Under the pieces are notes generated by a model. It was not told where the DNA came from and made no database searches. It worked only from the letters and a program-made list of their open reading frames with translations. Positions 1-64,000 of a stretch of 64,000 bases of DNA are shown one piece after another. A program made the position numbers and the translations under genes. The stretch covers positions 4,512,001-4,576,000 of the forward strand of contig OY969763.1 of NCBI GenBank assembly GCA_963702845.1, written 5' to 3'. The stretch's first letter is position 1. Each line of letters opens with the position of its first letter. This DNA is from an uncultured Verrucomicrobiae bacterium (GTDB taxonomy: Bacteria > Verrucomicrobiota > Verrucomicrobiia > Limisphaerales > Palsa-1400).

Positions 1-380
1 GCGGTCAAACCTTCGTCGGGCGGAGTGAGGTTTGAATAGGCGGCTGACATCGGCATGACGGGCGCGGGTCTCGGCGCAGGTGCAGGCGGGGCGGCGGCCG
101 CTTCCGTTTCGGCAACTGTCGGTGCTGGTGCATGGGCCGATCGCCCGATGCGCAGCCTCGGGCGCCCCAGTTCGCTTGCCGCAGGTTCTGCGGCAACTGG
201 ATCTGTAGCTGCAGCTTGCGACGCGGCAAGGCCGAGTTGTTGGGCGACGTGAGCGTTAGCGAATTCGGTTGCGTCGGCTTTGCACGTCGGACAAATGACG
301 GCGAACGGCACGCGGCCGTCCACGGGTTCGAATTCGAATTTGAATTTAGTGCCGCAATTGCACTGTAGCTTTATTTCCAC
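1..380 (-). CDS. Hypothetical protein, N-terminal Zn-ribbon-like CxC...CxxC followed by an Ala/Pro linker (3'-partial)
   Basis: Not in the ORF track because it runs off the edge. Read by hand from GTG at 380: MEIKLQCNCGTKFKFEFEPVDGRVPFAVICPTCKADATEFANAHV..., open to position 1. Confidence 0.75.
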   Translation of the reverse strand, partial: MEIKLQCNCGTKFKFEFEPVDGRVPFAVICPTCKADATEFANAHVAQQLGLAASQAAATDPVAAEPAASELGRPRLRIGRSAHAPAPTVAETEAAAAPPAPAPRPAPVMPMSAAYSNLTPPDEGLT

Positions 381-470
381 GGGGTTCGCCGCCGACAATA
401 AAGCTCACTCCAACAGAATCAAGTAAATTACCGCGTTCCGCCGTTCCGGTTTTGCGCCGGCAAAATGGGA

Positions 471-2304
471 TCAATCTTCCACCGGAACGACGAGGCGTTC
501 CATGATGTAGTCTTTGCGCTCGGGCGTGTTTTTGCCCATGTAGAAGCTGAGCACTTGCGAGGCGTCGGGCTTCGACGAGTATTCGACCTGGCTTAAGCGC
601 ATTTCTTTGCCGATGAATTGTTTGAATTCGCCGGGGCTAATTTCTCCCAAACCTTTGAAGCGGGTGATCTCGGGATTCTTACCGAGCTTGGCAGACGCGG
701 CGTCACGTTCGGCCTCGCTGTAGCAATAGATCGTTTCCTCTTTATTGCGGACGCGGAAGAGCGGCGTTTCCAAAACGAACAGGTGACCGTCGTGCACGAG
801 CTGATCGAAGAAGCGATAGAAGTATGTGATCAGCAGGTTGCGAATGTGCAGGCCGTCGACGTCGGCGTCGGTGGCGAGAATGACTTTGTCGTAGCGCAGG
901 CTGTCGATGTTGTTCTCGATGTCGAGAGCGCACATCAAATTGAACATTTCGTCGTTTTTGTAAACGATGTCGCGCTTGAGATCCCAGACGTTGAGCGGTT
1001 TGCCCTTCAACACGAAGATGGCCTGGGTGTTGACGTCGCGGGTGCTGACGATCGAACCAGCCGCGGATTGACCTTCGGTGATGAAGACCATCGAGCCTTT
1101 GCCTTTACCCTTGGCTTTGTCCAAATGGACTTTGCAATCCTTCAACTGCGGGATGCGAATGGTAATCGCTTTGGCGCGTTCGCGGGCGAGCTTCTTCACT
1201 TCCTGCAACTCTTTGCGGAGTTGCTGGGTGTCTTCGACTTTCGCGATGATTTTTGTGGCGACGTCTTTGTTGCGGTTGAAGAAGTGCAGGAGTTCTTCGC
1301 GGACGGTGTTGACGAGGTCAGAACGAATTTCGGTGTTGCCGAGTTTGTTCTTGGTCTGGGACTCGAACATCGGGTCCTTCAACCGAATCGCGACGGCGCC
1401 GACCATGGCTTCGCGGACATCATCGCCTTCGAATTTGCCCTTGGCATATTCGTTGACGGCTTTCAATAGACCTTCGCGGAAGGCGCTCAAATGCGTGCCA
1501 CCGTCGCTGGTGTATTGGCCGTTGACGAATGAGAAAAATGTTTCGCCGTATCGGCTGTTGGTGTGGGTGAAACAAAACTCGAGCGTCTTGCTGGTGTAAT
1601 GGAGCGGGGCGTAAATGGGTTCGGCGTTGTCGGCCTTGAGGTCGTCCATGACGAGGTCGAGAAGGCCATTGCGCGAGACGAAGGTGGCGCCGTTGTAGAT
1701 GAGCTTCAGGCCCGGGTTCAGATAGGTGTAATGGCGCAGACGGCGCTCGATGAATTCGGGTTTGAACTCGATCTCTTTGAAAATTCCTTCGTCCGGCGTG
1801 AATTGAACGAACGTGCCGTCGGGTTCGTTGGCGGATTTGCCACCTTTTTGGCTCTTGAGCTTGCCAGCTTTGAAAGTAGCTTCGAAATATTCGCCGCCGC
1901 GATGACTGCGGACGAAGAATTCTTTGGAGAGCGCGTTGACGGCTTTTGTGCCGACGCCGTTGAGGCCGACGCTGAATTGGAAGACGTCGTCGTTGTATTT
2001 TGCGCCGGTGTTGATCTGGGAGACGCAATCGATGACTTTGCCGAGGGGAATGCCGCGGCCGAAATCGCGAATGGTGACAGGTGGTGCCTTCGACGGTGAT
2101 CTCGACTTCTTTGCCGTGGCCCATGATGAATTCATCGATGGCGTTATCGATGACTTCCTTGAGCAGGATGTAACAGCCGTCGTCTTGATGCGCGCCGGTG
2201 CCGATGCGACCGATATACATGCCGGTGCGCAAGCGAATGTGCTCGATGGACGAGAGGGTCTTGATCTTACTCTCGTCGTAAACCTGTTTCTTAGCGTCTG
2301 CCAT
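471..2304 (-). CDS. parE: DNA topoisomerase IV subunit B (type IIA topoisomerase B subunit), one apparent frameshift near 2080
   Basis: N-term [12 protein letters not shown] / EVIDNAIDE (ORF 1420..2304) joins [30 protein letters not shown] and RFKGLGE (ORF 471..2135); extra base at ggc acc acc T gtc acc. Confidence 0.9.
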
Positions 2305-2552
2305 AGAAGTTGAGCGACAACTATTGTGTTGAACGCGATTTTTGCAAGTTTTTACCTACCTCCACCGATGAGAATACGAAAAATCGCGCCGGGAGGAAAC
2401 CGGAAAGTTCAAAATTCAAATGACAATGTTTGGTGTCTCGCGAAGGACGCTGAGTGCGCGAAGGGCAAACCAACCTGCGTTGGTGAATCCCTAATCGAGC
2501 AGAGGCACAGAAAGGGAATTAAAACTTCAAACTCCCGAAGAAGATGGATGAG

Positions 2553-2762
2553 TCAATTGCGCCATGAAACAACCCCAAAAAGGTATACCAAGCCGATACC
2601 TAACGTGATTAGAACCGCTGCCCAGAACGACCATGGGTGCTCGCTGCGACTGTATAAACGAAACTTTCCCAAGATTTGCCCCGTGTATATAGCGTAGGCG
2701 CAGTAGCCAACCAGAGCGAATGCGATTACGAGTTCAACCGCGCGGTGAATGCCTGTGCTCAT
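2553..2762 (-). CDS. Small two-TM hypothetical membrane protein
   Basis: MSTGIHRAVELVIAFALVGYCAYAIY...WSFWAAVLITLGIGLVYLFG; two hydrophobic segments. Confidence 0.6.
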   Translation of the reverse strand: MSTGIHRAVELVIAFALVGYCAYAIYTGQILGKFRLYSRSEHPWSFWAAVLITLGIGLVYLFGVVSWRN

Positions 2763-2835
2763 CCGTCTAATAATTAATACACGACCAATAGATTGCGACA
2801 CTTGATGAATCGGGCAGGCGTCAAGCTATGCCGCC

Positions 2836-3297
2836 TCAAACCCATCTGTGAACTCTTTTCATGTAGGCGGCATATGATTCACCGAAGAGTCCCAACAGAA
2901 TGCGCTCCTCGGGCTTGATTTGAAATCGGTTGATATACAGCACGTATAACAACAGGAAAACCAGGCACACCGGATTCGAAAGGTAGATGGTCCAAGCGAG
3001 CAAAGCGAAGAACAGCCCGACATACATTGGATTTCTTGTGAAACGATAGACCCCGCTGCAAACCAAAGACGACGCAGTGTTGGCTTTGACAGGGTTGATC
3101 GTCGTCCGCGCGCGTCTGAACTCGACAACTCCCGAAATGCTGACGATCAGACCGACCAACAAGGATGCAACTGCGAGTCCGACTCGCACCTCACGGGGGG
3201 TATCAACAATGCCAGCAAAGCTTGGGGTAAACCACATCAGCACGCCAAGTAGGAGTGCCAAGATGGGAGGCGGCACTTTAAGTTCCAGGAAGTTCAT
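2836..3297 (-). CDS. Isoprenylcysteine carboxyl methyltransferase family membrane protein
   Basis: LVCSGVYRFTRNPMYVG and PEERILLGLFGESYAAYMKRVHRW motifs. Confidence 0.88.
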   Translation of the reverse strand: MNFLELKVPPPILALLLGVLMWFTPSFAGIVDTPREVRVGLAVASLLVGLIVSISGVVEFRRARTTINPVKANTASSLVCSGVYRFTRNPMYVGLFFALLAWTIYLSNPVCLVFLLLYVLYINRFQIKPEERILLGLFGESYAAYMKRVHRWV

Positions 3298-3313
3298 GGT
3301 GCTCAATACCGAG

Positions 3314-3446
3314 ACTTAATAATCCAGCTCAGCCGCAACCCCGCCTTATAGTTGGGGAATGGCCGAAACTGATGAGCCGATAATACCCAGCGGTTTCAAG
3401 ATGCCAAGCGTTCCCACATCGGATTTGCTGGAGCGCAGGGTTGGCC
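3314..3446 (-). mobile_element. Degenerate integron attC-like site
   Basis: Minus strand: GGCCAAC-5nt-GCTCCAGC ... GCTGAGC-6nt-ATTAAGT. Box spacing and the extrahelical base match attC architecture; the R' core is ATT rather than GTT. Confidence 0.5.
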
Positions 3447-3692
3447 ATCAAGACGGTGAATCCAGTTCTGCCACTAAGTCTAAAATCATCTATACTGTCA
3501 CCCACAGCCGGTCTGGAGAACGCAGTGACATGCACATGCAATCTCGTTCAAATTATGTACTCGGCGAGTGTACGTGCGGATCTTGTCCGAACCGCAACAT
3601 CATACACTCCGCGACAATACCCTCGATATTCGCCCTGTGGAGAAGAGGCGCTGATTGGTTTGATCAAATATGTCATTACCACGAACCGACCC

Positions 3693-3971
3693 CTATCTGA
3701 GAAACAAGCTGTGCTGTGCTGCTGCGGCGATCGCGGTGACATTCCCGGCTAAAACCTGTTCGGGAAATTTAACCGTGTTGTTGGAAGCGCCGTCTCCAAG
3801 TTGGCCGGCAAAGCTTTCCCCCATGCCCCATAGACTGCCATCCTGTTTAAGAAACAGGCTATAGAAGGTTCCGGCGGACATTTTGGTCACAGTCTGTCCG
3901 CAACTTGTGAAAGCTGACCACCCTATTGCGCCTAAAATCAGACTGAGGCTTAAAAACGATTTTGGTTTCAT
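3693..3971 (-). pseudogene. Truncated RCC1-repeat protein (signal peptide plus about 1.3 repeats)
   Basis: MKPKSFLSLS...SLFLKQDGSLWGMG...GQLGDG...HSLFLR* ends mid-repeat; paralog of the gene starting at 5813. Confidence 0.7.
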
Positions 3972-3988
3972 AAGTTGGTGAACGGAGT

Positions 3989-5813
3989 TCATTGCAATTG
4001 AAGTAAATAAAACCTTTGCGAACTCCCCGCACTCACCGCGTTCGTAACAGCTCATGCTGAAATTCCCATCCCCACTCAAAACATTCGTCGCAACCGGCGT
4101 CCACTGATTCAGCGGCATGCGCGACATTCGTGCTCATCAAGGTGTGATAGGTCGCCACCGATACTCCGTTGCTCCAATTGAAAACCAAATCCGTCCCGGA
4201 CAAACTGATTCGCGCGCCGCCGGGCTGCACCACTCGCGTCACGCTCACGTCATCCAGACCAAAATACGTATTATCGCCCCGGAATCCGAATTCAATACTT
4301 GTGCTGGTGTTGGTCGCGGTGACTGTGAACTGAATATTTGTCCATCCAATGGCGGCGACATTCGTTTTGTCCAGAAGCGTGGCTCCATTCCAGAACACTC
4401 GAAACTCATTGGGCGTTGCGCCATCTGGACTATCCAGCCAAAAAGACAGCAGATATGTTGCTCCCGGAGTCGTGGCCAAAGTTTGGTAAAGATAGCCGAG
4501 TGATCCAACAGGTCCCGATTGCAGGCCGTAATGGCCTGAGTGAACATAGCTGGAGCGGGTGGCGACCAGAGTGTCTGAAGTGTTTCCAAAAACTCCCCAA
4601 TCGGAGAGATCTCCAGTTTCAAAATCACCATTGATCAAAAGATCATACGTATAATAGGAGAACGGCACGACCCGCGCAGGACTGTGGACTTCGGTGATAT
4701 CGGGAGTAATTAAACCCAACTGGCCTCGTCGTTGTCTCCCATCGCCCACAAGCTGCCATCGCTTTTCAGAAACAGGCTGAACCAATCGCCTTCGGAAATA
4801 GCCGTGACGCCGCTGGCCACAATCTGCTTGGGGCGGTTGGTATTGTTAACTGAGCCATCACCCAACTGCCCATAATTATTCCGGCCCATGGCCCACAAGC
4901 TGCCGTCGTTCTTGAGAAAGAGGCTCGAACCATTGTTTGCGGCGATGGCGGTGACATTGCTCGCCACAATCTGCTCGGGACGGTTGGTGCCATATGCAGG
5001 GTAAATGGCATAACTACCATCGCCCAACTGGCCATAGCCGTTGGCTCCCATGGCCCACAAGCTGCCATCACTCTTGAGAAACAAGCTGTGTTCGCATCCT
5101 GCGGCAATGGCCGTAACATTGCTGGCCACGATCTGCTCGGGCTTGTTGGTCCAATTAACGGTGCCATCGCCCAATTGGCCCATGAGCTGTTCGCGCCCAT
5201 GCCCCACAGGCTGCCGTCGCTCTTAAGAAACAGGCTGTGGATCATTTCCTGCGGCAATGGCCGTAACCCCGCTGGCCACAATTTGCTCAGGTATGTTGGT
5301 ATTGTTGTTGGCAGTGCCATCGCCCAACTGCCCATAACCGTTATTTCCCATGCCCCACAAGCTGCCATCATTCTTGATAAAAGAGCTGAAAGAGAATCCG
5401 GCGGCAATCGCATGACATTGCTGGCCAGAGCCTGCTCGGGTTGATCCACGCCATAGTCATTATTGAGGTCGCCGTTACCGCCGTCGCCTAGTGCGCCATC
5501 GTTATTGCGGCCCATGCCCCACAGGGTGCCGTCGCTCTTGAGAAAAAGGCTATGATAGAATCCTCCGGCAATCGCCGTAACATCGCCGGCCAGAACCTGC
5601 TCTGGCTGGTTGGTGTTGTAATTGTAAGTGCCATCGCCCAATTGCCCCCATACGTTAAGGCCCATGCTCCACAGGCTGCCATCGCTTTTGAGAAACAGAC
5701 TGTGGCTGCCGCCTGCGGCAATTTTGGTCACGGTTTGCGCTTTGCCGGTGAAAGCGCATAAAAAGTCAACCCGACCAAGGCCGGCTGAGGCTTAAAAATG
5801 ATTTTGGTTTCAT
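3989..5813 (-). CDS. Secreted RCC1-repeat protein with a carbohydrate-binding-like domain and a C-terminal FYLLQLQ domain; several frameshifts
   Basis: Repeats HSLFLKSDGSLWxMGxNxxGQLGDG spread across ORFs 4766..5731 and 4710..5207; NGDFETG domain in 4033..4785; ATG at 5813, TGA at 3989. Confidence 0.75.
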
Positions 5814-5829
5814 AAGTCGCTAAACAGGA

Positions 5830-7755
5830 TCATTGCAATTGAAGTAAATAAAATCTTTGCGAACCGCCCGCATTGACAGCGTTTAGAACAGCCACGCTAA
5901 AATTCCCATCCGCGCTCAAAACATTCGTCGCAACCGGCATCCACTTGTTTAGCGGCAGCGCCACATTCGTGCTCATCAGTGTTTGGTAAGTCCCTCCGTA
6001 CAGCCCGTTGTTCCAGTGGAACACCAGGCCCGTCCCGGACAAACTGATTCCCGCGCTCTCAGGCTGCACCATCCGCGTGACGCTGATATCGTCGAGACCG
6101 AGATACGTATTGTCATCCCGGAATCCGAATTGAAGGACGGAGTTGATTCCCGTAGCTGTAACTGTGAACTGAAATTTGGTCCAGCCGATGGCGGCGAGAT
6201 TCGTTTTATCCAGCAGTGTTACTCCATTCCAGGAAGCCAGAAACTCATTGGGCGTTTCTCCATCGGGACTATCCAGCCAGAATGAGAGCAAATACGTTGC
6301 TCCCGGATACGTGGGCAGCGTTTGGGAAAGGTAACCGAGTGAACCGACCGGCCCGGGTTGCGCGCCATAACCGCCTGAATGAACATACCAGGGCTTGGTG
6401 CCGATCAGAATGTCAGGGAAACTATTTCCATAAAGTTGCCAGTGCGAAAAATCTCCCGTTTCAAAACCGCCATTGAGCGCGAAATTGTAGTCACTCAGTG
6501 GAGAAAGGCGCGGCAACGAAAGGGTGAACACCGTGCCATTACCCGAATTGCCTCCCTGAAATGCCGTTCCATATAACGAATTGTCGGCTAAAATTAATTC
6601 GGTTAGCGGCAGATCGCCGTCGCTGCCGATAAAATCATGGAGGTTCGTAAAACCCGATCCATCCGTGTGCACGGCGAATACCGTGCCATGACCCGATGCA
6701 CCTCCCTCGGTGGCCGTGCCATATAAGACATCGCCCCACAAAACCAGTCCGGCCTCTGGAAAACGTCCGTCGCTATTGGTGGCATAACCAGGGGGAGTAA
6801 GCGCCGTGAAACTGTAAAGGTTCGTAAATCCCGTGCCATCCGTATTGACGGCGAATATCGTGCCTTCATCGGTATCCACGCCATCAACGAAACCACCCTG
6901 ACTTGTCGTCCCATACAAAGTGCTGCCGGACAAAACCAGCGTGCTATACGAAGCGCCTCCGTCGATGCCAGTAAAGTCATGCAGTTTCGTAAATTCGGAG
7001 CCATCCGTTTGAATGGCGAACACCGTGCCCCAATTATATGCGCCTCGCGTATACATCGTCCCATACAGCGTGTTGCCCGACGCAATCAGTCCATTTGCTC
7101 CAAATCCATCGCTCGACGTAAAACTATGCAGGTTTGTAAAGCCCGTGCCGTCCGTGTGAATCGTGAACACCGTTCCGTTACCCGCAGCGCCGCCATTGTC
7201 TGCCGTTCCATAAAGGGATTCGCCTATGACAATGAACCCACCAAACGGATTTGCTCCGTCGCTGTTGATTGCACCAAACCCACTGGCAAGCGTCGTAAAA
7301 TTATACAAATTGGTAAAACCCGATCCATTCGTGTGAATGGCGAACACCGTGCCCGCACCTGAAGAGCCGCCATGCGATGCCGTCCCGTAAAGGGTGTCGC
7401 CCGATAAAACCAGACCACTCGGATTAGCTCCGTCGCCGTTTGTCAGCGGACCAGAACCCTGTAGCGCGCTAAAACCATGCAGATTTGTAAAGCCCGACCC
7501 ATCCGCATGGATCGCGAACACCGTCCCATTGCCCGATGGGCCGCCATTAAATGCCATTCCATACAGAATGTTGCCCGACAAAATCAATCCGCCAAGCGAC
7601 GACGGATTAGCTCCGTCGCTGTTGGTGGAGGAAGCTCCCTGCGTCGCGGTGAAACTATACAGATTTGTGAAGGTCTGCGCAGCAACCCGGTCAGGCAATA
7701 TCAAGGCGACGCAGGCAATCAGCGCCGGAAAGAGCAATAGAATTCTTATCTTCAT
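5830..7755 (-). CDS. Secreted GloVer (choice-of-anchor tandem) repeat protein with a carbohydrate-binding-like domain and a C-terminal domain
   Basis: Signal peptide; repeats LYGTAxxGGxxGxGTVFAIxTDGxGFTNLHxF; NGGFETG domain; ends QRFYLLQLQ. Confidence 0.85.
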   Translation of the reverse strand: MKIRILLLFPALIACVALILPDRVAAQTFTNLYSFTATQGASSTNSDGANPSSLGGLILSGNILYGMAFNGGPSGNGTVFAIHADGSGFTNLHGFSALQGSGPLTNGDGANPSGLVLSGDTLYGTASHGGSSGAGTVFAIHTNGSGFTNLYNFTTLASGFGAINSDGANPFGGFIVIGESLYGTADNGGAAGNGTVFTIHTDGTGFTNLHSFTSSDGFGANGLIASGNTLYGTMYTRGAYNWGTVFAIQTDGSEFTKLHDFTGIDGGASYSTLVLSGSTLYGTTSQGGFVDGVDTDEGTIFAVNTDGTGFTNLYSFTALTPPGYATNSDGRFPEAGLVLWGDVLYGTATEGGASGHGTVFAVHTDGSGFTNLHDFIGSDGDLPLTELILADNSLYGTAFQGGNSGNGTVFTLSLPRLSPLSDYNFALNGGFETGDFSHWQLYGNSFPDILIGTKPWYVHSGGYGAQPGPVGSLGYLSQTLPTYPGATYLLSFWLDSPDGETPNEFLASWNGVTLLDKTNLAAIGWTKFQFTVTATGINSVLQFGFRDDNTYLGLDDISVTRMVQPESAGISLSGTGLVFHWNNGLYGGTYQTLMSTNVALPLNKWMPVATNVLSADGNFSVAVLNAVNAGGSQRFYLLQLQ

Positions 7756-7954
7756 GACTCGTTTGGCCGCCGAATTGAACCGATACTACGACCGGTCGCC
7801 AGGATTGGAGGATCGGCCAACGAGCCAGAAAAACTGAGGACGACTATTAGTAACAAAAAGCCGGTCACAGTCAAATAGTTACCAACAGGGAAGCCCTTCC
7901 GCCCTCTCTGCATCTCAAGGCTGAACGACTAATTGCATTTTTTGCTACATAACG

Positions 7955-7982
7955 TTTACACGCCGTAACTTCATGATATAAT
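7955..7982 (+). promoter_or_regulatory. Near-consensus sigma70 promoter
   Basis: TTTACA-16nt-TATAAT with an extended -10 TGn. Confidence 0.6.
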
Positions 7983-8047
7983 GCCCTCGGACGCCGGTCC
8001 TTACCGGCACTGGGAGGCTGTCCAGAATGTGCAACATTCCCCGGTTC

Positions 8048-8059
8048 GTTCTTTGAAAA
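8048..8059 (+). promoter_or_regulatory. boxA-like antitermination motif
   Basis: GTTCTTTGAAAA, downstream of the promoter and two short hairpins. Confidence 0.45.
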
Positions 8060-8066
8060 CCGTACT

Positions 8067-8297
8067 AAAAGTGCGACTTAACTCGCACCAAAAGTGTCAC
8101 AATGTGCGGGAATGTGGGACAATGTGCGACTTTCCCACGATATTTTCTTTCCGGAGTCCATATTGCGAGGGTCGACGTTCGGCCTTTGACAAAAGTAGAA
8201 ACATTTCTTTCTACTAAGTATCTCCACTTGGCAACTAATTGCCGGAAGTAGAAGAAAGTTGCCAGAAGTAGAAACATTCCGATGATATTTTTCGCAC
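8067..8297. repeat. Two modules of 10-bp-period degenerate tandem repeats
   Basis: aaagtgtcac/aatgtgcggg/aatgtgggac/aatgtgcgac (8091-8130) and aagtagaaga/aagttgccag/aagtagaaac (8246-8275). Confidence 0.7.
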
Positions 8298-8340
8298 GCT
8301 TTGACGTTGTTCGCGGGTGAAGCGACAAACAGCTACATTG

Positions 8341-8369
8341 AAAAGCCGATACAGAAAATTGTATCGGCT
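8341..8369 (-). terminator. Intrinsic terminator after the Gly-rich gene
   Basis: AGCCGATACA/TGTATCGGCT stem, with a short T-tract on the minus strand. Confidence 0.7.
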
Positions 8370-8397
8370 GTGCGATTGTGTTCAGGCGGTTTTGTGT

Positions 8398-9834
8398 TTA
8401 GTGATGGCCACCGCCTCCACCTCCGTGGCCGCCTCCGCCTCCGCCACCCATGTGGCCTCCTCCTCCGCCGAAGCCTCCGCCGCCACCGCCATGGCCTCCA
8501 GAGAAACCGCCACCGTGCATTCCGCCCCCAAAACCTCCACCGTGGCTGAACGCTGATGCTGACGGGCTTCCTGCAAATGCGCGGGATCCGCCGAAGGACG
8601 ACGCGCTCGGCCGCGACATGCTCGAAAAGCCGCCGCTGCTCAATGCACTGTGCCCCGCAAAAGCACTGCGACTGGCGAAGGTTGAACCGTGTCCACCAAA
8701 CATCTGGCTGGTGTTTCCGCTGTGTGCTGAATTGATTCCGCGGTTCATCCAAGCTGCCTGGTTCCCGCTGTGGAGAGCTGTGCGAGATCCGGACGGATCA
8801 ACCATCCTGCTTCCTGTGCTGGCGACAGCGCCATTTGCACTGCGAGCGAAAGTTCCATTCTGTCCACGAACCACAGTCCCATTCGCGCCGTGGGCAATCG
8901 CCCCATTTTGACCGCGTGCGAAAGTTCCATTCGCGCCGTGAACTATTGCATTGTTCATCGACCTTGTGCTGCCATTGAAGCCATTGTTGTGGCCACCGTT
9001 GTGCACGAAGTCGCTGTGGGTATTGTTAAAACCGTGTCCGTGGAAGTTCCCATTATTATGGAAGTTCCCATTATTATTATGGTTGTGACCATCGTGGTTG
9101 TGATTGTCATGGTTATGATTATTATTTCCGAAGAAGAAATTGAAGCCGAACGGGAATCCCCATCCGCCCCAGCCCCAACCGGAATTCCAGCCCCATCCTC
9201 CCCATCCTCCCCAGCCCCACCATGGATAATAGTCGGGGGAGTACGATGCGTAGTAAGGATAGTAAGGCGTGTATCCGTAACCGCCATCGGTATACCCGTA
9301 GCCGCCGTCGCTTGGATAGGCACTTGGATAGGCGTTGTAGATGTTATTTTGATCACCAGGAGTGGTCGGTTCTGTCGGGGCATATCCGTTAGTCGAATAA
9401 TCCGGTGCTTGCGCCCCGGCGGCTTGCGCTTGTTGGACTTGTTGCGCCTGGATCGCTTGCATCGCCTGGAGCGATTGGCGCGCCTGCGTGACGCGATCGC
9501 TCTCGAGCATCGCCGCAACAGTGTCGTTCGGCACACCCACTTTGTTCAAGTAAATGATGTCATCGGCCGTGAGGCTGAAACGCTGGCCGGACGTTTCGGC
9601 GTATCCTTTCACGACTTCAGGAGCGGTGCCGGCCTGCTGAAGTTTGATGATTTCTTTGGCGCCAACGGACAGGTCTACTGGCGCTGGCAACGCGGTTGCC
9701 GCAGCCGGTTGAGCGACCGTGGTCTGGGTTGAGGGTGTTACGGCGGGGGCGGGGTCAGCTTGGACTGCGAGGGCGGTCAGGCTGAACAGCGTCAGGATCC
9801 CGCTCACCAAATGGGTTGTAAGCGAGTTTTTCAT
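8398..9834 (-). CDS. Secreted protein with a small helical domain and a long Tyr/Trp/Gly/Asn/His low-complexity tail
   Basis: GGAGG RBS before ATG 9834; signal peptide; domain IIKLQQAG...LTADDIIYLNKVGVPNDTVAAML; Gly-rich C-terminus. Confidence 0.8.
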   Translation of the reverse strand: MKNSLTTHLVSGILTLFSLTALAVQADPAPAVTPSTQTTVAQPAAATALPAPVDLSVGAKEIIKLQQAGTAPEVVKGYAETSGQRFSLTADDIIYLNKVGVPNDTVAAMLESDRVTQARQSLQAMQAIQAQQVQQAQAAGAQAPDYSTNGYAPTEPTTPGDQNNIYNAYPSAYPSDGGYGYTDGGYGYTPYYPYYASYSPDYYPWWGWGGWGGWGWNSGWGWGGWGFPFGFNFFFGNNNHNHDNHNHDGHNHNNNGNFHNNGNFHGHGFNNTHSDFVHNGGHNNGFNGSTRSMNNAIVHGANGTFARGQNGAIAHGANGTVVRGQNGTFARSANGAVASTGSRMVDPSGSRTALHSGNQAAWMNRGINSAHSGNTSQMFGGHGSTFASRSAFAGHSALSSGGFSSMSRPSASSFGGSRAFAGSPSASAFSHGGGFGGGMHGGGFSGGHGGGGGGFGGGGGHMGGGGGGGHGGGGGGHH

Positions 9835-9953
9835 TTCGGCCTCCAAATAAACCTACGACGGAATTGGGTAAGCGGAAGGGGTGATTTTTTACTGTTGAGT
9901 TGGCCTCCCGGTTGGGTGCTGCTTGTCGACTTGGTGAAGTCACGACATCATTG

Positions 9954-10931
9954 TTAACGATGGCCGCCACCGCCGCCGTGTCCACCGCCGCCGCCGTGAA
10001 AGGCCATTCCGCCGTGACCTGCGCTATGGGCACCACTGACCGCGCCGTGCGTCGCCATCGAGCCGTCAAAGGATTGATGCGGCATCGAGCTTACGTGACC
10101 GGTGAAGTGATTGTTGAAGCCGTTGTGATGTACGAAGTTGTTTCGATGGTTATTGAAACCATGACGGTGCCCATTGAAGCCGAAGGTATCGAAGCCAAAG
10201 CCAAACGGGACGCCCCATCCCCAGCCCCAAGGAGCATTGTAGTAATCAACGTAGTCGCCGTCGTCGGTGTAGCCTCCGTAATACGGGTTGCCGTCGGCGT
10301 CGTAGTTGTTGGGCATGGACGATGGTTCGGCAGGCATCGCTGAGGAGTCGGAGCTATAGCCTTCGTCGGGATAGGAGTAGTAATATGGATAGCCACTTTC
10401 GCTGTAGCCTTGGGGCTGCGGGTCCGTCGAGGTCAAGTCAGAGTAAGTCGGCGTTTGCCTTGGTGCGGCTGCGCCAGCTTCTTCTGTTTGGATTTCTGCT
10501 TGCTCGGCAGCGACACGATCGCGAGCGGTGCGGTCGCGCATGAGCATTGCGTGGATGGTGTCCTGCGGCAGGCCGAGTTTGCTCAGGTAAAGAATATCGT
10601 CGGCACTGATGCTGTAGAGGTCATCGGAGGCTTGGACGTAGTCGGTCAGCAGTTTTGGGCTGGTGCCGGATTGGAACAGTTTGATGACCTGCTTTGTCGC
10701 GCTGGTTAGATCAGTCGGCGCACCCGCGCCCGGCGGCAGAGGTGGGGCCACTGCAACGCTGGGATTATTGGGCACCTGTGGAACATCCACAGCGCTCGTT
10801 GGGTCCGGTGGTTGGCTGGTGTTCGAGGCGCTGGGCGGTTCGGCGCGCAGTGCGAGTGGGAATTCCAATGTCAATGCGACGAGCAGGGCTGAGGTCCCGC
10901 TCACCATCCTGGATGGTAGCGAGGTTTTCAT
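9954..10931 (-). CDS. Paralog of 8398..9834
   Basis: VIKLFQSG...ISADDILYLSKLGLPQDTIHAML; WGWGWGVPFGFGF; ends GGGHGGGGGHR. Confidence 0.8.
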   Translation of the reverse strand: MKTSLPSRMVSGTSALLVALTLEFPLALRAEPPSASNTSQPPDPTSAVDVPQVPNNPSVAVAPPLPPGAGAPTDLTSATKQVIKLFQSGTSPKLLTDYVQASDDLYSISADDILYLSKLGLPQDTIHAMLMRDRTARDRVAAEQAEIQTEEAGAAAPRQTPTYSDLTSTDPQPQGYSESGYPYYYSYPDEGYSSDSSAMPAEPSSMPNNYDADGNPYYGGYTDDGDYVDYYNAPWGWGWGVPFGFGFDTFGFNGHRHGFNNHRNNFVHHNGFNNHFTGHVSSMPHQSFDGSMATHGAVSGAHSAGHGGMAFHGGGGGHGGGGGHR

Positions 10932-11238
10932 GATTAAACCTAAGGCCATTTGGCAATGGCGCTAGGTGCAATCGTATGCTGATTTTGACGTGAGTCGCAT
11001 GGCGAAGGATGTGCTTGATGAAAGTGGGACTCCCACCCTTCCAGGGGGTTTTGACCGAAGGCCCGACCCCGCAATTATCGTGAGCTTAACTAAGTGCCAT
11101 TCGGGTCGGTTCTTAGTATTGACAACATTTAGTCATTACAAAAAATTTGAAAGGGCCTGCTGGGTCAAAGAGCTCGGCCGAGCATTCGCAAACGATATTT
11201 TTTGTCGCTTAGCTGGGGAACTGTTTTATTCTCGCGCC

Positions 11239-12081
11239 GTGAAACTTCCCGTTTTGCGATTTATCCTGGTGTTCCTGTTTTTGGGCCTGATTTCGGTTTG
11301 CCCCGGCGCGGATGCACCGGCATGGAGGGAGCGCCCATGGAAGCTTGTTTGGCACGATGAATTTGATGGCCACAAGCTGGATAGCGGCAAATGGAATGTC
11401 CTCATTCGCGAGCAAAGCAAGCACACCGAGCTTCAGTATTATCTGCCCGACGAAGTTTATGTGGAGAAAGGCTGTCTGCATCTACGGAGCGAGCAGCGGG
11501 ATTTTGGTTCACAGCATTTCACGAGTGGGCGAATAGACACGAGCGGAAAATTCGCGCCGGTCTATGGCCGGTTTGAGATCCGCGGGAAGCTGCCCGGGGG
11601 AAAAGGATTGTGGCCGGCGTATTGGCTCTATCCGCAGAATCGCGATTGGGCGATGGAGCGTCTCATGGCGCAAGCGATAACCAACGGCCTGGAGAGATTG
11701 ATCCCCGAGGCGCGCCCTTGGTATTCGGAAATTGATATCATGGAATATCTCGGGGACCGAACCAACATCGTTTATGGAACACTGAACTACTACACATTTG
11801 ACGGCGTGAAGAAAGCGAGCGCGGGGAAATTCAAAGCGGGTATTGATCTGTCAAAGGATTTTCACATCTATGCGCTGGAATGGGAACCGGACCAAATCCG
11901 GTGGTATGTCGATGGCAAATTGTATCACTCCACCACCAATGGGATACCGCACGCGCCGCGTTATTTGATTCTGAACACGGCAGTAGGTGGGAAGTGGCCG
12001 GGCAATCCCGATGCAACAACGACTTTCCCGCAATTTCACGATATTGATTACGTTCGAGTTTACCAACGAAAGACGTTTTGA
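11239..12081 (+). CDS. Glycoside hydrolase family 16 (laminarinase-like), secreted
   Basis: WKLVWHDEFDG, GLWPAYW, catalytic EIDIME, DYVRVYQ; signal peptide from GTG 11239. Confidence 0.9.
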   Translation: MKLPVLRFILVFLFLGLISVCPGADAPAWRERPWKLVWHDEFDGHKLDSGKWNVLIREQSKHTELQYYLPDEVYVEKGCLHLRSEQRDFGSQHFTSGRIDTSGKFAPVYGRFEIRGKLPGGKGLWPAYWLYPQNRDWAMERLMAQAITNGLERLIPEARPWYSEIDIMEYLGDRTNIVYGTLNYYTFDGVKKASAGKFKAGIDLSKDFHIYALEWEPDQIRWYVDGKLYHSTTNGIPHAPRYLILNTAVGGKWPGNPDATTTFPQFHDIDYVRVYQRKTF

Positions 12082-12250
12082 CTGTCGTGCACGTGTCAGT
12101 CCCAACTGGCCAAGTGACAAGTGATGGGGCTGACATATGCACCGCAGAAATTCCCGCCTTTGCCAGCATTTCCATTATAGGACGAACACATTTGTTCGCC
12201 CATCCCAATATCCGGTTTTAAACTGTCAACTAAGCGCTACGTTGCGCCGT

Positions 12251-12418
12251 ATGAAGACATTATTCTTAGTTCTATGGGCGGCAGCTTTAATGGGTTGCTG
12301 CCATACGAATCCCTGCGGAAGAACCGCTTGCCAACCAGTGCGCCGTTGCCCGACGGCAAGTTGTTGTCACCAGCAGCCGTGCAGCGTGGACGGTTTTAGT
12401 GCCTGTATATATAAATGA
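12251..12418 (+). CDS. Small Cys-rich putative lipopeptide 1 (55 aa, 9 Cys)
   Basis: MKTLFLVLWAAALMG-CCHTNPCGRTACQPVRRCPTASCCHQQPCSVDGFSACIYK; paralogy with 12701. Confidence 0.7.
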   Translation: MKTLFLVLWAAALMGCCHTNPCGRTACQPVRRCPTASCCHQQPCSVDGFSACIYK

Positions 12419-12700
12419 ATCGGGGCAGGCGCTGTAGCAAAGAAACAGCCCGGCTTCGCAATTTTAACGAACAACCTTAATAGGTGCCGCGGCTCTGGCC
12501 CTGTGCAATCGCCAGAAACGTTGGTTATCCACGCCACGAAGAGGCACAAAAACTCGAGATGTTGGCGCGAGTTTCAGTTCTAGCGCCCCCAGCCTACAAA
12601 AAGCAAAATCCTGTCATTCTTTCCCCTAAGCGCGAACACTTTTGTTGCCTATGCTGCTATCGGGTTTCGCAACCGGCAAAGAGCGCTAGGTTGCGGGCTT

Positions 12701-12925
12701 ATGAAAACATTATTGTTAACCTTGGGCGCGGCGGCCTTGATGGGCTGCTGCGGTAGTCGACACAGTTGCGGGACGACTGCTTCCGTAAGTCCTTGCTCGT
12801 CTACTGCAATGGAACCTGCAGGCGCTAGCACGCAACCTGTGAGCGTCAGCACGATTACCTGGCAAGCCGTGCCTCCTTGCTCGACTAGCGGGAATGCGTT
12901 GCCTTGTTATACTCCGGCTAAATGA
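12701..12925 (+). CDS. Small Cys-rich putative lipopeptide 2 (74 aa, 6 Cys)
   Basis: MKTLLLTLGAAALMG-CCGSRHSC...; same leader and upstream region as 12251. Confidence 0.72.
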   Translation: MKTLLLTLGAAALMGCCGSRHSCGTTASVSPCSSTAMEPAGASTQPVSVSTITWQAVPPCSTSGNALPCYTPAK

Positions 12926-12993
12926 AGCAGCAGGCGCGTCGACGACGAAATGGAAATCTGACTCTTCGTGCTAAACAGCCTTTAGCGTAAGAA

Positions 12994-13115
12994 ACGTATT
13001 CTTAACATTGGCGCGTGGTCGCCCGTTCGTACACGACGAGGCCAAAGGGCACGTCAACGGAGATCGCCAAGCGACCCCCCTCCTACGCGGGGTGGCCGCG
13101 TGCTAATGCGTATGT
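12994..13115 (+). ncRNA. Candidate structured RNA, family unrecognised
   Basis: 13006-13024 pairs 19/19 with 13090-13108 using five G-U pairs, enclosing two hairpins. Confidence 0.4.
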
Positions 13116-13286
13116 CAAGTGTCATTCATTAGGGCGCTTGTCAACAGAGACAAAACGTTGCTGTCCTCAATGTTCAAATTGAGTTCTCTTTCGCTGCGAT
13201 TTTTACAAGTTGCGCGGCGATAGGTGGCTTCGTGGTCGCCCATGACGTAGCCTTTGGCTGGGCGTAAACGAGTTGGGCGGCCGAGT

Positions 13287-13436
13287 TTAGGCGACGGCGA
13301 CGGCGGCGAGCTTTTTGTAATGCGCCCGCAGTCTGGGGATCACGTAAAACTGGGCGACGCCGACGACGAGGACTCCAACACCGATGTGCTGCATAGACGC
13401 CGTGCAGGCGACTACAACTCCTTCCAATGCTTTCAC
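13287..13436 (-). CDS. Small hydrophobic protein (49 aa)
   Basis: Below the ORF-track cutoff: MKALEGVVVACTASMQHIGVGVLVVGVAQFYVIPRLRAHYKKLAAVAVA; genome-typical gtc/gcc codons. Confidence 0.45.
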   Translation of the reverse strand: MKALEGVVVACTASMQHIGVGVLVVGVAQFYVIPRLRAHYKKLAAVAVA

Positions 13437-13628
13437 TCTTTTATCGCGGACGTCCAAGAGAGCGCGAAAACAAAATGATTATTGAGTCTTTTTTCCCGGC
13501 GTTCAAAAGCCAACTTCGGCCGCGCAATCCTGCTATTTTCATTCTGTCCCTCCGGGCGTTTGGTTTGAGCATCGAGAGCGCGCGAAAGTAAAAGGCATGT
13601 TGGTCACGTCAGCACTGACGGGCACTGA

Positions 13629-13656
13629 CGGCGCGCGCGGAGCGACGCGCCCCTAC
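13629..13656 (-). repeat. GTAG-family REP (same family as the RAYT-flanking REPs)
   Basis: cggcgcgcgcggagcgacgcgcccctac matches 50700-50727 and 51324-51352. Confidence 0.8.
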
Positions 13657-13920
13657 TTAGGGGCCTGGGTTTTGCCGGCTCGGGATGTTTCCAGTCAGAG
13701 CGGTAGGGACGGCGGAGGAGGCGGGTGAAAGAAGGCGACGGTTGAGTGTTGAGCGGCAGGGTTCCGTTTCATCCGATATTCATCGAATTTTTCCGTATTA
13801 ATTTATTTATATACATATTTGCCGCTCGTTTGCTAAGGTGTCGCCACTTCCAAAACCCATGGGATCAGAGATGTCGTGTCATCTCCGATAAACTTAAACT
13901 TAAACGTAGAAAGTTAGCCC

Positions 13921-15453
13921 ATGAAACATCCGTCCAAACTCTGCAGCATTGCCTGTCAGAAAATAAAAAGAACCCACATCCGATCGATGACGGCCATTGT
14001 CGCATTGATCTGTTGCACCACACACGCCGGCGCCCGTCCACTTGGCGTTGACGTCTCGTCCTTTCAAGGCTCGGTCACGTGGTCGAGTGTGAAAGCCGCT
14101 GGCGTCACTTACGCGTGGGCGAAAGCCACTGAAGGTGTCACGCTCAATGACTCGACTTTCGCCGGCAACCAAAACAACGGCAAGGCGGCCGGTCTTTACA
14201 TGGGCGCGTATCATTTTGCGCGGCCCGGAAACAACAGTCCCGGCTCGGAGTCCAGTCACTTCTGGAGCATCGCCAATCCTTACATCCTCGCCGATGGCAA
14301 AACCTTTATGCCGGTGCTTGATTTCGAGGATTTCTCCGGCCATGTCAGCGCGACGTCGTTTTCCGATTGGGCCAATCAATGGTGCAACACGATCAAGAAC
14401 AACGCGACCGGCACGGGGCTTTCGGTCACGCCTGTGTTTTACACGAGCTCTTGCTCCGCGTGTAATTTCACGACTTCGATCGCATCCTGGACTCCGTGGC
14501 TGGCAAATTACAACGGGCTGGATTCGCAAACGGGCAATCCCTGGAACATTTGCACGGGCTGCGAAGTCTGGGGCGCGGGCGTTTGGAATGTCTGGCAATA
14601 CACCTCGAGCGGTTCTGTTTCCGGCATTTCCGGCAATGTCGATCGCGATGTTTATAACGGCAGCACCATCTCTGCGGCGACGGCGAAACTTCTCGTAAAA
14701 AGCACATTCGGGGGCACCAGTGTTGGTTATTATAATCCCGCGGATGGCACGTATCATCTGCGCAACTCGCTGAGTTTTGGCCCGTCAGATTACGCGTGGA
14801 TTGCCTACACCCCGCCGCCGTCTGGAATTATTCCTGTGACCGGCGATTGGGATGGTAACCATCAGACCAGCACTGGTTATTACAACCCGGCCGACGGCTC
14901 ATACCATTTGAAAGACGCGCTGGATTCCGGATCATCAGACTACGCCTGGGTCGCTTACAGCCCGCCGACCGCCGGAATCATTCCGGTGACTGGCGATTGG
15001 GACGGCGACGGCAAGACCGGCGTCGGCTACTACAATCCTGCTGACGGCAGTTTTCATTTGAAAAACACGCTCGGCGTCGGCCCTTCCGATTACGCGTTCG
15101 TGTTCGGCCCGCCTAATATGGTTCCGCTGACCGGCGACTGGGATGGCAATGGCGCATGGGGCATCGGCTATTACAATCCGGCCGACGGCACTGTGCACTT
15201 GCGCGATGCGTTGAGCGCCGGGCCTTCTGATTACATCTTCACGTTTATTTCCACGCCGAATTCGTCCTACAAAATTATTACGGGCGATTGGAATGCGGAT
15301 CACAGGACGAGCATCGGCTATTACAACCCGGGCGACGGCAGTTATCATTTGCGCAACTCGCTGAGCGCCGGGCCTTCTGATTACGCCTGGGTTGCTTACA
15401 ATCCGCCCACGGCAGGCATCATTCCTGTAACTGGCGACTGGGACGCACAATAA
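13921..15453 (+). CDS. GH25 muramidase (lysozyme) with five C-terminal GDWDG repeats
   Basis: GVDVSSFQG, AKATEG, GAYHFA, LDFE, WQYTSSG, VDRD; five ~50-aa repeats GYYNPADGxxHL...TGDWDG. Confidence 0.88.
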   Translation: MKHPSKLCSIACQKIKRTHIRSMTAIVALICCTTHAGARPLGVDVSSFQGSVTWSSVKAAGVTYAWAKATEGVTLNDSTFAGNQNNGKAAGLYMGAYHFARPGNNSPGSESSHFWSIANPYILADGKTFMPVLDFEDFSGHVSATSFSDWANQWCNTIKNNATGTGLSVTPVFYTSSCSACNFTTSIASWTPWLANYNGLDSQTGNPWNICTGCEVWGAGVWNVWQYTSSGSVSGISGNVDRDVYNGSTISAATAKLLVKSTFGGTSVGYYNPADGTYHLRNSLSFGPSDYAWIAYTPPPSGIIPVTGDWDGNHQTSTGYYNPADGSYHLKDALDSGSSDYAWVAYSPPTAGIIPVTGDWDGDGKTGVGYYNPADGSFHLKNTLGVGPSDYAFVFGPPNMVPLTGDWDGNGAWGIGYYNPADGTVHLRDALSAGPSDYIFTFISTPNSSYKIITGDWNADHRTSIGYYNPGDGSYHLRNSLSAGPSDYAWVAYNPPTAGIIPVTGDWDAQ

Positions 15454-15595
15454 AATTCGCGGCCATCGCGCTCACAAATTAGCGCCACAAAAAAATCGCG
15501 GGAATGCTGCTGCACGACCGCCTCTCAGTTTTTCCTAGATAAAAATCAGAGAGACCACCGATTGTCGGCGCAACGATTTCATCGGTTTGTACTTT

Positions 15596-15844
15596 ATGAA
15601 AAGTCATATCATGATTGGGTTGATGGCAACCGGGTTAATAGCCGGTTGTTCCACGTCAAAAGTACAGTATAGCGACCTGCCTGCCCCGGTGCAGAATACC
15701 CTTCGAAACCAGTGTCACAATGCGCAGATCGCCAAAATCGAGAAAGAAAAGCATCACGGCTGTCCCGTTTATGAAGTTGAATTCTGTGCACCGGGAAAGA
15801 ATCCCAAAGTGCACATCAATCCGGATGGAACGATTGTAGACTGA
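15596..15844 (+). CDS. PepSY-like domain lipoprotein
   Basis: Lipobox IAGC; DLPAPVQNTL...IEKE...YEVEF...INPDG. Confidence 0.75.
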   Translation: MKSHIMIGLMATGLIAGCSTSKVQYSDLPAPVQNTLRNQCHNAQIAKIEKEKHHGCPVYEVEFCAPGKNPKVHINPDGTIVD

Positions 15845-16168
15845 TAACGTAGAAAATAAATTTCACTTGTAGCGGTGGCCGAAGAAACGCTCCGAAGCAC
15901 GAGCGAATCATTTCTCACGCGTCTGCAGCAGTGAGGTGTGATGGGCCACCGCCTGTAAGACCTCGTTCTCCGAGGCCGACCCTAGTCAACAATCAGGACT
16001 TGGCCGGCGCAACATCGGTCATCGCTAAGTCCATGGTCAAACGAAACAAAATCCGGTCTCAAACGAGGAAAACTCGAAAAGAAGAATTACGAACATTTGC
16101 GCAAAGATTTGACGCCACACGATTAGGGACTTTAAGGTCAGTCCATCCATGGTACAAAGAAGTAAGCG

Positions 16169-17920
16169 ATGATTTCGAAACGCACTCGTATAGGCCTGTT
16201 CGGCATTCTTACACTTCTCTGCATTTCAGTTACCGGTGTAGCTGGGGGCCACAAGCCGTTTTATACATTCGCATTGACGCAAAGCGGAACACAAGAGGCG
16301 TATGACGAAGCAATGGCGGTGGCTTCGTTGCAAGGGATCATCAATCGTGCGGGGCCGGAATTATATGTGCTCTCGCGCACCAACGCGCGACCGCTGTATT
16401 GGCTGGACCTGCTCAGCAAAGACGGACGATGGCTTCAGGGACGGAAGCAGAAGCCGGTGCTGGACCTCAATGCGTTGGTGAAGCTCGCCGGGAAACGGGT
16501 CAAAGGTGCGGTCATTTGGGATCCTATGGTGCCGGCCAGCATTAACGTAGCAACTACCTTCGCCGGCGTTCGCGATGCGGTCGTGCTTAGTCCGGAATTT
16601 GCCAGGCGTTATCTTCCGAAGTGGCGAGTGCCGGTTCTTGCGGACCTTCGCGGGAAGTTCACCGGTGCCGAGACGGGCAGTAAAAAGAATGATGCGTATC
16701 GTTGGGCGATTCGGGAATTTCTCGCACACGGTTTATGCAATTCGCATCGGCTCTGTCTTTTTGAAGATGCCTTCGCCACCCGCGCGCGTGGTGACACGAG
16801 TTATGTTGTGACGCGGGATTGGGCGATGAAAAGCCGCGCGTTCGTGTTTGATCTTTCTCCCTGGGGCGATGAAAAACCGGGCGATGATCCGAGCCAGCGG
16901 CTCGGTTTGGATCTGGAAACTTACAAGCTGATTCTCGCCGAGACGCTCAAGCAAGCCGGCGGGAAACACATGACCGAGTTGACTGGTTTCTTCGCTTTCT
17001 CCAAATACTCCGCCACGCCCGATCATAAAAGCATCCATGATGGCGTGCCCACGGAATGGGAATCGGTCTGGCTGATGTCGCCGTTCAACTGCTACCAGAA
17101 CACCATCTCCAGCGATTGCTTCAACCAATCGTTGCACAGCCAGGCACCGCGCGCTTCGCTCAAACAGAAATCTGTGGCCCAGCCGACGCTCGAACGCAAG
17201 GCTTACATTTGCGTCTTCATGGGTGATTACGACTCGGCCACGCCGCTCTACGATTTTTTGCCCAAGCACTGGAGTGACTCAGCTCGCGGCAAAGTCCCGC
17301 TCGCCTGGGGAATCAATCCTAATTTGCTCGAAACATATCCGGATCTCATCGCTTACTTTTACGAAACCGCGTCGCCGGCTGATACGTTTACGTCGGATGC
17401 CAGCGCGGCGGGCTACATCAATCCAAACCGCATCGAAAAAGCCTATCTGCCGCTGTTCGTGCGACACAACCAACAGTTCTTCCGGGAAGCGGACATGACC
17501 ATCGCGCCGATGGTGTTGGATCGAGATGAGCCCACTGCGGATGTGAAAGATGCGTTTCAACAATTCGCTCCCGACGGCTATGCCACAATCGTCGCCGACG
17601 TGCTCGGGCGCCCCGGCAACTTTCCGAAGCCACAAGTCTGGAAACGCATGCCAATCCTCGAACTGATCAATGACGCGTGCAATTCCAAGCAGAGCGGCGA
17701 GATTGCCGGCGTCATGGCAAATGGGATCCACGCGCGCGGCAATGTTCTTCCAGGGTTCTACCTGTTCCGTACGGATTGGGTTAGCCCTGGCACTATCGCC
17801 GATGCAGTTGCGCTTTTGGGCAGGCAACATCCCGACCTAAATTGCGAAGTGGTTGGCCCGCGCACGTTTTTCGCGTTGTTCAAAAAATCTTTGGAACAGC
17901 CGGGCAACAATGCCCAATGA
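16169..17920 (+). CDS. GxGYxYP-type putative glycoside hydrolase/deacetylase-fold secreted protein
   Basis: SLQGIINR N-terminal motif, MGDYDS, RGKVPLAWGINP, SAAGYINP. Confidence 0.7.
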   Translation: MISKRTRIGLFGILTLLCISVTGVAGGHKPFYTFALTQSGTQEAYDEAMAVASLQGIINRAGPELYVLSRTNARPLYWLDLLSKDGRWLQGRKQKPVLDLNALVKLAGKRVKGAVIWDPMVPASINVATTFAGVRDAVVLSPEFARRYLPKWRVPVLADLRGKFTGAETGSKKNDAYRWAIREFLAHGLCNSHRLCLFEDAFATRARGDTSYVVTRDWAMKSRAFVFDLSPWGDEKPGDDPSQRLGLDLETYKLILAETLKQAGGKHMTELTGFFAFSKYSATPDHKSIHDGVPTEWESVWLMSPFNCYQNTISSDCFNQSLHSQAPRASLKQKSVAQPTLERKAYICVFMGDYDSATPLYDFLPKHWSDSARGKVPLAWGINPNLLETYPDLIAYFYETASPADTFTSDASAAGYINPNRIEKAYLPLFVRHNQQFFREADMTIAPMVLDRDEPTADVKDAFQQFAPDGYATIVADVLGRPGNFPKPQVWKRMPILELINDACNSKQSGEIAGVMANGIHARGNVLPGFYLFRTDWVSPGTIADAVALLGRQHPDLNCEVVGPRTFFALFKKSLEQPGNNAQ

Positions 17921-18042
17921 ACGAGATCATCCGGCGCGCACTGGTGTTTGGAACTGATTGCAGCAACATTACCGCCCTTTTATTGCACTCCCATACACTC
18001 CATCAGCAATCGTGTAGTCGACCTTGCGCCAAAATAACCGAC

Positions 18043-18435
18043 CTATCCTACCCAGTGCTCAAGCTCACCGCGCACCGTCTCTCCGAACGCTTTGTCCAAC
18101 ACTTTTTGCTTCGAGTAACATACTGCCCCGCGCGCGGCGCAGCGGTCGACCAACTCCGGATCATCACAGGAATTCAAGACGAGCACTGGCAGTTGTTTGC
18201 TCGTTCGCAACAGAAACTCCAAAGTGCTTTCAGAGGAACTGTCTGGCAAGTTCAAGTCTGCAAGGACGACGTCAAAATGCTGCGAGTCGGACAACGCATC
18301 GCGCGCTTCACGCAGTGTTTCAACCAGTGAAACGTCAAAACCGTTCTTGTCCCGCCCAAGGCCAGCGCGAATCAGAAATGCGTCAGATTCGTTATCCTCA
18401 ACGAGTAACACGCGGATTCGATCATTAGAGTTCAT
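18043..18435 (-). CDS. Single-domain response regulator receiver
   Basis: VLLVEDNESD, LADLNLPD. Confidence 0.8.
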   Translation of the reverse strand: MNSNDRIRVLLVEDNESDAFLIRAGLGRDKNGFDVSLVETLREARDALSDSQHFDVVLADLNLPDSSSESTLEFLLRTSKQLPVLVLNSCDDPELVDRCAARGAVCYSKQKVLDKAFGETVRGELEHWVG

Positions 18436-18778
18436 AGGGTGGTAAAATTACTGTTTTAAGCCAAAAGCTTTCCAAGCGTTCAAACATCTCTTTGAATTCA
18501 GCGAACGTCGCGGGCTTCACCAGATAACAGTTCGCGTGCAAATCATAAGCCGTTCGCAAATCCTGATCGGCGCTGGAGGAGGCCAGCACGACAACCGGAA
18601 TGCACCGCCAGCGATTGTCAGCCTTGATTTTCGCCAGCACTTCGCGCCCGTCTTTCCTCGGCATATTCAAATCCAACAAAATCAAATGCGGTCGCGGCAC
18701 CTGCGTGTAATTGCCTTGTCGCCGCAGGAACGACATTGCCTCCACGTCATCCGTCACCACCGATAAATTCAACCCCAA
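18425..18778 (-). pseudogene. Rcp1-like receiver domain lacking its N-terminal acidic pocket
   Basis: LILLDLNMPRKDGREVL, ANCYLVKP and FW present; the LLVEDN beta1 strand is absent upstream. Confidence 0.6.
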
Positions 18779-18942
18779 AGATGCTCAAACGTTTGTAGGG
18801 GCGGTGATCTCATGATTAGGGTCCCTAACGACTACCGTACGACCGAAATGTCACTTCGCAACGGACTTCGCAACGGGCTAAACGTGCGGATCACCGGCGT
18901 GCAGCAGTCTTTCCTTTTTTTGCAAATTTCTTTGCAGGTCTC

Positions 18943-20943
18943 TCAACTATTAACCCGACTCAACGGTTGGACTTTCAGCTGTTCCAAAGCCCGAAACATT
19001 TCACGAGCAGACGCATAACGCCCCTTCGGGTCCGGATAACAGGCCTTCAGCACAACCCTATTTAGCAGAAAAAAATCGGTCGGATCCGTGTCACCGAGAA
19101 GCGTCTCAGGCAGCTCGGGAAACAACGAAGTGCTATGCCCCGTGCTGATGACGTAGAGCACCATTCCCAATGCATAAATGTCGGCGGCAGGAGTGCCAGG
19201 CATTTCCGGCGCAGGCGGCATATAACCCGGCGTGCCCACGGCGGTGCGTTCTTGATCGGAAGGCCTTATGTTGGTGATGAGCCCGAGATCAGCGAGTTTC
19301 GGCTGGCCGTTCACGAATAAAATATTCTGCGGTTTGATATCGCGGTGAGTCAGCCCCGAGCGATGAATGAAGTCGAGCGCGTCGCTCAAGATCATGCCGA
19401 TGCGAATACATTCTTCGATTGGGAGCCGTTTCTGCGGGGCGAGCGAACAGATACGTTTCAAATCCTTCGGCATGTAATCGCCAGGAGACTTTTCCCAACC
19501 AGGTTCGAGGCCATCACCCAATTCCATGATGCAAAAAAAGTGCGTCGCCATCTTTTCGCTCACGAACCCGACCCGCAACAGTCCCGGATGCTTATCGCAA
19601 ATCGCCCGATAACGAGTGACACCTTCGTGTTCGCGATCGTAAGGCCCGTGATCGTTTTCGAATCCTTCCAAGGAAACGACTTTAACAGCGCGCCATTCCC
19701 CTTGTTTATTCCGTGCCAACCAGACTTTGCCGTAGGCACCGTTAGCAAACGGCGGTTCGACCAAGTGGTAACCGGGAATTTCAAGTGATGGTTCTCTCCG
19801 CGTCGATTGTTGTTCCTCGACGATGACATCAGGGTGATCTCCACGCGACGCGACGAAAGTCCAGACGATCGCAACCGGTAATTGTCCCACGACGATCAGC
19901 ATCCACGGAAACCAATAATTCGTCGTCGCTGTGAGCGTGACCGCAAGAGTGAAGATAACAATACTTGCCGCGACCGCGCCAACACAGGCAGGCAGAAAAC
20001 GCAATCGCGGCAGCACCGCTCCGAACGCCAGACCACAAAAGAGCAGCGCGAACATCTCCATCCGAGACCACCGATAAAGTGATTCGTGATTCAGTAAATT
20101 GAGAAATTCCGTGATGAGCAATTCCGTGCCGGAGGTAGATTCGCCCGTCCAATGGCTGTAAGGAGTGAGGAACTTGTGTGCTGCGTTAACCGGGGCCGAA
20201 TCCCTTGGCATCACACCGATGAAAACGAGTTGCTCGTGGAAAAAGTTCGCCGGCTGTTTTAGAGCGAGATGGTAGCTGATTCGCGTCCAGTGCGGTTGCT
20301 GGCCATAGTAGCGGAGCCATCGCTCGTGCGGCCCGTCGGCGAGGTCCGCGCCAGCAGTCCGCGCCGCAGTTTCGGCCAGGCTCGGGTAGTCACCGGGCGA
20401 AGGAAAAGGAGAATGACGACGCACAATACCGTCTGGATCTGGATCCATCCCCGAAACACCCCAATTTTTTCCCGACGCAGTAAGAAAAGGGTTGGCCGCC
20501 AAAACAGGCCGCCTGCCGCTGAAATTCGTTGTGATCGGACTCGTAAGCCCAGCCCTTAGCGCGATCTCGTGATGCCGCTTTATGGCGCGCCCGAGGTCCT
20601 GATCTTTTTCTGGATCGCTTCCTTTACCGAAATACAGGTCCATGACAACGACCGAGCAGTTGTCGACTGCTAATTTGTCCAATATTTGCGCGTGCAATCC
20701 GCGGTCCCAATTTATGCCACGTTTTTGATGGAGCGCGTCGTACGACTCGTTATCCATCATGATGAACGTAACCTTGTTAGCAATCGACCGGCTACTGAAC
20801 AGAAATAGGCTGTCGTAACTGTGATTAATCAGTGGCGTGCCCAATGACGTCTTCCAGAGCACCAACCCGCAAAGCACCGTCAGCACCGCGCCGATTGCGG
20901 ATCGGACAGCCTTCCTGCGTCTTGTGCTGTTGTTGCTCAACAT
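18943..20943 (-). CDS. CHASE2-domain transmembrane Ser/Thr protein kinase
   Basis: WDRGLHAQILDKL and DPDGIVRR (CHASE2), 3 TM segments, GAYGKVW, AVK, HRDIKPQN, DLG, GTPGY, DIYALG. Confidence 0.88.
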   Translation of the reverse strand: MLSNNSTRRRKAVRSAIGAVLTVLCGLVLWKTSLGTPLINHSYDSLFLFSSRSIANKVTFIMMDNESYDALHQKRGINWDRGLHAQILDKLAVDNCSVVVMDLYFGKGSDPEKDQDLGRAIKRHHEIALRAGLTSPITTNFSGRRPVLAANPFLTASGKNWGVSGMDPDPDGIVRRHSPFPSPGDYPSLAETAARTAGADLADGPHERWLRYYGQQPHWTRISYHLALKQPANFFHEQLVFIGVMPRDSAPVNAAHKFLTPYSHWTGESTSGTELLITEFLNLLNHESLYRWSRMEMFALLFCGLAFGAVLPRLRFLPACVGAVAASIVIFTLAVTLTATTNYWFPWMLIVVGQLPVAIVWTFVASRGDHPDVIVEEQQSTRREPSLEIPGYHLVEPPFANGAYGKVWLARNKQGEWRAVKVVSLEGFENDHGPYDREHEGVTRYRAICDKHPGLLRVGFVSEKMATHFFCIMELGDGLEPGWEKSPGDYMPKDLKRICSLAPQKRLPIEECIRIGMILSDALDFIHRSGLTHRDIKPQNILFVNGQPKLADLGLITNIRPSDQERTAVGTPGYMPPAPEMPGTPAADIYALGMVLYVISTGHSTSLFPELPETLLGDTDPTDFFLLNRVVLKACYPDPKGRYASAREMFRALEQLKVQPLSRVNS

Positions 20944-21043
20944 GGGGGCTCGCTGCGAATAATACAGGCGCCGCCGCAAAAGGCAGGTTTTTTTGGTGAA
21001 TCAAAGAAATTGCCAAACCACTGTGAATTGAGATAACTACATT

Positions 21044-21667
21044 ATGCCCGACAGCAGCGACGAGTTAATCCCTACCCGCGCCTCGTTGCTGGCACGCATT
21101 AAAAATCTCGACGACCACGAAAGCTGGCAGGATTTCTTCGATACCTATTGGAAACTCATCTACGGCGTCTGCATCAAACGCGGATTGACTCCGCCGGAAG
21201 CTCAGGACGTTGTGCAGGAAACGATGTGCGCGGCGGTAAAACACATGCCGAACTTCAATTACGACCGTACCGTCGGCACGTTCAAAGCCTGGCTCCTCAC
21301 TATGGCCCGTTGGAGAATCGCCGACCAATTCCGCAAACGTTCGCCTGTCAAAAACCTGCCGTCAGTCGCTCGGGTTGATAGCGATGTCGTTCTGGAAAAC
21401 ATTGCCGATAATTCCAACGAGGACTTCGATGCGATGTGGCACGAACAATGGGAGCAAGCCCTTTTCGACGCTGCCCTTGTGAAAACACGCCGTAAAGTGG
21501 ATCCACAAAACTTCCAGATTTTTGACTTGCTCGTCAAACAGCGCCTGTCTCCGGCCAAGGTCGCCGAAGATTTCCACATGTCCGTCAACAGCGTCTACCT
21601 GGTCAAACACCGCATCACCGAAGAAATTAAATCCGAAGTGGAACGGCTCAAACAACGGGTGATTTGA
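21044..21667 (+). CDS. ECF-type sigma-70 factor, divergent from the kinase
   Basis: TRASLL N-terminus, WQDFFDTYWKLI, EAQDVVQE, FKAWL, region 4 HTH. Confidence 0.9.
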   Translation: MPDSSDELIPTRASLLARIKNLDDHESWQDFFDTYWKLIYGVCIKRGLTPPEAQDVVQETMCAAVKHMPNFNYDRTVGTFKAWLLTMARWRIADQFRKRSPVKNLPSVARVDSDVVLENIADNSNEDFDAMWHEQWEQALFDAALVKTRRKVDPQNFQIFDLLVKQRLSPAKVAEDFHMSVNSVYLVKHRITEEIKSEVERLKQRVI

Positions 21668-21771
21668 TTCAAGATAAAGCCAGGGACGCTAGGCGGGCCG
21701 CTCCGATCGTTTTCGCATCGCAAAAACTTTTTTCACTTTTTCTGAAAGATTTCGCGCGGCGCTCCGTAATG

Positions 21772-21929
21772 CTTATGTGGGCCATCGCTTATCCGCTGCC
21801 GCATCGGGTGCGAGCAGTCGGTCTCGGGGAAGCGCATTACCCCACAATTTTGCAAACACGTTTGGTATAACGGTACCGTGTTGCAACCGGGTTCGGGAGC
21901 TGTTGCGTGGATACGCAACAGCAATTTTT
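21772..21929 (+). ncRNA. Candidate structured sRNA with its own terminator
   Basis: Nested stems tgtggg/cccaca, cgctt/aagcg, ctgc/gcag; ttgcaaacacg/cgtgttgcaa; 10-bp terminator stem plus T-tract. Confidence 0.45.
21899..21929 (+). terminator. Intrinsic terminator
   Basis: GCTGTTGCGT-ggat-ACGCAACAGC then aattttt. Confidence 0.7.
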
Positions 21930-22015
21930 CTCCTTCATCGTCACCCCGGTCCCATTTTTCCATTGCACGGGTGCTGACACACTTGATATTCTTCGCTACC
22001 AACCAATTGCAGGAT

Positions 22016-22333
22016 ATGATTTCCAACGAACGTCCCTCACCTTTCGCCCCACGCCCCCAGCGTCCGCAGTATAGTCCCTCTTCGTACCAAGGTAGCTATT
22101 CAAAACCGCCGAGCCAGGACACAACTATCAAGACCGAGCGCCTTCAAGTGGAACGTAAAACCTTCGTTATTTCATTAAAGGAAAACGACCGCGGCCGGTT
22201 CCTGCGCATCGTCGAAGAATCCAACGGCCATCATGATATGATCATCGTGCCAGCAGCGGGCCTCGAAGATTTCAGCAAGATTCTTTCCGAAATTGTCGCG
22301 CATCCCGGCAAAGAAGAAGGTGGTAACGCCTAA
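22016..22333 (+). CDS. PUR/PurA-family single-stranded nucleic-acid-binding protein
   Basis: ERKTFVISLKENDRGRFLRIVE...IIVPAAGLEDF; upstream TTGCAC-18-TATTCT promoter-like site. Confidence 0.8.
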   Translation: MISNERPSPFAPRPQRPQYSPSSYQGSYSKPPSQDTTIKTERLQVERKTFVISLKENDRGRFLRIVEESNGHHDMIIVPAAGLEDFSKILSEIVAHPGKEEGGNA

Positions 22334-22354
22334 TACGGATTCGCTTGCGATTGC

Positions 22355-22795
22355 CTACGGCGCAATCTTGTCGCTCACCCATTGGCGGGCTGTGTTAAAG
22401 CCGTCCTTGGACGAATCGTAAGCTGATTTGAAACCGGTCTTCACGCTTTCCCACGTCGATTCACTGGCTGCTTTGACTTTGTCCAACTGCACACTCAACT
22501 GACCCTGCTGCGCCCGCAACGCCTCAAGCTTCGGTTTCGCTTCCGCTTTCACCTGCGCACTGGAACTTTCAATTTTCGCGGATAGCTGGTCCAAATCTTT
22601 TTTCAAAGCGTCCAACTGCTCTTGCATCTTTTTCACGAACGCGTCCTTCTGCGCGTAGCTGTAATCCTTCATGTCCGCCGCAGCCTGCTTCGTGTCGCTC
22701 TCGACTTTGTCGAGTTGTTTGGAAGTGCTGTCGTTGTTACAGCCGACGACCAATCCAACACTCGCAACCAATGGCAAAAGAATTTTTATTTTCAT
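22355..22795 (-). CDS. Helical coiled-coil lipoprotein
   Basis: Lipobox VVGC; K/E/A-rich helical body with WESVKTGF. Confidence 0.75.
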   Translation of the reverse strand: MKIKILLPLVASVGLVVGCNNDSTSKQLDKVESDTKQAAADMKDYSYAQKDAFVKKMQEQLDALKKDLDQLSAKIESSSAQVKAEAKPKLEALRAQQGQLSVQLDKVKAASESTWESVKTGFKSAYDSSKDGFNTARQWVSDKIAP

Positions 22796-22860
22796 AAGCA
22801 AAAATTGTCTCTGCCCATCATATTTGAGCGGAAGCCCTTCAGCCATTTGTTTTTGAGCAG

Positions 22861-23577
22861 CTACTCCGAACTTTTGCTATCCAGAGCGTGTAAAAAACGA
22901 TTCCCCCGCGGAAGCCAGTGATGATTTTTATCAACCGAGATAACCACGTCAGTTGCTTTCCCTACGATTCGGCGGCGCTCGACCATCCCGAAATAACGCG
23001 AATCAAAACTATTGTCCCTATTATCGCCCATCATGAAATAGTGACCTTCAGGCACGGTGACCGGCCCGAAATTCCGTTTCGCGGGAAGACCAGCCACCGC
23101 CATCACCGCATGCGCGTGTTCGGGCAACCGTTCCGTGGCGAATTGACTCTGGCGCTGATCAGCCTGCGTCAACTGAGCCGAGACATCTGCGCTCAACCCA
23201 CCGTAACCAACAGGTCGACCGTTTATCACCAACTGCTCATCGCGTAACTCAATCACATCTCCCGGCAAACCAATCACCCGTTTCACGAGGCGTATTTCAT
23301 CGTGCGGCGAGAAAAACACGACAATGTCCCCGCGATTCGGATTTGCCCATTCCACCAGATGCCATGTCGTGAACGGGACCTTTAGGTCGTAGGCCAGCTT
23401 GTTCACGAACACGCGATCCCCTTCCAAAATCGTCGGCTTCATCGACCCGGTCGGCACATCGTTCCAATCAGCCAGCGACGAACGGACGGAAAAAACGACA
23501 ATCGTTAAAATGAGCAGCGAACGAAGGTCCTTCTGCCAAACTCGCCGCGCACGAGAGCGCCATGGTTCAGTTCTCAC
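22861..23577 (-). CDS. lepB: Signal peptidase I
   Basis: PTGSMKPT (catalytic Ser), VKRVIGLPGD (Lys), MGDNRDNSFDSRYFG. Confidence 0.92.
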   Translation of the reverse strand: MRTEPWRSRARRVWQKDLRSLLILTIVVFSVRSSLADWNDVPTGSMKPTILEGDRVFVNKLAYDLKVPFTTWHLVEWANPNRGDIVVFFSPHDEIRLVKRVIGLPGDVIELRDEQLVINGRPVGYGGLSADVSAQLTQADQRQSQFATERLPEHAHAVMAVAGLPAKRNFGPVTVPEGHYFMMGDNRDNSFDSRYFGMVERRRIVGKATDVVISVDKNHHWLPRGNRFLHALDSKSSE

Positions 23578-23675
23578 GCTACCTTTGACAACCAGTTGTG
23601 AAAATCGTTCACCTCAATCATGGCAAGACGCCGCGCCGATTCATTCAGTGTGCTGAGCCAATTGAAAAAAGCGCG

Positions 23676-25004
23676 TTAAGCTTTGGCGATTTCCGCCCCG
23701 TTCGCCTGGATCTTGCGAATCGCTTCGGCGATCTGGTTCATGTCATCGCGCGGGCCGAGCAATTGGGATTGGCTCAACCGCACATTCTCGGAACAGAGAA
23801 CCTTGTTCTGCGGACATTCACAGTGCGCCGCGAAACGTTCGAGTGTGTCCTTGGAATAGAGGCGTTGATAGTGTCGATTCTTCAGCAGATTCTGGATGTG
23901 TACGCCTTGCGGCATGTGCACGTAACCACCGGCGCAATCAATGCCCTCCTTGTCGAGCGCTTGCATGAACTTGTCGCGGCTCAACCCGGCAAAATGCTCG
24001 GGCTTATAACGGAAGGCGTAGAGATGATACGCATGACGCGTGCAGCCTGGATATGAACGTTGCGGCAGAATTCCGGGAATCTCCTTCAGCATTGAGTCGA
24101 GATACTTTGCGTTTTCGGTTCGGCGTTTGGCCTGTTCTTCGATACGCGTCATTTGCGCTTGGAGCAATGCGCCTTGGAACTCCGTCATGCGCAGGTTCGC
24201 GCCGCGCGTATAATGATGTTCGAACTTCGCGCCTTTGGCTCCACCCTGGTTCTGGAAACCTTCGCACAACATCGCGAAATCGTCATCGTTCGTCAGAATC
24301 GCGCCGCCTTCGCCGGAGTTGAGATTTTTGCTCGCCTGAAAACTGAAGCAGCCCGCCGTGCCCCACGTCCCAACCATTTTCCCACGCCACTCGGCAAGGT
24401 GCGATTGGCAGGCGTCTTCGATGACGGGAATGTTGTGCTTCTTCCCGATTTCCAAAATTTTGTCCATGTCGCAGCAATTGCCACCGAGATGCACGGGCAT
24501 AATTGCTTTTGTGTTCGGCGTGATCGCGGCTTCGATCTTATCGGCGTCGATCTGCGAGGTCGCTACATCGATGTCCACGAAGATAGGCAACGCGTAGTGC
24601 ATCGTGATCGCGTTGTAGGTCGCGACGAACGTGTATGGCGGCAGAATGACTTCGTCGCCGGGCCCGATATTCAGCGCGCCGAGCGTGGTCAAAAGCGCAG
24701 TCGTCCCGCTGCTGGTCGCGACACAATGTTTCGCACCAGCTCGCGTGGCGTAGGCTTTTTCAAATTTCGCAACTTGATTACCGCCGTATCGAAACCACTT
24801 GCCGCTGCGAAGCGCAGTAAGAATCGCCTTGTCTTCAACCTCGTTGAAGACCGGCCATGACGGCCAGCCCTCGGTGCGGACAGGATTGCCGCCCAGGATT
24901 GCGGGACGCGCGGTAGATGTGGAAACGCTGGGTGAATTGGCGCCGAACAGGCTGAAACCTACTCCGGCAGCCGCCGAGGTCGCGAGGAATTCTCTTCGGT
25001 TCAT
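23676..25004 (-). CDS. DegT/DnrJ/EryC1/StrS PLP-dependent aminotransferase with a twin-arginine signal
   Basis: MNRREFL; SSGTTAL, IEDACQ, FSFQASKNLNSGEGG, NLRMTEFQ. Confidence 0.9.
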   Translation of the reverse strand: MNRREFLATSAAAGVGFSLFGANSPSVSTSTARPAILGGNPVRTEGWPSWPVFNEVEDKAILTALRSGKWFRYGGNQVAKFEKAYATRAGAKHCVATSSGTTALLTTLGALNIGPGDEVILPPYTFVATYNAITMHYALPIFVDIDVATSQIDADKIEAAITPNTKAIMPVHLGGNCCDMDKILEIGKKHNIPVIEDACQSHLAEWRGKMVGTWGTAGCFSFQASKNLNSGEGGAILTNDDDFAMLCEGFQNQGGAKGAKFEHHYTRGANLRMTEFQGALLQAQMTRIEEQAKRRTENAKYLDSMLKEIPGILPQRSYPGCTRHAYHLYAFRYKPEHFAGLSRDKFMQALDKEGIDCAGGYVHMPQGVHIQNLLKNRHYQRLYSKDTLERFAAHCECPQNKVLCSENVRLSQSQLLGPRDDMNQIAEAIRKIQANGAEIAKA

Positions 25005-25135
25005 AGGACGGACCGCTTCGGTTGTGAAGCGAAAGATATTCTCCGTCGCTGCCAAACGATGTCGAGCGAAGAATTGCTCCACAAAAACCGCGCGACTATT
25101 TTGCAGCGGTGGTGTTTACTTCTGAACGCAGCACT

Positions 25136-26167
25136 ATGAACACGCAAAAGACCCCACTGGTGCAAAAATTAAGCCTCGTGATGCTCGTGCTGATCTTCGG
25201 CTGTTTGGTGCTGATGCTCATGTATGGTCGCAAGCAAATCGAAAGCTTGCGTGAGGGACCGCCTGTCTCAGCTTCTTCCAATTCCACGTCGAATGACGAC
25301 GCGTCGATTCGCCGCGCTTACCCTTCCATGCGTAGTTCAAAAACTCCGCCGTTGGCAAAAGTAGTTGAGCCCGAAGGAGCGAAATCGGCGCCTCCAGCTG
25401 CGCCTGCGCCAGCAACTGTCGAAACTCCCATCGCCGCGGAACAGCCCGCAACCGTTCTGCCCGTCGCAACCGCGACCGAAACACCCGAAGGCCTGAGCGC
25501 CGAACCGGGGATGTCGGGTCGGGTTTTCTTAACTGGCACTCCGCCTGCCGAAACTCCAATTAGGTTCGACGCGACCTGCGGTAGCTTCCATCCGCGGCGC
25601 GCCACAACCACGCGTTATGTCGTCTCGCGTGACGGCGGGTTGGCAAATGTTTTTGTTTATATTTCGAAAGGTGCAGAAAAATTGAAAGTTCAGCCAGAAG
25701 TCGCGCCGATTTTGCTCGAGCAAAAAGATTGCATGTATCAGCCCTACGTTCTCGGAGCGATGGTCAATCAACCGATCCAGATCAAAAACTCCGACCCAAT
25801 TTTGCACAATGTCCATGCTCTGCCAAAACGTGGGGACGAATTCAACTTTGCGCAACCACTCCAGGGCCAAGTCGACGAACACTCATTCTCCAAGCCGGAA
25901 CTGTTTATCAAAATCAAATGCGACGTGCACGATTGGATGCTCTCTTACGTCAGCGTTTTGTCGCACCCGTTCTTCGCTGTTACTGATACGAATGGTTTTT
26001 TCCAGCTACCTAGTGGTTTGCCGCCGGGAAAATACGAGATCACTTCTGCGCACCTGAAGGCAGGAACGGCCAGCCAAACGATCCTATTGAAGAACAACAA
26101 TAACGTCCGTCTCGATTTCCGACTCCCCGTCACTGGGAAACCTTGGACGGCTCTGACGGCGCCCTAG
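25136..26167 (+). CDS. Membrane-anchored protein with cupredoxin-like and carboxypeptidase-regulatory-like domains
   Basis: N-terminal TM; QKDCMYQP, NSDPILHNVH, KCDVHDWM, HPFFAVTD. Confidence 0.75.
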   Translation: MNTQKTPLVQKLSLVMLVLIFGCLVLMLMYGRKQIESLREGPPVSASSNSTSNDDASIRRAYPSMRSSKTPPLAKVVEPEGAKSAPPAAPAPATVETPIAAEQPATVLPVATATETPEGLSAEPGMSGRVFLTGTPPAETPIRFDATCGSFHPRRATTTRYVVSRDGGLANVFVYISKGAEKLKVQPEVAPILLEQKDCMYQPYVLGAMVNQPIQIKNSDPILHNVHALPKRGDEFNFAQPLQGQVDEHSFSKPELFIKIKCDVHDWMLSYVSVLSHPFFAVTDTNGFFQLPSGLPPGKYEITSAHLKAGTASQTILLKNNNNVRLDFRLPVTGKPWTALTAP

Positions 26168-26182
26168 CGAAATCGCAACGGC

Positions 26183-26332
26183 TCAAATCCGGCGTTTGCG
26201 TTCAGGCCGCGGATTGTCTGTCAGAATCGTTCCGTCCTCGCGCTCGCCTGCGTTGCGTTTTATGTAGACGTAGAAGCCCCATATCGCCAGCAACGCAACA
26301 ATCCCAACAGGTATGATCCAAAAAAAATCCAT
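26183..26332 (-). CDS. Small single-TM protein (49 aa)
   Basis: Below cutoff: MDFFWIIPVGIVALLAIWGFYVYIKRNAGEREDGTILTDNPRPERKRRI. Confidence 0.6.
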   Translation of the reverse strand: MDFFWIIPVGIVALLAIWGFYVYIKRNAGEREDGTILTDNPRPERKRRI

Positions 26333-26343
26333 AAATTATGCGT

Positions 26344-26445
26344 TCACCCGATGCCGTTGATTCCATCACCAGGCAGACCGAAAACATATTCCACTCCCCC
26401 AGTCAGAAGCACCTGTATCAGAACATCACCACTGGTTGTCGCCAT
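26344..26445 (-). pseudogene. 33-codon N-terminal remnant of a TPP-dependent pyruvate oxidase-like enzyme
   Basis: AGGAGG RBS, then MATTSGDVLIQVLLTGGVEYVFGLPGDGINGIG*; FGLPGDGIN is the TPP-enzyme N-terminal motif. Confidence 0.65.
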
Positions 26446-26512
26446 GCACCCTCCTAATAAAGAACATTAATGCGAACGGCTGCTTTGCAATCGGCAAATC
26501 CCTGAAACTACC

Positions 26513-26541
26513 GGTCAGGGCGCATCGCTCCGCGCGCGCCG
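26513..26541 (+). repeat. REP copy (RAYT-flank family)
   Basis: ggtcagggcgcatcgctccgcgcgcgccg. Confidence 0.75.
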
Positions 26542-26628
26542 CATTAAGCAATGTCCATGTCCCTACGGCGTCGGCACATTGCAATTGACTGCCACCCCGC
26601 AAAGGAGTGCAATCGCTCCGGAGGGGAA

Positions 26629-27381
26629 ATGAAAAGAAATCTTCTTTCGAATCGAGGCTTCAGCACTCTTGAGCTTGCCATTGTTGTGGGACTGTTCGCG
26701 GTCCTGATCGTCGTTATTCTGCCAGCCCTCCGGCCAAAGCCTCGCCGAACATCGTCAAAGATTCAGTGCATCAATAATCTTCACCAAATAGGCACTGGTT
26801 ATCGAATCTGGTCGGGAGACAACAATGACAAGTGTCCACAGGAGTTTTTCACTGTGAGCACGAACGTCGGTTGGGGTGAGTTCGCAAAATTAACCAATGC
26901 AGGGACCTACTGTTGGAGCAACTATTGCTTGATGGAAAACGAATTTGGTCGGTCTCCCAGAGTGCTCAATTGTCCATCCGACGACCGCAGCCCTGTTACG
27001 AACTTCAATTCGCTAAAAAACCAAAACATGTCGTATTTTTTTGGTGCTGGGGCCAACGACAACTTCCCTTTGTCGATTCTTGGCGGGGATCGAAATCTTG
27101 CGCTGGGCTCAACGCCGAAAAACGATTATGGTTTCTCGCCGAAAGATGGAAAGGGCAACGACGTCATTTTGGGAACCAACTCGCCAGTTTGTTGGTCGTT
27201 AAAGATGCACTCGGCTGGATACGCAGTTGGTGAAGGAAACATTCTTCTCGGCGACGGCAGCGTCCAACAATGCAGCAGCGCCCGCTTTCGCAGTGATTAC
27301 CAGGCCTACGCCGTCGACTCCGGCAATTTCCCGGCAGGCTATGAAAACCAAAGCAACTCCTTCCGTCTCATCTTTCCATAG
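26629..27381 (+). CDS. Prepilin-type N-terminal cleavage protein with an H-Xn-DG C-terminal motif
   Basis: RGFSTLELAIVV, CINNLHQIG, CPSD, H...GNILLGDGSV. Confidence 0.85.
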   Translation: MKRNLLSNRGFSTLELAIVVGLFAVLIVVILPALRPKPRRTSSKIQCINNLHQIGTGYRIWSGDNNDKCPQEFFTVSTNVGWGEFAKLTNAGTYCWSNYCLMENEFGRSPRVLNCPSDDRSPVTNFNSLKNQNMSYFFGAGANDNFPLSILGGDRNLALGSTPKNDYGFSPKDGKGNDVILGTNSPVCWSLKMHSAGYAVGEGNILLGDGSVQQCSSARFRSDYQAYAVDSGNFPAGYENQSNSFRLIFP

Positions 27382-27523
27382 TGCCGGTCCTGATCGGTTA
27401 ATTATCGAATCCGTGTTTCGTCCGTGTTCAATCGGTGGCCAAAAAAGCTTAGAAAAAATAGCACTGGCGAACACGCCACTCTCTTGTCATGGTACGACTT
27501 CAATCTGAATCGAATTTGATTTT

Positions 27524-28979
27524 ATGGACACTCAAGCTGACATCGGTCTGATCGGGCTCGCCGTCATGGGCCAGAACCTCGTCCTCAACATGAACGACCA
27601 CGGCTTCACCGTCGCTGTCTTCAATCGCACCGTTTCCAAAGTGGACGAATTTCTCAACAACGAAGCCAAAGGCACCAAAGTCATCGGCGCACATTCCATC
27701 GAAGAATTGGTCGCCAAACTCAAACGGCCACGCCGCGTCATGCTGCATGGTCAAAGCCGGCGCGCCCGTCGACGAATTCATCGAGCACCTCCTGCCGCAC
27801 CTGGAAAAAGGCGACATCATCATCGACGGCGGCAACTCGCTTTTCCAGGACACCGAACGCCGCGTCAAATATGTCGAATCGAAGGGCCTGCAATTTATCG
27901 GCACCGGCGTCAGCGGCGGTGAAGAAGGCGCGCGCAATGGCCCATCCATCATGCCCGGCGGTTCGCCCGATGCCTGGCCGCACGTCAAAGATATTTTCCA
28001 GGGTATTGCCGCGAAAGTGGACAATGGCGTCCCCTGTTGTGATTGGGTGGGCGACGGTGGCGCTGGTCACTACGTCAAGATGGTCCACAACGGCATCGAA
28101 TACGGCGACATGCAGGTTATCGGCGAAGCGTATCAATTGATGCGCGACGGTCTCGGCATGACCGCCGATGAAATGTCGCAGGTCTTCGCCGAATGGAACA
28201 AGAGCGAACTCGATTCCTACCTCATCGAAATCACCGCGAACATTTTGAAATTTAAAGACGCCGACGGCCAACCGATCGTCGACAAGATCCTCGATACTGC
28301 CGGCCAAAAAGGCACCGGCAAATGGACGGTCATCAACTCCGCCGAGCTCGGCATCCCGATCACCTTAATCGCCGAAGCCGTTTATGCCCGTTGCGTTTCC
28401 GCGCTGAAAGACGAACGCGTCACGGCTGCAAAAAAACTGAAAGGTCCGCAAAAGAAAATCAGCGGTGACCGCGCCAAGTTCATCGAAAACATCCGCCTCG
28501 CTCTTTACGGTTCGAAAATCATTTCTTACGCGCAGGGCTACATGCTCATGCGCGCCGCAGCCAAAGAATACAAGTGGGACCTTAACTACGGCGGCATCGC
28601 CTTGATGTGGCGCGGCGGTTGCATCATTCGCAGCCGTTTCCTCGGCAATATCAAAAAAGCTTACGACAATGATCCGAAGCTGACCAATCTGCTGCTCGAT
28701 AAATTTTTCCGCGGCGAAATCAAAAAGTGCCAACGCGGCTGGCGTAACGTCGTTGCCATGGCCGCGAAGAAAGGCATTCCGACACCCGCCTTTTCCACCG
28801 CGCTCAATTTCTACGACAGCTACCGTTGCGAGAACTTGCCGGCGAATTTGCTGCAGGCCCAACGCGATTATTTCGGCGCGCATACTTACGAGCGTCTGGA
28901 CAAACCGCGCGGCGAATTCTTCCACACCAATTGGACCGGACACGGAGGCACAACGGCATCCGGCACCTATACGGTCTAG
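27524..28979 (+). CDS. gnd: NADP-dependent 6-phosphogluconate dehydrogenase, one apparent frameshift at about 27746
   Basis: [50 protein letters not shown]; extra C in atg ctg C atg gtc. Confidence 0.95.
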
Positions 28980-29201
28980 GAAGGCGGCGCGTTGTGGGTC
29001 CGGTTTGCGCGTTTACGCGCCCCTCTCAATGCGCACCTATTGAAGGACATGGTCGGCGATGCCGCTGTGGAATCGTTCGAACGTTACGTTGGATCCAAAC
29101 CACGCTTCGAAGTTCCCGATCTAAATTCTCGAAAAAAACACCGCGAACTTGTGCAGACTTAGGGGACGCCGGCGGGCGCGAGTTACGTTCAGGCTGCGTC
29201 T

Positions 29202-31361
29202 CTACCTTCGGCCCCCGCTCCCCTCAAGTTGGGCGAGGCGATCGCGGGCTGGCTGGTTGCCCGCATCCAGACGAAGCGTTTCTTCGAACTGCCCTTTAGC
29301 ATCATCCAGATGCCCCTGCTTCATCAAGGCAACTCCCAGATTGAAATGCCCCATGGCGAATTCGGGCTTGAGACGAATAACCTGCTCGAATTCTTTCCTG
29401 GATTCGTCGGTGTTGCTCTCGGCTGCCAGGTGGTCTCCCAACTCGGCGTGAGCCTGCCAAAAGTCGGGGTCCAGCTCGATGGTCCGGCGGTAGCTGGCGA
29501 TGCTGTCGGCGCTGCGGTGCATTTTGGTGTATGCCCGGCCGTACGCGAAATAAACCTGGGGGTTTTTCGGGGCGATCTCTTTTGCCCGGCCAATTTCCTG
29601 CAAGGCCTGGTTCATTCTCGACTGGTTCATGTCGAGCTGAGCAAGCACAAGCCACGTTGGGCCGAACTCCGGCCGCAAATCTGCGGCGATTCTTAAACTA
29701 TCCTCCGCTTCCACGACCTTGCCCTGTGATCCGAGCGCCTTCCCGATGGCGAAGTAAGACATCGCGTTGTGAGGGATCAATTTCTGCACTGCAAGCCATT
29801 GCGCAAAAGCGCCCGACTGGTCACGGACTTCCTCCAGAAATGCCGCATATTTCTGCCGCAGAATATAATCGTCCGGCACGCGCGCGACGGCGTCCTCAAA
29901 GTCCGCGCGGGCCTTGGCTGCTGCGGCGGGATCCATCTGCTGGGCCAGCCGCTTCTCCCAATCCCGGACTTCTTTCACGCGCGAGTCATTGTTGGCTTGA
30001 TCGCTCAGCGGCGGCCGCTTGTATCGCTGAAGCATATCCTGAAGAACTTTGCTGCGGTTCCAATCGCTCAACCCCAGCCGCCGTTCGCATAGTTCCTGTG
30101 AAGCCCACGGCCCGTTCCCGGCTGTGGAAGTTGACACCCCGAGTTTTGTCCCCAGCGAACTCTCAATCTCCGCCGCCCACGCTCGGGCCAAACGGTAGTT
30201 GCCATCAAAATTAAGATGAACGTGCTCGTAAAAAGATTCCTCGCCTGCGACACCGCAAGGACTGTTCGTGTCGAGGACCTCGTCCGCATTCACGAGTCTC
30301 AATTGCGGGCAGGCGAACTGACGGCCCGCCTCCGCGATAATGCCGTTGATTCGCGAATCGGCGCGGAACGGCAAAGCATCGTAATCGCACGCCAACTCAA
30401 AGTGTTGTCGTGCCTCGGCGAAATTGGTGCGGTCTAAGGCAGAACGCGCTAAGCCAAACTGATTTTGCGCCGAATAAGGATCGGCTTGTTGGGATTTCTG
30501 CTTCGCCTGATCAGAATCCGGCATCGAGGCGAACGGCGGGCAATCCCGGAGGTTTACGGCGACCTTGTTCAGAATGATTCGCGTTCCTGAGGAAAGTCCG
30601 GACTGGAGAATATCCCTTAAATTCCCGCGAAAATTCGCGTATACCGACTCGCGTTTCGGATCCAGCGGCCCCACCCGTTCCGCGGCAAACATCCGCATCC
30701 CATCCCATTGTGCGGCGCGTTTGCCTTTGAGCCAATGCCCCGCCGATGCCGCCAACTGCCCCACGCGTGTCCTCTGGAGGGACAGCCCAAAGCGAACCAT
30801 CCAGAGCGGCGGCGCTTTTGCCCCGAAAACGGTGACGGCACCAAATGGGCCGACCATTTCGTTATTGCCCATGTAGACAATCCATAAATCCCCGTCCAGC
30901 CCGGCGCACTCTCGCGCAATAGGCAGAATGGTATGGGAGTTGATGGCGGTCATGGAGACATTGATGATTTCGAAGGATTGCTTCGGATAGCGTTCCCGCA
31001 GCATAACCTCAAGGTAACGCCACGCGCCGTAGGCAGGTTCGGGGTCTCCCATGGCCGCTGATTCGCCGAGCACGAAAATTCGGAAAGTGCCGGCGGGCTT
31101 GTGGGCGCGCATCCGCAATTCTTGCGGACTGCGAACCAGTTCAGGTGGAAAAAACCGAAGCCCGATTTTCTCATTCTCGACCAGGAAGTCCTCCCCTCGG
31201 ATTCGATACGGTCGAAAAAAGGTCGTCCGGTAACCATACCCGGCCAACCGCAAAGAGATTTCAAGGGTCCCGAGCACCAGCAACGGGAGCAGGACGGCCG
31301 CTGCTATGCGGAAAATCCACTGCCGACCTGGTGTCCGCGTGTGCATTATTTCATTTGCCAT
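29202..31361 (-). CDS. SGNH-hydrolase-like domain plus TPR repeat membrane-anchored protein
   Basis: TM; FVLGESAAMG, YMGNNE, EHVH; C-terminal TPRs. Start could be 31361 or the Met five codons later. Confidence 0.8.
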   Translation of the reverse strand: MANEIMHTRTPGRQWIFRIAAAVLLPLLVLGTLEISLRLAGYGYRTTFFRPYRIRGEDFLVENEKIGLRFFPPELVRSPQELRMRAHKPAGTFRIFVLGESAAMGDPEPAYGAWRYLEVMLRERYPKQSFEIINVSMTAINSHTILPIARECAGLDGDLWIVYMGNNEMVGPFGAVTVFGAKAPPLWMVRFGLSLQRTRVGQLAASAGHWLKGKRAAQWDGMRMFAAERVGPLDPKRESVYANFRGNLRDILQSGLSSGTRIILNKVAVNLRDCPPFASMPDSDQAKQKSQQADPYSAQNQFGLARSALDRTNFAEARQHFELACDYDALPFRADSRINGIIAEAGRQFACPQLRLVNADEVLDTNSPCGVAGEESFYEHVHLNFDGNYRLARAWAAEIESSLGTKLGVSTSTAGNGPWASQELCERRLGLSDWNRSKVLQDMLQRYKRPPLSDQANNDSRVKEVRDWEKRLAQQMDPAAAAKARADFEDAVARVPDDYILRQKYAAFLEEVRDQSGAFAQWLAVQKLIPHNAMSYFAIGKALGSQGKVVEAEDSLRIAADLRPEFGPTWLVLAQLDMNQSRMNQALQEIGRAKEIAPKNPQVYFAYGRAYTKMHRSADSIASYRRTIELDPDFWQAHAELGDHLAAESNTDESRKEFEQVIRLKPEFAMGHFNLGVALMKQGHLDDAKGQFEETLRLDAGNQPARDRLAQLEGSGGRR

Positions 31362-31521
31362 TGAGATCGTCTCCCCAGTTGGTGTGGTCGGGCTGTGCGT
31401 TCATAGGATCGGGGTTTGCCAAGAACTATCACAACCGTTGAAACGTATCAAGCAACTGCTGCCAGCCGATATTTTCTGCGTGCGTTCGGTCGTCGACGTC
31501 TTTACCGTTCTGCCGACTTTT

Positions 31522-32736
31522 ATGGCCCAAGTTGAACCATTTGCCGCTCTACGTCCAAAACCGGATCTTGCCATTCGCATCTGCGAATTGCCTTACGACG
31601 TGCTCTCCTCCGCGGAAGCACGCGAGCAAGCCAAAGATAATCCGCTCAGCTTTTTCCACGTCAGCAAACCGGAAATCGATCTGCCGGAGAATGTCGACGT
31701 ACATTCGCCGGAGGTTTATGCCAAAGGCAAAGAGAATTTCGACAAGCTGATTCGCGACGGCTCGCTCAAGCAGGACGCGCAGCCGAATTATTATTTCTAT
31801 CGCCAAATTATGGGCAAACACGCGCAGATCGGTTTGGTCGCCGGCGCGAGTTGCGAAGATTACCTCAACAACATCGTTAAAAAGCACGAGTTCACTCGGC
31901 CCGACAAAGAAGACGATCGCGTTCGCCACATCGAAACGCTCAATTCCCAAACCGGCCCCGTCTTCCTCGTTTACAAAGCAGTTGCCGCCATCGACCAAAT
32001 TGCCGCGAAAGTCACCTCGCAACCACCTGACACCGATTTCACCGCAAAAGATGGCGTGCGTCACACCGCGTGGGCCGTTCGCGACGCCGCGACGATCGAA
32101 ACCATTCGCAAAGAATTCGCCAAAATGCCCGCGCTCTACATCGCCGACGGCCATCATCGCAGCGCCGCCGCCGGTCGCGTTTACAAATCCCGCAAAGGCG
32201 CCGGTCACAGTGCATTTTTCCTCAGCGTCATCTTTCCCGATAACCAGGTGAGCATCCAGGCGTACAACCGCGTGCTTAAAGATTTCAACGGCACTGACGC
32301 CGCCGGTTTGATGGAAAAGCTCGAAAAGGTTTTCGCCATCAGCAGCCAGGCCACCGCGCAACCGACCAAAAAGCACGACCTCAGCCTATATATAAATGGC
32401 AAATGGCACGCGCTCACCTTCCGCCCGGAACTCACCTCCTCGGCTAGAGGCGTTGATGGTCTCGACGTCTCGCTGCTGCAAAATCATGTCCTTGCACCGA
32501 TTTTCGGCGTGGACGATCCGCGCACGAGTAAAAAAATTAATTTCGTCGGCGGCATTCGTGGCACGGGCGAATTGGAAAAACTTGTTAACAGCGGCGAATA
32601 CGCCTGCGCATTTTCCATGTTCCCGACCAGCATCACCGACCTGATGACCATTGCTGATGCCGATGGCATCATGCCGCCGAAGAGCACGTGGTTCGAGCCC
32701 AAGCTGCGCGACGCGATGTTCTGCCATATGATATAG
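31522..32736 (+). CDS. DUF1015 family protein
   Basis: LPYDV, KKHEFTRPDKEDDR, YIADGHHR, MPPKSTWFEPKL. Confidence 0.9.
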   Translation: MAQVEPFAALRPKPDLAIRICELPYDVLSSAEAREQAKDNPLSFFHVSKPEIDLPENVDVHSPEVYAKGKENFDKLIRDGSLKQDAQPNYYFYRQIMGKHAQIGLVAGASCEDYLNNIVKKHEFTRPDKEDDRVRHIETLNSQTGPVFLVYKAVAAIDQIAAKVTSQPPDTDFTAKDGVRHTAWAVRDAATIETIRKEFAKMPALYIADGHHRSAAAGRVYKSRKGAGHSAFFLSVIFPDNQVSIQAYNRVLKDFNGTDAAGLMEKLEKVFAISSQATAQPTKKHDLSLYINGKWHALTFRPELTSSARGVDGLDVSLLQNHVLAPIFGVDDPRTSKKINFVGGIRGTGELEKLVNSGEYACAFSMFPTSITDLMTIADADGIMPPKSTWFEPKLRDAMFCHMI

Positions 32737-32779
32737 AAAGTATGGAGTTCCGCCTTTCGACGGTTCTCATTTACAAACT

Positions 32780-33676
32780 ATGCCAGAAGCGCCAAAAGCC
32801 CGATTGCATCGTGGATTGCGCGCAACCTTTCTGGGCATGGGCGTCAACGCGCTCCTAACTGGTGGGAAATTCACCGCAGGCGTCCTCGGCCATTCCAACG
32901 CCCTCATTGCCGACGCGACCGAATCGCTCGCCGACATGATTAGTTCTATCATCGTCTGGCGCGGGCTCGTCGTTGCGGCCGCGCCCCCCGATCGCGAGCA
33001 CCCTTACGGCCACGGCAAAGCCGAACCGCTCGCCGCCGCTTTCGTCGCCGCGATGTTGATGATCGCAGCCGGTTTGATCGGAATCCGTTCCGCGAACCAA
33101 CTCACTCTCGAGTCGCGCGACCTGCCACACCCGTTCACTCTCTACGTTTTGCTTGGCGTCGTGCTGATTAAAGAATTGATGTATCGCTTCGTTTCGCGCG
33201 AGGCCGGCTCCATGGAAAGCATCACGCTCTATAGCGACGCTGCCCACCATCGCAGTGACGCGATCACTTCACTCGCCGCCGCCATCGGCATTACGATCGC
33301 GCTGATGGGCGGACCGAAATTCGCCAAAGCCGACGACATCGCCGCCATCGTCGCAGCGGTCATCATTGCCTACAACGGCTTCAAACTTCTCCGTCCTGCA
33401 GTTAACGAATTAATGGATACCTCCGCCAGCCGCGCGATGATCCAGAAAATCCGAGAAATCGCCGCTGAAGTCGAAGGCGTGCACAGAATCGAAAAATGCC
33501 TCGCGCGCAAATCCGGTTATCAATACCTCGTCGACATGCACATGGAAGTTGATCCCCGGATGACCGTAGCCGAAGCCCACAAAATTTCCCATCGCGTCAA
33601 AGACCACGTCCGCGAAAAAATCCCTGAAGTCTCCAATGTGCTCGTCCACATCGAACCGAGCCACGATGAACACTAA
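32780..33676 (+). CDS. Cation diffusion facilitator family transporter (FieF-like)
   Basis: SNALIADA, PPDREHPYGHGKAE, HHRSD, VLVHIEP. Confidence 0.92.
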   Translation: MPEAPKARLHRGLRATFLGMGVNALLTGGKFTAGVLGHSNALIADATESLADMISSIIVWRGLVVAAAPPDREHPYGHGKAEPLAAAFVAAMLMIAAGLIGIRSANQLTLESRDLPHPFTLYVLLGVVLIKELMYRFVSREAGSMESITLYSDAAHHRSDAITSLAAAIGITIALMGGPKFAKADDIAAIVAAVIIAYNGFKLLRPAVNELMDTSASRAMIQKIREIAAEVEGVHRIEKCLARKSGYQYLVDMHMEVDPRMTVAEAHKISHRVKDHVREKIPEVSNVLVHIEPSHDEH

Positions 33677-33679
33677 TAT

Positions 33680-33705
33680 GGCGCGCGCGGAGCGCACGCC
33701 CTGCC
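33680..33705 (-). repeat. REP copy (RAYT-flank family)
   Basis: ggcgcgcgcggagcgcacgccctgcc. Confidence 0.7.
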
Positions 33706-33779
33706 GTTTTGACCCACATCATCGCGGCCCAAACATTCTTGACTCCGGCGCTCCAACAACTGACAAATAAACCCTCAAA

Positions 33780-35012
33780 ATGAAAATAGTTTTAGCTTAC
33801 TCGGGCGGCCTCGATACCTCCGTCCTCCTTTCCTGGATCAAAGAAAAATACAACGCCGAAATGATCGCGTTCTGCGCCGACATCGGCCAGGAAGAAGAAC
33901 TCAAGGGGCTCGACAAAAAGGCCAAAAACACTGGCGCTTCCAAAATCTATATCGACGATTTGCAGGAAGAATTCGCGCGCGACTTCATCTTTCCGATGAT
34001 GCAAGCCGGCGCGGTTTACGAAAACCAATACTTTCTCGGCACCAGCATTGCGCGCCCGCTCATCGCCAAGCGCATGATCGAAATCGCGCGCAAAGAAAAA
34101 GCCGACGCCATCGCCCATGGCGCCACCGGCAAAGGTAACGACCAGGTTCGATTCGAACTCACCGCCGCCGCACTCGCGCCTGAACTCCAGATAATCGCCC
34201 CGTGGCGCGACGAACGTTATCGCAACGAATTTCCCGGCCGCGCCGAGATGATTAAATATTGCGAAGACAAAGGCATTCCCGTCCAGGCCACCGCGAAAAA
34301 GCCGTACTCAATGGATCGCAATCTTCTGCACATCTCCTACGAAGCCGGCATTCTCGAAGATCCGTGGCTCGACGCTTCGGCTCCCGAGTACAAAAAAATG
34401 TACACCCTCAGCGTCTCGCCCGAAGACGCGCCGAATAAACCCGAATACGTCACCCTCGATTTCGAACAAGGCAACTGCATTGCCGTTAACGGGAAGAAAC
34501 TGAACCCGCTCGGCGTCATGAAAGCGCTGAACAAACTCGGCGGCAAACACGGCGTCGGCCGCGTTGACCTGGTTGAGAACCGTTACGTCGGGATGAAATC
34601 GCGCGGCGTTTACGAAACACCCGGCGGCGCGATCCTGCACTTTGCTCATCGCCAGATCGAAAGCATCACGATGGACCGCGAAGTCATGCACCTGCGCGAC
34701 TCACTCATTCCGAAGTATGGCGAACTCGTTTACTACGGCTACTGGTTCGCGCCGGAACGCTACGCGTTGCAAGCGCTCGTGACTGAGAGTCAAAAGGACG
34801 TCACCGGCACGATTCGCGTGAAACTTTACAAAGGCAATATCATCAATGCCGGACGCAAGTCGCCAGTCAGCCTCTACAACCCGCACATCGCGACGATGGA
34901 AGCTGACCCGACCAAGGCCTACAATCAGGACGACGCGACCGGCTTCATCCGTTTGAATGGCTTACGCTTGAAAGTTGCCTCTCAAGTTCATGGCGCGAAT
35001 AAAAAGCGCTAA
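33780..35012 (+). CDS. argG: Argininosuccinate synthase
   Basis: [35 protein letters not shown]. Confidence 0.97.
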
Positions 35013-35037
35013 GTTCGGGCTCTCATAGAAATTGCAA

Positions 35038-35074
35038 TCGGCATCTCGGGACGTCCGAGATGCCGAATTCTTTT
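35038..35074 (+). terminator. Hairpin terminator between argG and the convergent gene
   Basis: TCGGCATCTCGG/CCGAGATGCCGA 12-bp stem then attctttt. Confidence 0.65.
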
Positions 35075-35088
35075 GGGTCGATAACGAA

Positions 35089-35664
35089 CTACTCCTTCGA
35101 CACCTCGGGCAAGAGCGTCCGTTCCATCCATATATCAACGAATTCGACGTTGGCGGTGGGCAGAATTGGTGTGCCAGCAAAGGTCTTTTTGAAGGAGAAC
35201 CCGCGTTTCGACATGACGTTCATTGCGCGGGTGAGATACCACATCCTTGAATCCGCATCATCTGGTTTGTCTGATTTTTTTGCGGCCACAAGTTCACTCG
35301 TGCCATCCGGCCAGATGACACTGGTATTCGGGCCAGAGCAGCGCGTGGAGGCGTATTCCACTCGCTGTTTTGTATCCATGCGGACCAAATAAGCGTCGCG
35401 ATAGGTGAGGAGAGAAAGGACGAAACCTTTCTTCGCCATCTTGTTCATTCCGACCGTGAGATACCAGAGTCGGGTATCGCCCGTGCCATGAAGTTTCTCG
35501 CCGTCCCCAATTTTTTCGGCGGTGCCGTCGGGCCACATGATTCTAGAGGAAGGGCCATCAAACCTAATGGTCCCATATTCGAGGTTGGTTTGGGCGTTGA
35601 GGTGATAAACGGTGAATAAAAGCGCCGCGCAGACGATGCGCGCGATCCATTGGTTGCCTTTCAT
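35089..35664 (-). CDS. Secreted hypothetical protein with an internal two-fold repeat
   Basis: Signal peptide; EY..(IMW/VIW)PDGT.E..D(T/S)R(L/M)WYLT..MN.M.K.GF occurs twice. Confidence 0.75.
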   Translation of the reverse strand: MKGNQWIARIVCAALLFTVYHLNAQTNLEYGTIRFDGPSSRIMWPDGTAEKIGDGEKLHGTGDTRLWYLTVGMNKMAKKGFVLSLLTYRDAYLVRMDTKQRVEYASTRCSGPNTSVIWPDGTSELVAAKKSDKPDDADSRMWYLTRAMNVMSKRGFSFKKTFAGTPILPTANVEFVDIWMERTLLPEVSKE

Positions 35665-35759
35665 ATTCGGAGCTAAACAGGCTAGGTGCCTTGCTGCAAG
35701 AATGTTCTAGCGAACTGCATTTAAGCGCGCGACTATCTGGCCTTCGAAGCCGAACCGAA

Positions 35760-36101
35760 ATGAGCGAACCGCAAAAACTCCTGTTCATCTGCAGTCAAAA
35801 TCGGTGGCGAAGTTTGACTGCCGAAAAAATGTACGACGGATTCCCCGGCTATGAAGTCCGCTCCGCCGGGACCGAACAAGGCGCGCGCATTCGCGTCACC
35901 GAAGGGCACATCGGTTGGGCGGATATTATTTTTGTAATGGAGAAACGGCACATAGATCGACTGCACGACCGGTTTGGGGATCAATTAACCGGCAAACAAT
36001 TGATTTGTCTGCACATTGGCGATGATTATCAGTTCATGTCCAAAGACCTGGTCGCTGTTTTGAGGGAACAACTTAGGCCTCATGTGGATGTCCCGGAGTG
36101 A
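35760..36101 (+). CDS. Low-molecular-weight protein tyrosine phosphatase-like protein
   Basis: LFICSQNRWRS (CX5R), VRSAGT, WADIIFVME. Confidence 0.88.
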   Translation: MSEPQKLLFICSQNRWRSLTAEKMYDGFPGYEVRSAGTEQGARIRVTEGHIGWADIIFVMEKRHIDRLHDRFGDQLTGKQLICLHIGDDYQFMSKDLVAVLREQLRPHVDVPE

Positions 36102-36112
36102 TGAACTGACTG

Positions 36113-36143
36113 AAATGCTGAATGCCGAATCCTGAATACTGAA
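36113..36143. repeat. Degenerate 7-bp tandem repeat
   Basis: aaatgct gaatgcc gaatcct gaatact gaa. Confidence 0.6.
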
Positions 36144-36299
36144 GTACCGCAGCAAATCCGTTGACTCAAACAAACCGCTCAATTGATAGCGAGGTGAAAA
36201 ACCGTCTATGGGGTAGAGCAAGTCAAATCCCCACTAGTTTTTTCCAAATCGTTCCATGTTCCACTTGACCCACCCATGTCCATCGTGAACCCTGTAGGC

Positions 36300-36851
36300 G
36301 TGGGAAACTTTTACGTCAATCACACTGTTCGTGGAGCGACCGCAGAGGCGGTAGCGAAAGCTTTGAAGGGGCGGACCGCGATTATCGCGCCTGCGGACGA
36401 TAATTGCGTTGTCGTGTTTGATGCGGAATGCGATACGCAGGATCAGGCAGTCATTACCGAACTTGGCGAAAAGCTTTCCAGCGAGCTGGGCGCGACCGTC
36501 CTGGCTGTATTGAATCACGACGATGACATTCTCTGGTATCAGTTGTTCGAGAAGGGCATGGTCATCGATGAATACGATTCGATGCCCGGATACTTCGACG
36601 AGGACTCGGACCATTCCGGCGCCCTCGGCGGCGACGCGCAAAAACTTGCAGCCGCATTCGGCATTCAGGATGCAGTGGGCATCGCACGAATTCTGAAGAG
36701 CGACAAATACGCATCCGCCGTGGAACGCCACGCCGCGCTGTGTGAAGCCCTGAACCTTCCCGACTTCGCCGCCGGTTGCGGCTACCGCTATATCGACAGC
36801 GGTGAACTGCCTGAAGACCTGAGCGAAGACGACCTGTTAAAAATCGGTTAG
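36300..36851 (+). CDS. Acidic hypothetical protein
   Basis: Long ORF with genome-like codons; start GTG 36300 or ATG 36276; NHDDDILWYQLF. Confidence 0.7.
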   Translation: MGNFYVNHTVRGATAEAVAKALKGRTAIIAPADDNCVVVFDAECDTQDQAVITELGEKLSSELGATVLAVLNHDDDILWYQLFEKGMVIDEYDSMPGYFDEDSDHSGALGGDAQKLAAAFGIQDAVGIARILKSDKYASAVERHAALCEALNLPDFAAGCGYRYIDSGELPEDLSEDDLLKIG

Positions 36852-36858
36852 TTTTCGC

Positions 36859-36942
36859 AACAGAACCGCGCGCGTCAGCAAGCGGCTTTCTACCATCGGC
36901 GTCATCTCTGCAAAACCGCTTACTGACGCGCGCGGCTCTGTT
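36859..36942. repeat. REPIN-like inverted pair (separate family)
   Basis: acagaaccgcgcgcgtcagcaagcgg ... ccgcttactgacgcgcgcggctctgt. Confidence 0.75.
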
Positions 36943-37085
36943 TGATGCACTTCGCGCGAACCCGACGCAGAGTGCGTGAAAATGGGCCATCATAGCCATT
37001 TTACCGAATACCGTTCCCTCGTGTGGCGAGGAAAAAAAGCGTTGGCAAGCATTATGCTGAATGTTTGACAACAGCTCAAATCGTT

Positions 37086-38420
37086 ATGCCAAGGTATCGA
37101 TACGCAGCGATGAACTCGCGAGGAGCAGAGGAGAAAGGCTCTCTCGACGCCGAAGATCAATCCACTGCACTGGCGCGCATCAAGGAGATGCAACTCTTCC
37201 CCATCCGTGTCGTGGAGTACCGCGCCGTCGAGAGTTCCACGAAAGTTTTGGGCCGCGAGGTTGTCGGACCGCGGAACAAAGGCAGAGTCAAAAAGCTCGG
37301 CCTGCAAATGAACGTCACGCTTCCGGGATTCCGGAATCGAGTCTCGACCAAATCGCTGGGAGTATTTACGGCGGAATTGGCGACGTTGTTGCAGGCCGGG
37401 CTACCGCTGCTGCGCGGGTTGCGTGTGCTCGAGAAACAGGAACGATCCGCGAACCTCAAACGCATCATCGGCGAATTGAGTTTTTCCATCGAAGGCGGCA
37501 GCACGTTGTCCGAAGCGCTCGCCGCGCATCCGAAAGTTTTCAATCGCTTGTTCGTGAACATGGTCAAAGCAGGCGAGATCGGTGGCGTCCTGGAAGTGAC
37601 ACTCTCCCGACTTTCCGAGTTCATGGAAAAGGCGCAGAAGATCCGCGGCAAAGTCATCGCCGCGATGTGTTATCCGGTGGCGGTCCTGTTCGTGGCCGGT
37701 GCAATCATGGCTTTGTTGTTGGTTTTGGTGGTGCCGAAGTTCAAGGAGATCTTCGAAGGATTGACCAACGGACAACCGCTACCGGCATTTACACAATTCG
37801 TCGTTGGAATCAGTGACGTGATAAAATCTCATTTTCTCAGCGCGGCCGCTGTGGCGTTTGGGGGGTTGGTCGCGCTGAGATTCTTTGTCAAAACACCATT
37901 CGGCCGGCGCGTCTTCGATCGAATTAAACTTGCCGCACCCGTGTTCGGCCCAGTCCTGAAGAAAGTCGCCATCTCGCGCTTCACCCGCACGCTCGGGACT
38001 TTAATCAGCAGCGGTGTGCCGATACTGCAGGCGTTAACGATCGTAAAAGAAACCTCCGGCAACGTCATCGTCGGCAACGCCGTTCAAGCGGTGCACAACA
38101 GCGTGAAGGAAGGAGAGACCATCACCGCGCCGTTGGAAGCCGCGAATCTTTTTCCGCCGATGGTTATCAGTATGGTCGATGTCGGTGAACAAACCGGCGC
38201 GTTGCCGGAGATGTTGATGAAGATCGCCGACAAATACGACGACGAGGTCGACAACGCCGTCGCCGCCATGACGTCCTTGTTGGAACCGATTATGATCGTG
38301 ATCCTCGGGATCATCGTCGGAGCGATCGTGATCGCGATGTATCTGCCGATTATCAATATCGGCCCTGGCATAGATGGCGACCGTCAGCAAAGCGGTGGCG
38401 CAGTAGCGCGCAACGATTGA
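37086..38420 (+). CDS. Type II secretion system F / type IV pilus PilC family protein
   Basis: LATLLQAGLPL, MVKAGEIGGVL, LGTLISSGVPILQAL, VGEQTGAL, LLEP. Confidence 0.92.
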   Translation: MPRYRYAAMNSRGAEEKGSLDAEDQSTALARIKEMQLFPIRVVEYRAVESSTKVLGREVVGPRNKGRVKKLGLQMNVTLPGFRNRVSTKSLGVFTAELATLLQAGLPLLRGLRVLEKQERSANLKRIIGELSFSIEGGSTLSEALAAHPKVFNRLFVNMVKAGEIGGVLEVTLSRLSEFMEKAQKIRGKVIAAMCYPVAVLFVAGAIMALLLVLVVPKFKEIFEGLTNGQPLPAFTQFVVGISDVIKSHFLSAAAVAFGGLVALRFFVKTPFGRRVFDRIKLAAPVFGPVLKKVAISRFTRTLGTLISSGVPILQALTIVKETSGNVIVGNAVQAVHNSVKEGETITAPLEAANLFPPMVISMVDVGEQTGALPEMLMKIADKYDDEVDNAVAAMTSLLEPIMIVILGIIVGAIVIAMYLPIINIGPGIDGDRQQSGGAVARND

Positions 38421-38423
38421 TGA

Positions 38424-39155
38424 TTATTGGAGATGCAACGGCTGGATACGCAAATTACGAAACGCAACGGGACCATGGTCGCCTTGCAACATGATCGGCC
38501 CGAGCGGCGCTTCGTGTTCGAAGCCGGGACTGCGCGTCGGCCCAGTGACCACCGCGTTTTCGTGGATGAGCTTGCCGTTTTGCCAAACTTTGATGAACCG
38601 GCCGTTCTCAGTTTTTTTGCCGGAATCATCAAAACGCGGCGCGCGAAAGATGATATCGAACGATTGCCAAAGGCCGGGGCGGCGGCTGGCGTTGAGACGC
38701 GGAGCAGTGCCCTCAAAGCCTTTGCCGTTCTTCCAGCGTTGATAAATGCCGCCGCAATCGCCGTATTTCAGATGATCGTTGGGCACGCCCCTGCTATCGA
38801 GAATTTGCACTTCGTAACGGCCCTGGACGTAAACGCCAGAATTGGAGTTGGACGCGACATTGAACTCGACGTGAATGGCTGCATCGCCGAGTTCAGTCTT
38901 GCTCATCAGATTTTGTTCTTTGCCTTCAGGACCGTTCACGAAAATTCCGGTCCCCGGCTGAATGACAAACAAGTGCGGATTTTCGGGATTGAGCGAAACG
39001 GATTTAGCGACGGTCCAGCCAGGGCTCGGATTGCGCCATTGGGAAAGATCTTTGCCGTTGAAGAGATCAATGGAATGAGACGAGCGAGTCGGGTCACTGG
39101 CACAACCGGCAATGAGCATCGCCAACATTGAACAGCAGGTGAAAAGAGATTTCAT
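38424..39155 (-). CDS. DUF1080 (3-keto-disaccharide hydrolase) lipoprotein
   Basis: Lipobox IAGC; LFNGKDL, NSGVY, YEVQILD, LQGDHGPVAFRN. Confidence 0.9.
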   Translation of the reverse strand: MKSLFTCCSMLAMLIAGCASDPTRSSHSIDLFNGKDLSQWRNPSPGWTVAKSVSLNPENPHLFVIQPGTGIFVNGPEGKEQNLMSKTELGDAAIHVEFNVASNSNSGVYVQGRYEVQILDSRGVPNDHLKYGDCGGIYQRWKNGKGFEGTAPRLNASRRPGLWQSFDIIFRAPRFDDSGKKTENGRFIKVWQNGKLIHENAVVTGPTRSPGFEHEAPLGPIMLQGDHGPVAFRNLRIQPLHLQ

Positions 39156-39324
39156 AAAATATGAACGCACATTGTTTTCACCGGTGTGGGACTGCACAAG
39201 AAAAAACCCAACGAATGTGCGTTTGACTGCACATAATTGACAACATTGGAGAAATGTCGATAGGCTCGCCATTACGACGGGCGCAATCACCAGCTCAACC
39301 CAAACCAAACTAAAAAGGAATCAG

Positions 39325-41994
39325 GTGAAACGAATACTTATCGCAGTAGTCCTCGGTTTTCTCGGCGGCTTTTCGTTTAATACAAATTGCCTGGGGGGTC
39401 CCGGGGCTTTTGATCCGACCTTCAACGCTATTGTTAATGGTCCTGTCTATGCGACCGTCGTGCAGCCAAACAGCCGCATCTTGATCGCCGGCAGTTTTGC
39501 CACGGTCAACAATGTTTCACGCGGACGAATTGCGCGCCTCTTCTCCGATGGCTCGCTAGATCTTACTTTTTTGACCAATTCATCTGGCGCGTCTTCAACG
39601 GTGCGCGCGATGATTGTTCAGCCTGATGGACGCATTTTGATCGGCGGAGATTTCAGCAACGTCAACAACCAGACGCGCTTTGGTGTCGCGCGATTGAATG
39701 TCGATGGAAGTTTAGATGGTACGTTCACCGCGACGAACTCTTTCTCCGGGTCTGTCCGCGCGCTCGCTTTGCAAGCCGACGGCAAGGTGCTGCTCGGCGG
39801 AGGTTTCAGCCTGCAATCGGGTCGCTACGTGAATCTGGTACGGCTTAATACAGATGGTTCCGTGGACACCAGCCTCAACACAAATCTCTTCATCTCCGGG
39901 ACAATCAACGCTCTTGCCGTGCAAACGGATGGCAGGATCCTGGTGGGAGGGACCTTTAGTTCAATCGGTTTCGGTCTGTTCCGCAACAATATCGCGCGGA
40001 TCGAAACCGACGGTACGCCTGATGTCACCTTCCCGGATTCAAAGTCGGCCGGCACGGGCGGCGCGGTCAATTCGATCATCGTTCAGAACGATGCCAAGAT
40101 TCTGATCGCCGGCGCGTTCAGCAGCGTCAACAGCACCTCTCGTGGCCGAATCGCCCGCCTGAATGTCGATGGAACTTTGGACAACACTTTCAACACTTCC
40201 GGCGCAGGCTCGACGGTCTACTGCTTGGCGCTGCAAGATAACGGGAACGTTTTCTTGGGCGGTATTGTTTCCAGCTACAACGGCACTTTCCGCAACGGAC
40301 TGGCACGGACATTCCCGGATGGAACTTTGGATACAACTTTTCTTAACGGCCAGAGCGGCGCGCAACCTGTCGATTGTGTCGCATTTCAACCCGACGGAAA
40401 GCTGCTGGTTGGTGGCGAATTCTTTTCAATCAATAATACAAATCGTTCTTACCTGGCGCGTCTCTACGGAGACCTTTATCCGCCCGAGATTATTACTCAG
40501 CCGCAAAGCAAATCCACAAACGCCGGTGCATCGGTCACCTTCACCGTCAACGCCAACAACCAGACGGCGGTCAATTATCAGTGGCGCAAGAACGGCGCTG
40601 ATATTCCAGGCGCAAATCTCAATGTCTATTCATTGTTCAATGTTCAGTTGGCCGACTCTGGCAGTTACACCGCTTTTCTAACCGATAGCGCGGGCGGCAC
40701 CACCAGTAGCAACGCGGTGCTCGTGGTTGGGATTCCTCCCGTGATTACAAGTCAACCGGCCAGTCTGGTAGTCACCCAGGGTCAAACCGCAACGTTTACT
40801 GTAGGCGTCAGCGGCGTGCCACTAAGTTATCAGTGGTTCAAGTATCCAGGAACGCCGCTACTCGGGACGACGAATGCGACATACTCGATTGCATCGGCTG
40901 TGGAGAATAGCGCCGGCTCATATTGGGTGGTCGCAAGTAATTTTTTGGGCAAAGCCACGAGTTCCATTGTCACGCTCACCGTCATTGCACCACCAACAAT
41001 CATATCACAGCCGTCGAGTATTACCGTTGGTGAAGGAAGCAACGCAGTCATCAGCGCGCTCATCGACGGCACAACCGTTACGACGCAGTGGTATAAAAAC
41101 GGTACGCCAAGGGGGAGCCTTGATACGAGAAGCGGACAAACCATTCGTTCGTTTCCCATCAACAATGCCCAATTCAGCGATGCGGCCGATTATTTCTTCA
41201 CGGCGAGCAACATTATGGGTGTCGTGACCAGCCAGGTCGCAACCGTCACAATTCAGCGTTACCCGCCATTTATAAACACCCAACCCGCGAGCCAGAACGT
41301 TCCCGTCGGCAGCCAGATGACTGTTTTTGTCGACGCGTCTGGCACGACGCTAAATTATCAATGGCAGAAGGACGGCTTTGATATCGTTGGAGAGACTGCG
41401 CCTTTGCTTCTCCGCACGAACGTTGCGCTGACCGACGCAGGCAGCTACACCGTGTTGATCTCAAATCCGTTGGCGAGCATCACCAGCGCTGTGGCAGTCG
41501 TAAATGTCGGCTATGCACCGACGTTCACGAATCAGCCAGTGTCAGTGACGAACCTCATCGGTGGCACGGCGACATTTTCCGCAGCAGCAGACGGGACTGC
41601 GCCGATTCAACTGCTTTGGCTGTTCAACGGCAATCCTTTGGACGGACAAACCAATGCGACTTTGACATTGACCAATCTGCAGACCACCAACGCCGGAATT
41701 TACGCACTCACCGCCACGAATGCATTCGGCGGGACGAACAGTTCAGACGCATTATTGACCGTGGCCATCCCATCCGTGATTGCAGGTTTGAGCGGCCCAA
41801 CACCGAACCTTCAGATCAGCGGAGCACCAAGCGCAACTTGCATTATCGAAACCGCTTCAAGCTTAACTCCACCAATCACGTGGCAGCCCATGACCACAAA
41901 TGTTATGGGCGCGGATGGAACATGGATTTTTGTGGATACAAACGGCATCGCAAATCCGGAAATCTACTATCGTGTTAACGTGGGTTATCATTGA
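39325..41994 (+). CDS. Secreted delta-60 repeat plus immunoglobulin-domain protein
   Basis: QPDGRILIGGxF...ARLNxDGSLDxTF repeats; five ITxQP...(Y)QW Ig domains; C-terminal IYYRV domain. Confidence 0.88.
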   Translation: MKRILIAVVLGFLGGFSFNTNCLGGPGAFDPTFNAIVNGPVYATVVQPNSRILIAGSFATVNNVSRGRIARLFSDGSLDLTFLTNSSGASSTVRAMIVQPDGRILIGGDFSNVNNQTRFGVARLNVDGSLDGTFTATNSFSGSVRALALQADGKVLLGGGFSLQSGRYVNLVRLNTDGSVDTSLNTNLFISGTINALAVQTDGRILVGGTFSSIGFGLFRNNIARIETDGTPDVTFPDSKSAGTGGAVNSIIVQNDAKILIAGAFSSVNSTSRGRIARLNVDGTLDNTFNTSGAGSTVYCLALQDNGNVFLGGIVSSYNGTFRNGLARTFPDGTLDTTFLNGQSGAQPVDCVAFQPDGKLLVGGEFFSINNTNRSYLARLYGDLYPPEIITQPQSKSTNAGASVTFTVNANNQTAVNYQWRKNGADIPGANLNVYSLFNVQLADSGSYTAFLTDSAGGTTSSNAVLVVGIPPVITSQPASLVVTQGQTATFTVGVSGVPLSYQWFKYPGTPLLGTTNATYSIASAVENSAGSYWVVASNFLGKATSSIVTLTVIAPPTIISQPSSITVGEGSNAVISALIDGTTVTTQWYKNGTPRGSLDTRSGQTIRSFPINNAQFSDAADYFFTASNIMGVVTSQVATVTIQRYPPFINTQPASQNVPVGSQMTVFVDASGTTLNYQWQKDGFDIVGETAPLLLRTNVALTDAGSYTVLISNPLASITSAVAVVNVGYAPTFTNQPVSVTNLIGGTATFSAAADGTAPIQLLWLFNGNPLDGQTNATLTLTNLQTTNAGIYALTATNAFGGTNSSDALLTVAIPSVIAGLSGPTPNLQISGAPSATCIIETASSLTPPITWQPMTTNVMGADGTWIFVDTNGIANPEIYYRVNVGYH

Positions 41995-42081
41995 TGCCGC
42001 TGCGTTCCGCCGGCACACCCCAACAGCCAGTCGTTCGACTTCAAAGCGCTTTGATGTAAATTAAGGCAAGGGAGGGAACAT

Positions 42082-42591
42082 ATGTTTAATGAGGAGATGT
42101 CTCAACGGTTGGAAATTTCACGGGAAGAAATGATCGATTTGCTAAATGAAGATTTAGCGCGCGAGTATCAAGCGGTCATTGCTTACACGGTCTACAGCCA
42201 GGTGATCAAAGGTGCCGAGTTCATGGACATCGCAAGCGAACTTGAGAAGCACGCAGGGGAAGAACTTGCGCACGCGATTAAGATTGCGAAGCAGATCGAT
42301 TACCTCGGCGGCATGCCGGTGGTCACGCCGAAGGCCGTGAAGACCTCGAACGACGCGGAGGAAATGCTGCGCTTCGATCTCGAGAACGAAGTCACGACCG
42401 TCGCCAATTATCGTCAACGCATTCGTCAGGCGGAAGCGATGGGTGAATTCGCGCTGGCGGAAACCTTGCGTGACATCATCGTCGAAGAGCAAGATCACGA
42501 AATCGATCTGGCAATGGCGCTTGGCATCGACGTTCCGCATCAGGAAATCGCCTCACAACCAGGCCGCGTTTCAAACGACCGGCGGTTCTGA
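42082..42591 (+). CDS. Ferritin-like / bacterioferritin-family protein
   Basis: EYQAVIAY, EELAH, YLGG, EEQDH diiron pattern; GGAGGG RBS. Confidence 0.88.
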   Translation: MFNEEMSQRLEISREEMIDLLNEDLAREYQAVIAYTVYSQVIKGAEFMDIASELEKHAGEELAHAIKIAKQIDYLGGMPVVTPKAVKTSNDAEEMLRFDLENEVTTVANYRQRIRQAEAMGEFALAETLRDIIVEEQDHEIDLAMALGIDVPHQEIASQPGRVSNDRRF

Positions 42592-42595
42592 GTAG

Positions 42596-42970
42596 TCATT
42601 CGCCGTCTGAATACGAGTCGAGGGCGCGGCGGTCTTTTTTAGTGGGCCGACCTGCGCCTTTTGGCCTGTACATCGGCGGCAGTAAATTCGGCTCGCGCTT
42701 CTTTTCAAACTCCGACGCGGGCGTCAAGTCTTCCACATAGTCCTTCGCGATTTTCGCGCCGACGCGTTTTTCCAAAACCCCGAGCACTTTGAAAGTGCGT
42801 GTCATTTCATCCTTCTGAACAACGATTGTTTCGCCGATGCGCACTTCGCGCGATGGCTTTACCAACTTGCCGCCAATGGTCACGCGACCGTTGCGGCAGG
42901 CGTCGGTGGCAAGGGACCGCGTCTTGAAAACCCGCACGGCCCACAGCCATTTGTCGATCCGAACTTCCAT
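42596..42970 (-). CDS. hslR: S4-domain RNA-binding protein (Hsp15)
   Basis: RIDKWLWAVRVFKTRSLA, GRPTKKDRR. Confidence 0.9.
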   Translation of the reverse strand: MEVRIDKWLWAVRVFKTRSLATDACRNGRVTIGGKLVKPSREVRIGETIVVQKDEMTRTFKVLGVLEKRVGAKIAKDYVEDLTPASEFEKKREPNLLPPMYRPKGAGRPTKKDRRALDSYSDGE

Positions 42971-42989
42971 CGCAGTATCCTAACACGCG

Positions 42990-43829
42990 TCAGCGCGGAC
43001 GCAGTATGCGAACCGGCGCCTTATCCGGGATGCGCGGCGGAACCGGAATCGCCTGCGGCACTGGCAGCGGTGGAGTCGGCTGAGCCGAAGTCGGCGCGGC
43101 TGTCGGCGCGGGAGAATTCGGTTTGGTGAACATCTCCTTCACGTTCGTAGCGATCTCGCCAATTTTGATGTCAGGAAATTTCAGATCATCAAATTTGAAC
43201 GGCGCCAGTGCGGCCAGATCTTTGATGTTTTGATCGAGCGATGAAGTTTGGGGTTGCGACGGTGCGGTAAAACTGCGGTCCACAATGTCGTAGCCGTTGA
43301 CAATCCACTCGAGCCGGCCGGTCTCGACATCGACGAGGAGGCCGTGCACGGGAATTTTCGGACCGATCAGCGGGCTGGACCGGATGATGTCGACGCCGCG
43401 GATGACGTTTTGCCGTTCGCTCGCAAAGAGGCCGAAAAACTCATTGAGATTGTCGGGAAGCTTCGAGCGATCGATGCCGATCGCTTTGAAACGATCGATG
43501 AGGGTTGAAACACTTGTCTGGCGCACTTTGCAGTCGGTATGTCCAATGATGGCGATCTCGCGACCGCCTTTGATCGCACACGCAAGCGCGAGTGTGCGCA
43601 TCATACTGCTGAAGGGATCAAAGATGATGTTGCCGGCGTTGCGCAGCCAAATGAACTGCTCTTCTGGCAATCCGAGCACACCGGGGAACAAATGGTTCAA
43701 ACGCGGATCAATGCAGGTCAGCGCGACGACGGGAAGGTCATTGGGAAAATCGTCAGGGCGAATGCCGGCGCTCGTGTCGCCAGTGACAGCGCGGTGATTG
43801 GCATCGAGCATTGCGTCGAACAATCGCAT
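42990..43829 (-). CDS. Beta-class carbonic anhydrase with a Pro-rich tail
   Basis: TCIDPR, RNAG and HTDC zinc-ligand motifs. Confidence 0.85.
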   Translation of the reverse strand: MRLFDAMLDANHRAVTGDTSAGIRPDDFPNDLPVVALTCIDPRLNHLFPGVLGLPEEQFIWLRNAGNIIFDPFSSMMRTLALACAIKGGREIAIIGHTDCKVRQTSVSTLIDRFKAIGIDRSKLPDNLNEFFGLFASERQNVIRGVDIIRSSPLIGPKIPVHGLLVDVETGRLEWIVNGYDIVDRSFTAPSQPQTSSLDQNIKDLAALAPFKFDDLKFPDIKIGEIATNVKEMFTKPNSPAPTAAPTSAQPTPPLPVPQAIPVPPRIPDKAPVRILRPR

Positions 43830-43900
43830 GGCAGGACGATAGCGACCCAACCGCAAGAGTGAAAGCGAAAGTAAACACGCGCGCGTCAACCTCGGCGCAA

Positions 43901-43951
43901 GGTAGGGATGCGGCGCTGCCGCGTCCTGGACGACGCACTGCGTCGCCATAC
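43901..43951. repeat. GTAG-type REP doublet (further family)
   Basis: ggtagggatgcggcgctgccgcgtcc followed by the inverted ggacgacgcactgcgtcgccatac. Confidence 0.7.
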
Positions 43952-43956
43952 AGACC

Positions 43957-44673
43957 CTAAACACTCGCGCGCAAACGTTCAGTGACTCGCTTCCAATGGG
44001 TGCCGTGCCAGAAGAGGTGGCCGCACCGCGTGCATTTCCAATACTCGTCAAGCCACAGAAAGGTGCGGGGCGGGATTCGGTCTTTAACCGCTTCTTTATC
44101 CACCGGGACCAATTCGCCGCCGCAACGCATGCAGCGCGAGTCGGCTTCGGGCAGGTCCAGCTCCGCGCGGACGAGCCGCAGTTGCTCGAAGATGGTCAGG
44201 GTCGGCGGAACCCAGATGGCGCGGACGCGTCCATGCGCAATGGGTCGGCGATCGAGGAGGAAACTATCGGTGGTGATGATGATGGCGTTTATCTCTTCGG
44301 CGCGCGCAACGAGATCCGCATCGGAAATATCCTGCACCCAAAGCGCGTCGCAGCCAGAGGCCCGCAACCATCGTGCGAGTCCGCCCAATCCGGCATCACA
44401 AAACACTTTCGGGGCCGCGTCTCTCTTGCCAGCCAACGCGGAGGCCGGCTTTGCTTCCTTAGCCAAGGCCAGGTTGGCCCGCAAGCGATGCAACTTCTCC
44501 GCCAGCGCGATATTCATTTCCGCGAGGGCGTGACTGGTGGTCGTGTGGTCGTTGCGCGCCCGGTCATCGGCCTGTGCGAAGAGCCAGCGAATGCCCTTGT
44601 CGCTCTGTCGCGTTCCGGCTTCGGCCAAAAGCTGGCGAAACCGCCGCTCAAACGCTCGCCCAATCCTGCTCAC
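43957..44673 (-). CDS. Mut7-C RNase (PIN-like) domain protein
   Basis: FCDAGLGGLARWLRASGCD, RCMRCGG, CTRCGHLFWHGTHW. Confidence 0.88.
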   Translation of the reverse strand: MSRIGRAFERRFRQLLAEAGTRQSDKGIRWLFAQADDRARNDHTTTSHALAEMNIALAEKLHRLRANLALAKEAKPASALAGKRDAAPKVFCDAGLGGLARWLRASGCDALWVQDISDADLVARAEEINAIIITTDSFLLDRRPIAHGRVRAIWVPPTLTIFEQLRLVRAELDLPEADSRCMRCGGELVPVDKEAVKDRIPPRTFLWLDEYWKCTRCGHLFWHGTHWKRVTERLRASV

Positions 44674-44676
44674 ATC

Positions 44677-44708
44677 TTCAATGTGCCATTTCTCGCGCCC
44701 ACCGCGAA
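44677..44708. repeat. 32-bp direct repeat, copy 1 (copy 2 at 46958..46989)
   Basis: ttcaatgtgccatttctcgcgccc[a/g]ccgcgaa, 31/32 identical. Confidence 0.9.
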
Positions 44709-44714
44709 GCGCCT

Positions 44715-44797
44715 GGTACGGACGATTGCGAACCGGACGTTCCGGTCCACGTCGTCCGAAACTTCTTCCCAAACTCCCAGGAGTGACCTGTTTATAG
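44715..44797. repeat. Composite REP element, inverted homolog of 51423..51487
   Basis: Minus strand ctataaacaggtcactcctgggagtttgggaagaagtttcggacgacgtgga vs ctataaaccggtcactcctagcggagttttgggacgaagtttcggacgacgtgga. Confidence 0.8.
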
Positions 44798-44898
44798 CTC
44801 CACGACACCCCATTTATTTTATCGTTTCCGGGCGAAGGATCGCGAGTGAACGCGAATCCCCACATGATTTTCGGGATTGCGGGTGACGTGAGAAGTTC

Positions 44899-45561
44899 TT
44901 ACTGAAAGGCCATCGCGAGGTCGTGCACTTGGGCGCGATCATCGGACGAGAGGTTCTGTTTGAAATGTTTTGACACAAGAATTGCGGCCTTGATGGATTG
45001 CTTTTCTTCTTCCCCAAGTTGTTTGTCGGCATGACCGTGCTCGCCCTGAAACCGCACAGTAACTTGTGCCGGTTGAATCAATCTCTCGATAGGGTCATTG
45101 TCCTTACTGATATCAATCCGCCCGCATTCACGGACTTTACCGCCAGTTGCTACCTCGTGTCTAATTTTGTCGTCTGGTAGTCGGAATACATCCTTGGTGT
45201 CAGGGAGGAAACAAATCCCGTTCATAAAAATCCAGTCATCGCCAACGTACTCGGCAACAAGGTCAATATGTACTGTGCCGCTATCCCAAACATATACGTT
45301 GGCGCGCACTTCACTTTGTAAATCCCGGCGACCAAAGGCGTATGTGGTGAATTTATTTAACTCATCGCGTATGGTAGTAGCATCCGCGAGAATTATGGCT
45401 ATGTCTGAATGACATTGTGCTTCAAGCTGTTCTGTTGACTGTTGCTTTTGCTGTTCGTGGAGCGCGGCGACTTTTTCGGGGATTACGTCGTTCGTTTGTG
45501 CCAACGCCGAAAAGCCAAGCCAACAAAACAAGGCCAGCACGATTGGTTTCAATAGATGCAT
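44899..45561 (-). CDS. Secreted hypothetical protein
   Basis: 220-aa ORF with signal peptide (ALA-Q). Confidence 0.7.
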   Translation of the reverse strand: MHLLKPIVLALFCWLGFSALAQTNDVIPEKVAALHEQQKQQSTEQLEAQCHSDIAIILADATTIRDELNKFTTYAFGRRDLQSEVRANVYVWDSGTVHIDLVAEYVGDDWIFMNGICFLPDTKDVFRLPDDKIRHEVATGGKVRECGRIDISKDNDPIERLIQPAQVTVRFQGEHGHADKQLGEEEKQSIKAAILVSKHFKQNLSSDDRAQVHDLAMAFQ

Positions 45562-45606
45562 CGAAAATAGAAGTCTGATGTGAGAGAAGCGTGATGTGTG
45601 CCAATC

Positions 45607-46866
45607 TCATCGTGGATGGAGCAAGTCAGAACATCGGTAACACTTTTGGTTCAATACATAGGTAACACATTTGTTGTTTAGGGTTACACTTCTTTCTGTT
45701 TTGGTTCCTCGCCTTTGAGCCTGCCCTGTACGGGCAGGCTCAAAGGCGAACGTGCCCGGATCTAAATGACCCAGCAAAAGTTTGCTGAACCATATCTCTA
45801 TCAGCCCATCGGTTCGCGGTCTCAGGCCCACCGACCACCCATTCAATGCAGTCGTGATAAATATCTCTTCACCCCCGTATCGAATGCTACCGCCCGGCTT
45901 ACTGATTTTTCGTCGGTCAGCGCCCTCATATTCGATGTCATCCGGTGTGCCTTCAAATCGCCGGTCCGAGCGACAATAGACTTCCGCCGGCATTTTCATC
46001 TCCAAGGCCTCGTGTGGCCGCTCCTGATTATATTCATCGCGCCACACATCAAAGGCCGCTTGATCGCGCCCTACGCGACCGGCTTGCAACTCTTGACGCA
46101 CTCCGATGCATCCGCTCATGACCCCCATTGTCCTGCGGACAACCAGGACGACTACGCTCTAAATCAATGCCCAAGGCCAACCACCACACCGAGAGCCTGC
46201 TCAAACCCAACAGCGATCGAGCGCTGGCAAAGGGACTGCCATTATCGCTTCGGATCGCTGCCGGAAAGCCGTAACGTTCAAAGAGCCCCTCGAAGCACGC
46301 CTGCACCGATTCGGTCCGGCTGTCGCCCAGTATCCGCATATCCAATAGCATGCGACTGTATTCGTCTCTTACCGTCAATGGCTCAACACGTAACCCGTCG
46401 CGGCCCTTCCACCAGCCTTTGAAGTCCACTGTCCAGATATCGTTGGGCTTCTCTGCCTTGATGCCGCTGGTCAATCGACCCGCTTCACTGCTGCGCCGCA
46501 GTCGCCGCGGCACCGTCAACCCGGCACGTTCCAGAACTCGTTTGAAACTGCTTTCGCTGGGAGCTTCTCCTCCATGCTTGCGTTGATACAATGCGGCAAC
46601 CTTGCGCGGCCCCCAATGCGGATGGGCCGTCTTTAAACGCACGATCTCACAGACCACCTGCTCGGTGAGCTGATCGGCGTGAGCGTGCGGACGGCGACTC
46701 AAATCACTCATGCCGTCCAGCCCGCGCGCTATAAAGCGTTCCCGCCACTTGATCGGTTCGGTGCTGATCCCATACTCGCCACACAGCTCACGAAAGTTCA
46801 TACAGTTCATCGACTTGATCGCAAACTCGATTCGTTGATCCATCTTCTGGTCTCTTTCCACGGCAT
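45607..46866 (-). pseudogene. IS481-family DDE transposase, frameshifted
   Basis: MPWKE start at 46866; HPHWGPRK, WTVDFKG, IRSDNGSPF, NGGHERMHR, YNQERPHEAL split over several frames. Confidence 0.85.
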
Positions 46867-46954
46867 CGACAACGTCTCTCAACACTGTCTCTACCTGTAA
46901 AGTGTTACCCATGTTCTGAACCATCTGTGTTACCTATGTTCTGAACCTGCACCA
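45617..46954 (-). mobile_element. IS481-family insertion sequence, decayed
   Basis: Imperfect terminal IRs TGGAGCAAGTCAGAACATCGGTAACAC / TGGTGCAGGTTCAGAACATAGGTAACAC with repeated GGTAACAC subterminal motifs; no target duplication seen. Confidence 0.8.
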
Positions 46955-46957
46955 CTG

Positions 46958-46989
46958 TTCAATGTGCCATTTCTCGCGCCCGCCGCGAA
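46958..46989. repeat. 32-bp direct repeat, copy 2
   Basis: See 44677..44708. Confidence 0.9.
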
Positions 46990-47072
46990 TGATCGTGGGA
47001 AATTAGTCGGAGTTTCAACGCAAAGGCGCGAAGATCGCTGAGGCGCAAAGGGGGTCGACCTTAATGTTTACA

Positions 47073-47529
47073 TTAACTGACGGTGTTTGAGCCGTTTTCG
47101 TTTTGCTTTTTACCCTCGCCGAAAAGCCGGGATGCGTCGCGGAGGTAGATGGCAAAAGGAATCCACCAGATGAAGTCGTTGGTCACGCACATCACGATGG
47201 TGGCGAGCGGCCAGAGCGCCCGTCACGATGAGTTGCAGGAGCCCGATAGGGCCAAAGATTTTTCCGGCAAGGCCCACCGCCGCGAATACCCACCCCCGCT
47301 CAGGCCGACGGGCAACCTCGATATAGACCACGCCATAGAGCCCGACGACCATACCGAGGCATGCGAAAATTTGCGGATGATTCAGCGGCGGCATGCCGGC
47401 GAAACGAAAGAGCCATTGCGGATCGAGCACCGCAAAAATACCCCACGCAATATTATACAGACCTGCGGCAATAAACACGGCGCGGTGCAGTCGTCGGTGC
47501 GGGATTGGGTTGGCGGGTTCAGCGTTCAT
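47073..47529 (-). CDS. Four-TM membrane protein, frameshift near 47215
   Basis: AAGLYNIAWG...GMVVGLYG...VGLAGKIFGPIG continues in another frame as WPLATIVMCVTNDFIWWIPF. Confidence 0.7.
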
Positions 47530-48071
47530 TGGGGATTTTCGGCCACGGCCAGTATCCATGCGGAAGTTCCAGTGCCGCGTACAGGTCGCGGCAGCCCGAG
47601 AAAAAAACACCGGCGGCCATGAGGCTGAGCGCCCAAAGCAGAGAGTCGGGCACAGGATTGCGGGCTGCAACGAGGCCGTCGGGCTCGTGCCACCATTGCC
47701 ACAGGGTGGGGATCAAAAAGGCAATCATCGCGCCGTAGGTGATGGCCATTACGTTGTGGGTTACCCGCTCGCCCGCATAGACATCGCCGAACGGTTTTCG
47801 TTCCGTGGCCTCCACAATAAAGTCGGCCATGGTGAAGATGGTTTCGGCGAAAGGATGCCCGCCACAACAGCACCCACCAACCGCGACAAGCCAGCCAGGG
47901 CAGCGTGACAAACATTGCGGCATAAAAGAAATCGCGCGCGGCATGTAGTTTCAATTCCGACGCGACCGCGCGACCGCGAGCCGGGAGACGGGCACGCCAC
48001 TCATGATAGTAGGCGGTATCGAATGCGCCGAGCAGCCCCAGAAGAGCAAGGGGCCACAGTACCGTGGTCAT
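47519..48071 (-). CDS. Multi-TM hypothetical protein, frameshift near 47860
   Basis: GAFDTAYYHEWRARLP...ELKLHAARDF joins AETIFTMADFIVE...GERVTH. Confidence 0.7.
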
Positions 48072-48116
48072 GGTTTAATAGCTCCGGCGATGCTTGGAAA
48101 GTTACTCAACTTCTCG

Positions 48117-48709
48117 TTAAACATTCAGACGGCCCTCATACGCGATCAGCAACCCGACTAATGGAATGGTGACGCGAACGTTCACCCGCACGGCATCGGG
48201 TCCGTCAGGCATCTCGCTCCCAACCACACGGGGAGCGAAAAAGCGGGCAGCGGAACCCAGCCCCGCCATAACGCGGCCCCGACCTGATGGTAAACCAGTC
48301 CGCCATTTTCCACGTGGAGCCGGACGCGAATTTCGACACCGGCAAATCGCTCCACCAAGCAGCCCTGACGGTCGCGCGATTGAAAGGTCACCAAGGTATG
48401 TCCATCGAATTCCCGCCGCCACATTTCTCCGTCGGCGGTGGGTTGCACGAGCAGGCGGACGTTCGCCGCTTGGCTCGGCTTCGGTAGGCGAAGGGTGCAA
48501 GCGAGCGAGCGGCCGAACCAGTTCTTCGCGGCTTCGATGCGAAATACTCCTGTGCAGGCGATTTCAGCCCCATTGCAATGGGCGTGCTGATCGGGAGCTG
48601 CGAGGGAATTCCAGGCGGCGCCGAGCAGACTTGGATAGAGTGCGGCGGCTACTGGCACCGAGGAGGCGTCCAGCGCGCGGACCCTCGTGACAGCCGGTTC
48701 AGAATTCAT
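48117..48709 (-). CDS. DUF4166-like protein, frameshift near the C-terminus
   Basis: LYPSLLGAAWNSL, EMWRREFDG, LVERF; C-terminus PLVGLLIAYEG in a second frame. Confidence 0.7.
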
Positions 48710-50093
48710 CGGAACGATTGTTGGATGCTGGCCGGAGCGTAGCGCGGTGGTGGAGGAATCGAGTTTTTCCCCGTCGCTTGTAATACAGCACCTTGTCCAC
48801 GTTTCGTTTAATGGCGTACGATGCTGCCACAGTTAACGCATAATATAGAAAAATGTTTTGGTCTTCGATGATCGTGTCTTTGCGTTCAAATCCGGGAATT
48901 AGTGATACGTGGTAGATTGACGCGAGATCGTTGGCTTCGTCGGTCCCAATTTCCTGCGACTCCACGAGAATATATTCTAATGGAATAATTTTTGTCTTCG
49001 CTTGATCGGTCGCGCCAAACAATAACGTGCGGATTTTTTCTTCAAATAAATCGTTCGCGAAATAACAGAGATCCGAAAACGACCAATTCGAGCTGGGGTG
49101 AGTCAATCCATTTTGCAAAGTCGTCGAACGCGATAGGAGCAGACACGAACGGTTTGAGTTTGGTTGAAGTTTCTGACTCTCGATTGGCTACCTTCTTCAG
49201 CCAATCCGCTACGAGGACTCCAGCGATGACCGTATTGATTGCAGGTTGCGGAACCGCTGCCAGTCTACGACTGAAAGATGCGGATGCGCGATGGCAACGG
49301 ATGGTGATTTCGTGATCCCGGTTGAGTTATCACGGGGTCGAACGCCTGACGGCCAAAAGGAAGATGGTGGCATTTTCGGCGCGGGCTTCACGTAACGCAC
49401 CCCGTCTACCGTAAATACGAGATCGCGGCTGGGCATTCTGGAATGCGCGTCCGGCAACTCGGTTCTCATCATATCGAGAGCGAGCCGTTCCGCGAATTTA
49501 CTCCATTGCTCTACGAGTTTGGAATAGCTTGGAAACAAAGCTTTGATATTGATAGGAATACCTTCGAAAGGTTCGATCAGGAAGTTATCGAAAGCGTCAC
49601 TGTAGTAGTAGATTCCACCGCAGATTACCCAATCAATTTCTTCACCATAACTTCGCACACATCTGAATGTAACTTGTTTGAACTCATCGTGAGATAGCGC
49701 GGTATAACCGACGTTCAAGATCACAAGGACGCGAACTTTAGGCGGAGTATATCGAACAGACGTTTGCGCGAGTTGATCCGCCGCCTTCTTAACGTGACGT
49801 TTAATCGGGCCAAGGACGATTTCGTAGTAGTGCGCAGTTTCTTCTTCGGTTAAATTACGTGGATTGATGATGACGACCGGAGACTTGGGTCTCGTTGGCC
49901 GGAAGAGCTTTGCCAACTTTTCCCGCCGAGTTGTTTTTTCAAATCCCTCTTCTTCGACAAGCTTCAATTCGATTACCGCCTCGTTGAGAATATAATCCGC
50001 GGAGGATTCCTCGCACACGCGATTGCCGCCGGCTTTCGTAGCGATTTCGTCGAAATCTGGTTCGGAAATCTTTTTTATTCGAAGATAATCCAT
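48699..50093 (-). CDS. AT-richer hypothetical protein with a PD-(D/E)xK-like N-terminal motif; probably one gene with two frameshifts
   Basis: SADYILNEAVIELK; ORFs 49209..50093 and 48699..49118 are bridged by an open third frame ADWLKKVANRESETSTKLKPFVSAPIAFDDFAKWIDSP. Confidence 0.6.
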
Positions 50094-50161
50094 TCGGTTT
50101 TATTTATTTTTGATCAGCGGGTTCTTTGGGATAACGGGATAAATGCTACGCCGAAATTAGC

Positions 50162-50576
50162 TTAGTTTTTTACTTTTCTCTTTGTAAACACGTCGTGAGC
50201 GCCGCTTTCTCCGTCTCTGATCGCAAGGTGCCACAGGGTTGGGTCGTCGTGGTCGGCTACCCAGTATAAAATTATTCCGCTCCAGGTGCCGCCGTTAAAG
50301 AGAACAACAGCGTTAGTGCGGATGTCTGCGCCTTCTGGTTTTACGTCGTGCAGAATTGTCGGCAGGGAATTCAATCCGCGCCTCTAAGCTTTTTGTCTTC
50401 GCCATGAGCTTGTTTGATTAGCTGGTCACAAGCGGCTGCGACGTTTGAGTAATATTGTTGGGTGCGGAAGCGGAAGGTAGATAACGGAAGCGATACGGGT
50501 CCAAGACGACAACGGTAACGAGCCAGAAGATGAAAAGTGCCGCAATAATTTTTAGAACGAACTTAATGAGCTTCAC
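50162..50576 (-). CDS. Membrane-anchored hypothetical protein, frameshifted
   Basis: GTG 50576 MKLIKFVLKIIAALFIFWLVTVVVLDP..., joins ORF 50162..50374 via frame changes. Confidence 0.5.
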
Positions 50577-50623
50577 CCGTCACCACGATGCGGGATGGCG
50601 TTCGTTTGCGGCAAGTCATTACT

Positions 50624-50727
50624 GGTAGGGCGCGTCACTCCGTGCGCGCCGTTTTCTGCGTTAGAATTTTGATCCGTGAACGTTTCTCGCCCCGCCCCTC
50701 GGCGCGCGTGGAGCGACGCGCCCTGCC
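50624..50727. repeat. REPIN downstream of RAYT
   Basis: ggtagggcgcgtcactccgtgcgcgccg ... cggcgcgcgtggagcgacgcgccctgcc. Confidence 0.88.
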
Positions 50728-50736
50728 TCTGGCATT

Positions 50737-51208
50737 CTACACGTTGAGGCGAGGTGGGGGACGGTCAGCGGCACGGTAGACCCAAGGCCAATCTTCGGGA
50801 CATGCGCAGAGGTTTTTGCGAATTGGGTTGCGCAGGATGTAGTCAATTTTTTCGCGCTCTTCGTGTTCGGTTCGTAAACGGTGATCGAAAAAATCGCGCT
50901 GCCATTGGATCGGTTGGTTCGTGGCCAGGTAGTGTTTCCAATTGCTTATTGTTTGTTTTATCCCGGTTTCGCGAGGGAAGGCAATGATGGCGTGCAGGTG
51001 GTCGGGCATGAGCAACATCAAACGGCAGTGCCATGCGAATTTTTGGTGATTGTGCGCCGCGGCCGCGAAGACGGCGGGACCGATGTCGGGTTGACAGAGT
51101 TGGTTTTGGCCGCGCGGGATGCAGTTTATTGTGATGAAGTAGAAGGAGCCTTCCGCGACCCATGAGGGCATTTCGTGTCCGAGGCGTCTCGCGTTGAGGG
51201 AACGACAT
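50737..51208 (-). CDS. REP-associated tyrosine transposase (RAYT, HUH/Y1)
   Basis: YFITIN, LMPDHLH (HUH), WQRDFFDH, YILRNP, WPW; likely start ATG 51208 with a one-base indel, or ATG 51171. Confidence 0.9.
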
Positions 51209-51250
51209 GGGAAAAACAAAGCAGGGCGAGATTGCGCAATCAATGCAAAA

Positions 51251-51352
51251 GGTAGGGCGCGCCGCTCCGCGCGCGCCGTTTTTTTCGTTAGATTTTGATT
51301 TGAACGGTTCGGTTGTCGAGGAACGGCGCGCGCAGAGCGATCGCGCCCTACC
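51251..51352. repeat. REPIN upstream of RAYT
   Basis: ggtagggcgcgccgctccgcgcgcgccg ... cggcgcgcgcagagcgatcgcgccctacc; spacer homologous to the 50652-50699 spacer. Confidence 0.88.
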
Positions 51353-51422
51353 TTAAGATGTTTCCGCGCGCTCGTCACCCGCAGCGAGCGCGCGGAACAA
51401 AAAATCATAGGGCGTTTTGCTT

Positions 51423-51487
51423 CTATAAACCGGTCACTCCTAGCGGAGTTTTGGGACGAAGTTTCGGACGACGTGGAAGTCGTCCCT
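51423..51487. repeat. Composite REP element
   Basis: ctataaaccggtcactcctagcggag plus ggacgacgtggaagtcgtccct. Confidence 0.75.
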
Positions 51488-51578
51488 TTTGGTTTCGTTC
51501 AGTGCCGGGCGCAGTCGGTCGAGGGGTCAGAAATATTCGTGCGTGGGATTTTCAAATGGGCGGCCATATATAGACAAG

Positions 51579-53321
51579 ATGATGACGATGACTGACGACA
51601 TGGAATTGGTGCGCGAATATGCCACCAGTCGATCCGAGGAGGCGTTTGCTACCTTGGTCTCTCGGCATGTCGATCTGGTTTACTCCGTCGCCCTGCGCCG
51701 CCTTCGCGATGTCCATCTGGCGGAAGAAGTGACCCAGGCCACTTTCGCGATCCTGGCCCGCAAGGCGGGAGCGCTGGGCCCGAAGACCGTTCTCTCCGCG
51801 TGGCTTTGCCGCACGGCTCAATACTCCGCCGCCGATGCCCTGAGAACTCTCTACCGCCGCCAAATCCGCGAACAGGAGGGATATATGCAATCTTTGTTGA
51901 ATGAACCGGAAAACGAAAACCCGTCCTGGAAAGAAATCGCCCCATTGCTTGACTCCGCCATGACCAGCCTGGGCGAGAAGGATCATTGCGCCATCGTGCT
52001 GCGTTTTTTTGAAGGCAAGGATTTGAAACAAGTGGGGGCCGCGTTGGGGGTCAACGAAAACGCGGCCAGCGCCCGGGTCGGCCGCGCGGTAGAGAAATTG
52101 CGCAGGTTTTTCAGCAAACAAGGCGTCGCCTTGTCGGCGACCGCGATCGCGGCGACGATCTCCGCTCATTCCGTCAAAGCCGCGCCCGCAGCGCTCGCCC
52201 AAACCGCGACTGCGACCGCGCTGGCCAAAAGCACAATGGTCGGCAGTTCCACTCTCGCGAAGGCCACTTTCCTTGCCATGAAAACAAAAACGGCCCTCGC
52301 AACCGCTGCCAGCGCCGCGCTCATTCTCGGCGCGGGCACGTATATGCTCGCTCAAGTGCAATCTCCGCTGCCTGCCGCGTCGCAAGTCGCGGTTCCCCAG
52401 CAATTCCCCAATGACGCTTTCTTCAATGCTTACCCTAAGAGCCCCTTCCTGGCTCACGTGGATCCCAATAACCGACGCACCCCCGACTCCGCACCTCCGA
52501 TCCACATCAAATATACCGGCTCCGCTAATCCTAAGCAGGCCGTCCGTGGTGGCTGCACCGGTAGTTGCGACGTTACCAACGGCTCGCCGTTGATGGGGAA
52601 ACGCGTTCGGGTGAGTAGTTGGATGAAAACCCGCGATGTCCAGGGATGGGCGGGGACAGGCTTGGTCATCATTGATAAAAACAAACGCCGGCGCGCCAGT
52701 GATTTTATGTTCGACCGGCCCATTCACGGCACGACGGAGTGGCAACAAATCGAATCTGTCACCGACGTCCCCAACGAACCTTGTGTCATTTATTTCGGGC
52801 AGGATCTTTACAGCCCCGGTGAAATCTGGAGCGACGATTTTCGAGTCGAAGTGGTTAGCGCCAACACGCCCATCACGGATAATCGGAAATGGGGTCTTTA
52901 TGACGGGGATCCTCTCAGCTTCTCCGAAACGCTCGATGACATTAATCCCCACGGCGGGCACCCCACTTATTGCCTCGCCACGCCGGGCGCTGTGCCACCC
53001 CGAGACCCAGCTCTCATTTGGGGGCAATCGTTCCGTAATCCCGACTTTGACAAATACAGAGGCCATACCGTGCGCATGACCGGATGGGTCAAGACCGAAC
53101 TCACTTCCGGGTATCTCGAACCTTTCATGGTACCCATCGGGAACGGCAAAATGCTTGGCGCAGGACACAGCCGACACTATGGCACCAAGGATTGGACCCC
53201 ATTCTCCAACATCCTCGTCGTCCCCAAAAAAGCCGAACATCTTAACGTCGGTTTTGCTTTCCATGGCACTGGCAAAGTTTGGATCGACAAGGAATCCGTC
53301 AAATTCGAAATCGTCAAATAG
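51579..53321 (+). CDS. ECF sigma factor fused to a TM segment and two galactose-binding-like extracytoplasmic domains
   Basis: DMELVREY, AFATLVSRH, AEEVTQATF, AIVLRFFEG, RAVEKLR; TM; two GKRVRVSSWMKT / GHTVRMTGWVKT...GTxxW domains. Confidence 0.88.
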   Translation: MMTMTDDMELVREYATSRSEEAFATLVSRHVDLVYSVALRRLRDVHLAEEVTQATFAILARKAGALGPKTVLSAWLCRTAQYSAADALRTLYRRQIREQEGYMQSLLNEPENENPSWKEIAPLLDSAMTSLGEKDHCAIVLRFFEGKDLKQVGAALGVNENAASARVGRAVEKLRRFFSKQGVALSATAIAATISAHSVKAAPAALAQTATATALAKSTMVGSSTLAKATFLAMKTKTALATAASAALILGAGTYMLAQVQSPLPAASQVAVPQQFPNDAFFNAYPKSPFLAHVDPNNRRTPDSAPPIHIKYTGSANPKQAVRGGCTGSCDVTNGSPLMGKRVRVSSWMKTRDVQGWAGTGLVIIDKNKRRRASDFMFDRPIHGTTEWQQIESVTDVPNEPCVIYFGQDLYSPGEIWSDDFRVEVVSANTPITDNRKWGLYDGDPLSFSETLDDINPHGGHPTYCLATPGAVPPRDPALIWGQSFRNPDFDKYRGHTVRMTGWVKTELTSGYLEPFMVPIGNGKMLGAGHSRHYGTKDWTPFSNILVVPKKAEHLNVGFAFHGTGKVWIDKESVKFEIVK

Positions 53322-53340
53322 ACAAAGAACTTAAAAACGT

Positions 53341-54162
53341 ATGGCGTGGACAAAAACAAAGAAAGCAGCGGTCATTAGCACGGTCGTATTGCTGGCAATT
53401 GCGGCCATGATCGTGTTCCTCAAAACCATGGCGGCGGCGCGCGAAAACGCACGAAGAAACGCCGTTGTGGCCAGGGCAAAGACAGGAACTCCCACCGATG
53501 CCCAAGCCGTTGCGCAAGCGTCGGAAAAATCGAAAATATTGATTTTTAGAGACATTCGTTCCTGGAATCGTCTGCAGGATTTTGAGGAAGCCTTGACTGC
53601 TCTCCACTTTAATTTTGACGTCAAACCGTCCACTGCCATCGCTGGCACCGATCTGTCGTCGTATGACGTGGTCATCATACCTGGAGGGCAATGGAATACC
53701 GGCCTTTACCGTGCCTGCGTTGCAAACGCGGACCGCTTCGAAAGCTACGTGTCCAATGGCGGCACTCTGGTGTACGAGTTAAACGGGGCCGAAGTGGAAG
53801 GTATCACTCTGCCCGGAGGTGTTAAAATGGTGCAGCACGGCGCGGTGGATAACGAACTACTGCTGCCGGACCATCCGATCCTTCTTCCGCTGGGCGGCAA
53901 ACCGATTCACGCAAACTTTGCCAGTCATGGTTATCTGGCGGGCGTGCCAAAAAACGCCATGATTCTTACGGTGGAGATGACCAATGGGACGCCCACCTTG
54001 GATCGTCCAACATTTATCGAATATCCTCTCGGCTCCGGACGGATCATCGCCGCGTGCCAATGCTTTCATAGTCAGGATCGGTCCAACCGCGGTCCGCTCA
54101 TGCCGGCTTTGCTTAGTTATGCCGCGGTCAAACAATGGTTTTCATCCGGAAGGATTCGTTGA
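53341..54162 (+). CDS. Membrane-anchored class I glutamine-amidotransferase-like fold protein starting MAWTK
   Basis: MAWTKTKKAAV plus TM; DLSSYDVVIIPGG, YVSNGGTLV, LGSGRII. Confidence 0.75.
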   Translation: MAWTKTKKAAVISTVVLLAIAAMIVFLKTMAAARENARRNAVVARAKTGTPTDAQAVAQASEKSKILIFRDIRSWNRLQDFEEALTALHFNFDVKPSTAIAGTDLSSYDVVIIPGGQWNTGLYRACVANADRFESYVSNGGTLVYELNGAEVEGITLPGGVKMVQHGAVDNELLLPDHPILLPLGGKPIHANFASHGYLAGVPKNAMILTVEMTNGTPTLDRPTFIEYPLGSGRIIAACQCFHSQDRSNRGPLMPALLSYAAVKQWFSSGRIR

Positions 54163-54233
54163 GGCTTTTTATAAAACCCGCGGACGTGGATTTTGTGCGA
54201 CGATTTCCGCAAGGAATACACCTGACAGAAGTC

Positions 54234-54268
54234 AAAAGCCCGAAGCATCCATTATGCTCCGGGCTTTT
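54234..54268. terminator. Bidirectional terminator-like hairpin
   Basis: aaaagcccgaagcat...atgctccgggctttt. Confidence 0.65.
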
Positions 54269-54283
54269 CGATTGAAAATAAAA

Positions 54284-54364
54284 CCTGACGGGTGCCTGCC
54301 GTCAGCCTGACGGCTGAATTGGCCCGCAACCCATTGACCACCAACATTCCTGACGGCCTGACGG
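54284..54364. repeat. Cluster of CCTGACGG octamers
   Basis: Exact copies at 54284, 54306, 54349 and 54357; inverted ccgtcag at 54299. Confidence 0.8.
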
Positions 54365-54453
54365 CTCTAACCCCCCGGTGGGGGTGGGTGTCTGCTAAAC
54401 TTTGCCGTCGCTACCGCAGCAAGCGCCCTACCCTGGATTAACTATGCGCTCGC

Positions 54454-55167
54454 TTATGGGCGGGCTTCGGCGTGATTTGCGGCTGATTTGGATTTCTTTT
54501 CGGGCGGCGCCAAGGTTCGGAAAGCTTTGATGGGCTCGGGTTCTTTGTAGTGGCGTTTCAGGCCGAGTTCGGTCAGCGCCTTTGATGGGGCGCGGGAGAT
54601 GAATTCGGGGAAGCTTCGTTCGACGCGGTCTTTTAAAAGTTTTTGGCCGGTCTTGGAGGCCCAGAAGTCTTCCTGGAGTTTGGTCAGTTTGATGCAGCCT
54701 TCGTCAGGGGTCAGGTTTTCATGACGGCCCAGGACCCAGACGAGCTCGGGATCGGAGGGAAGGCAGACGGGGAATGGGACGAATTTGAGCGGGACTTCCT
54801 GTTCTTCGTCGATCTCGCCGACCGGACGAACTTTGACGGTGCCTTGAAAGGTGTCTTCGCCGACGTTGACTTCGACTTTGAGCGATTCTTTTTCGGCGTC
54901 GGGCTTCACCGTCACTGCGCCTTTGCCGAAGGAGGTCTCAAATTGCTCTTTTACTTCGGAGATGGTGGCTGCTTTTAGGTCGGGCAGTTCGCATTTTTCG
55001 CAGAATTTTTCGAAGGAGGTGACTTTGGTTTTGGATTTCAGTTCCTCTACGCAGGCGCTGTAGACTTTGTCGGCCAGCTTGGGATCGGAAATGGTTTTGG
55101 GGAGAACTTTTTTGAGGAGTTCGAGGAGTTGCGCTTCTTTGTTAGTCGATTTCGGTTTGCTTGGCAT
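54454..55167 (-). CDS. Lys/Glu-rich hypothetical protein
   Basis: 237-aa ORF from MPSKPK; genome-like codon usage; FVPFPVCLPSDPELVW. Confidence 0.75.
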   Translation of the reverse strand: MPSKPKSTNKEAQLLELLKKVLPKTISDPKLADKVYSACVEELKSKTKVTSFEKFCEKCELPDLKAATISEVKEQFETSFGKGAVTVKPDAEKESLKVEVNVGEDTFQGTVKVRPVGEIDEEQEVPLKFVPFPVCLPSDPELVWVLGRHENLTPDEGCIKLTKLQEDFWASKTGQKLLKDRVERSFPEFISRAPSKALTELGLKRHYKEPEPIKAFRTLAPPEKKSKSAANHAEARP

Positions 55168-55313
55168 ATCTAAAAAATTCCTTGGGCGGTGTTTGTCGCA
55201 TTTTTTGGGGGTGGAGGGCAATCTGATTTCGCGAAAATCGCCGAAAGACGGCCTCGCAAGGATTAACCACCAAGACGCCAAGGCACCAAAAGTAAGGCGA
55301 GGATAAAAGGTAC

Positions 55314-55347
55314 AAAAAAGCAGCCTCGGCTTTTGGGCCGAGGCTGC
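55314..55347 (-). terminator. Intrinsic terminator of the mre/rne operon
   Basis: GCAGCCTCGGC/GCCGAGGCTGC 11-bp stem plus T6 on the minus strand. Confidence 0.85.
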
Positions 55348-55359
55348 TGCTGAGAGTTT

Positions 55360-55385
55360 GGGACGACGTGGAAGTCGTCCCTACC
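55360..55385 (-). repeat. GTAG-family REP
   Basis: Reverse complement ggtagggacgacttccacgtcgtccc. Confidence 0.8.
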
Positions 55386-55392
55386 AATTTAT

Positions 55393-57537
55393 TTAGGTGC
55401 CGACGCTTACTAGTTCTTCATTTGTCGCGACGTTCACGATCTTGAATTGTTCGGCGTGGAAACCGGGCTCCGGTCGGAATGAGAGTTTTCCGAAATAACG
55501 TTTTTCCATTTCGATGATGAGTTTTTCGTCTTCGGTGCGCAGTCGTTCCAGGACCGTCGGGTGGACGGCGATGCGGAGTTGGAAGTCGGACTCGTCACGG
55601 GAACGCTTCTTGAGGATTTCGTTCAGCTTGCGCTGGATTTCGACGCTCATGGTTTCGGTGCTCTTCACTTTGCCGCGGCCTTTGCAGTACGGGCAGTCGT
55701 CGTAGACGGCGCTGCGCACGCTTTCGCTGTGGCGTTGGCGAGTCATTTCCATCAGGCCCAATTGGCTGATGGGCAAGACGTGGGTTTTGGCTTTGTCGCG
55801 GCGCAAGCCTTCTTTGATGCGCTGATAGACCTGTTGTTGGTCGCGACGTTGCTTCATGTCGATGAAGTCGAGCACGATGAGACCGCCCATGTTGCGCAGG
55901 CGCAGTTGGCGGCAGATTTCTTCGGCGGCTTCGACGTTGACCTTGAGGATGGTGGATTCCTGGTCTTTGCTGCCTTTGTGACGGCCGGTGTTGACGTCGA
56001 TGGCGACGAGGGCTTCGGTTTCGTCGATGACGATGTAACCGCCGCTCTTGAGGTGGACCTGGCGCGAGAAGGCGGCTTCGAGTTGCTTGGTGATGTTGAA
56101 GCGGTCGAACACGGGTTGGTGATCGGCGTAAAGCTTCACTTTGTCAGCGGAACGCGGTGAGAATTTGCTGATGATGTCGCGCATGCGCTGGTGCGCTTGC
56201 GAACTGTCGACGACGATGCGTTCGACGTCTTCGGTGAGGAAGTCGCGGACGGCGCGTTCGATGAGGTCGGGTTCCTGGAAAACGCAGGTGGCCGAGGGCT
56301 GTTTCTTGATGTTGGCCTGGATCTCGTTCCATTGCTCAATGAGCATGGCGAGGTCGCGAATGAAGAAGGCTTTCTTTTGACCTTCGCCGGCAGTGCGCAT
56401 GATGACGCCCATGCCGTCGGGCAGATTGAACTCGCGCAGGATTTTCTTTAGACGCTGGCGTTCTTCCTGGTTTTCGATTTTGCGCGAAATACCACTTTGA
56501 TCGGAGTTCGGCAAGAGAACGAGGAAGCGTCCGGGCAGGACGACGTTGGTGGTAACGCGCGGGCCTTTGGTGCCGATGGGACCTTTGGTCACTTGGACGA
56601 TGATGTCGCTTCCGGGCGGGTAGAGTCGCGGGATGTCGCGCTGGGTAATGCGCGGACGATCGTTGCGACGCTTCTGGTTTTCGCGTTCGACGACTTCAAC
56701 AGCGCTGTCGAAGCTGGTCGGAACGATGTCCCAGTAGTGCAGGAACGCGTTCTTTTCGAAACCAATATCCACGAACGCGGCTTTGAGGCCGTCTTCGAGG
56801 TTGCGCACTTTGCCTTTGAAGATACTGCCAACGAGGCGTTCTTCGCCGGTGCGTTCGATGGTGAATTCTTCGAGCACACCTTTTTCAATGACGGCGACGC
56901 GCGTCTCGAGGGATTCAGCGTTGATGATGACTTCCTTCTCGGAAGGTTGCTTGCGCTTGATCAAACGATGGACGTGCTTGATGACTTTGGTGGCAACGTG
57001 TTTGATGCTGTCGACGAAGCCGGTGGGAGCTTTGTCCTTCAGCTCGACTGGCTGATATTCTTCTTCTTTAACTTCAGCCGGTGTTTCCAGATGTGGCTCG
57101 CGAAATTGGCGAGGACGACGGCCACCACCTCGGCCCTGACCTTGACCTTGACGTTGTTGACCGTGCTGGTGTTGGCCTTGGCGTGGGCCACGTTGGCCCT
57201 GACCTTCGCGCTGGCCTTGACCTTGTCCTTCGCGTTGACCTTCGCTTTGGCCTTGGGCTTGGATGTCTCCACCCTGTTCCATGCCTTCGTCAGAGCCTTC
57301 GTCGGATCTGGTGTCGGGCGGTAAACCGGCGGCGATGTTTTGGGCGCGTTCGATTTCCTGCTCGTGACGTTTGCGGTCGAAGAGGGATTCAGGGGCTTTT
57401 TGGCCCGTGACTTCTGCACGAGCGTCCGAGGCGCCCCGGTCGGGTTGTTGTTGTTGCTGCTGGCCTTGTTGGATGCCGCCTCGTGGGCGAAAACGCATTC
57501 CACCGCGACGGCGGCGTGAAAAATTTCTGTCACTCAT
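55393..57537 (-). CDS. Rne/Rng family ribonuclease with a long N-terminal disordered extension
   Basis: AAFVDIGFEKNAFL, VQVTKGPIGTKGPRVT, IDVNTG, RLRNMGGLIVLDFIDM, CPYCKG. Confidence 0.93.
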   Translation of the reverse strand: MSDRNFSRRRRGGMRFRPRGGIQQGQQQQQQPDRGASDARAEVTGQKAPESLFDRKRHEQEIERAQNIAAGLPPDTRSDEGSDEGMEQGGDIQAQGQSEGQREGQGQGQREGQGQRGPRQGQHQHGQQRQGQGQGRGGGRRPRQFREPHLETPAEVKEEEYQPVELKDKAPTGFVDSIKHVATKVIKHVHRLIKRKQPSEKEVIINAESLETRVAVIEKGVLEEFTIERTGEERLVGSIFKGKVRNLEDGLKAAFVDIGFEKNAFLHYWDIVPTSFDSAVEVVERENQKRRNDRPRITQRDIPRLYPPGSDIIVQVTKGPIGTKGPRVTTNVVLPGRFLVLLPNSDQSGISRKIENQEERQRLKKILREFNLPDGMGVIMRTAGEGQKKAFFIRDLAMLIEQWNEIQANIKKQPSATCVFQEPDLIERAVRDFLTEDVERIVVDSSQAHQRMRDIISKFSPRSADKVKLYADHQPVFDRFNITKQLEAAFSRQVHLKSGGYIVIDETEALVAIDVNTGRHKGSKDQESTILKVNVEAAEEICRQLRLRNMGGLIVLDFIDMKQRRDQQQVYQRIKEGLRRDKAKTHVLPISQLGLMEMTRQRHSESVRSAVYDDCPYCKGRGKVKSTETMSVEIQRKLNEILKKRSRDESDFQLRIAVHPTVLERLRTEDEKLIIEMEKRYFGKLSFRPEPGFHAEQFKIVNVATNEELVSVGT

Positions 57538-57540
57538 AAT

Positions 57541-58743
57541 TTAATAGGACCTCCGATGAATATGGATATTCAGCAAAATGCCAATGGCGATTAGCGAGCA
57601 AACCACAGAGGAGCCGCCATAACTTAGCAGCGGCAGTGGGATTCCCGTCACGGGCATCAGCCGAATGTTCATTCCGATGTTGATGAAGACGTGGGTGAAA
57701 AAAAGCATCACCACGCCCACGGCCATTAACTTGCCTAAGCGATCGCGCGCCTGGCTGGCCGTTTTGATGCCGCTGAAAAGGAGCACGGTATAAAGAGTCA
57801 GGACCGTGAGGCTCCCGACAAATCCTTCTTCTTCGCCAATGACGGAGAAGATGAAATCGTTATGTGCTCCTAATCGCGGCAGAAACCCCAGGGAATATTG
57901 CGTACCTTGACGCCATCCCTTGCCCCACAGACCTCCGGAACCAACCGAGATCAGTGACTGCTCGACGTTATAGGACTTCTCGTCTTGCAGTTTTTTCCAA
58001 GCTTTGCGCTCGTCGGGCGTGGCGGTGCGCGGTGCGTAATCGCGTCCGAAAAAGGTCAACAAACGTTGGCCTTTATAGGACGTTGCGATTTTCTCTTTGA
58101 TTGTATGCGGCGCGAAAAATACCGCCGCCACAAACAAGACCGCGACTAAACCAAGCCCTCCGAGCAGCTTGCCTAAATATCGTCTGGGCACTCCGGCCAC
58201 AAACATCATTCCCAAAGTTACTGGAATCAGCACGAGCGCCGAACCGAGGTCCGGTTCGCCCAAAATCATGGCAAACGGCAGTGCCGCCAGCCCAATTGAT
58301 TTCCAAAAAACATCAGCCATGCGTAATTCCTCCGCGGGGCGGCTCAGGTAGTTGGCCTGAACCAAGATAACCGCAATTTTGGCAAATTCCGAGGGCTGGA
58401 GATTGAACCCAGCCAGGTTGATCCAGCGGCGGGCGCCATTGACCGGAGGGAACAGGAACACGATTGCGAGAACGATTATGAGCGCCCAATAGAGCACCAT
58501 CGACCAGCGCGCGAGAACAATGTAGTCGATTGCGCAAAGCACGGCGGCTGCGGTCACGCCCATGACGCACCAAAAAATTTGGCGCAGCCAGCTTTGCTGA
58601 TACCACGCGGCGTTCCATTCGGATTCATGCACGGATGTGGCCGAAAAGACGAACGCCACGCCGGTGACCATCAGGCCCAGCGTAGCAATCAGCAACGGCC
58701 AATCGAGGTCGTTACCGTGTTCGTTTAGTTCAGCTTCGTACAT
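57541..58743 (-). CDS. rodA: Rod shape-determining SEDS protein RodA
   Basis: GARRWI, QPSEFAK, EPDLGSA, HNDFIFSVIGEE, PVTGIPLPLLSYGGSS; operon context. Confidence 0.93.
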   Translation of the reverse strand: MYEAELNEHGNDLDWPLLIATLGLMVTGVAFVFSATSVHESEWNAAWYQQSWLRQIFWCVMGVTAAAVLCAIDYIVLARWSMVLYWALIIVLAIVFLFPPVNGARRWINLAGFNLQPSEFAKIAVILVQANYLSRPAEELRMADVFWKSIGLAALPFAMILGEPDLGSALVLIPVTLGMMFVAGVPRRYLGKLLGGLGLVAVLFVAAVFFAPHTIKEKIATSYKGQRLLTFFGRDYAPRTATPDERKAWKKLQDEKSYNVEQSLISVGSGGLWGKGWRQGTQYSLGFLPRLGAHNDFIFSVIGEEEGFVGSLTVLTLYTVLLFSGIKTASQARDRLGKLMAVGVVMLFFTHVFINIGMNIRLMPVTGIPLPLLSYGGSSVVCSLIAIGILLNIHIHRRSY

Positions 58744-60750
58744 TTAATTATTCGCCAGAGCATTCTTCGCACCTGGCGACATATCCAATTTCTGCAATGC
58801 TGCGTAAATCTCCCGCGCAACCGGCGCGCAGGTTAAGCCGCCCGAACCACCACTCTCCACCATGACAACGACAGCCCACCTCGGGCGATCGACTGGCGCG
58901 TAGGACACAAACCACGTGGTTTTGTCTTTGACACCGGGGCGCTTAATCTCAGCAGTGCCGGTTTTTCCAGCAACTTGAAAGCTTAAAGGTTCTTTGCCGG
59001 CGTTGTGGAATGCGCCGTAGGCGTTGGCTTCGGGGTTCTCCGTGTCGAGGCGCATCGCTTCGCGAAGTATCTCCAAATGGCGGGGGTTGATCTTTACAAT
59101 ATCACGAACATTCCCGCTCTGGTGTGAGGCCAGTTCGAAAGGTTCCTCAGCGGAACGGTGATCGAGGACCACGCGCGGCCAGAATAGTTTTCCGCCATTG
59201 GCGATGGAACTGACGAAGCAGGCCATTTGAATCGGCGTTGTCGTAACTTCCTGGCCGATGCAGAAGTTCGCCAAACGACCCGGCGCGAGTTTTGTGGCCT
59301 GATCTGGCGTCGGCATATAACCGCTCACTTCTGGAGTGCCGATTTCAGTTTTTTCGCCGAGATGAAAGCGTCTGGCGACTTCCATCAACTTGCGCGCCCC
59401 GGCGAGCCTGATGCCGTTAGTGATGAAATAGGCGTTGCTGGATTTGTAGAACGCGCGCTTTAAGTCGAAATCACCTGCGCCAGCGGTGTCTTTGATTTCG
59501 TGGCCACCCTTCGGTCGATAAGCGCCCGGTAAGTAGATTAATTCGTTTGGATCGAGGCCGGATTCGAGACAGGCCAGCGCTGTAATGATTTTGAATGTTG
59601 ACCCCGGATTATACGCGCCAAATGTTGCGCGATTGAACATCGGGCGACGAATTTCATCATTCATCTTAGCCCAGTCGGCTGGACTCACACCATTTGCAAA
59701 ACCGTTGGGATCAAACGTCGGGCTCGAGGCCATCGCAAGCACGTCGCCATTGTTCACATCCATCACGATCGCCGCGCCGTGATAAGGACTGAGTTCATGC
59801 TCGACGGCCTTTTGGATGTTGGCGTCAATTGTCAAAAACACGTTGTCGCCGGGCTCGCTCGGGTCGGTGTGCCCCTCGCGCTGGCGGTAGTGCATGTTGT
59901 TGATGACGATCCATTTTGTGCCGGGCTTGCCGCGAAGGTCTTCGTCATTTGCGGCTTCCATGCCGATCACGCCTTGATAATCGCGATCGTAATAGCGATA
60001 GATCTGCCGCTCTTCATCGGGCGGTTCCTGCGGTTGGGCGTAACCGAGGAGGTGCGCGGCACGGGTGCCGTATGGATATTTGCGGACGGCTTCGATTTCC
60101 AATTCGACGTCGGGTTGGTCGGACAACGTTTCGGCGTAGGAAGCGACCTGGTGCTTGTCCAAGCCGGAAATAATTGTGAACGGAACGTAGCGATGATCGG
60201 CGTAATGGGTTTGGAATTTTTTCAAATCGAGTGGCGCGTTGGTATGCAGGATCGTGCCGATTTGGGCGGTGAGGTTGCTCACCACATTGTAGCTGGCGAT
60301 TTTTTGCAGGTCGTTGCGCGTTGCCAAGGGAATGCTGGTCCGCGTCGTTGCTGAACTTGACCGCATACCAATGGCGGCTAGAACCTTCTGCATAAGGCCG
60401 ACCTTGACCGGGATTTTGACTTCCGGATGCGCAGCCACATACGCCGGCAAAATGTGATTGGTATATTCGAAGTAAAATTGGCTTCGCAGTTCTTCGAGAT
60501 AAACGTTGATGGCAAAGCGCGGTTGGTTCTCGGCGAGAACGCGGCCGTTGCGATCAAAGATTCTTCCGCGAATCGGCGCGATGCGAACCGAACGAAAACT
60601 CTGTTTCTCTGAATTTTTCTCGAACTTCTTTCCCGAAACAATCTGCACGAACCACAACCCAGTCAGCAAAACGACCAACCCAGCCACCACGATCATGGAG
60701 ATCGTGCGCAACTGGCTGTCATCTCGTTTCAACTGGTCGAAAATAAACAT
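58744..60750 (-). CDS. mrdA: Penicillin-binding protein 2
   Basis: RGRIFDRNG, PGSTFK (SxxK), SSN, KTGTAE; operon context. Confidence 0.92.
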   Translation of the reverse strand: MFIFDQLKRDDSQLRTISMIVVAGLVVLLTGLWFVQIVSGKKFEKNSEKQSFRSVRIAPIRGRIFDRNGRVLAENQPRFAINVYLEELRSQFYFEYTNHILPAYVAAHPEVKIPVKVGLMQKVLAAIGMRSSSATTRTSIPLATRNDLQKIASYNVVSNLTAQIGTILHTNAPLDLKKFQTHYADHRYVPFTIISGLDKHQVASYAETLSDQPDVELEIEAVRKYPYGTRAAHLLGYAQPQEPPDEERQIYRYYDRDYQGVIGMEAANDEDLRGKPGTKWIVINNMHYRQREGHTDPSEPGDNVFLTIDANIQKAVEHELSPYHGAAIVMDVNNGDVLAMASSPTFDPNGFANGVSPADWAKMNDEIRRPMFNRATFGAYNPGSTFKIITALACLESGLDPNELIYLPGAYRPKGGHEIKDTAGAGDFDLKRAFYKSSNAYFITNGIRLAGARKLMEVARRFHLGEKTEIGTPEVSGYMPTPDQATKLAPGRLANFCIGQEVTTTPIQMACFVSSIANGGKLFWPRVVLDHRSAEEPFELASHQSGNVRDIVKINPRHLEILREAMRLDTENPEANAYGAFHNAGKEPLSFQVAGKTGTAEIKRPGVKDKTTWFVSYAPVDRPRWAVVVMVESGGSGGLTCAPVAREIYAALQKLDMSPGAKNALANN

Positions 60751-60772
60751 GAAAGAAGTTAGGCGATAGAAG

Positions 60773-61336
60773 CTAGGAATTTAGAGTTGAGCGACCGCGT
60801 TTGATTTGGCGGTCGGCGCGGAATGGGGCGTCGATGCGCGGCTGATAGGTCAACGCGTTCTGCACGCGAGCGAATAATTTGAAAAACAGTGGCGCGGCAA
60901 TTCCGCCACCCATTGCCATGACGATCAATTGCCAAACCGATCGCCAGCCGAGCAACGGAACATTTCCATCGTTCATCAACAGGAACAACGTCATCACGGG
61001 ATGCAGCACGCTTGCGACTGCGCCCATAATGAATTGGGCGAATGGATGTTCGCGGAGCAACAACTCGCGCTCGCGGTAAATGACGAAACCGATCAGGAAC
61101 AAGGGAAGGATGCTGACGCCGAGCGTATTCAGGGAAAGCGAATCGAAAAACAAACCGCCTAGAATTGCGAGCAGAACGACGGTGACGATGTCGCTGGTTA
61201 AAGCGGTAAAGACCATCAGCGCCGGAAGCAAATCCACTTGAGCGCCGAAGATGTTGCGAATGAAACCAACATGCGCCTCGAGAAACACAGCCACATAGGC
61301 GATCGCTAAAATGAAAATGGTGTTGAGCGAGTTCAT
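60773..61336 (-). CDS. mreD: Rod shape-determining protein MreD
   Basis: Multi-TM protein between mreC and mrdA; GGLFFDSLS. Confidence 0.82.
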   Translation of the reverse strand: MNSLNTIFILAIAYVAVFLEAHVGFIRNIFGAQVDLLPALMVFTALTSDIVTVVLLAILGGLFFDSLSLNTLGVSILPLFLIGFVIYRERELLLREHPFAQFIMGAVASVLHPVMTLFLLMNDGNVPLLGWRSVWQLIVMAMGGGIAAPLFFKLFARVQNALTYQPRIDAPFRADRQIKRGRSTLNS

Positions 61337-62247
61337 CTGGTGGTAGGGCGCGTCAGTCCTCTGCTCGCCGGGGATGATGCGGGCTTCGTTCGACGTTCGA
61401 TGTTTGGCGTCGGACGTTCAACGTTCGTCTGCCCTGCCTCAGGCATCATCACCCAGACTTCTTCCAACGCGGCGAGGTTCGCAAAAAGTTGCACGCGGGC
61501 TTCAGTCGTGAGTCCGTTGTCACGGCTGCGTTTGTCGACGAGCCGACCGATCGGAATTCCGGCCGGAAAAACTCCGCCATCACCCAAGGTCATGACGGCT
61601 TGTCCCGGCGACACCACGCTGCTCCCGGGCAGGTAGGTCAGATCGACCATGTTGTTTTCCTGCGGGCTGGTGGAACTGGTCATGACAATGCCAGTTTCGC
61701 GATTGGTCGTTCCGACAATAGCCGAGACGCGGACGTTCGGATCGCCAAGAAGAACGATTTGGGAGTGCGTTTCTGAAACGGATTGGACGCGACCGACCAG
61801 GCCATCGATCGTGCGAGCAGGTAATCCAACGCGAATTCCATCCCGCGCACCTAAATCAATCTGCACGCTACGCCACCAGTTGGCCGGATCATGGGCGATC
61901 ACCCGGCCGAGTTTCATCGCTGGCGCGACCTGCTTTTTCCAACCGATCGATTGGCGCAAGCGATTGTTCTCACGTTCCAATTCGGCATCGCGCGTGAGCA
62001 ATAATCGAAGCTGCTGATTCTCCAGTTGCAGACGTTTGTTTTGCTCCAGCAACTCACGTTTAGTCACGAGTAAGTTGCCGGTTTTTTCAACAGCATCGTG
62101 AGAAGAACCGGCCAAACCGAAGAGGGGTAGAAAAAGCCCGCTGATAGCCAGCTTGAATTTGCCCATGGTTTGCGCCGGCAGTTTCAGCAAAACCGCCACC
62201 ACCAGCACCACCACAATCAACCCTATAAAATGAGCCTTCTTAAACAT
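61333..62247 (-). CDS. mreC: Rod shape-determining protein MreC
   Basis: TM, coiled coil ENNRLR, IDLGARDG, GLVGRV, GGVFPAGIPIG. Confidence 0.92.
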   Translation of the reverse strand: MFKKAHFIGLIVVVLVVAVLLKLPAQTMGKFKLAISGLFLPLFGLAGSSHDAVEKTGNLLVTKRELLEQNKRLQLENQQLRLLLTRDAELERENNRLRQSIGWKKQVAPAMKLGRVIAHDPANWWRSVQIDLGARDGIRVGLPARTIDGLVGRVQSVSETHSQIVLLGDPNVRVSAIVGTTNRETGIVMTSSTSPQENNMVDLTYLPGSSVVSPGQAVMTLGDGGVFPAGIPIGRLVDKRSRDNGLTTEARVQLFANLAALEEVWVMMPEAGQTNVERPTPNIERRTKPASSPASRGLTRPTTR

Positions 62248-62278
62248 GTCGCCCCTGTGGGCGAACAAAAAAATCAAA

Positions 62279-63305
62279 TCAACTTCTGGAAGAAGCCACC
62301 CGTTTCAAGAACTGCAGCTCCTGCAAAACTCGTCCCGTTCCTTCAGCTACGGCGCTCAGCGGATCATCAGCAACGTGCACCGGGAGGCCCGTTTCTTCGG
62401 CCACCAACCGGTCTATGCCGCGCAATAATGCGCCACCGCCAGCCATCACAATCCCGCGCTCCACCAGATCCGGAGGACAACTCCGGTGGGCAGCGTTCCA
62501 GGGTAATGCGAATCGATTCCAAAATACTGGAAAGCGGTTCTTTCAAACATTCGCGAATTTCTTCCGAGCGAATGGACAAGGTCTTGGGTAGACCGGCGCT
62601 TAAATCGCGCCCTTTGACTTCCATCGTTAACTCTTTTTCCAGCGGATAGGCTGATCCAACAGCCAATTTAATTTGTTCCGCTGTGCGTTCGCCAATCATT
62701 AGATTGTAGGCTCGCTTCATGTGCGCGACGATTGTCTCGTCAAACTCATCACCACCAACGCGTAAGCTGCGGCTGAAAACAATTCCAGCCAGGGAGATGA
62801 TCGCGATTTCACAGGTGCCACCACCAATGTCGACGATCATGTTTCCCGCAGGTTCGTGCACAGGAAGACCGACACCGATAGCCGAAGCCATGGGTTGTTC
62901 GATCAAATAAACTTCGCGTGCGCCGGCGTGAGTTGCGGAATCTTTTACTGCGCGTTTTTCAACTTCGGTAATGCCTGAGGGAACAGCGACGACCACCCGG
63001 GGAGCAATGAGCTTCCGATGATGAACTTTTTGAATGAAATGTCGCAGCATCGCTTCGGTGATTTCGAAATCGGCGATAACGCCGTCTTTCATCGGCCGAA
63101 TGGCTACGATATTTCCGGGGGTGCGTCCCAGCATTCGCTTGGCTTCCTCGCCGACCGCCAGCACGTTGGTTGTGCCAGCCTCGATCGCGACCACGGAAGG
63201 CTCTCGTAAAACAATTCCCTGGTCACGGACGTATACCAGGGAATTTGCAGTCCCGAGATCAATACCGATATCGTTGGAAAACAGGCTCTTAAGTTGCGCG
63301 AACAT
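62279..63305 (-). CDS. mreB: Rod shape-determining protein MreB, one apparent frameshift at about 62470
   Basis: [26 protein letters not shown]-terminus [13 protein letters not shown] in ORF 62279..62464. Confidence 0.95.
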
Positions 63306-63454
63306 GAATGATACCTACTAGTCGTTGCGAGGTTAGAGTAGTGCGCGACTAAGGGTCAAGTTTAATAGGGGAAAACCCGCAAAAAATGAATTCATTTTGC
63401 CACCGTTAAAAAGATTACCCAAACGCGTTGGCCACATTGACGCCGAATGGAAAA

Positions 63455-64000
63455 CTAGCGGAGGCGGAGTTGGAAGAAATTTTTGTCGGCGGAGAGCGGG
63501 AGAGATAATTGCATCATACCATTGTTGGTTTGGATGCCGGTTGTCACGGGGTTCCAAAGAGCTGATGAATTGAGGTCTGGTGTTGAGAAAAGTGTTAACG
63601 GAGATGGAGGCCAGCTTAAGAGCAACTGATTTGGCTGGGTGGTTGCACGCAACGCAGGAGGCGCGTCGATTTGCGGCATCGGTTCGTCGCTGTCGTCCAG
63701 CTGATTTAGAAATCCAAGCAATTCGCCTTGTTCACCGAATGTCAGCGAACGGAAGGCGGCGTGAGGGGTGCCGTCAGGGGCATGGGCGGCGTCGAAAACG
63801 GCTAAGAGATTTGTAGCAGAGCCGTCATGAAGGTAGGGAGCTGTTTGCCAGAGACCACGCAGAGTCGGAGTATCGATGCCGGCCAGCAAATGGTGGAGAC
63901 GATTGCCACTACTGGGTTTGATTGTGCCAACGTCGTGGAGAAGGTATTGCGAGCTGTCGGTGAAATCGGCGCCGGTGTGGCAGGTGTAGCAATTAAGATC
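63455..64000 (-). CDS. Secreted c-type cytochrome (di-heme peroxidase-like C-terminal part), 5'-partial
   Basis: Read from the edge: DLNCYTCHTG (CxxCH), HDVGT, DTPTLRGLWQTAPYLHDGSA; ends KNFFQLRLR. Confidence 0.8.
   Translation of the reverse strand, partial: DLNCYTCHTGADFTDSSQYLLHDVGTIKPSSGNRLHHLLAGIDTPTLRGLWQTAPYLHDGSATNLLAVFDAAHAPDGTPHAAFRSLTFGEQGELLGFLNQLDDSDEPMPQIDAPPALRATTQPNQLLLSWPPSPLTLFSTPDLNSSALWNPVTTGIQTNNGMMQLSLPLSADKNFFQLRLR

Follow-up and report, generated by a model that had tools for sequence, protein, structure and literature searches.

The window, by which we mean the whole 64,000-nucleotide stretch of Verrucomicrobial DNA that was analyzed, contains two tandem, paralogous small genes that probably encode SPII lipoproteins, which would be lipid anchored at Cys16, coregulated, and disulfide bonded in the envelope. 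They constitute a genus-restricted offshoot of an uncharacterized family of small lipoproteins and not a new kind of system. Each unit runs from an upstream region of approximately 100 nt through a lipoprotein-type (SPII) leader into a fast-evolving mature part, and export, cleavage, and lipid modification at that Cys residue are predicted for the products.

Two small genes with common upstream DNA and leader

The earlier note on this DNA had reported two open reading frames (ORFs), with 9 Cys residues in 55 amino acids and 6 Cys residues in 74 amino acids. Both are present as described (Table 1), and their start codons are exactly 450 nt apart, the spacing it had given. The Cys residues are located at positions 16, 17, 22, 27, 33, 38, 39, 44, and 52 of peptide 1 and at positions 16, 17, 23, 32, 60, and 69 of peptide 2. 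The leader of peptide 1, MKTLFLVLWAAALMG followed by C, can be divided into MK-TLFLVLWAAA-LMG-C, which leaves a mature peptide of 40 amino acids counted from the lipid attachment Cys, with 8 more Cys residues; that of peptide 2, MKTLLLTLGAAALMG followed by C, is divided into MK-TLLLTLGAAA-LMG-C and precedes CGTTA and MEPAGAS motifs. Peptide 1 is the most Cys rich of the 134 small ORFs with a lipobox pattern in the genome, and the gene for peptide 2 contains a 21-nt repeat (positions 12783 to 12803 and 12867 to 12887) that encodes xVxPCSxx twice. The ORFs are indeed unannotated, as had been supposed: the exact sequences of both are absent from a collection of 15 billion proteins, and neither they nor any relative of peptide 1 was found among called proteins. 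The neighbors of the cassette are GH16 and GH25 genes.

Units 1 and 2 were globally aligned segment by segment, and each alignment was scored against 300 shuffles. The upstream DNA (positions -100 to -1) is identical in 65 of 103 columns (z score of 7.2) and leader codons 1 to 17 are identical in 40 of 52 (z score of 9.6), with no shuffle as good in either case. The common leader is thereby confirmed, and so is the sharing of upstream DNA, although the latter extends over about 100 nt and not the 70 bp initially proposed. The z scores are 2.5 for the mature parts (4 of 300 shuffles as good) and 2.9 for the stretch from the stop codon to +40 (2 of 300), so that the proposed common 3′ boundary is present but weak; in the 100 nt beyond the cassette on either side, similarity is absent (z scores of 0.5 and 1.5). 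On these scores, the 5′ boundaries of the units are real, and the 3′ boundaries are marginal. The hairpin that follows peptide 1, together with its U-run, is likely a terminator. Its z score is -2.1, with 7 of 200 shuffles folding equally well, and its DNA is kept in the orthologues of peptide 1 regardless of the reading frame; a simple terminator scan did not list it.

A search of the 6.03-Mb genome with an nhmmer profile built from this element gives exactly three copies (E values of 2e-26 to 4e-21, with 2.4e-26 for unit 1), and the next match has an E value of 0.12. Further candidate copies with E values between 0.12 and 3 were rejected, as they belong to an unrelated repeat or are located within genes. 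In unit 1, the element comprises a CCAGCnTTTCCAyTA block, a perfect dyad, CGAACA-N4-TGTTCG, at positions 12183 to 12198, and the proximal blocks GGTTT..AAAC (positions 12214 to 12223) and TACGTTG (positions 12238 to 12244), which end 6 nt before the ATG; the dyad of unit 2 is imperfect (CGAACA-N4-TGTTGC, within positions 12632 to 12649). The element also precedes family members outside the set from which the profile was built (E values of 7.6e-18 for L041 and 2.8e-13 for L037). A sequence-only model, R1, which gives scores of 84.4 bits for unit 1 and 71.4 bits for unit 2, finds the element in 3 of 31 family genomes, all three from genus g1, and the element was not found in a sample of 150 other genomes of the order, for which stricter filters than elsewhere were used. 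Between genomes of the same genus, the upstream DNA diverges more slowly (K of 0.15 to 0.24) than synonymous sites do (dS of 0.37 to 0.61) and, judged by these rates, is under purifying selection.

The common upstream DNA would provide a promoter and, in the dyad, an operator-like site, placing three genes (the two described above and the third described below) under one signal. AAC is followed after 16 nt by CGTT or GTTG, which ends 6 to 8 nt before the ATG, and there is no Shine-Dalgarno sequence; this arrangement suggests that the mRNA may be leaderless or have a very short leader. Several more specific assignments of the element were rejected. An RNA structure was discarded on account of a weak RNAalifold prediction (only a 7-bp hairpin of -3.5 kcal/mol, with one pair showing a double change) and the lack of Rfam matches with E values of ≤1 in the region from 11000 to 14500. 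A LexA/SOS box was discarded since exact GAACA-N4-TGTTC sites, the half sites of which are Cheo-box-like, occur 14 times in the genome, which is close to chance, and show no regulon pattern; the PF01726 matches in the genome are two small HTH genes and not a canonical LexA. The sigma-54 and sigma-70 consensus sequences fared no better, with zero promoter-like sites in a simple scan of positions 11900 to 13400 and, by eye, no GG of a -24 box in the element. An ECF-type promoter was considered as well. The loose pattern AAC-N16-CGTT is found upstream of 4 of 43 Sigma70_r2 genes, compared with approximately 3 expected, and hence no cognate sigma factor can be named.

Table 1. Positions of the cassette features in the window
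Feature	Position	Strand	Description and basis
Unit 1 upstream element	12154..12250	+	Alignments; same-genus homology begins at 12154
Peptide 1 gene	12251..12418 (12251-12415 plus stop codon 12416-12418)	+	55 amino acids, starts MKTLFLVLWAAALMGCC...
Hairpin 3′ of peptide 1	12421..12470	+	Hairpin 12421-12458, -16.6 kcal/mol, then short U-run
Unit 2 upstream element	12600..12700	+	Alignments; nhmmer E value of 4e-21
Peptide 2 gene	12701..12925 (12701-12922 plus stop codon)	+	74 amino acids
3′ boundary weakly common to units 1 and 2	12917..12962	+	TAAATGAA...GCAGGCGC; alignments, z score of 2.9

Relationship to the NEPAGA family and constraint on the mature parts

The third genomic copy of the element and leader precedes the gene for a 91-amino-acid, Ser/Gly/Asn-rich lipoprotein with the signature NEPAGA...RDxNQQPYPG...NP. 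This signature is that of a Verrucomicrobiota family, here referred to as the NEPAGA family (alignment A5, NEPAGA...RDxNQQPYPG...LNQQRGSGS...NP), which has 28 database relatives, all of them hypothetical proteins. Together with the orthologues of peptide 1 described below, these relatives support the reading of the two ORFs as members of a real family with homologues elsewhere. A Cys-rich core, in contrast, is not the hallmark it was thought to be, as the more widely conserved NEPAGA members are rich in Ser, Gly, Asn, and Gln and contain only 0 to 2 mature Cys residues. Of the three genes, the third alone has conserved neighbors (pseudopilin-like N_methyl genes and a receiver domain gene), and since it also has many relatives, it is likely the ancestor of the three.

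Profile comparisons with hhalign connect the three types with probabilities of 95.8 to 97.5%, and the alignments extend past the lipobox. Peptide 2 can be aligned with the NEPAGA family up to residue 46 (96.5%), including the leader and the MEPAGAS motif, and with the peptide 1 family up to residue 33, whereas for peptide 1, the alignment with the NEPAGA family ends at residue 26 and the NEPAGA motif is absent. Neither peptide contains the RDxNQQPYPG block, the LNQQRGSGS block, or the C-terminal NP. Peptide 2 is intermediate, in that it keeps EPAGA and has CGTTA in common with peptide 1, and peptide 1 is the most derived of the three types. The upstream element and the leader are common to the NEPAGA family and peptides 1 and 2, and homology extends into the beginning of the mature protein, but compared with the core members of the family, the two peptides have gained Cys residues and are not encoded beside pseudopilin and receiver genes.

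The two further genomes of the genus each have an intact orthologue of peptide 1 (E values of 5.7e-21 for G002 and 4.7e-16 for G001), located among flanking genes that differ from genome to genome. The three sequences are gapless over 53 codons (159 nt), indels begin right after, and the C-terminal tails differ through changes of frame. C22, C38, C44, and C52 are invariant, as is a C-terminal PC(S/A)VDGFSAC block; four codons of this block have changed, three of them only synonymously. The 8 Cys residues that the earlier note counted after the lipidated Cys are therefore a property of the peptide in this genome; both orthologues keep 5, including the 4 invariant ones. With the query used, no orthologue of peptide 2 was found in G001 (73% complete) or G002 (67% complete).

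A comparison of dN/dS between leader and core, which had been suggested as a check, revealed a leader under purifying selection and fast-evolving mature parts. For the leader, pS is 0.80 to 0.87 (saturated) and pN is 0.12 to 0.16 between paralogues, and omega is 0.11 to 0.44 between orthologues. For the mature part of peptide 1, where selection was assessed on three sequences, omega is 0.33 to 0.43 in two of the three pairs. In the remaining pair, G000-G001, it is 1.26 for the mature part and 0.9 overall, with the value above 1 resting on some 34 substitutions, and the mature part is therefore weakly constrained or partly neutral. The variable sites among the orthologues are spread almost evenly over the three codon positions (16, 17, and 21).

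The even spread of variable sites and the high omega of the G000-G001 pair are consistent with decaying or neutral duplicates, for which a NEPAGA promoter plus leader would have been copied and the parts behind the leader would drift without a function, the richness in Cys being incidental. The varying Cys counts, the frame-shifted C termini, the missing peptide 2 orthologue, and the fact that neither ORF has been gene called anywhere point in the same direction, as does AlphaFold2, which predicted no confident fold from three sequences (pLDDT of 53.8). We nevertheless regard decay as unlikely. The peptide 1 ORF has stayed open in three diverged genomes and is gapless there over 159 nt, with four Cys residues unchanged and mostly synonymous changes in the PC(S/A)VDGFSAC block; omega is low in two of the three pairs; and contigs from RNA libraries map to peptide 2 (see below). 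Moreover, the leader and upstream element are under selection despite the saturation of synonymous sites between the paralogues, and this saturation indicates that the duplicates are old and would have decayed by now.

The conserved flanks and divergent core can also be read as a promoter-and-leader "launch module" attached to surface lipopeptides, the mature parts of which would be diversified for contact with cells, phages, or predators. Models for such diversification are the Erp family of Borrelia and the variable lipoprotein families of Mycoplasma. The mature-part omega of up to 1.26, the position of the cassette amid unrelated neighbors in each genome, the internal repeat of peptide 2, and an RNA library contig (X9) that departs from the window sequence upstream of position 12873 would all fit. 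There is precedent in the Erp (OspE/F-related) lipoproteins of Borrelia burgdorferi, with their "upstream homology box," for which the account in PMC10016077 describes a conserved promoter/operator, lipoprotein leader, and first mature residues, with the rest being diverse and the proteins being coexpressed. Here too, conservation is highest in the leader and the 100 nt upstream of the gene, a parallel of arrangement for which sequence kinship is not expected. However, erp genes are carried in many, frequently recombining copies on the cp32 prophage plasmids of a host-associated spirochete, whereas a soil Verrucomicrobium has three chromosomal copies, with products of 40 to 75 mature amino acids. 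In addition, the mature parts are still homologous in their N-terminal third and not independent in origin; no phase variation tract, recombinase, or silent cassette was seen; and omega exceeds 1 in a single pair, with values of <0.45 in the others. Diversification is thus, in our view, quite unlikely.

Export, cysteines, and a possible role in the envelope

The preferred reading, small SPII lipoproteins, starts from the resemblance of LMG-C to a lipobox. In both leaders, a basic n-region precedes a hydrophobic h-region and a lipobox with its terminal Cys, and both match a pattern like PROSITE entry PS51257; the leader is under purifying selection as described above, and neither peptide scores with Pfam LPAM_1. 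The genome encodes LspA (PF01252, one match, E value of 5e-33), Lgt (PF01790, two matches, E values of 8.5e-72 and 1.8e-48), and three DsbA-like proteins (Thioredoxin_4). Peptides 1 and 2 matched no Pfam family, including metallothionein, at E values of up to 10, and there was no family match in NCBIfam, PHROGs, or Rfam, in keeping with the suggestion that they do not belong to an already characterized family. The sole HMMER match of the peptide 1 profile in the whole library (E value of 5.8e-5), a 1,873-amino-acid protein with Cys/Asp-rich repeats containing DNCPTxSN, was judged to be a chance low-complexity match.

The four invariant Cys residues of the peptide 1 type may form disulfides, and the odd numbers of Cys residues in peptide 2 and in the two orthologues of peptide 1 suggest intermolecular cross-links. 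A structural or protective role in the envelope would be comparable in principle to that of chlamydial OmcA, and the products would be neither antibiotics nor RiPPs. OmcA is described in PMC2811131 as a lipoprotein and part of the cysteine-rich outer membrane complex; like peptide 1, it is a small Cys-rich lipoprotein from the PVC superphylum, and by analogy, peptide 1 may work in a similar way. In peptides 1 and 2, however, the number of Cys residues is far less constant, and the cross-links suggested here are hypothetical. No match to PF03503 (Chlam_OMP3) was obtained for the peptides (E values of up to 10) or the genome (E values of ≤1), and the OmcB partner (PF03504), the gene for which normally adjoins that of OmcA, was not found, the best match in the genome (E value of 0.9) being below the cutoff and located elsewhere. 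In its boldest form, which we consider quite unlikely, the proposal is that one promoter-operator-leader module is reused for fast-evolving lipopeptides with leaderless mRNAs and a dedicated stress regulator and that the Cys-rich ones are envelope disulfide cross-linkers, i.e., independent analogues of OmcA within the PVC superphylum.

The Cys residues might instead bind metal, in which case metallothionein-like or bufferin-like lipopeptides would serve as periplasmic buffers of soft metals. In this genome, mature peptide 1 is 20% Cys and contains 2 His residues, the upstream dyad is operator-like, and exported Cys-containing peptides that handle copper, the bufferins, are described in PMC11626156. 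All the same, this reading is improbable. Neither peptide contains clustered CxC or CxxC motifs of the metallothionein type, the orthologues of peptide 1 have 5 Cys residues with only 4 conserved in the mature part, the ancestral family has 0 to 2, and no metal transporter or regulator gene adjoins the cassette. Bufferins and lipidated macrocyclic peptides, as set out in PMC11626156 and PMC13056109, are made by MNIO enzymes from small, exported precursors that contain Cys and carry a Sec or lipoprotein signal, and this defining enzyme (PF05114) is encoded neither beside the genes for peptides 1 and 2 nor elsewhere in the genome (no matches with E values of ≤0.001 in the 6.03-Mb single contig).

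The missing MNIO also bears on the analogies that the earlier note drew with RiPP precursors, secreted toxins, and defensin-like peptides. A conserved leader followed by a variable Cys-rich core would suit a RiPP precursor or a secreted bacteriocin, and precursors with lipoprotein signal peptides are described in PMC13056109. Pfam scans of the neighboring genes agree with the note that no modifying enzyme is adjacent, and within approximately 10 kb on each side, there is no radical SAM, YcaO, lanthipeptide, or MNIO enzyme, no peptidase-ABC exporter or other transporter, and no immunity gene. With no modifying enzyme nearby and no MNIO in the genome, the RiPP, toxin, and defensin analogies are not supported. 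As the cassette neighbors also differ between genomes and the "leader" is a common Sec/SPII signal as opposed to a site for recognition by a tailoring enzyme, we consider a RiPP precursor, bacteriocin, or toxin very improbable.

The GH25 gene 1 kb downstream raises one further idea, namely, that the peptides are phage-type, o-spanin-like lysis lipoproteins partnering this muramidase. O-spanins are small lipoproteins linked by disulfides. The GH25 protein matches PHROG endolysin families, and for the third copy, the ESM Atlas returned generic "putative lipoprotein" clusters only, the nearest Pfam-bearing ones being Rz1, RzoQ, and phage lipoproteins, with low values of 0.76 to 0.78. Against this, the GH25 protein is a secreted multirepeat protein of 510 amino acids, none of the three peptides has a PHROG match at E values of ≤0.01, no i-spanin, holin, or other phage gene is located nearby, and the peptide 1 orthologues have no GH25 neighbor. 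A role in lysis is scarcely credible.

Significance and a hint of expression

Gene callers routinely overlook small envelope lipopeptides, and the envelope biology of free-living PVC bacteria is poorly known. This work adds two or three real, uncalled small genes to a Verrucomicrobial genome and with them a case of genus-restricted tiny lipoproteins in which conservation is stronger in the promoter region and the signal peptide than in the product. For now, the finding is one at the level of annotation and not a new mechanism. If the Cys-rich members turn out to act as envelope cross-linkers or to react to a particular stress, they would offer a handle on the envelope biology of free-living PVC bacteria, with the conserved upstream element as a ready-made reporter.

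Finally, a weak hint that peptide 2 is expressed comes from soil metatranscriptomes. The contigs in question are assembled ones with a depth of 2 to 3, from libraries that may contain DNA, and their span leaves out peptide 1 and the 5′ ends. All six contig pieces, from three RNA libraries of three studies, are located within positions 12721 to 13072 and cover peptide 2, and the 13 contig pieces from five DNA runs are spread over positions 11939 to 13285.

Two paralogous units with a common upstream element

Peptides 1 and 2 are the products of real small lipoprotein genes, paralogous and restricted to the genus, which gene calling had missed and which share a conserved regulatory module; lipidation, disulfide bonding and an envelope role are predicted for both. 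An earlier note had described a duplicated cassette of two units 450 nt apart with common upstream DNA and leader. When the pairwise alignment of the units was scored segment-wise against 300 shuffles, no shuffle equaled the upstream 100 nt (65 of 103 columns identical, z 7.2) or leader codons 1 to 17 (z 9.6). The corresponding scores were z 2.5 for the mature parts (4/300 shuffles as good), z 2.9 for the 40 nt from the stop (2/300), z 0.5 for the next 100 nt upstream (95/300) and z 1.5 for the next 100 nt downstream (29/300). The observation was therefore correct, with the common upstream DNA spanning about 100 nt rather than the proposed 70 bp.

Features of the two units and of the third copy of the upstream element
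Feature	Position	Strand	Details
Perfect dyad	12183-12198		CGAACA-N4-TGTTCG; unit 1, within second block of the element
Peptide 1 gene	12251-12418	+	MKTLFLVLWAAALMGCCHTNPCGRTACQPVRRCPTASCCHQQPCSVDGFSACIYK, 55 aa, 9 Cys
Hairpin, likely terminator	12421-12458		-16.6 kcal/mol, z -2.1
Peptide 2 gene	12701-12925	+	74 aa, 6 Cys, N-terminus MKTLLLTLGAAALMGCC
Third element copy	G000:C1:4797933-4798036		Outside the window
Third-copy gene	G000:C1:4798034-4798309 (L002:1501-1776)		NEPAGA-type lipoprotein, 91 aa; outside the window

Peptide 2 contains an internal 21-nt repeat that encodes xVxPCSxx twice. Peptide 1 is the most Cys-rich among 134 small ORFs with a lipobox pattern in G000, the genome holding the window; the majority of the remaining ORFs look spurious. 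At lipobox positions +1 and +2, both G000 paralogues have Cys-Cys (12296-12301 and 12746-12751) and both peptide 1 orthologues Cys-Ala; the Cys-Cys pairs could be due to convergence or to a short gene-conversion tract within G000.

The upstream element comprises, in order, the blocks CCAGCnTTTCCAyTA, GACGAACAnTTTTGTyG, TCnGGTTT..AAAC and yTACnTTG, the last of which ends 6 to 8 nt before the ATG; the last two combine to AAC-N16-(C/G)GTT(G). It has no Shine-Dalgarno-like sequence and no Rfam match, its structure is just a weak hairpin, and a simple sigma-70 scan found nothing there. By inference only, the proximal blocks would form a core promoter with a start point at or beside the ATG, so that the mRNA would be leaderless or have a short leader, and the dyad, about 60 to 70 nt upstream, would be the site of a putative regulator. 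Neither the above scans nor the two tests that follow strengthened this reading. An ECF-like promoter was considered, and the loose pattern was not enriched before 43 sigma-factor genes (4 found versus about 3 expected); a LexA reading of the dyad gained no support. Two small HTH genes of the LexA_DNA_bind type, paralogous to each other and separated by 2 kb, are found outside the window (G000:C1:1989.3-1990.1 kb and 1991.3-1992.1 kb). Their upstream DNA is nearly identical (TTGTACAAAAT...CTGGCAATGTGTGC), and neither showed an S24 peptidase domain in the frames that were read.

Conservation and apparent relocation of peptide 1

A search of 41 genomes identified peptide 1 orthologues in both remaining genomes of the genus, G002 (E 5.7e-21, 72% identity) and G001 (E 4.7e-16, 56%), with the next best match at E 0.0027. 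In support of a real gene, the three sequences align without gaps over 159 nt, with 1- to 3-nt indels directly past codon 53 and upstream, and C16, C22, C38, C44, C52 and the block PC(S/A)VDGFSAC are invariant. Nei-Gojobori omega values were 0.11 to 0.44 for the leader and, in two of the three orthologue pairs, 0.33 and 0.43 for the mature part. In the paralogue leaders, synonymous sites are saturated (pS 0.80 to 0.87) and pN is 0.12 to 0.16; therefore, the leader is translated and the duplications are old. Several findings count against peptide 1 as a gene, namely, a mature-part omega of 1.26 in the G000-G001 pair, the nearly even spread of variable sites over codon positions (16, 17 and 21), the number of Cys residues after the lipid-attachment Cys (8 in G000 versus 5 and 5 in the orthologues) and C-terminal tails that differ via frame changes. 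A further point in its favor is that, among the orthologues, K for the upstream 90 nt (0.15 to 0.24) is below dS (0.37 to 0.61), indicating that the noncoding element is itself under constraint.

Between-genome homology is limited to 12154-12471, and tblastx over 9000-16000 found no further gene common to the genomes. Peptide 1 is flanked by GH16 and GH25 in the window, by an RCC1/Ig-repeat protein and an S1-domain gene in G001 and by a TPR/PMT_2 protein and an SBF transporter in G002. Thus, the unit, ~320 bp long and equipped with a promoter region and a likely terminator of its own, behaves as a self-contained, relocated gene.

Window DNA within about 10 kb of the units encodes glycoside hydrolases, RCC1 and CBM proteins, a CHASE2 kinase and an ECF sigma factor. 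No genes for RiPP tailoring enzymes or exporters and no phage genes were found there. The earlier note was thus right that no modifying enzyme is adjacent, and its toxin or RiPP reading is unsupported. RiPPs whose signal peptide is of the Sec or lipoprotein kind are known (PMC11626156, PMC13056109); their defining MNIO enzyme was not found in G000. Nearby, a secreted-looking 331-aa protein without a Pfam or PHROG family (9954-10949, minus strand) is rich in Pro in its N-terminal half and in Gly, His, Asn and Phe in its tail, which ends in HGGGGGHGGGGGHR. The ~1 kb from peptide 2 to the GH25 gene (12940-13920) holds no ORF of >74 aa and no Rfam match. The GH25 gene (13921-15453, plus strand) encodes a muramidase domain fused to about five repeats of a ~55-aa unit, GYYNPADGxxHLxxxL...DYxxxxxxP...PxTGDWD, and matches phage endolysin PHROGs via the GH25 part only.

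The NEPAGA family and the kinship of the peptides

When the 6.03-Mb genome was searched with a profile of the upstream element, exactly three sites matched (E 2.4e-26, 2.4e-24 and 4e-21; next match, E 0.12). The third-copy protein (MKKLLLIVGAAALAAC...NCGTTMNEPAGA...RDMNQQPYPG...LNQQRGTGS...NP) is a member of a well conserved family, referred to as NEPAGA. Database proteins at E <= 0.1 number 28; each is either unnamed or a "hypothetical protein", and one carries the label Limisphaerales. Downstream of the family gene in G000, G002 and a metagenome contig (L041) lie one or two pseudopilin-like N_methyl genes, together with a receiver-domain gene in convergent orientation. The element also precedes two members outside the profile-building set, at L041 (E 7.6e-18) and at a further locus, L037 (E 2.8e-13). 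A sequence-only covariance model of the element, R1, matched three of the taxonomic family's 31 genomes, each of them from the genus of the window (three copies in G000 and two each in G001 and G002); in an order sample of 151 genomes, compiled with stricter filters and listing neither G001 nor G002, G000 was the sole match.

Profile comparisons indicated that homology among the three types extends beyond the lipobox: to residue 46, EPAGA included, between peptide 2 and the NEPAGA family (96.5%), to residue 33, across CGTTA..V..C, between the peptide 1 family and peptide 2 (97.5%) and to residue 26 between the peptide 1 and NEPAGA families (95.8%). The C-terminal halves did not align. Thus, peptide 2 looks intermediate between the putative parent NEPAGA family and peptide 1.

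A public collection gives the third-copy product as 65 aa (P0026); this version begins at the internal Met of MNEPAGA, and hence the gene call missed the signal peptide. A tandem pair from a further small Ser-rich lipoprotein subfamily is located in G001:C300 (L031:1870-2100 and 2162-2437, both minus strand), with motifs ...VNEPSGS... and ...INEPAGS... and a terminal NP. Its upstream region differs from the conserved element, with a clear Shine-Dalgarno sequence before one gene, and its database relatives are P0014, P0017 and P0019.

Expression, processing and possible function

Parts of the stretch are contained in 11 soil or rhizosphere runs. Three metatranscriptome libraries, each from a separate study, contributed six contig pieces, all of which fall inside 12721-13072, a span covering the coding region of peptide 2 and ~150 nt past it; one piece, 198 nt long, shows full identity to the window, and one contig extends from peptide 2 to 13072. 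Five DNA runs yielded 13 pieces, which are dispersed across 11939-13285. As the RNA cover consists of contigs, not reads, at a depth of 2 to 3, leaves peptide 1 uncovered and comes from libraries that can contain DNA, it hints only weakly at transcription of peptide 2. An RNA contig in one run, X9, matches the window from 12873 on and differs in the preceding 18 letters; in a related strain, the middle of peptide 2 may be different.

Neither peptide matched a Pfam, NCBIfam or PHROG family, and their exact sequences are absent from a 15-billion-protein collection. The peptide 1 profile had no match among 5.8 billion clusters and a single one among 1.84 billion representatives, a chance match to Cys/Asp-rich repeats with DNCPTxSN. 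The AlphaFold2 prediction was uninformative (pLDDT 53.8), and a full-text literature search on small Cys-rich lipoproteins of Verrucomicrobia returned nothing relevant among the papers listed. Similar to the units described here, Borrelia Erp lipoproteins, according to a passage in PMC10016077, have conserved promoter and operator DNA, a conserved leader and divergent mature parts. OmcA, described in PMC2811131 as a small Cys-rich lipoprotein of the Chlamydiae, which also belong to the PVC superphylum, is possibly the nearest analogue for function; G000 has no match to the OmcA or OmcB model.

VKOR was not found in G000, which encodes LspA, two Lgt proteins and three DsbA-like thioredoxin-fold proteins. 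Directly upstream of an Lgt gene region lies one of two intergenic copies of a ~95-nt repeat (GCCTGCCGATTTGGAAATCGGCGATA...GAACAAATTATTTTG...CCGGTTTGGAAACCTGCGATACGG; G000:C1:1840101-1840177 and 2298220-2298293, outside the window), which could represent a small family of dispersed repeats.
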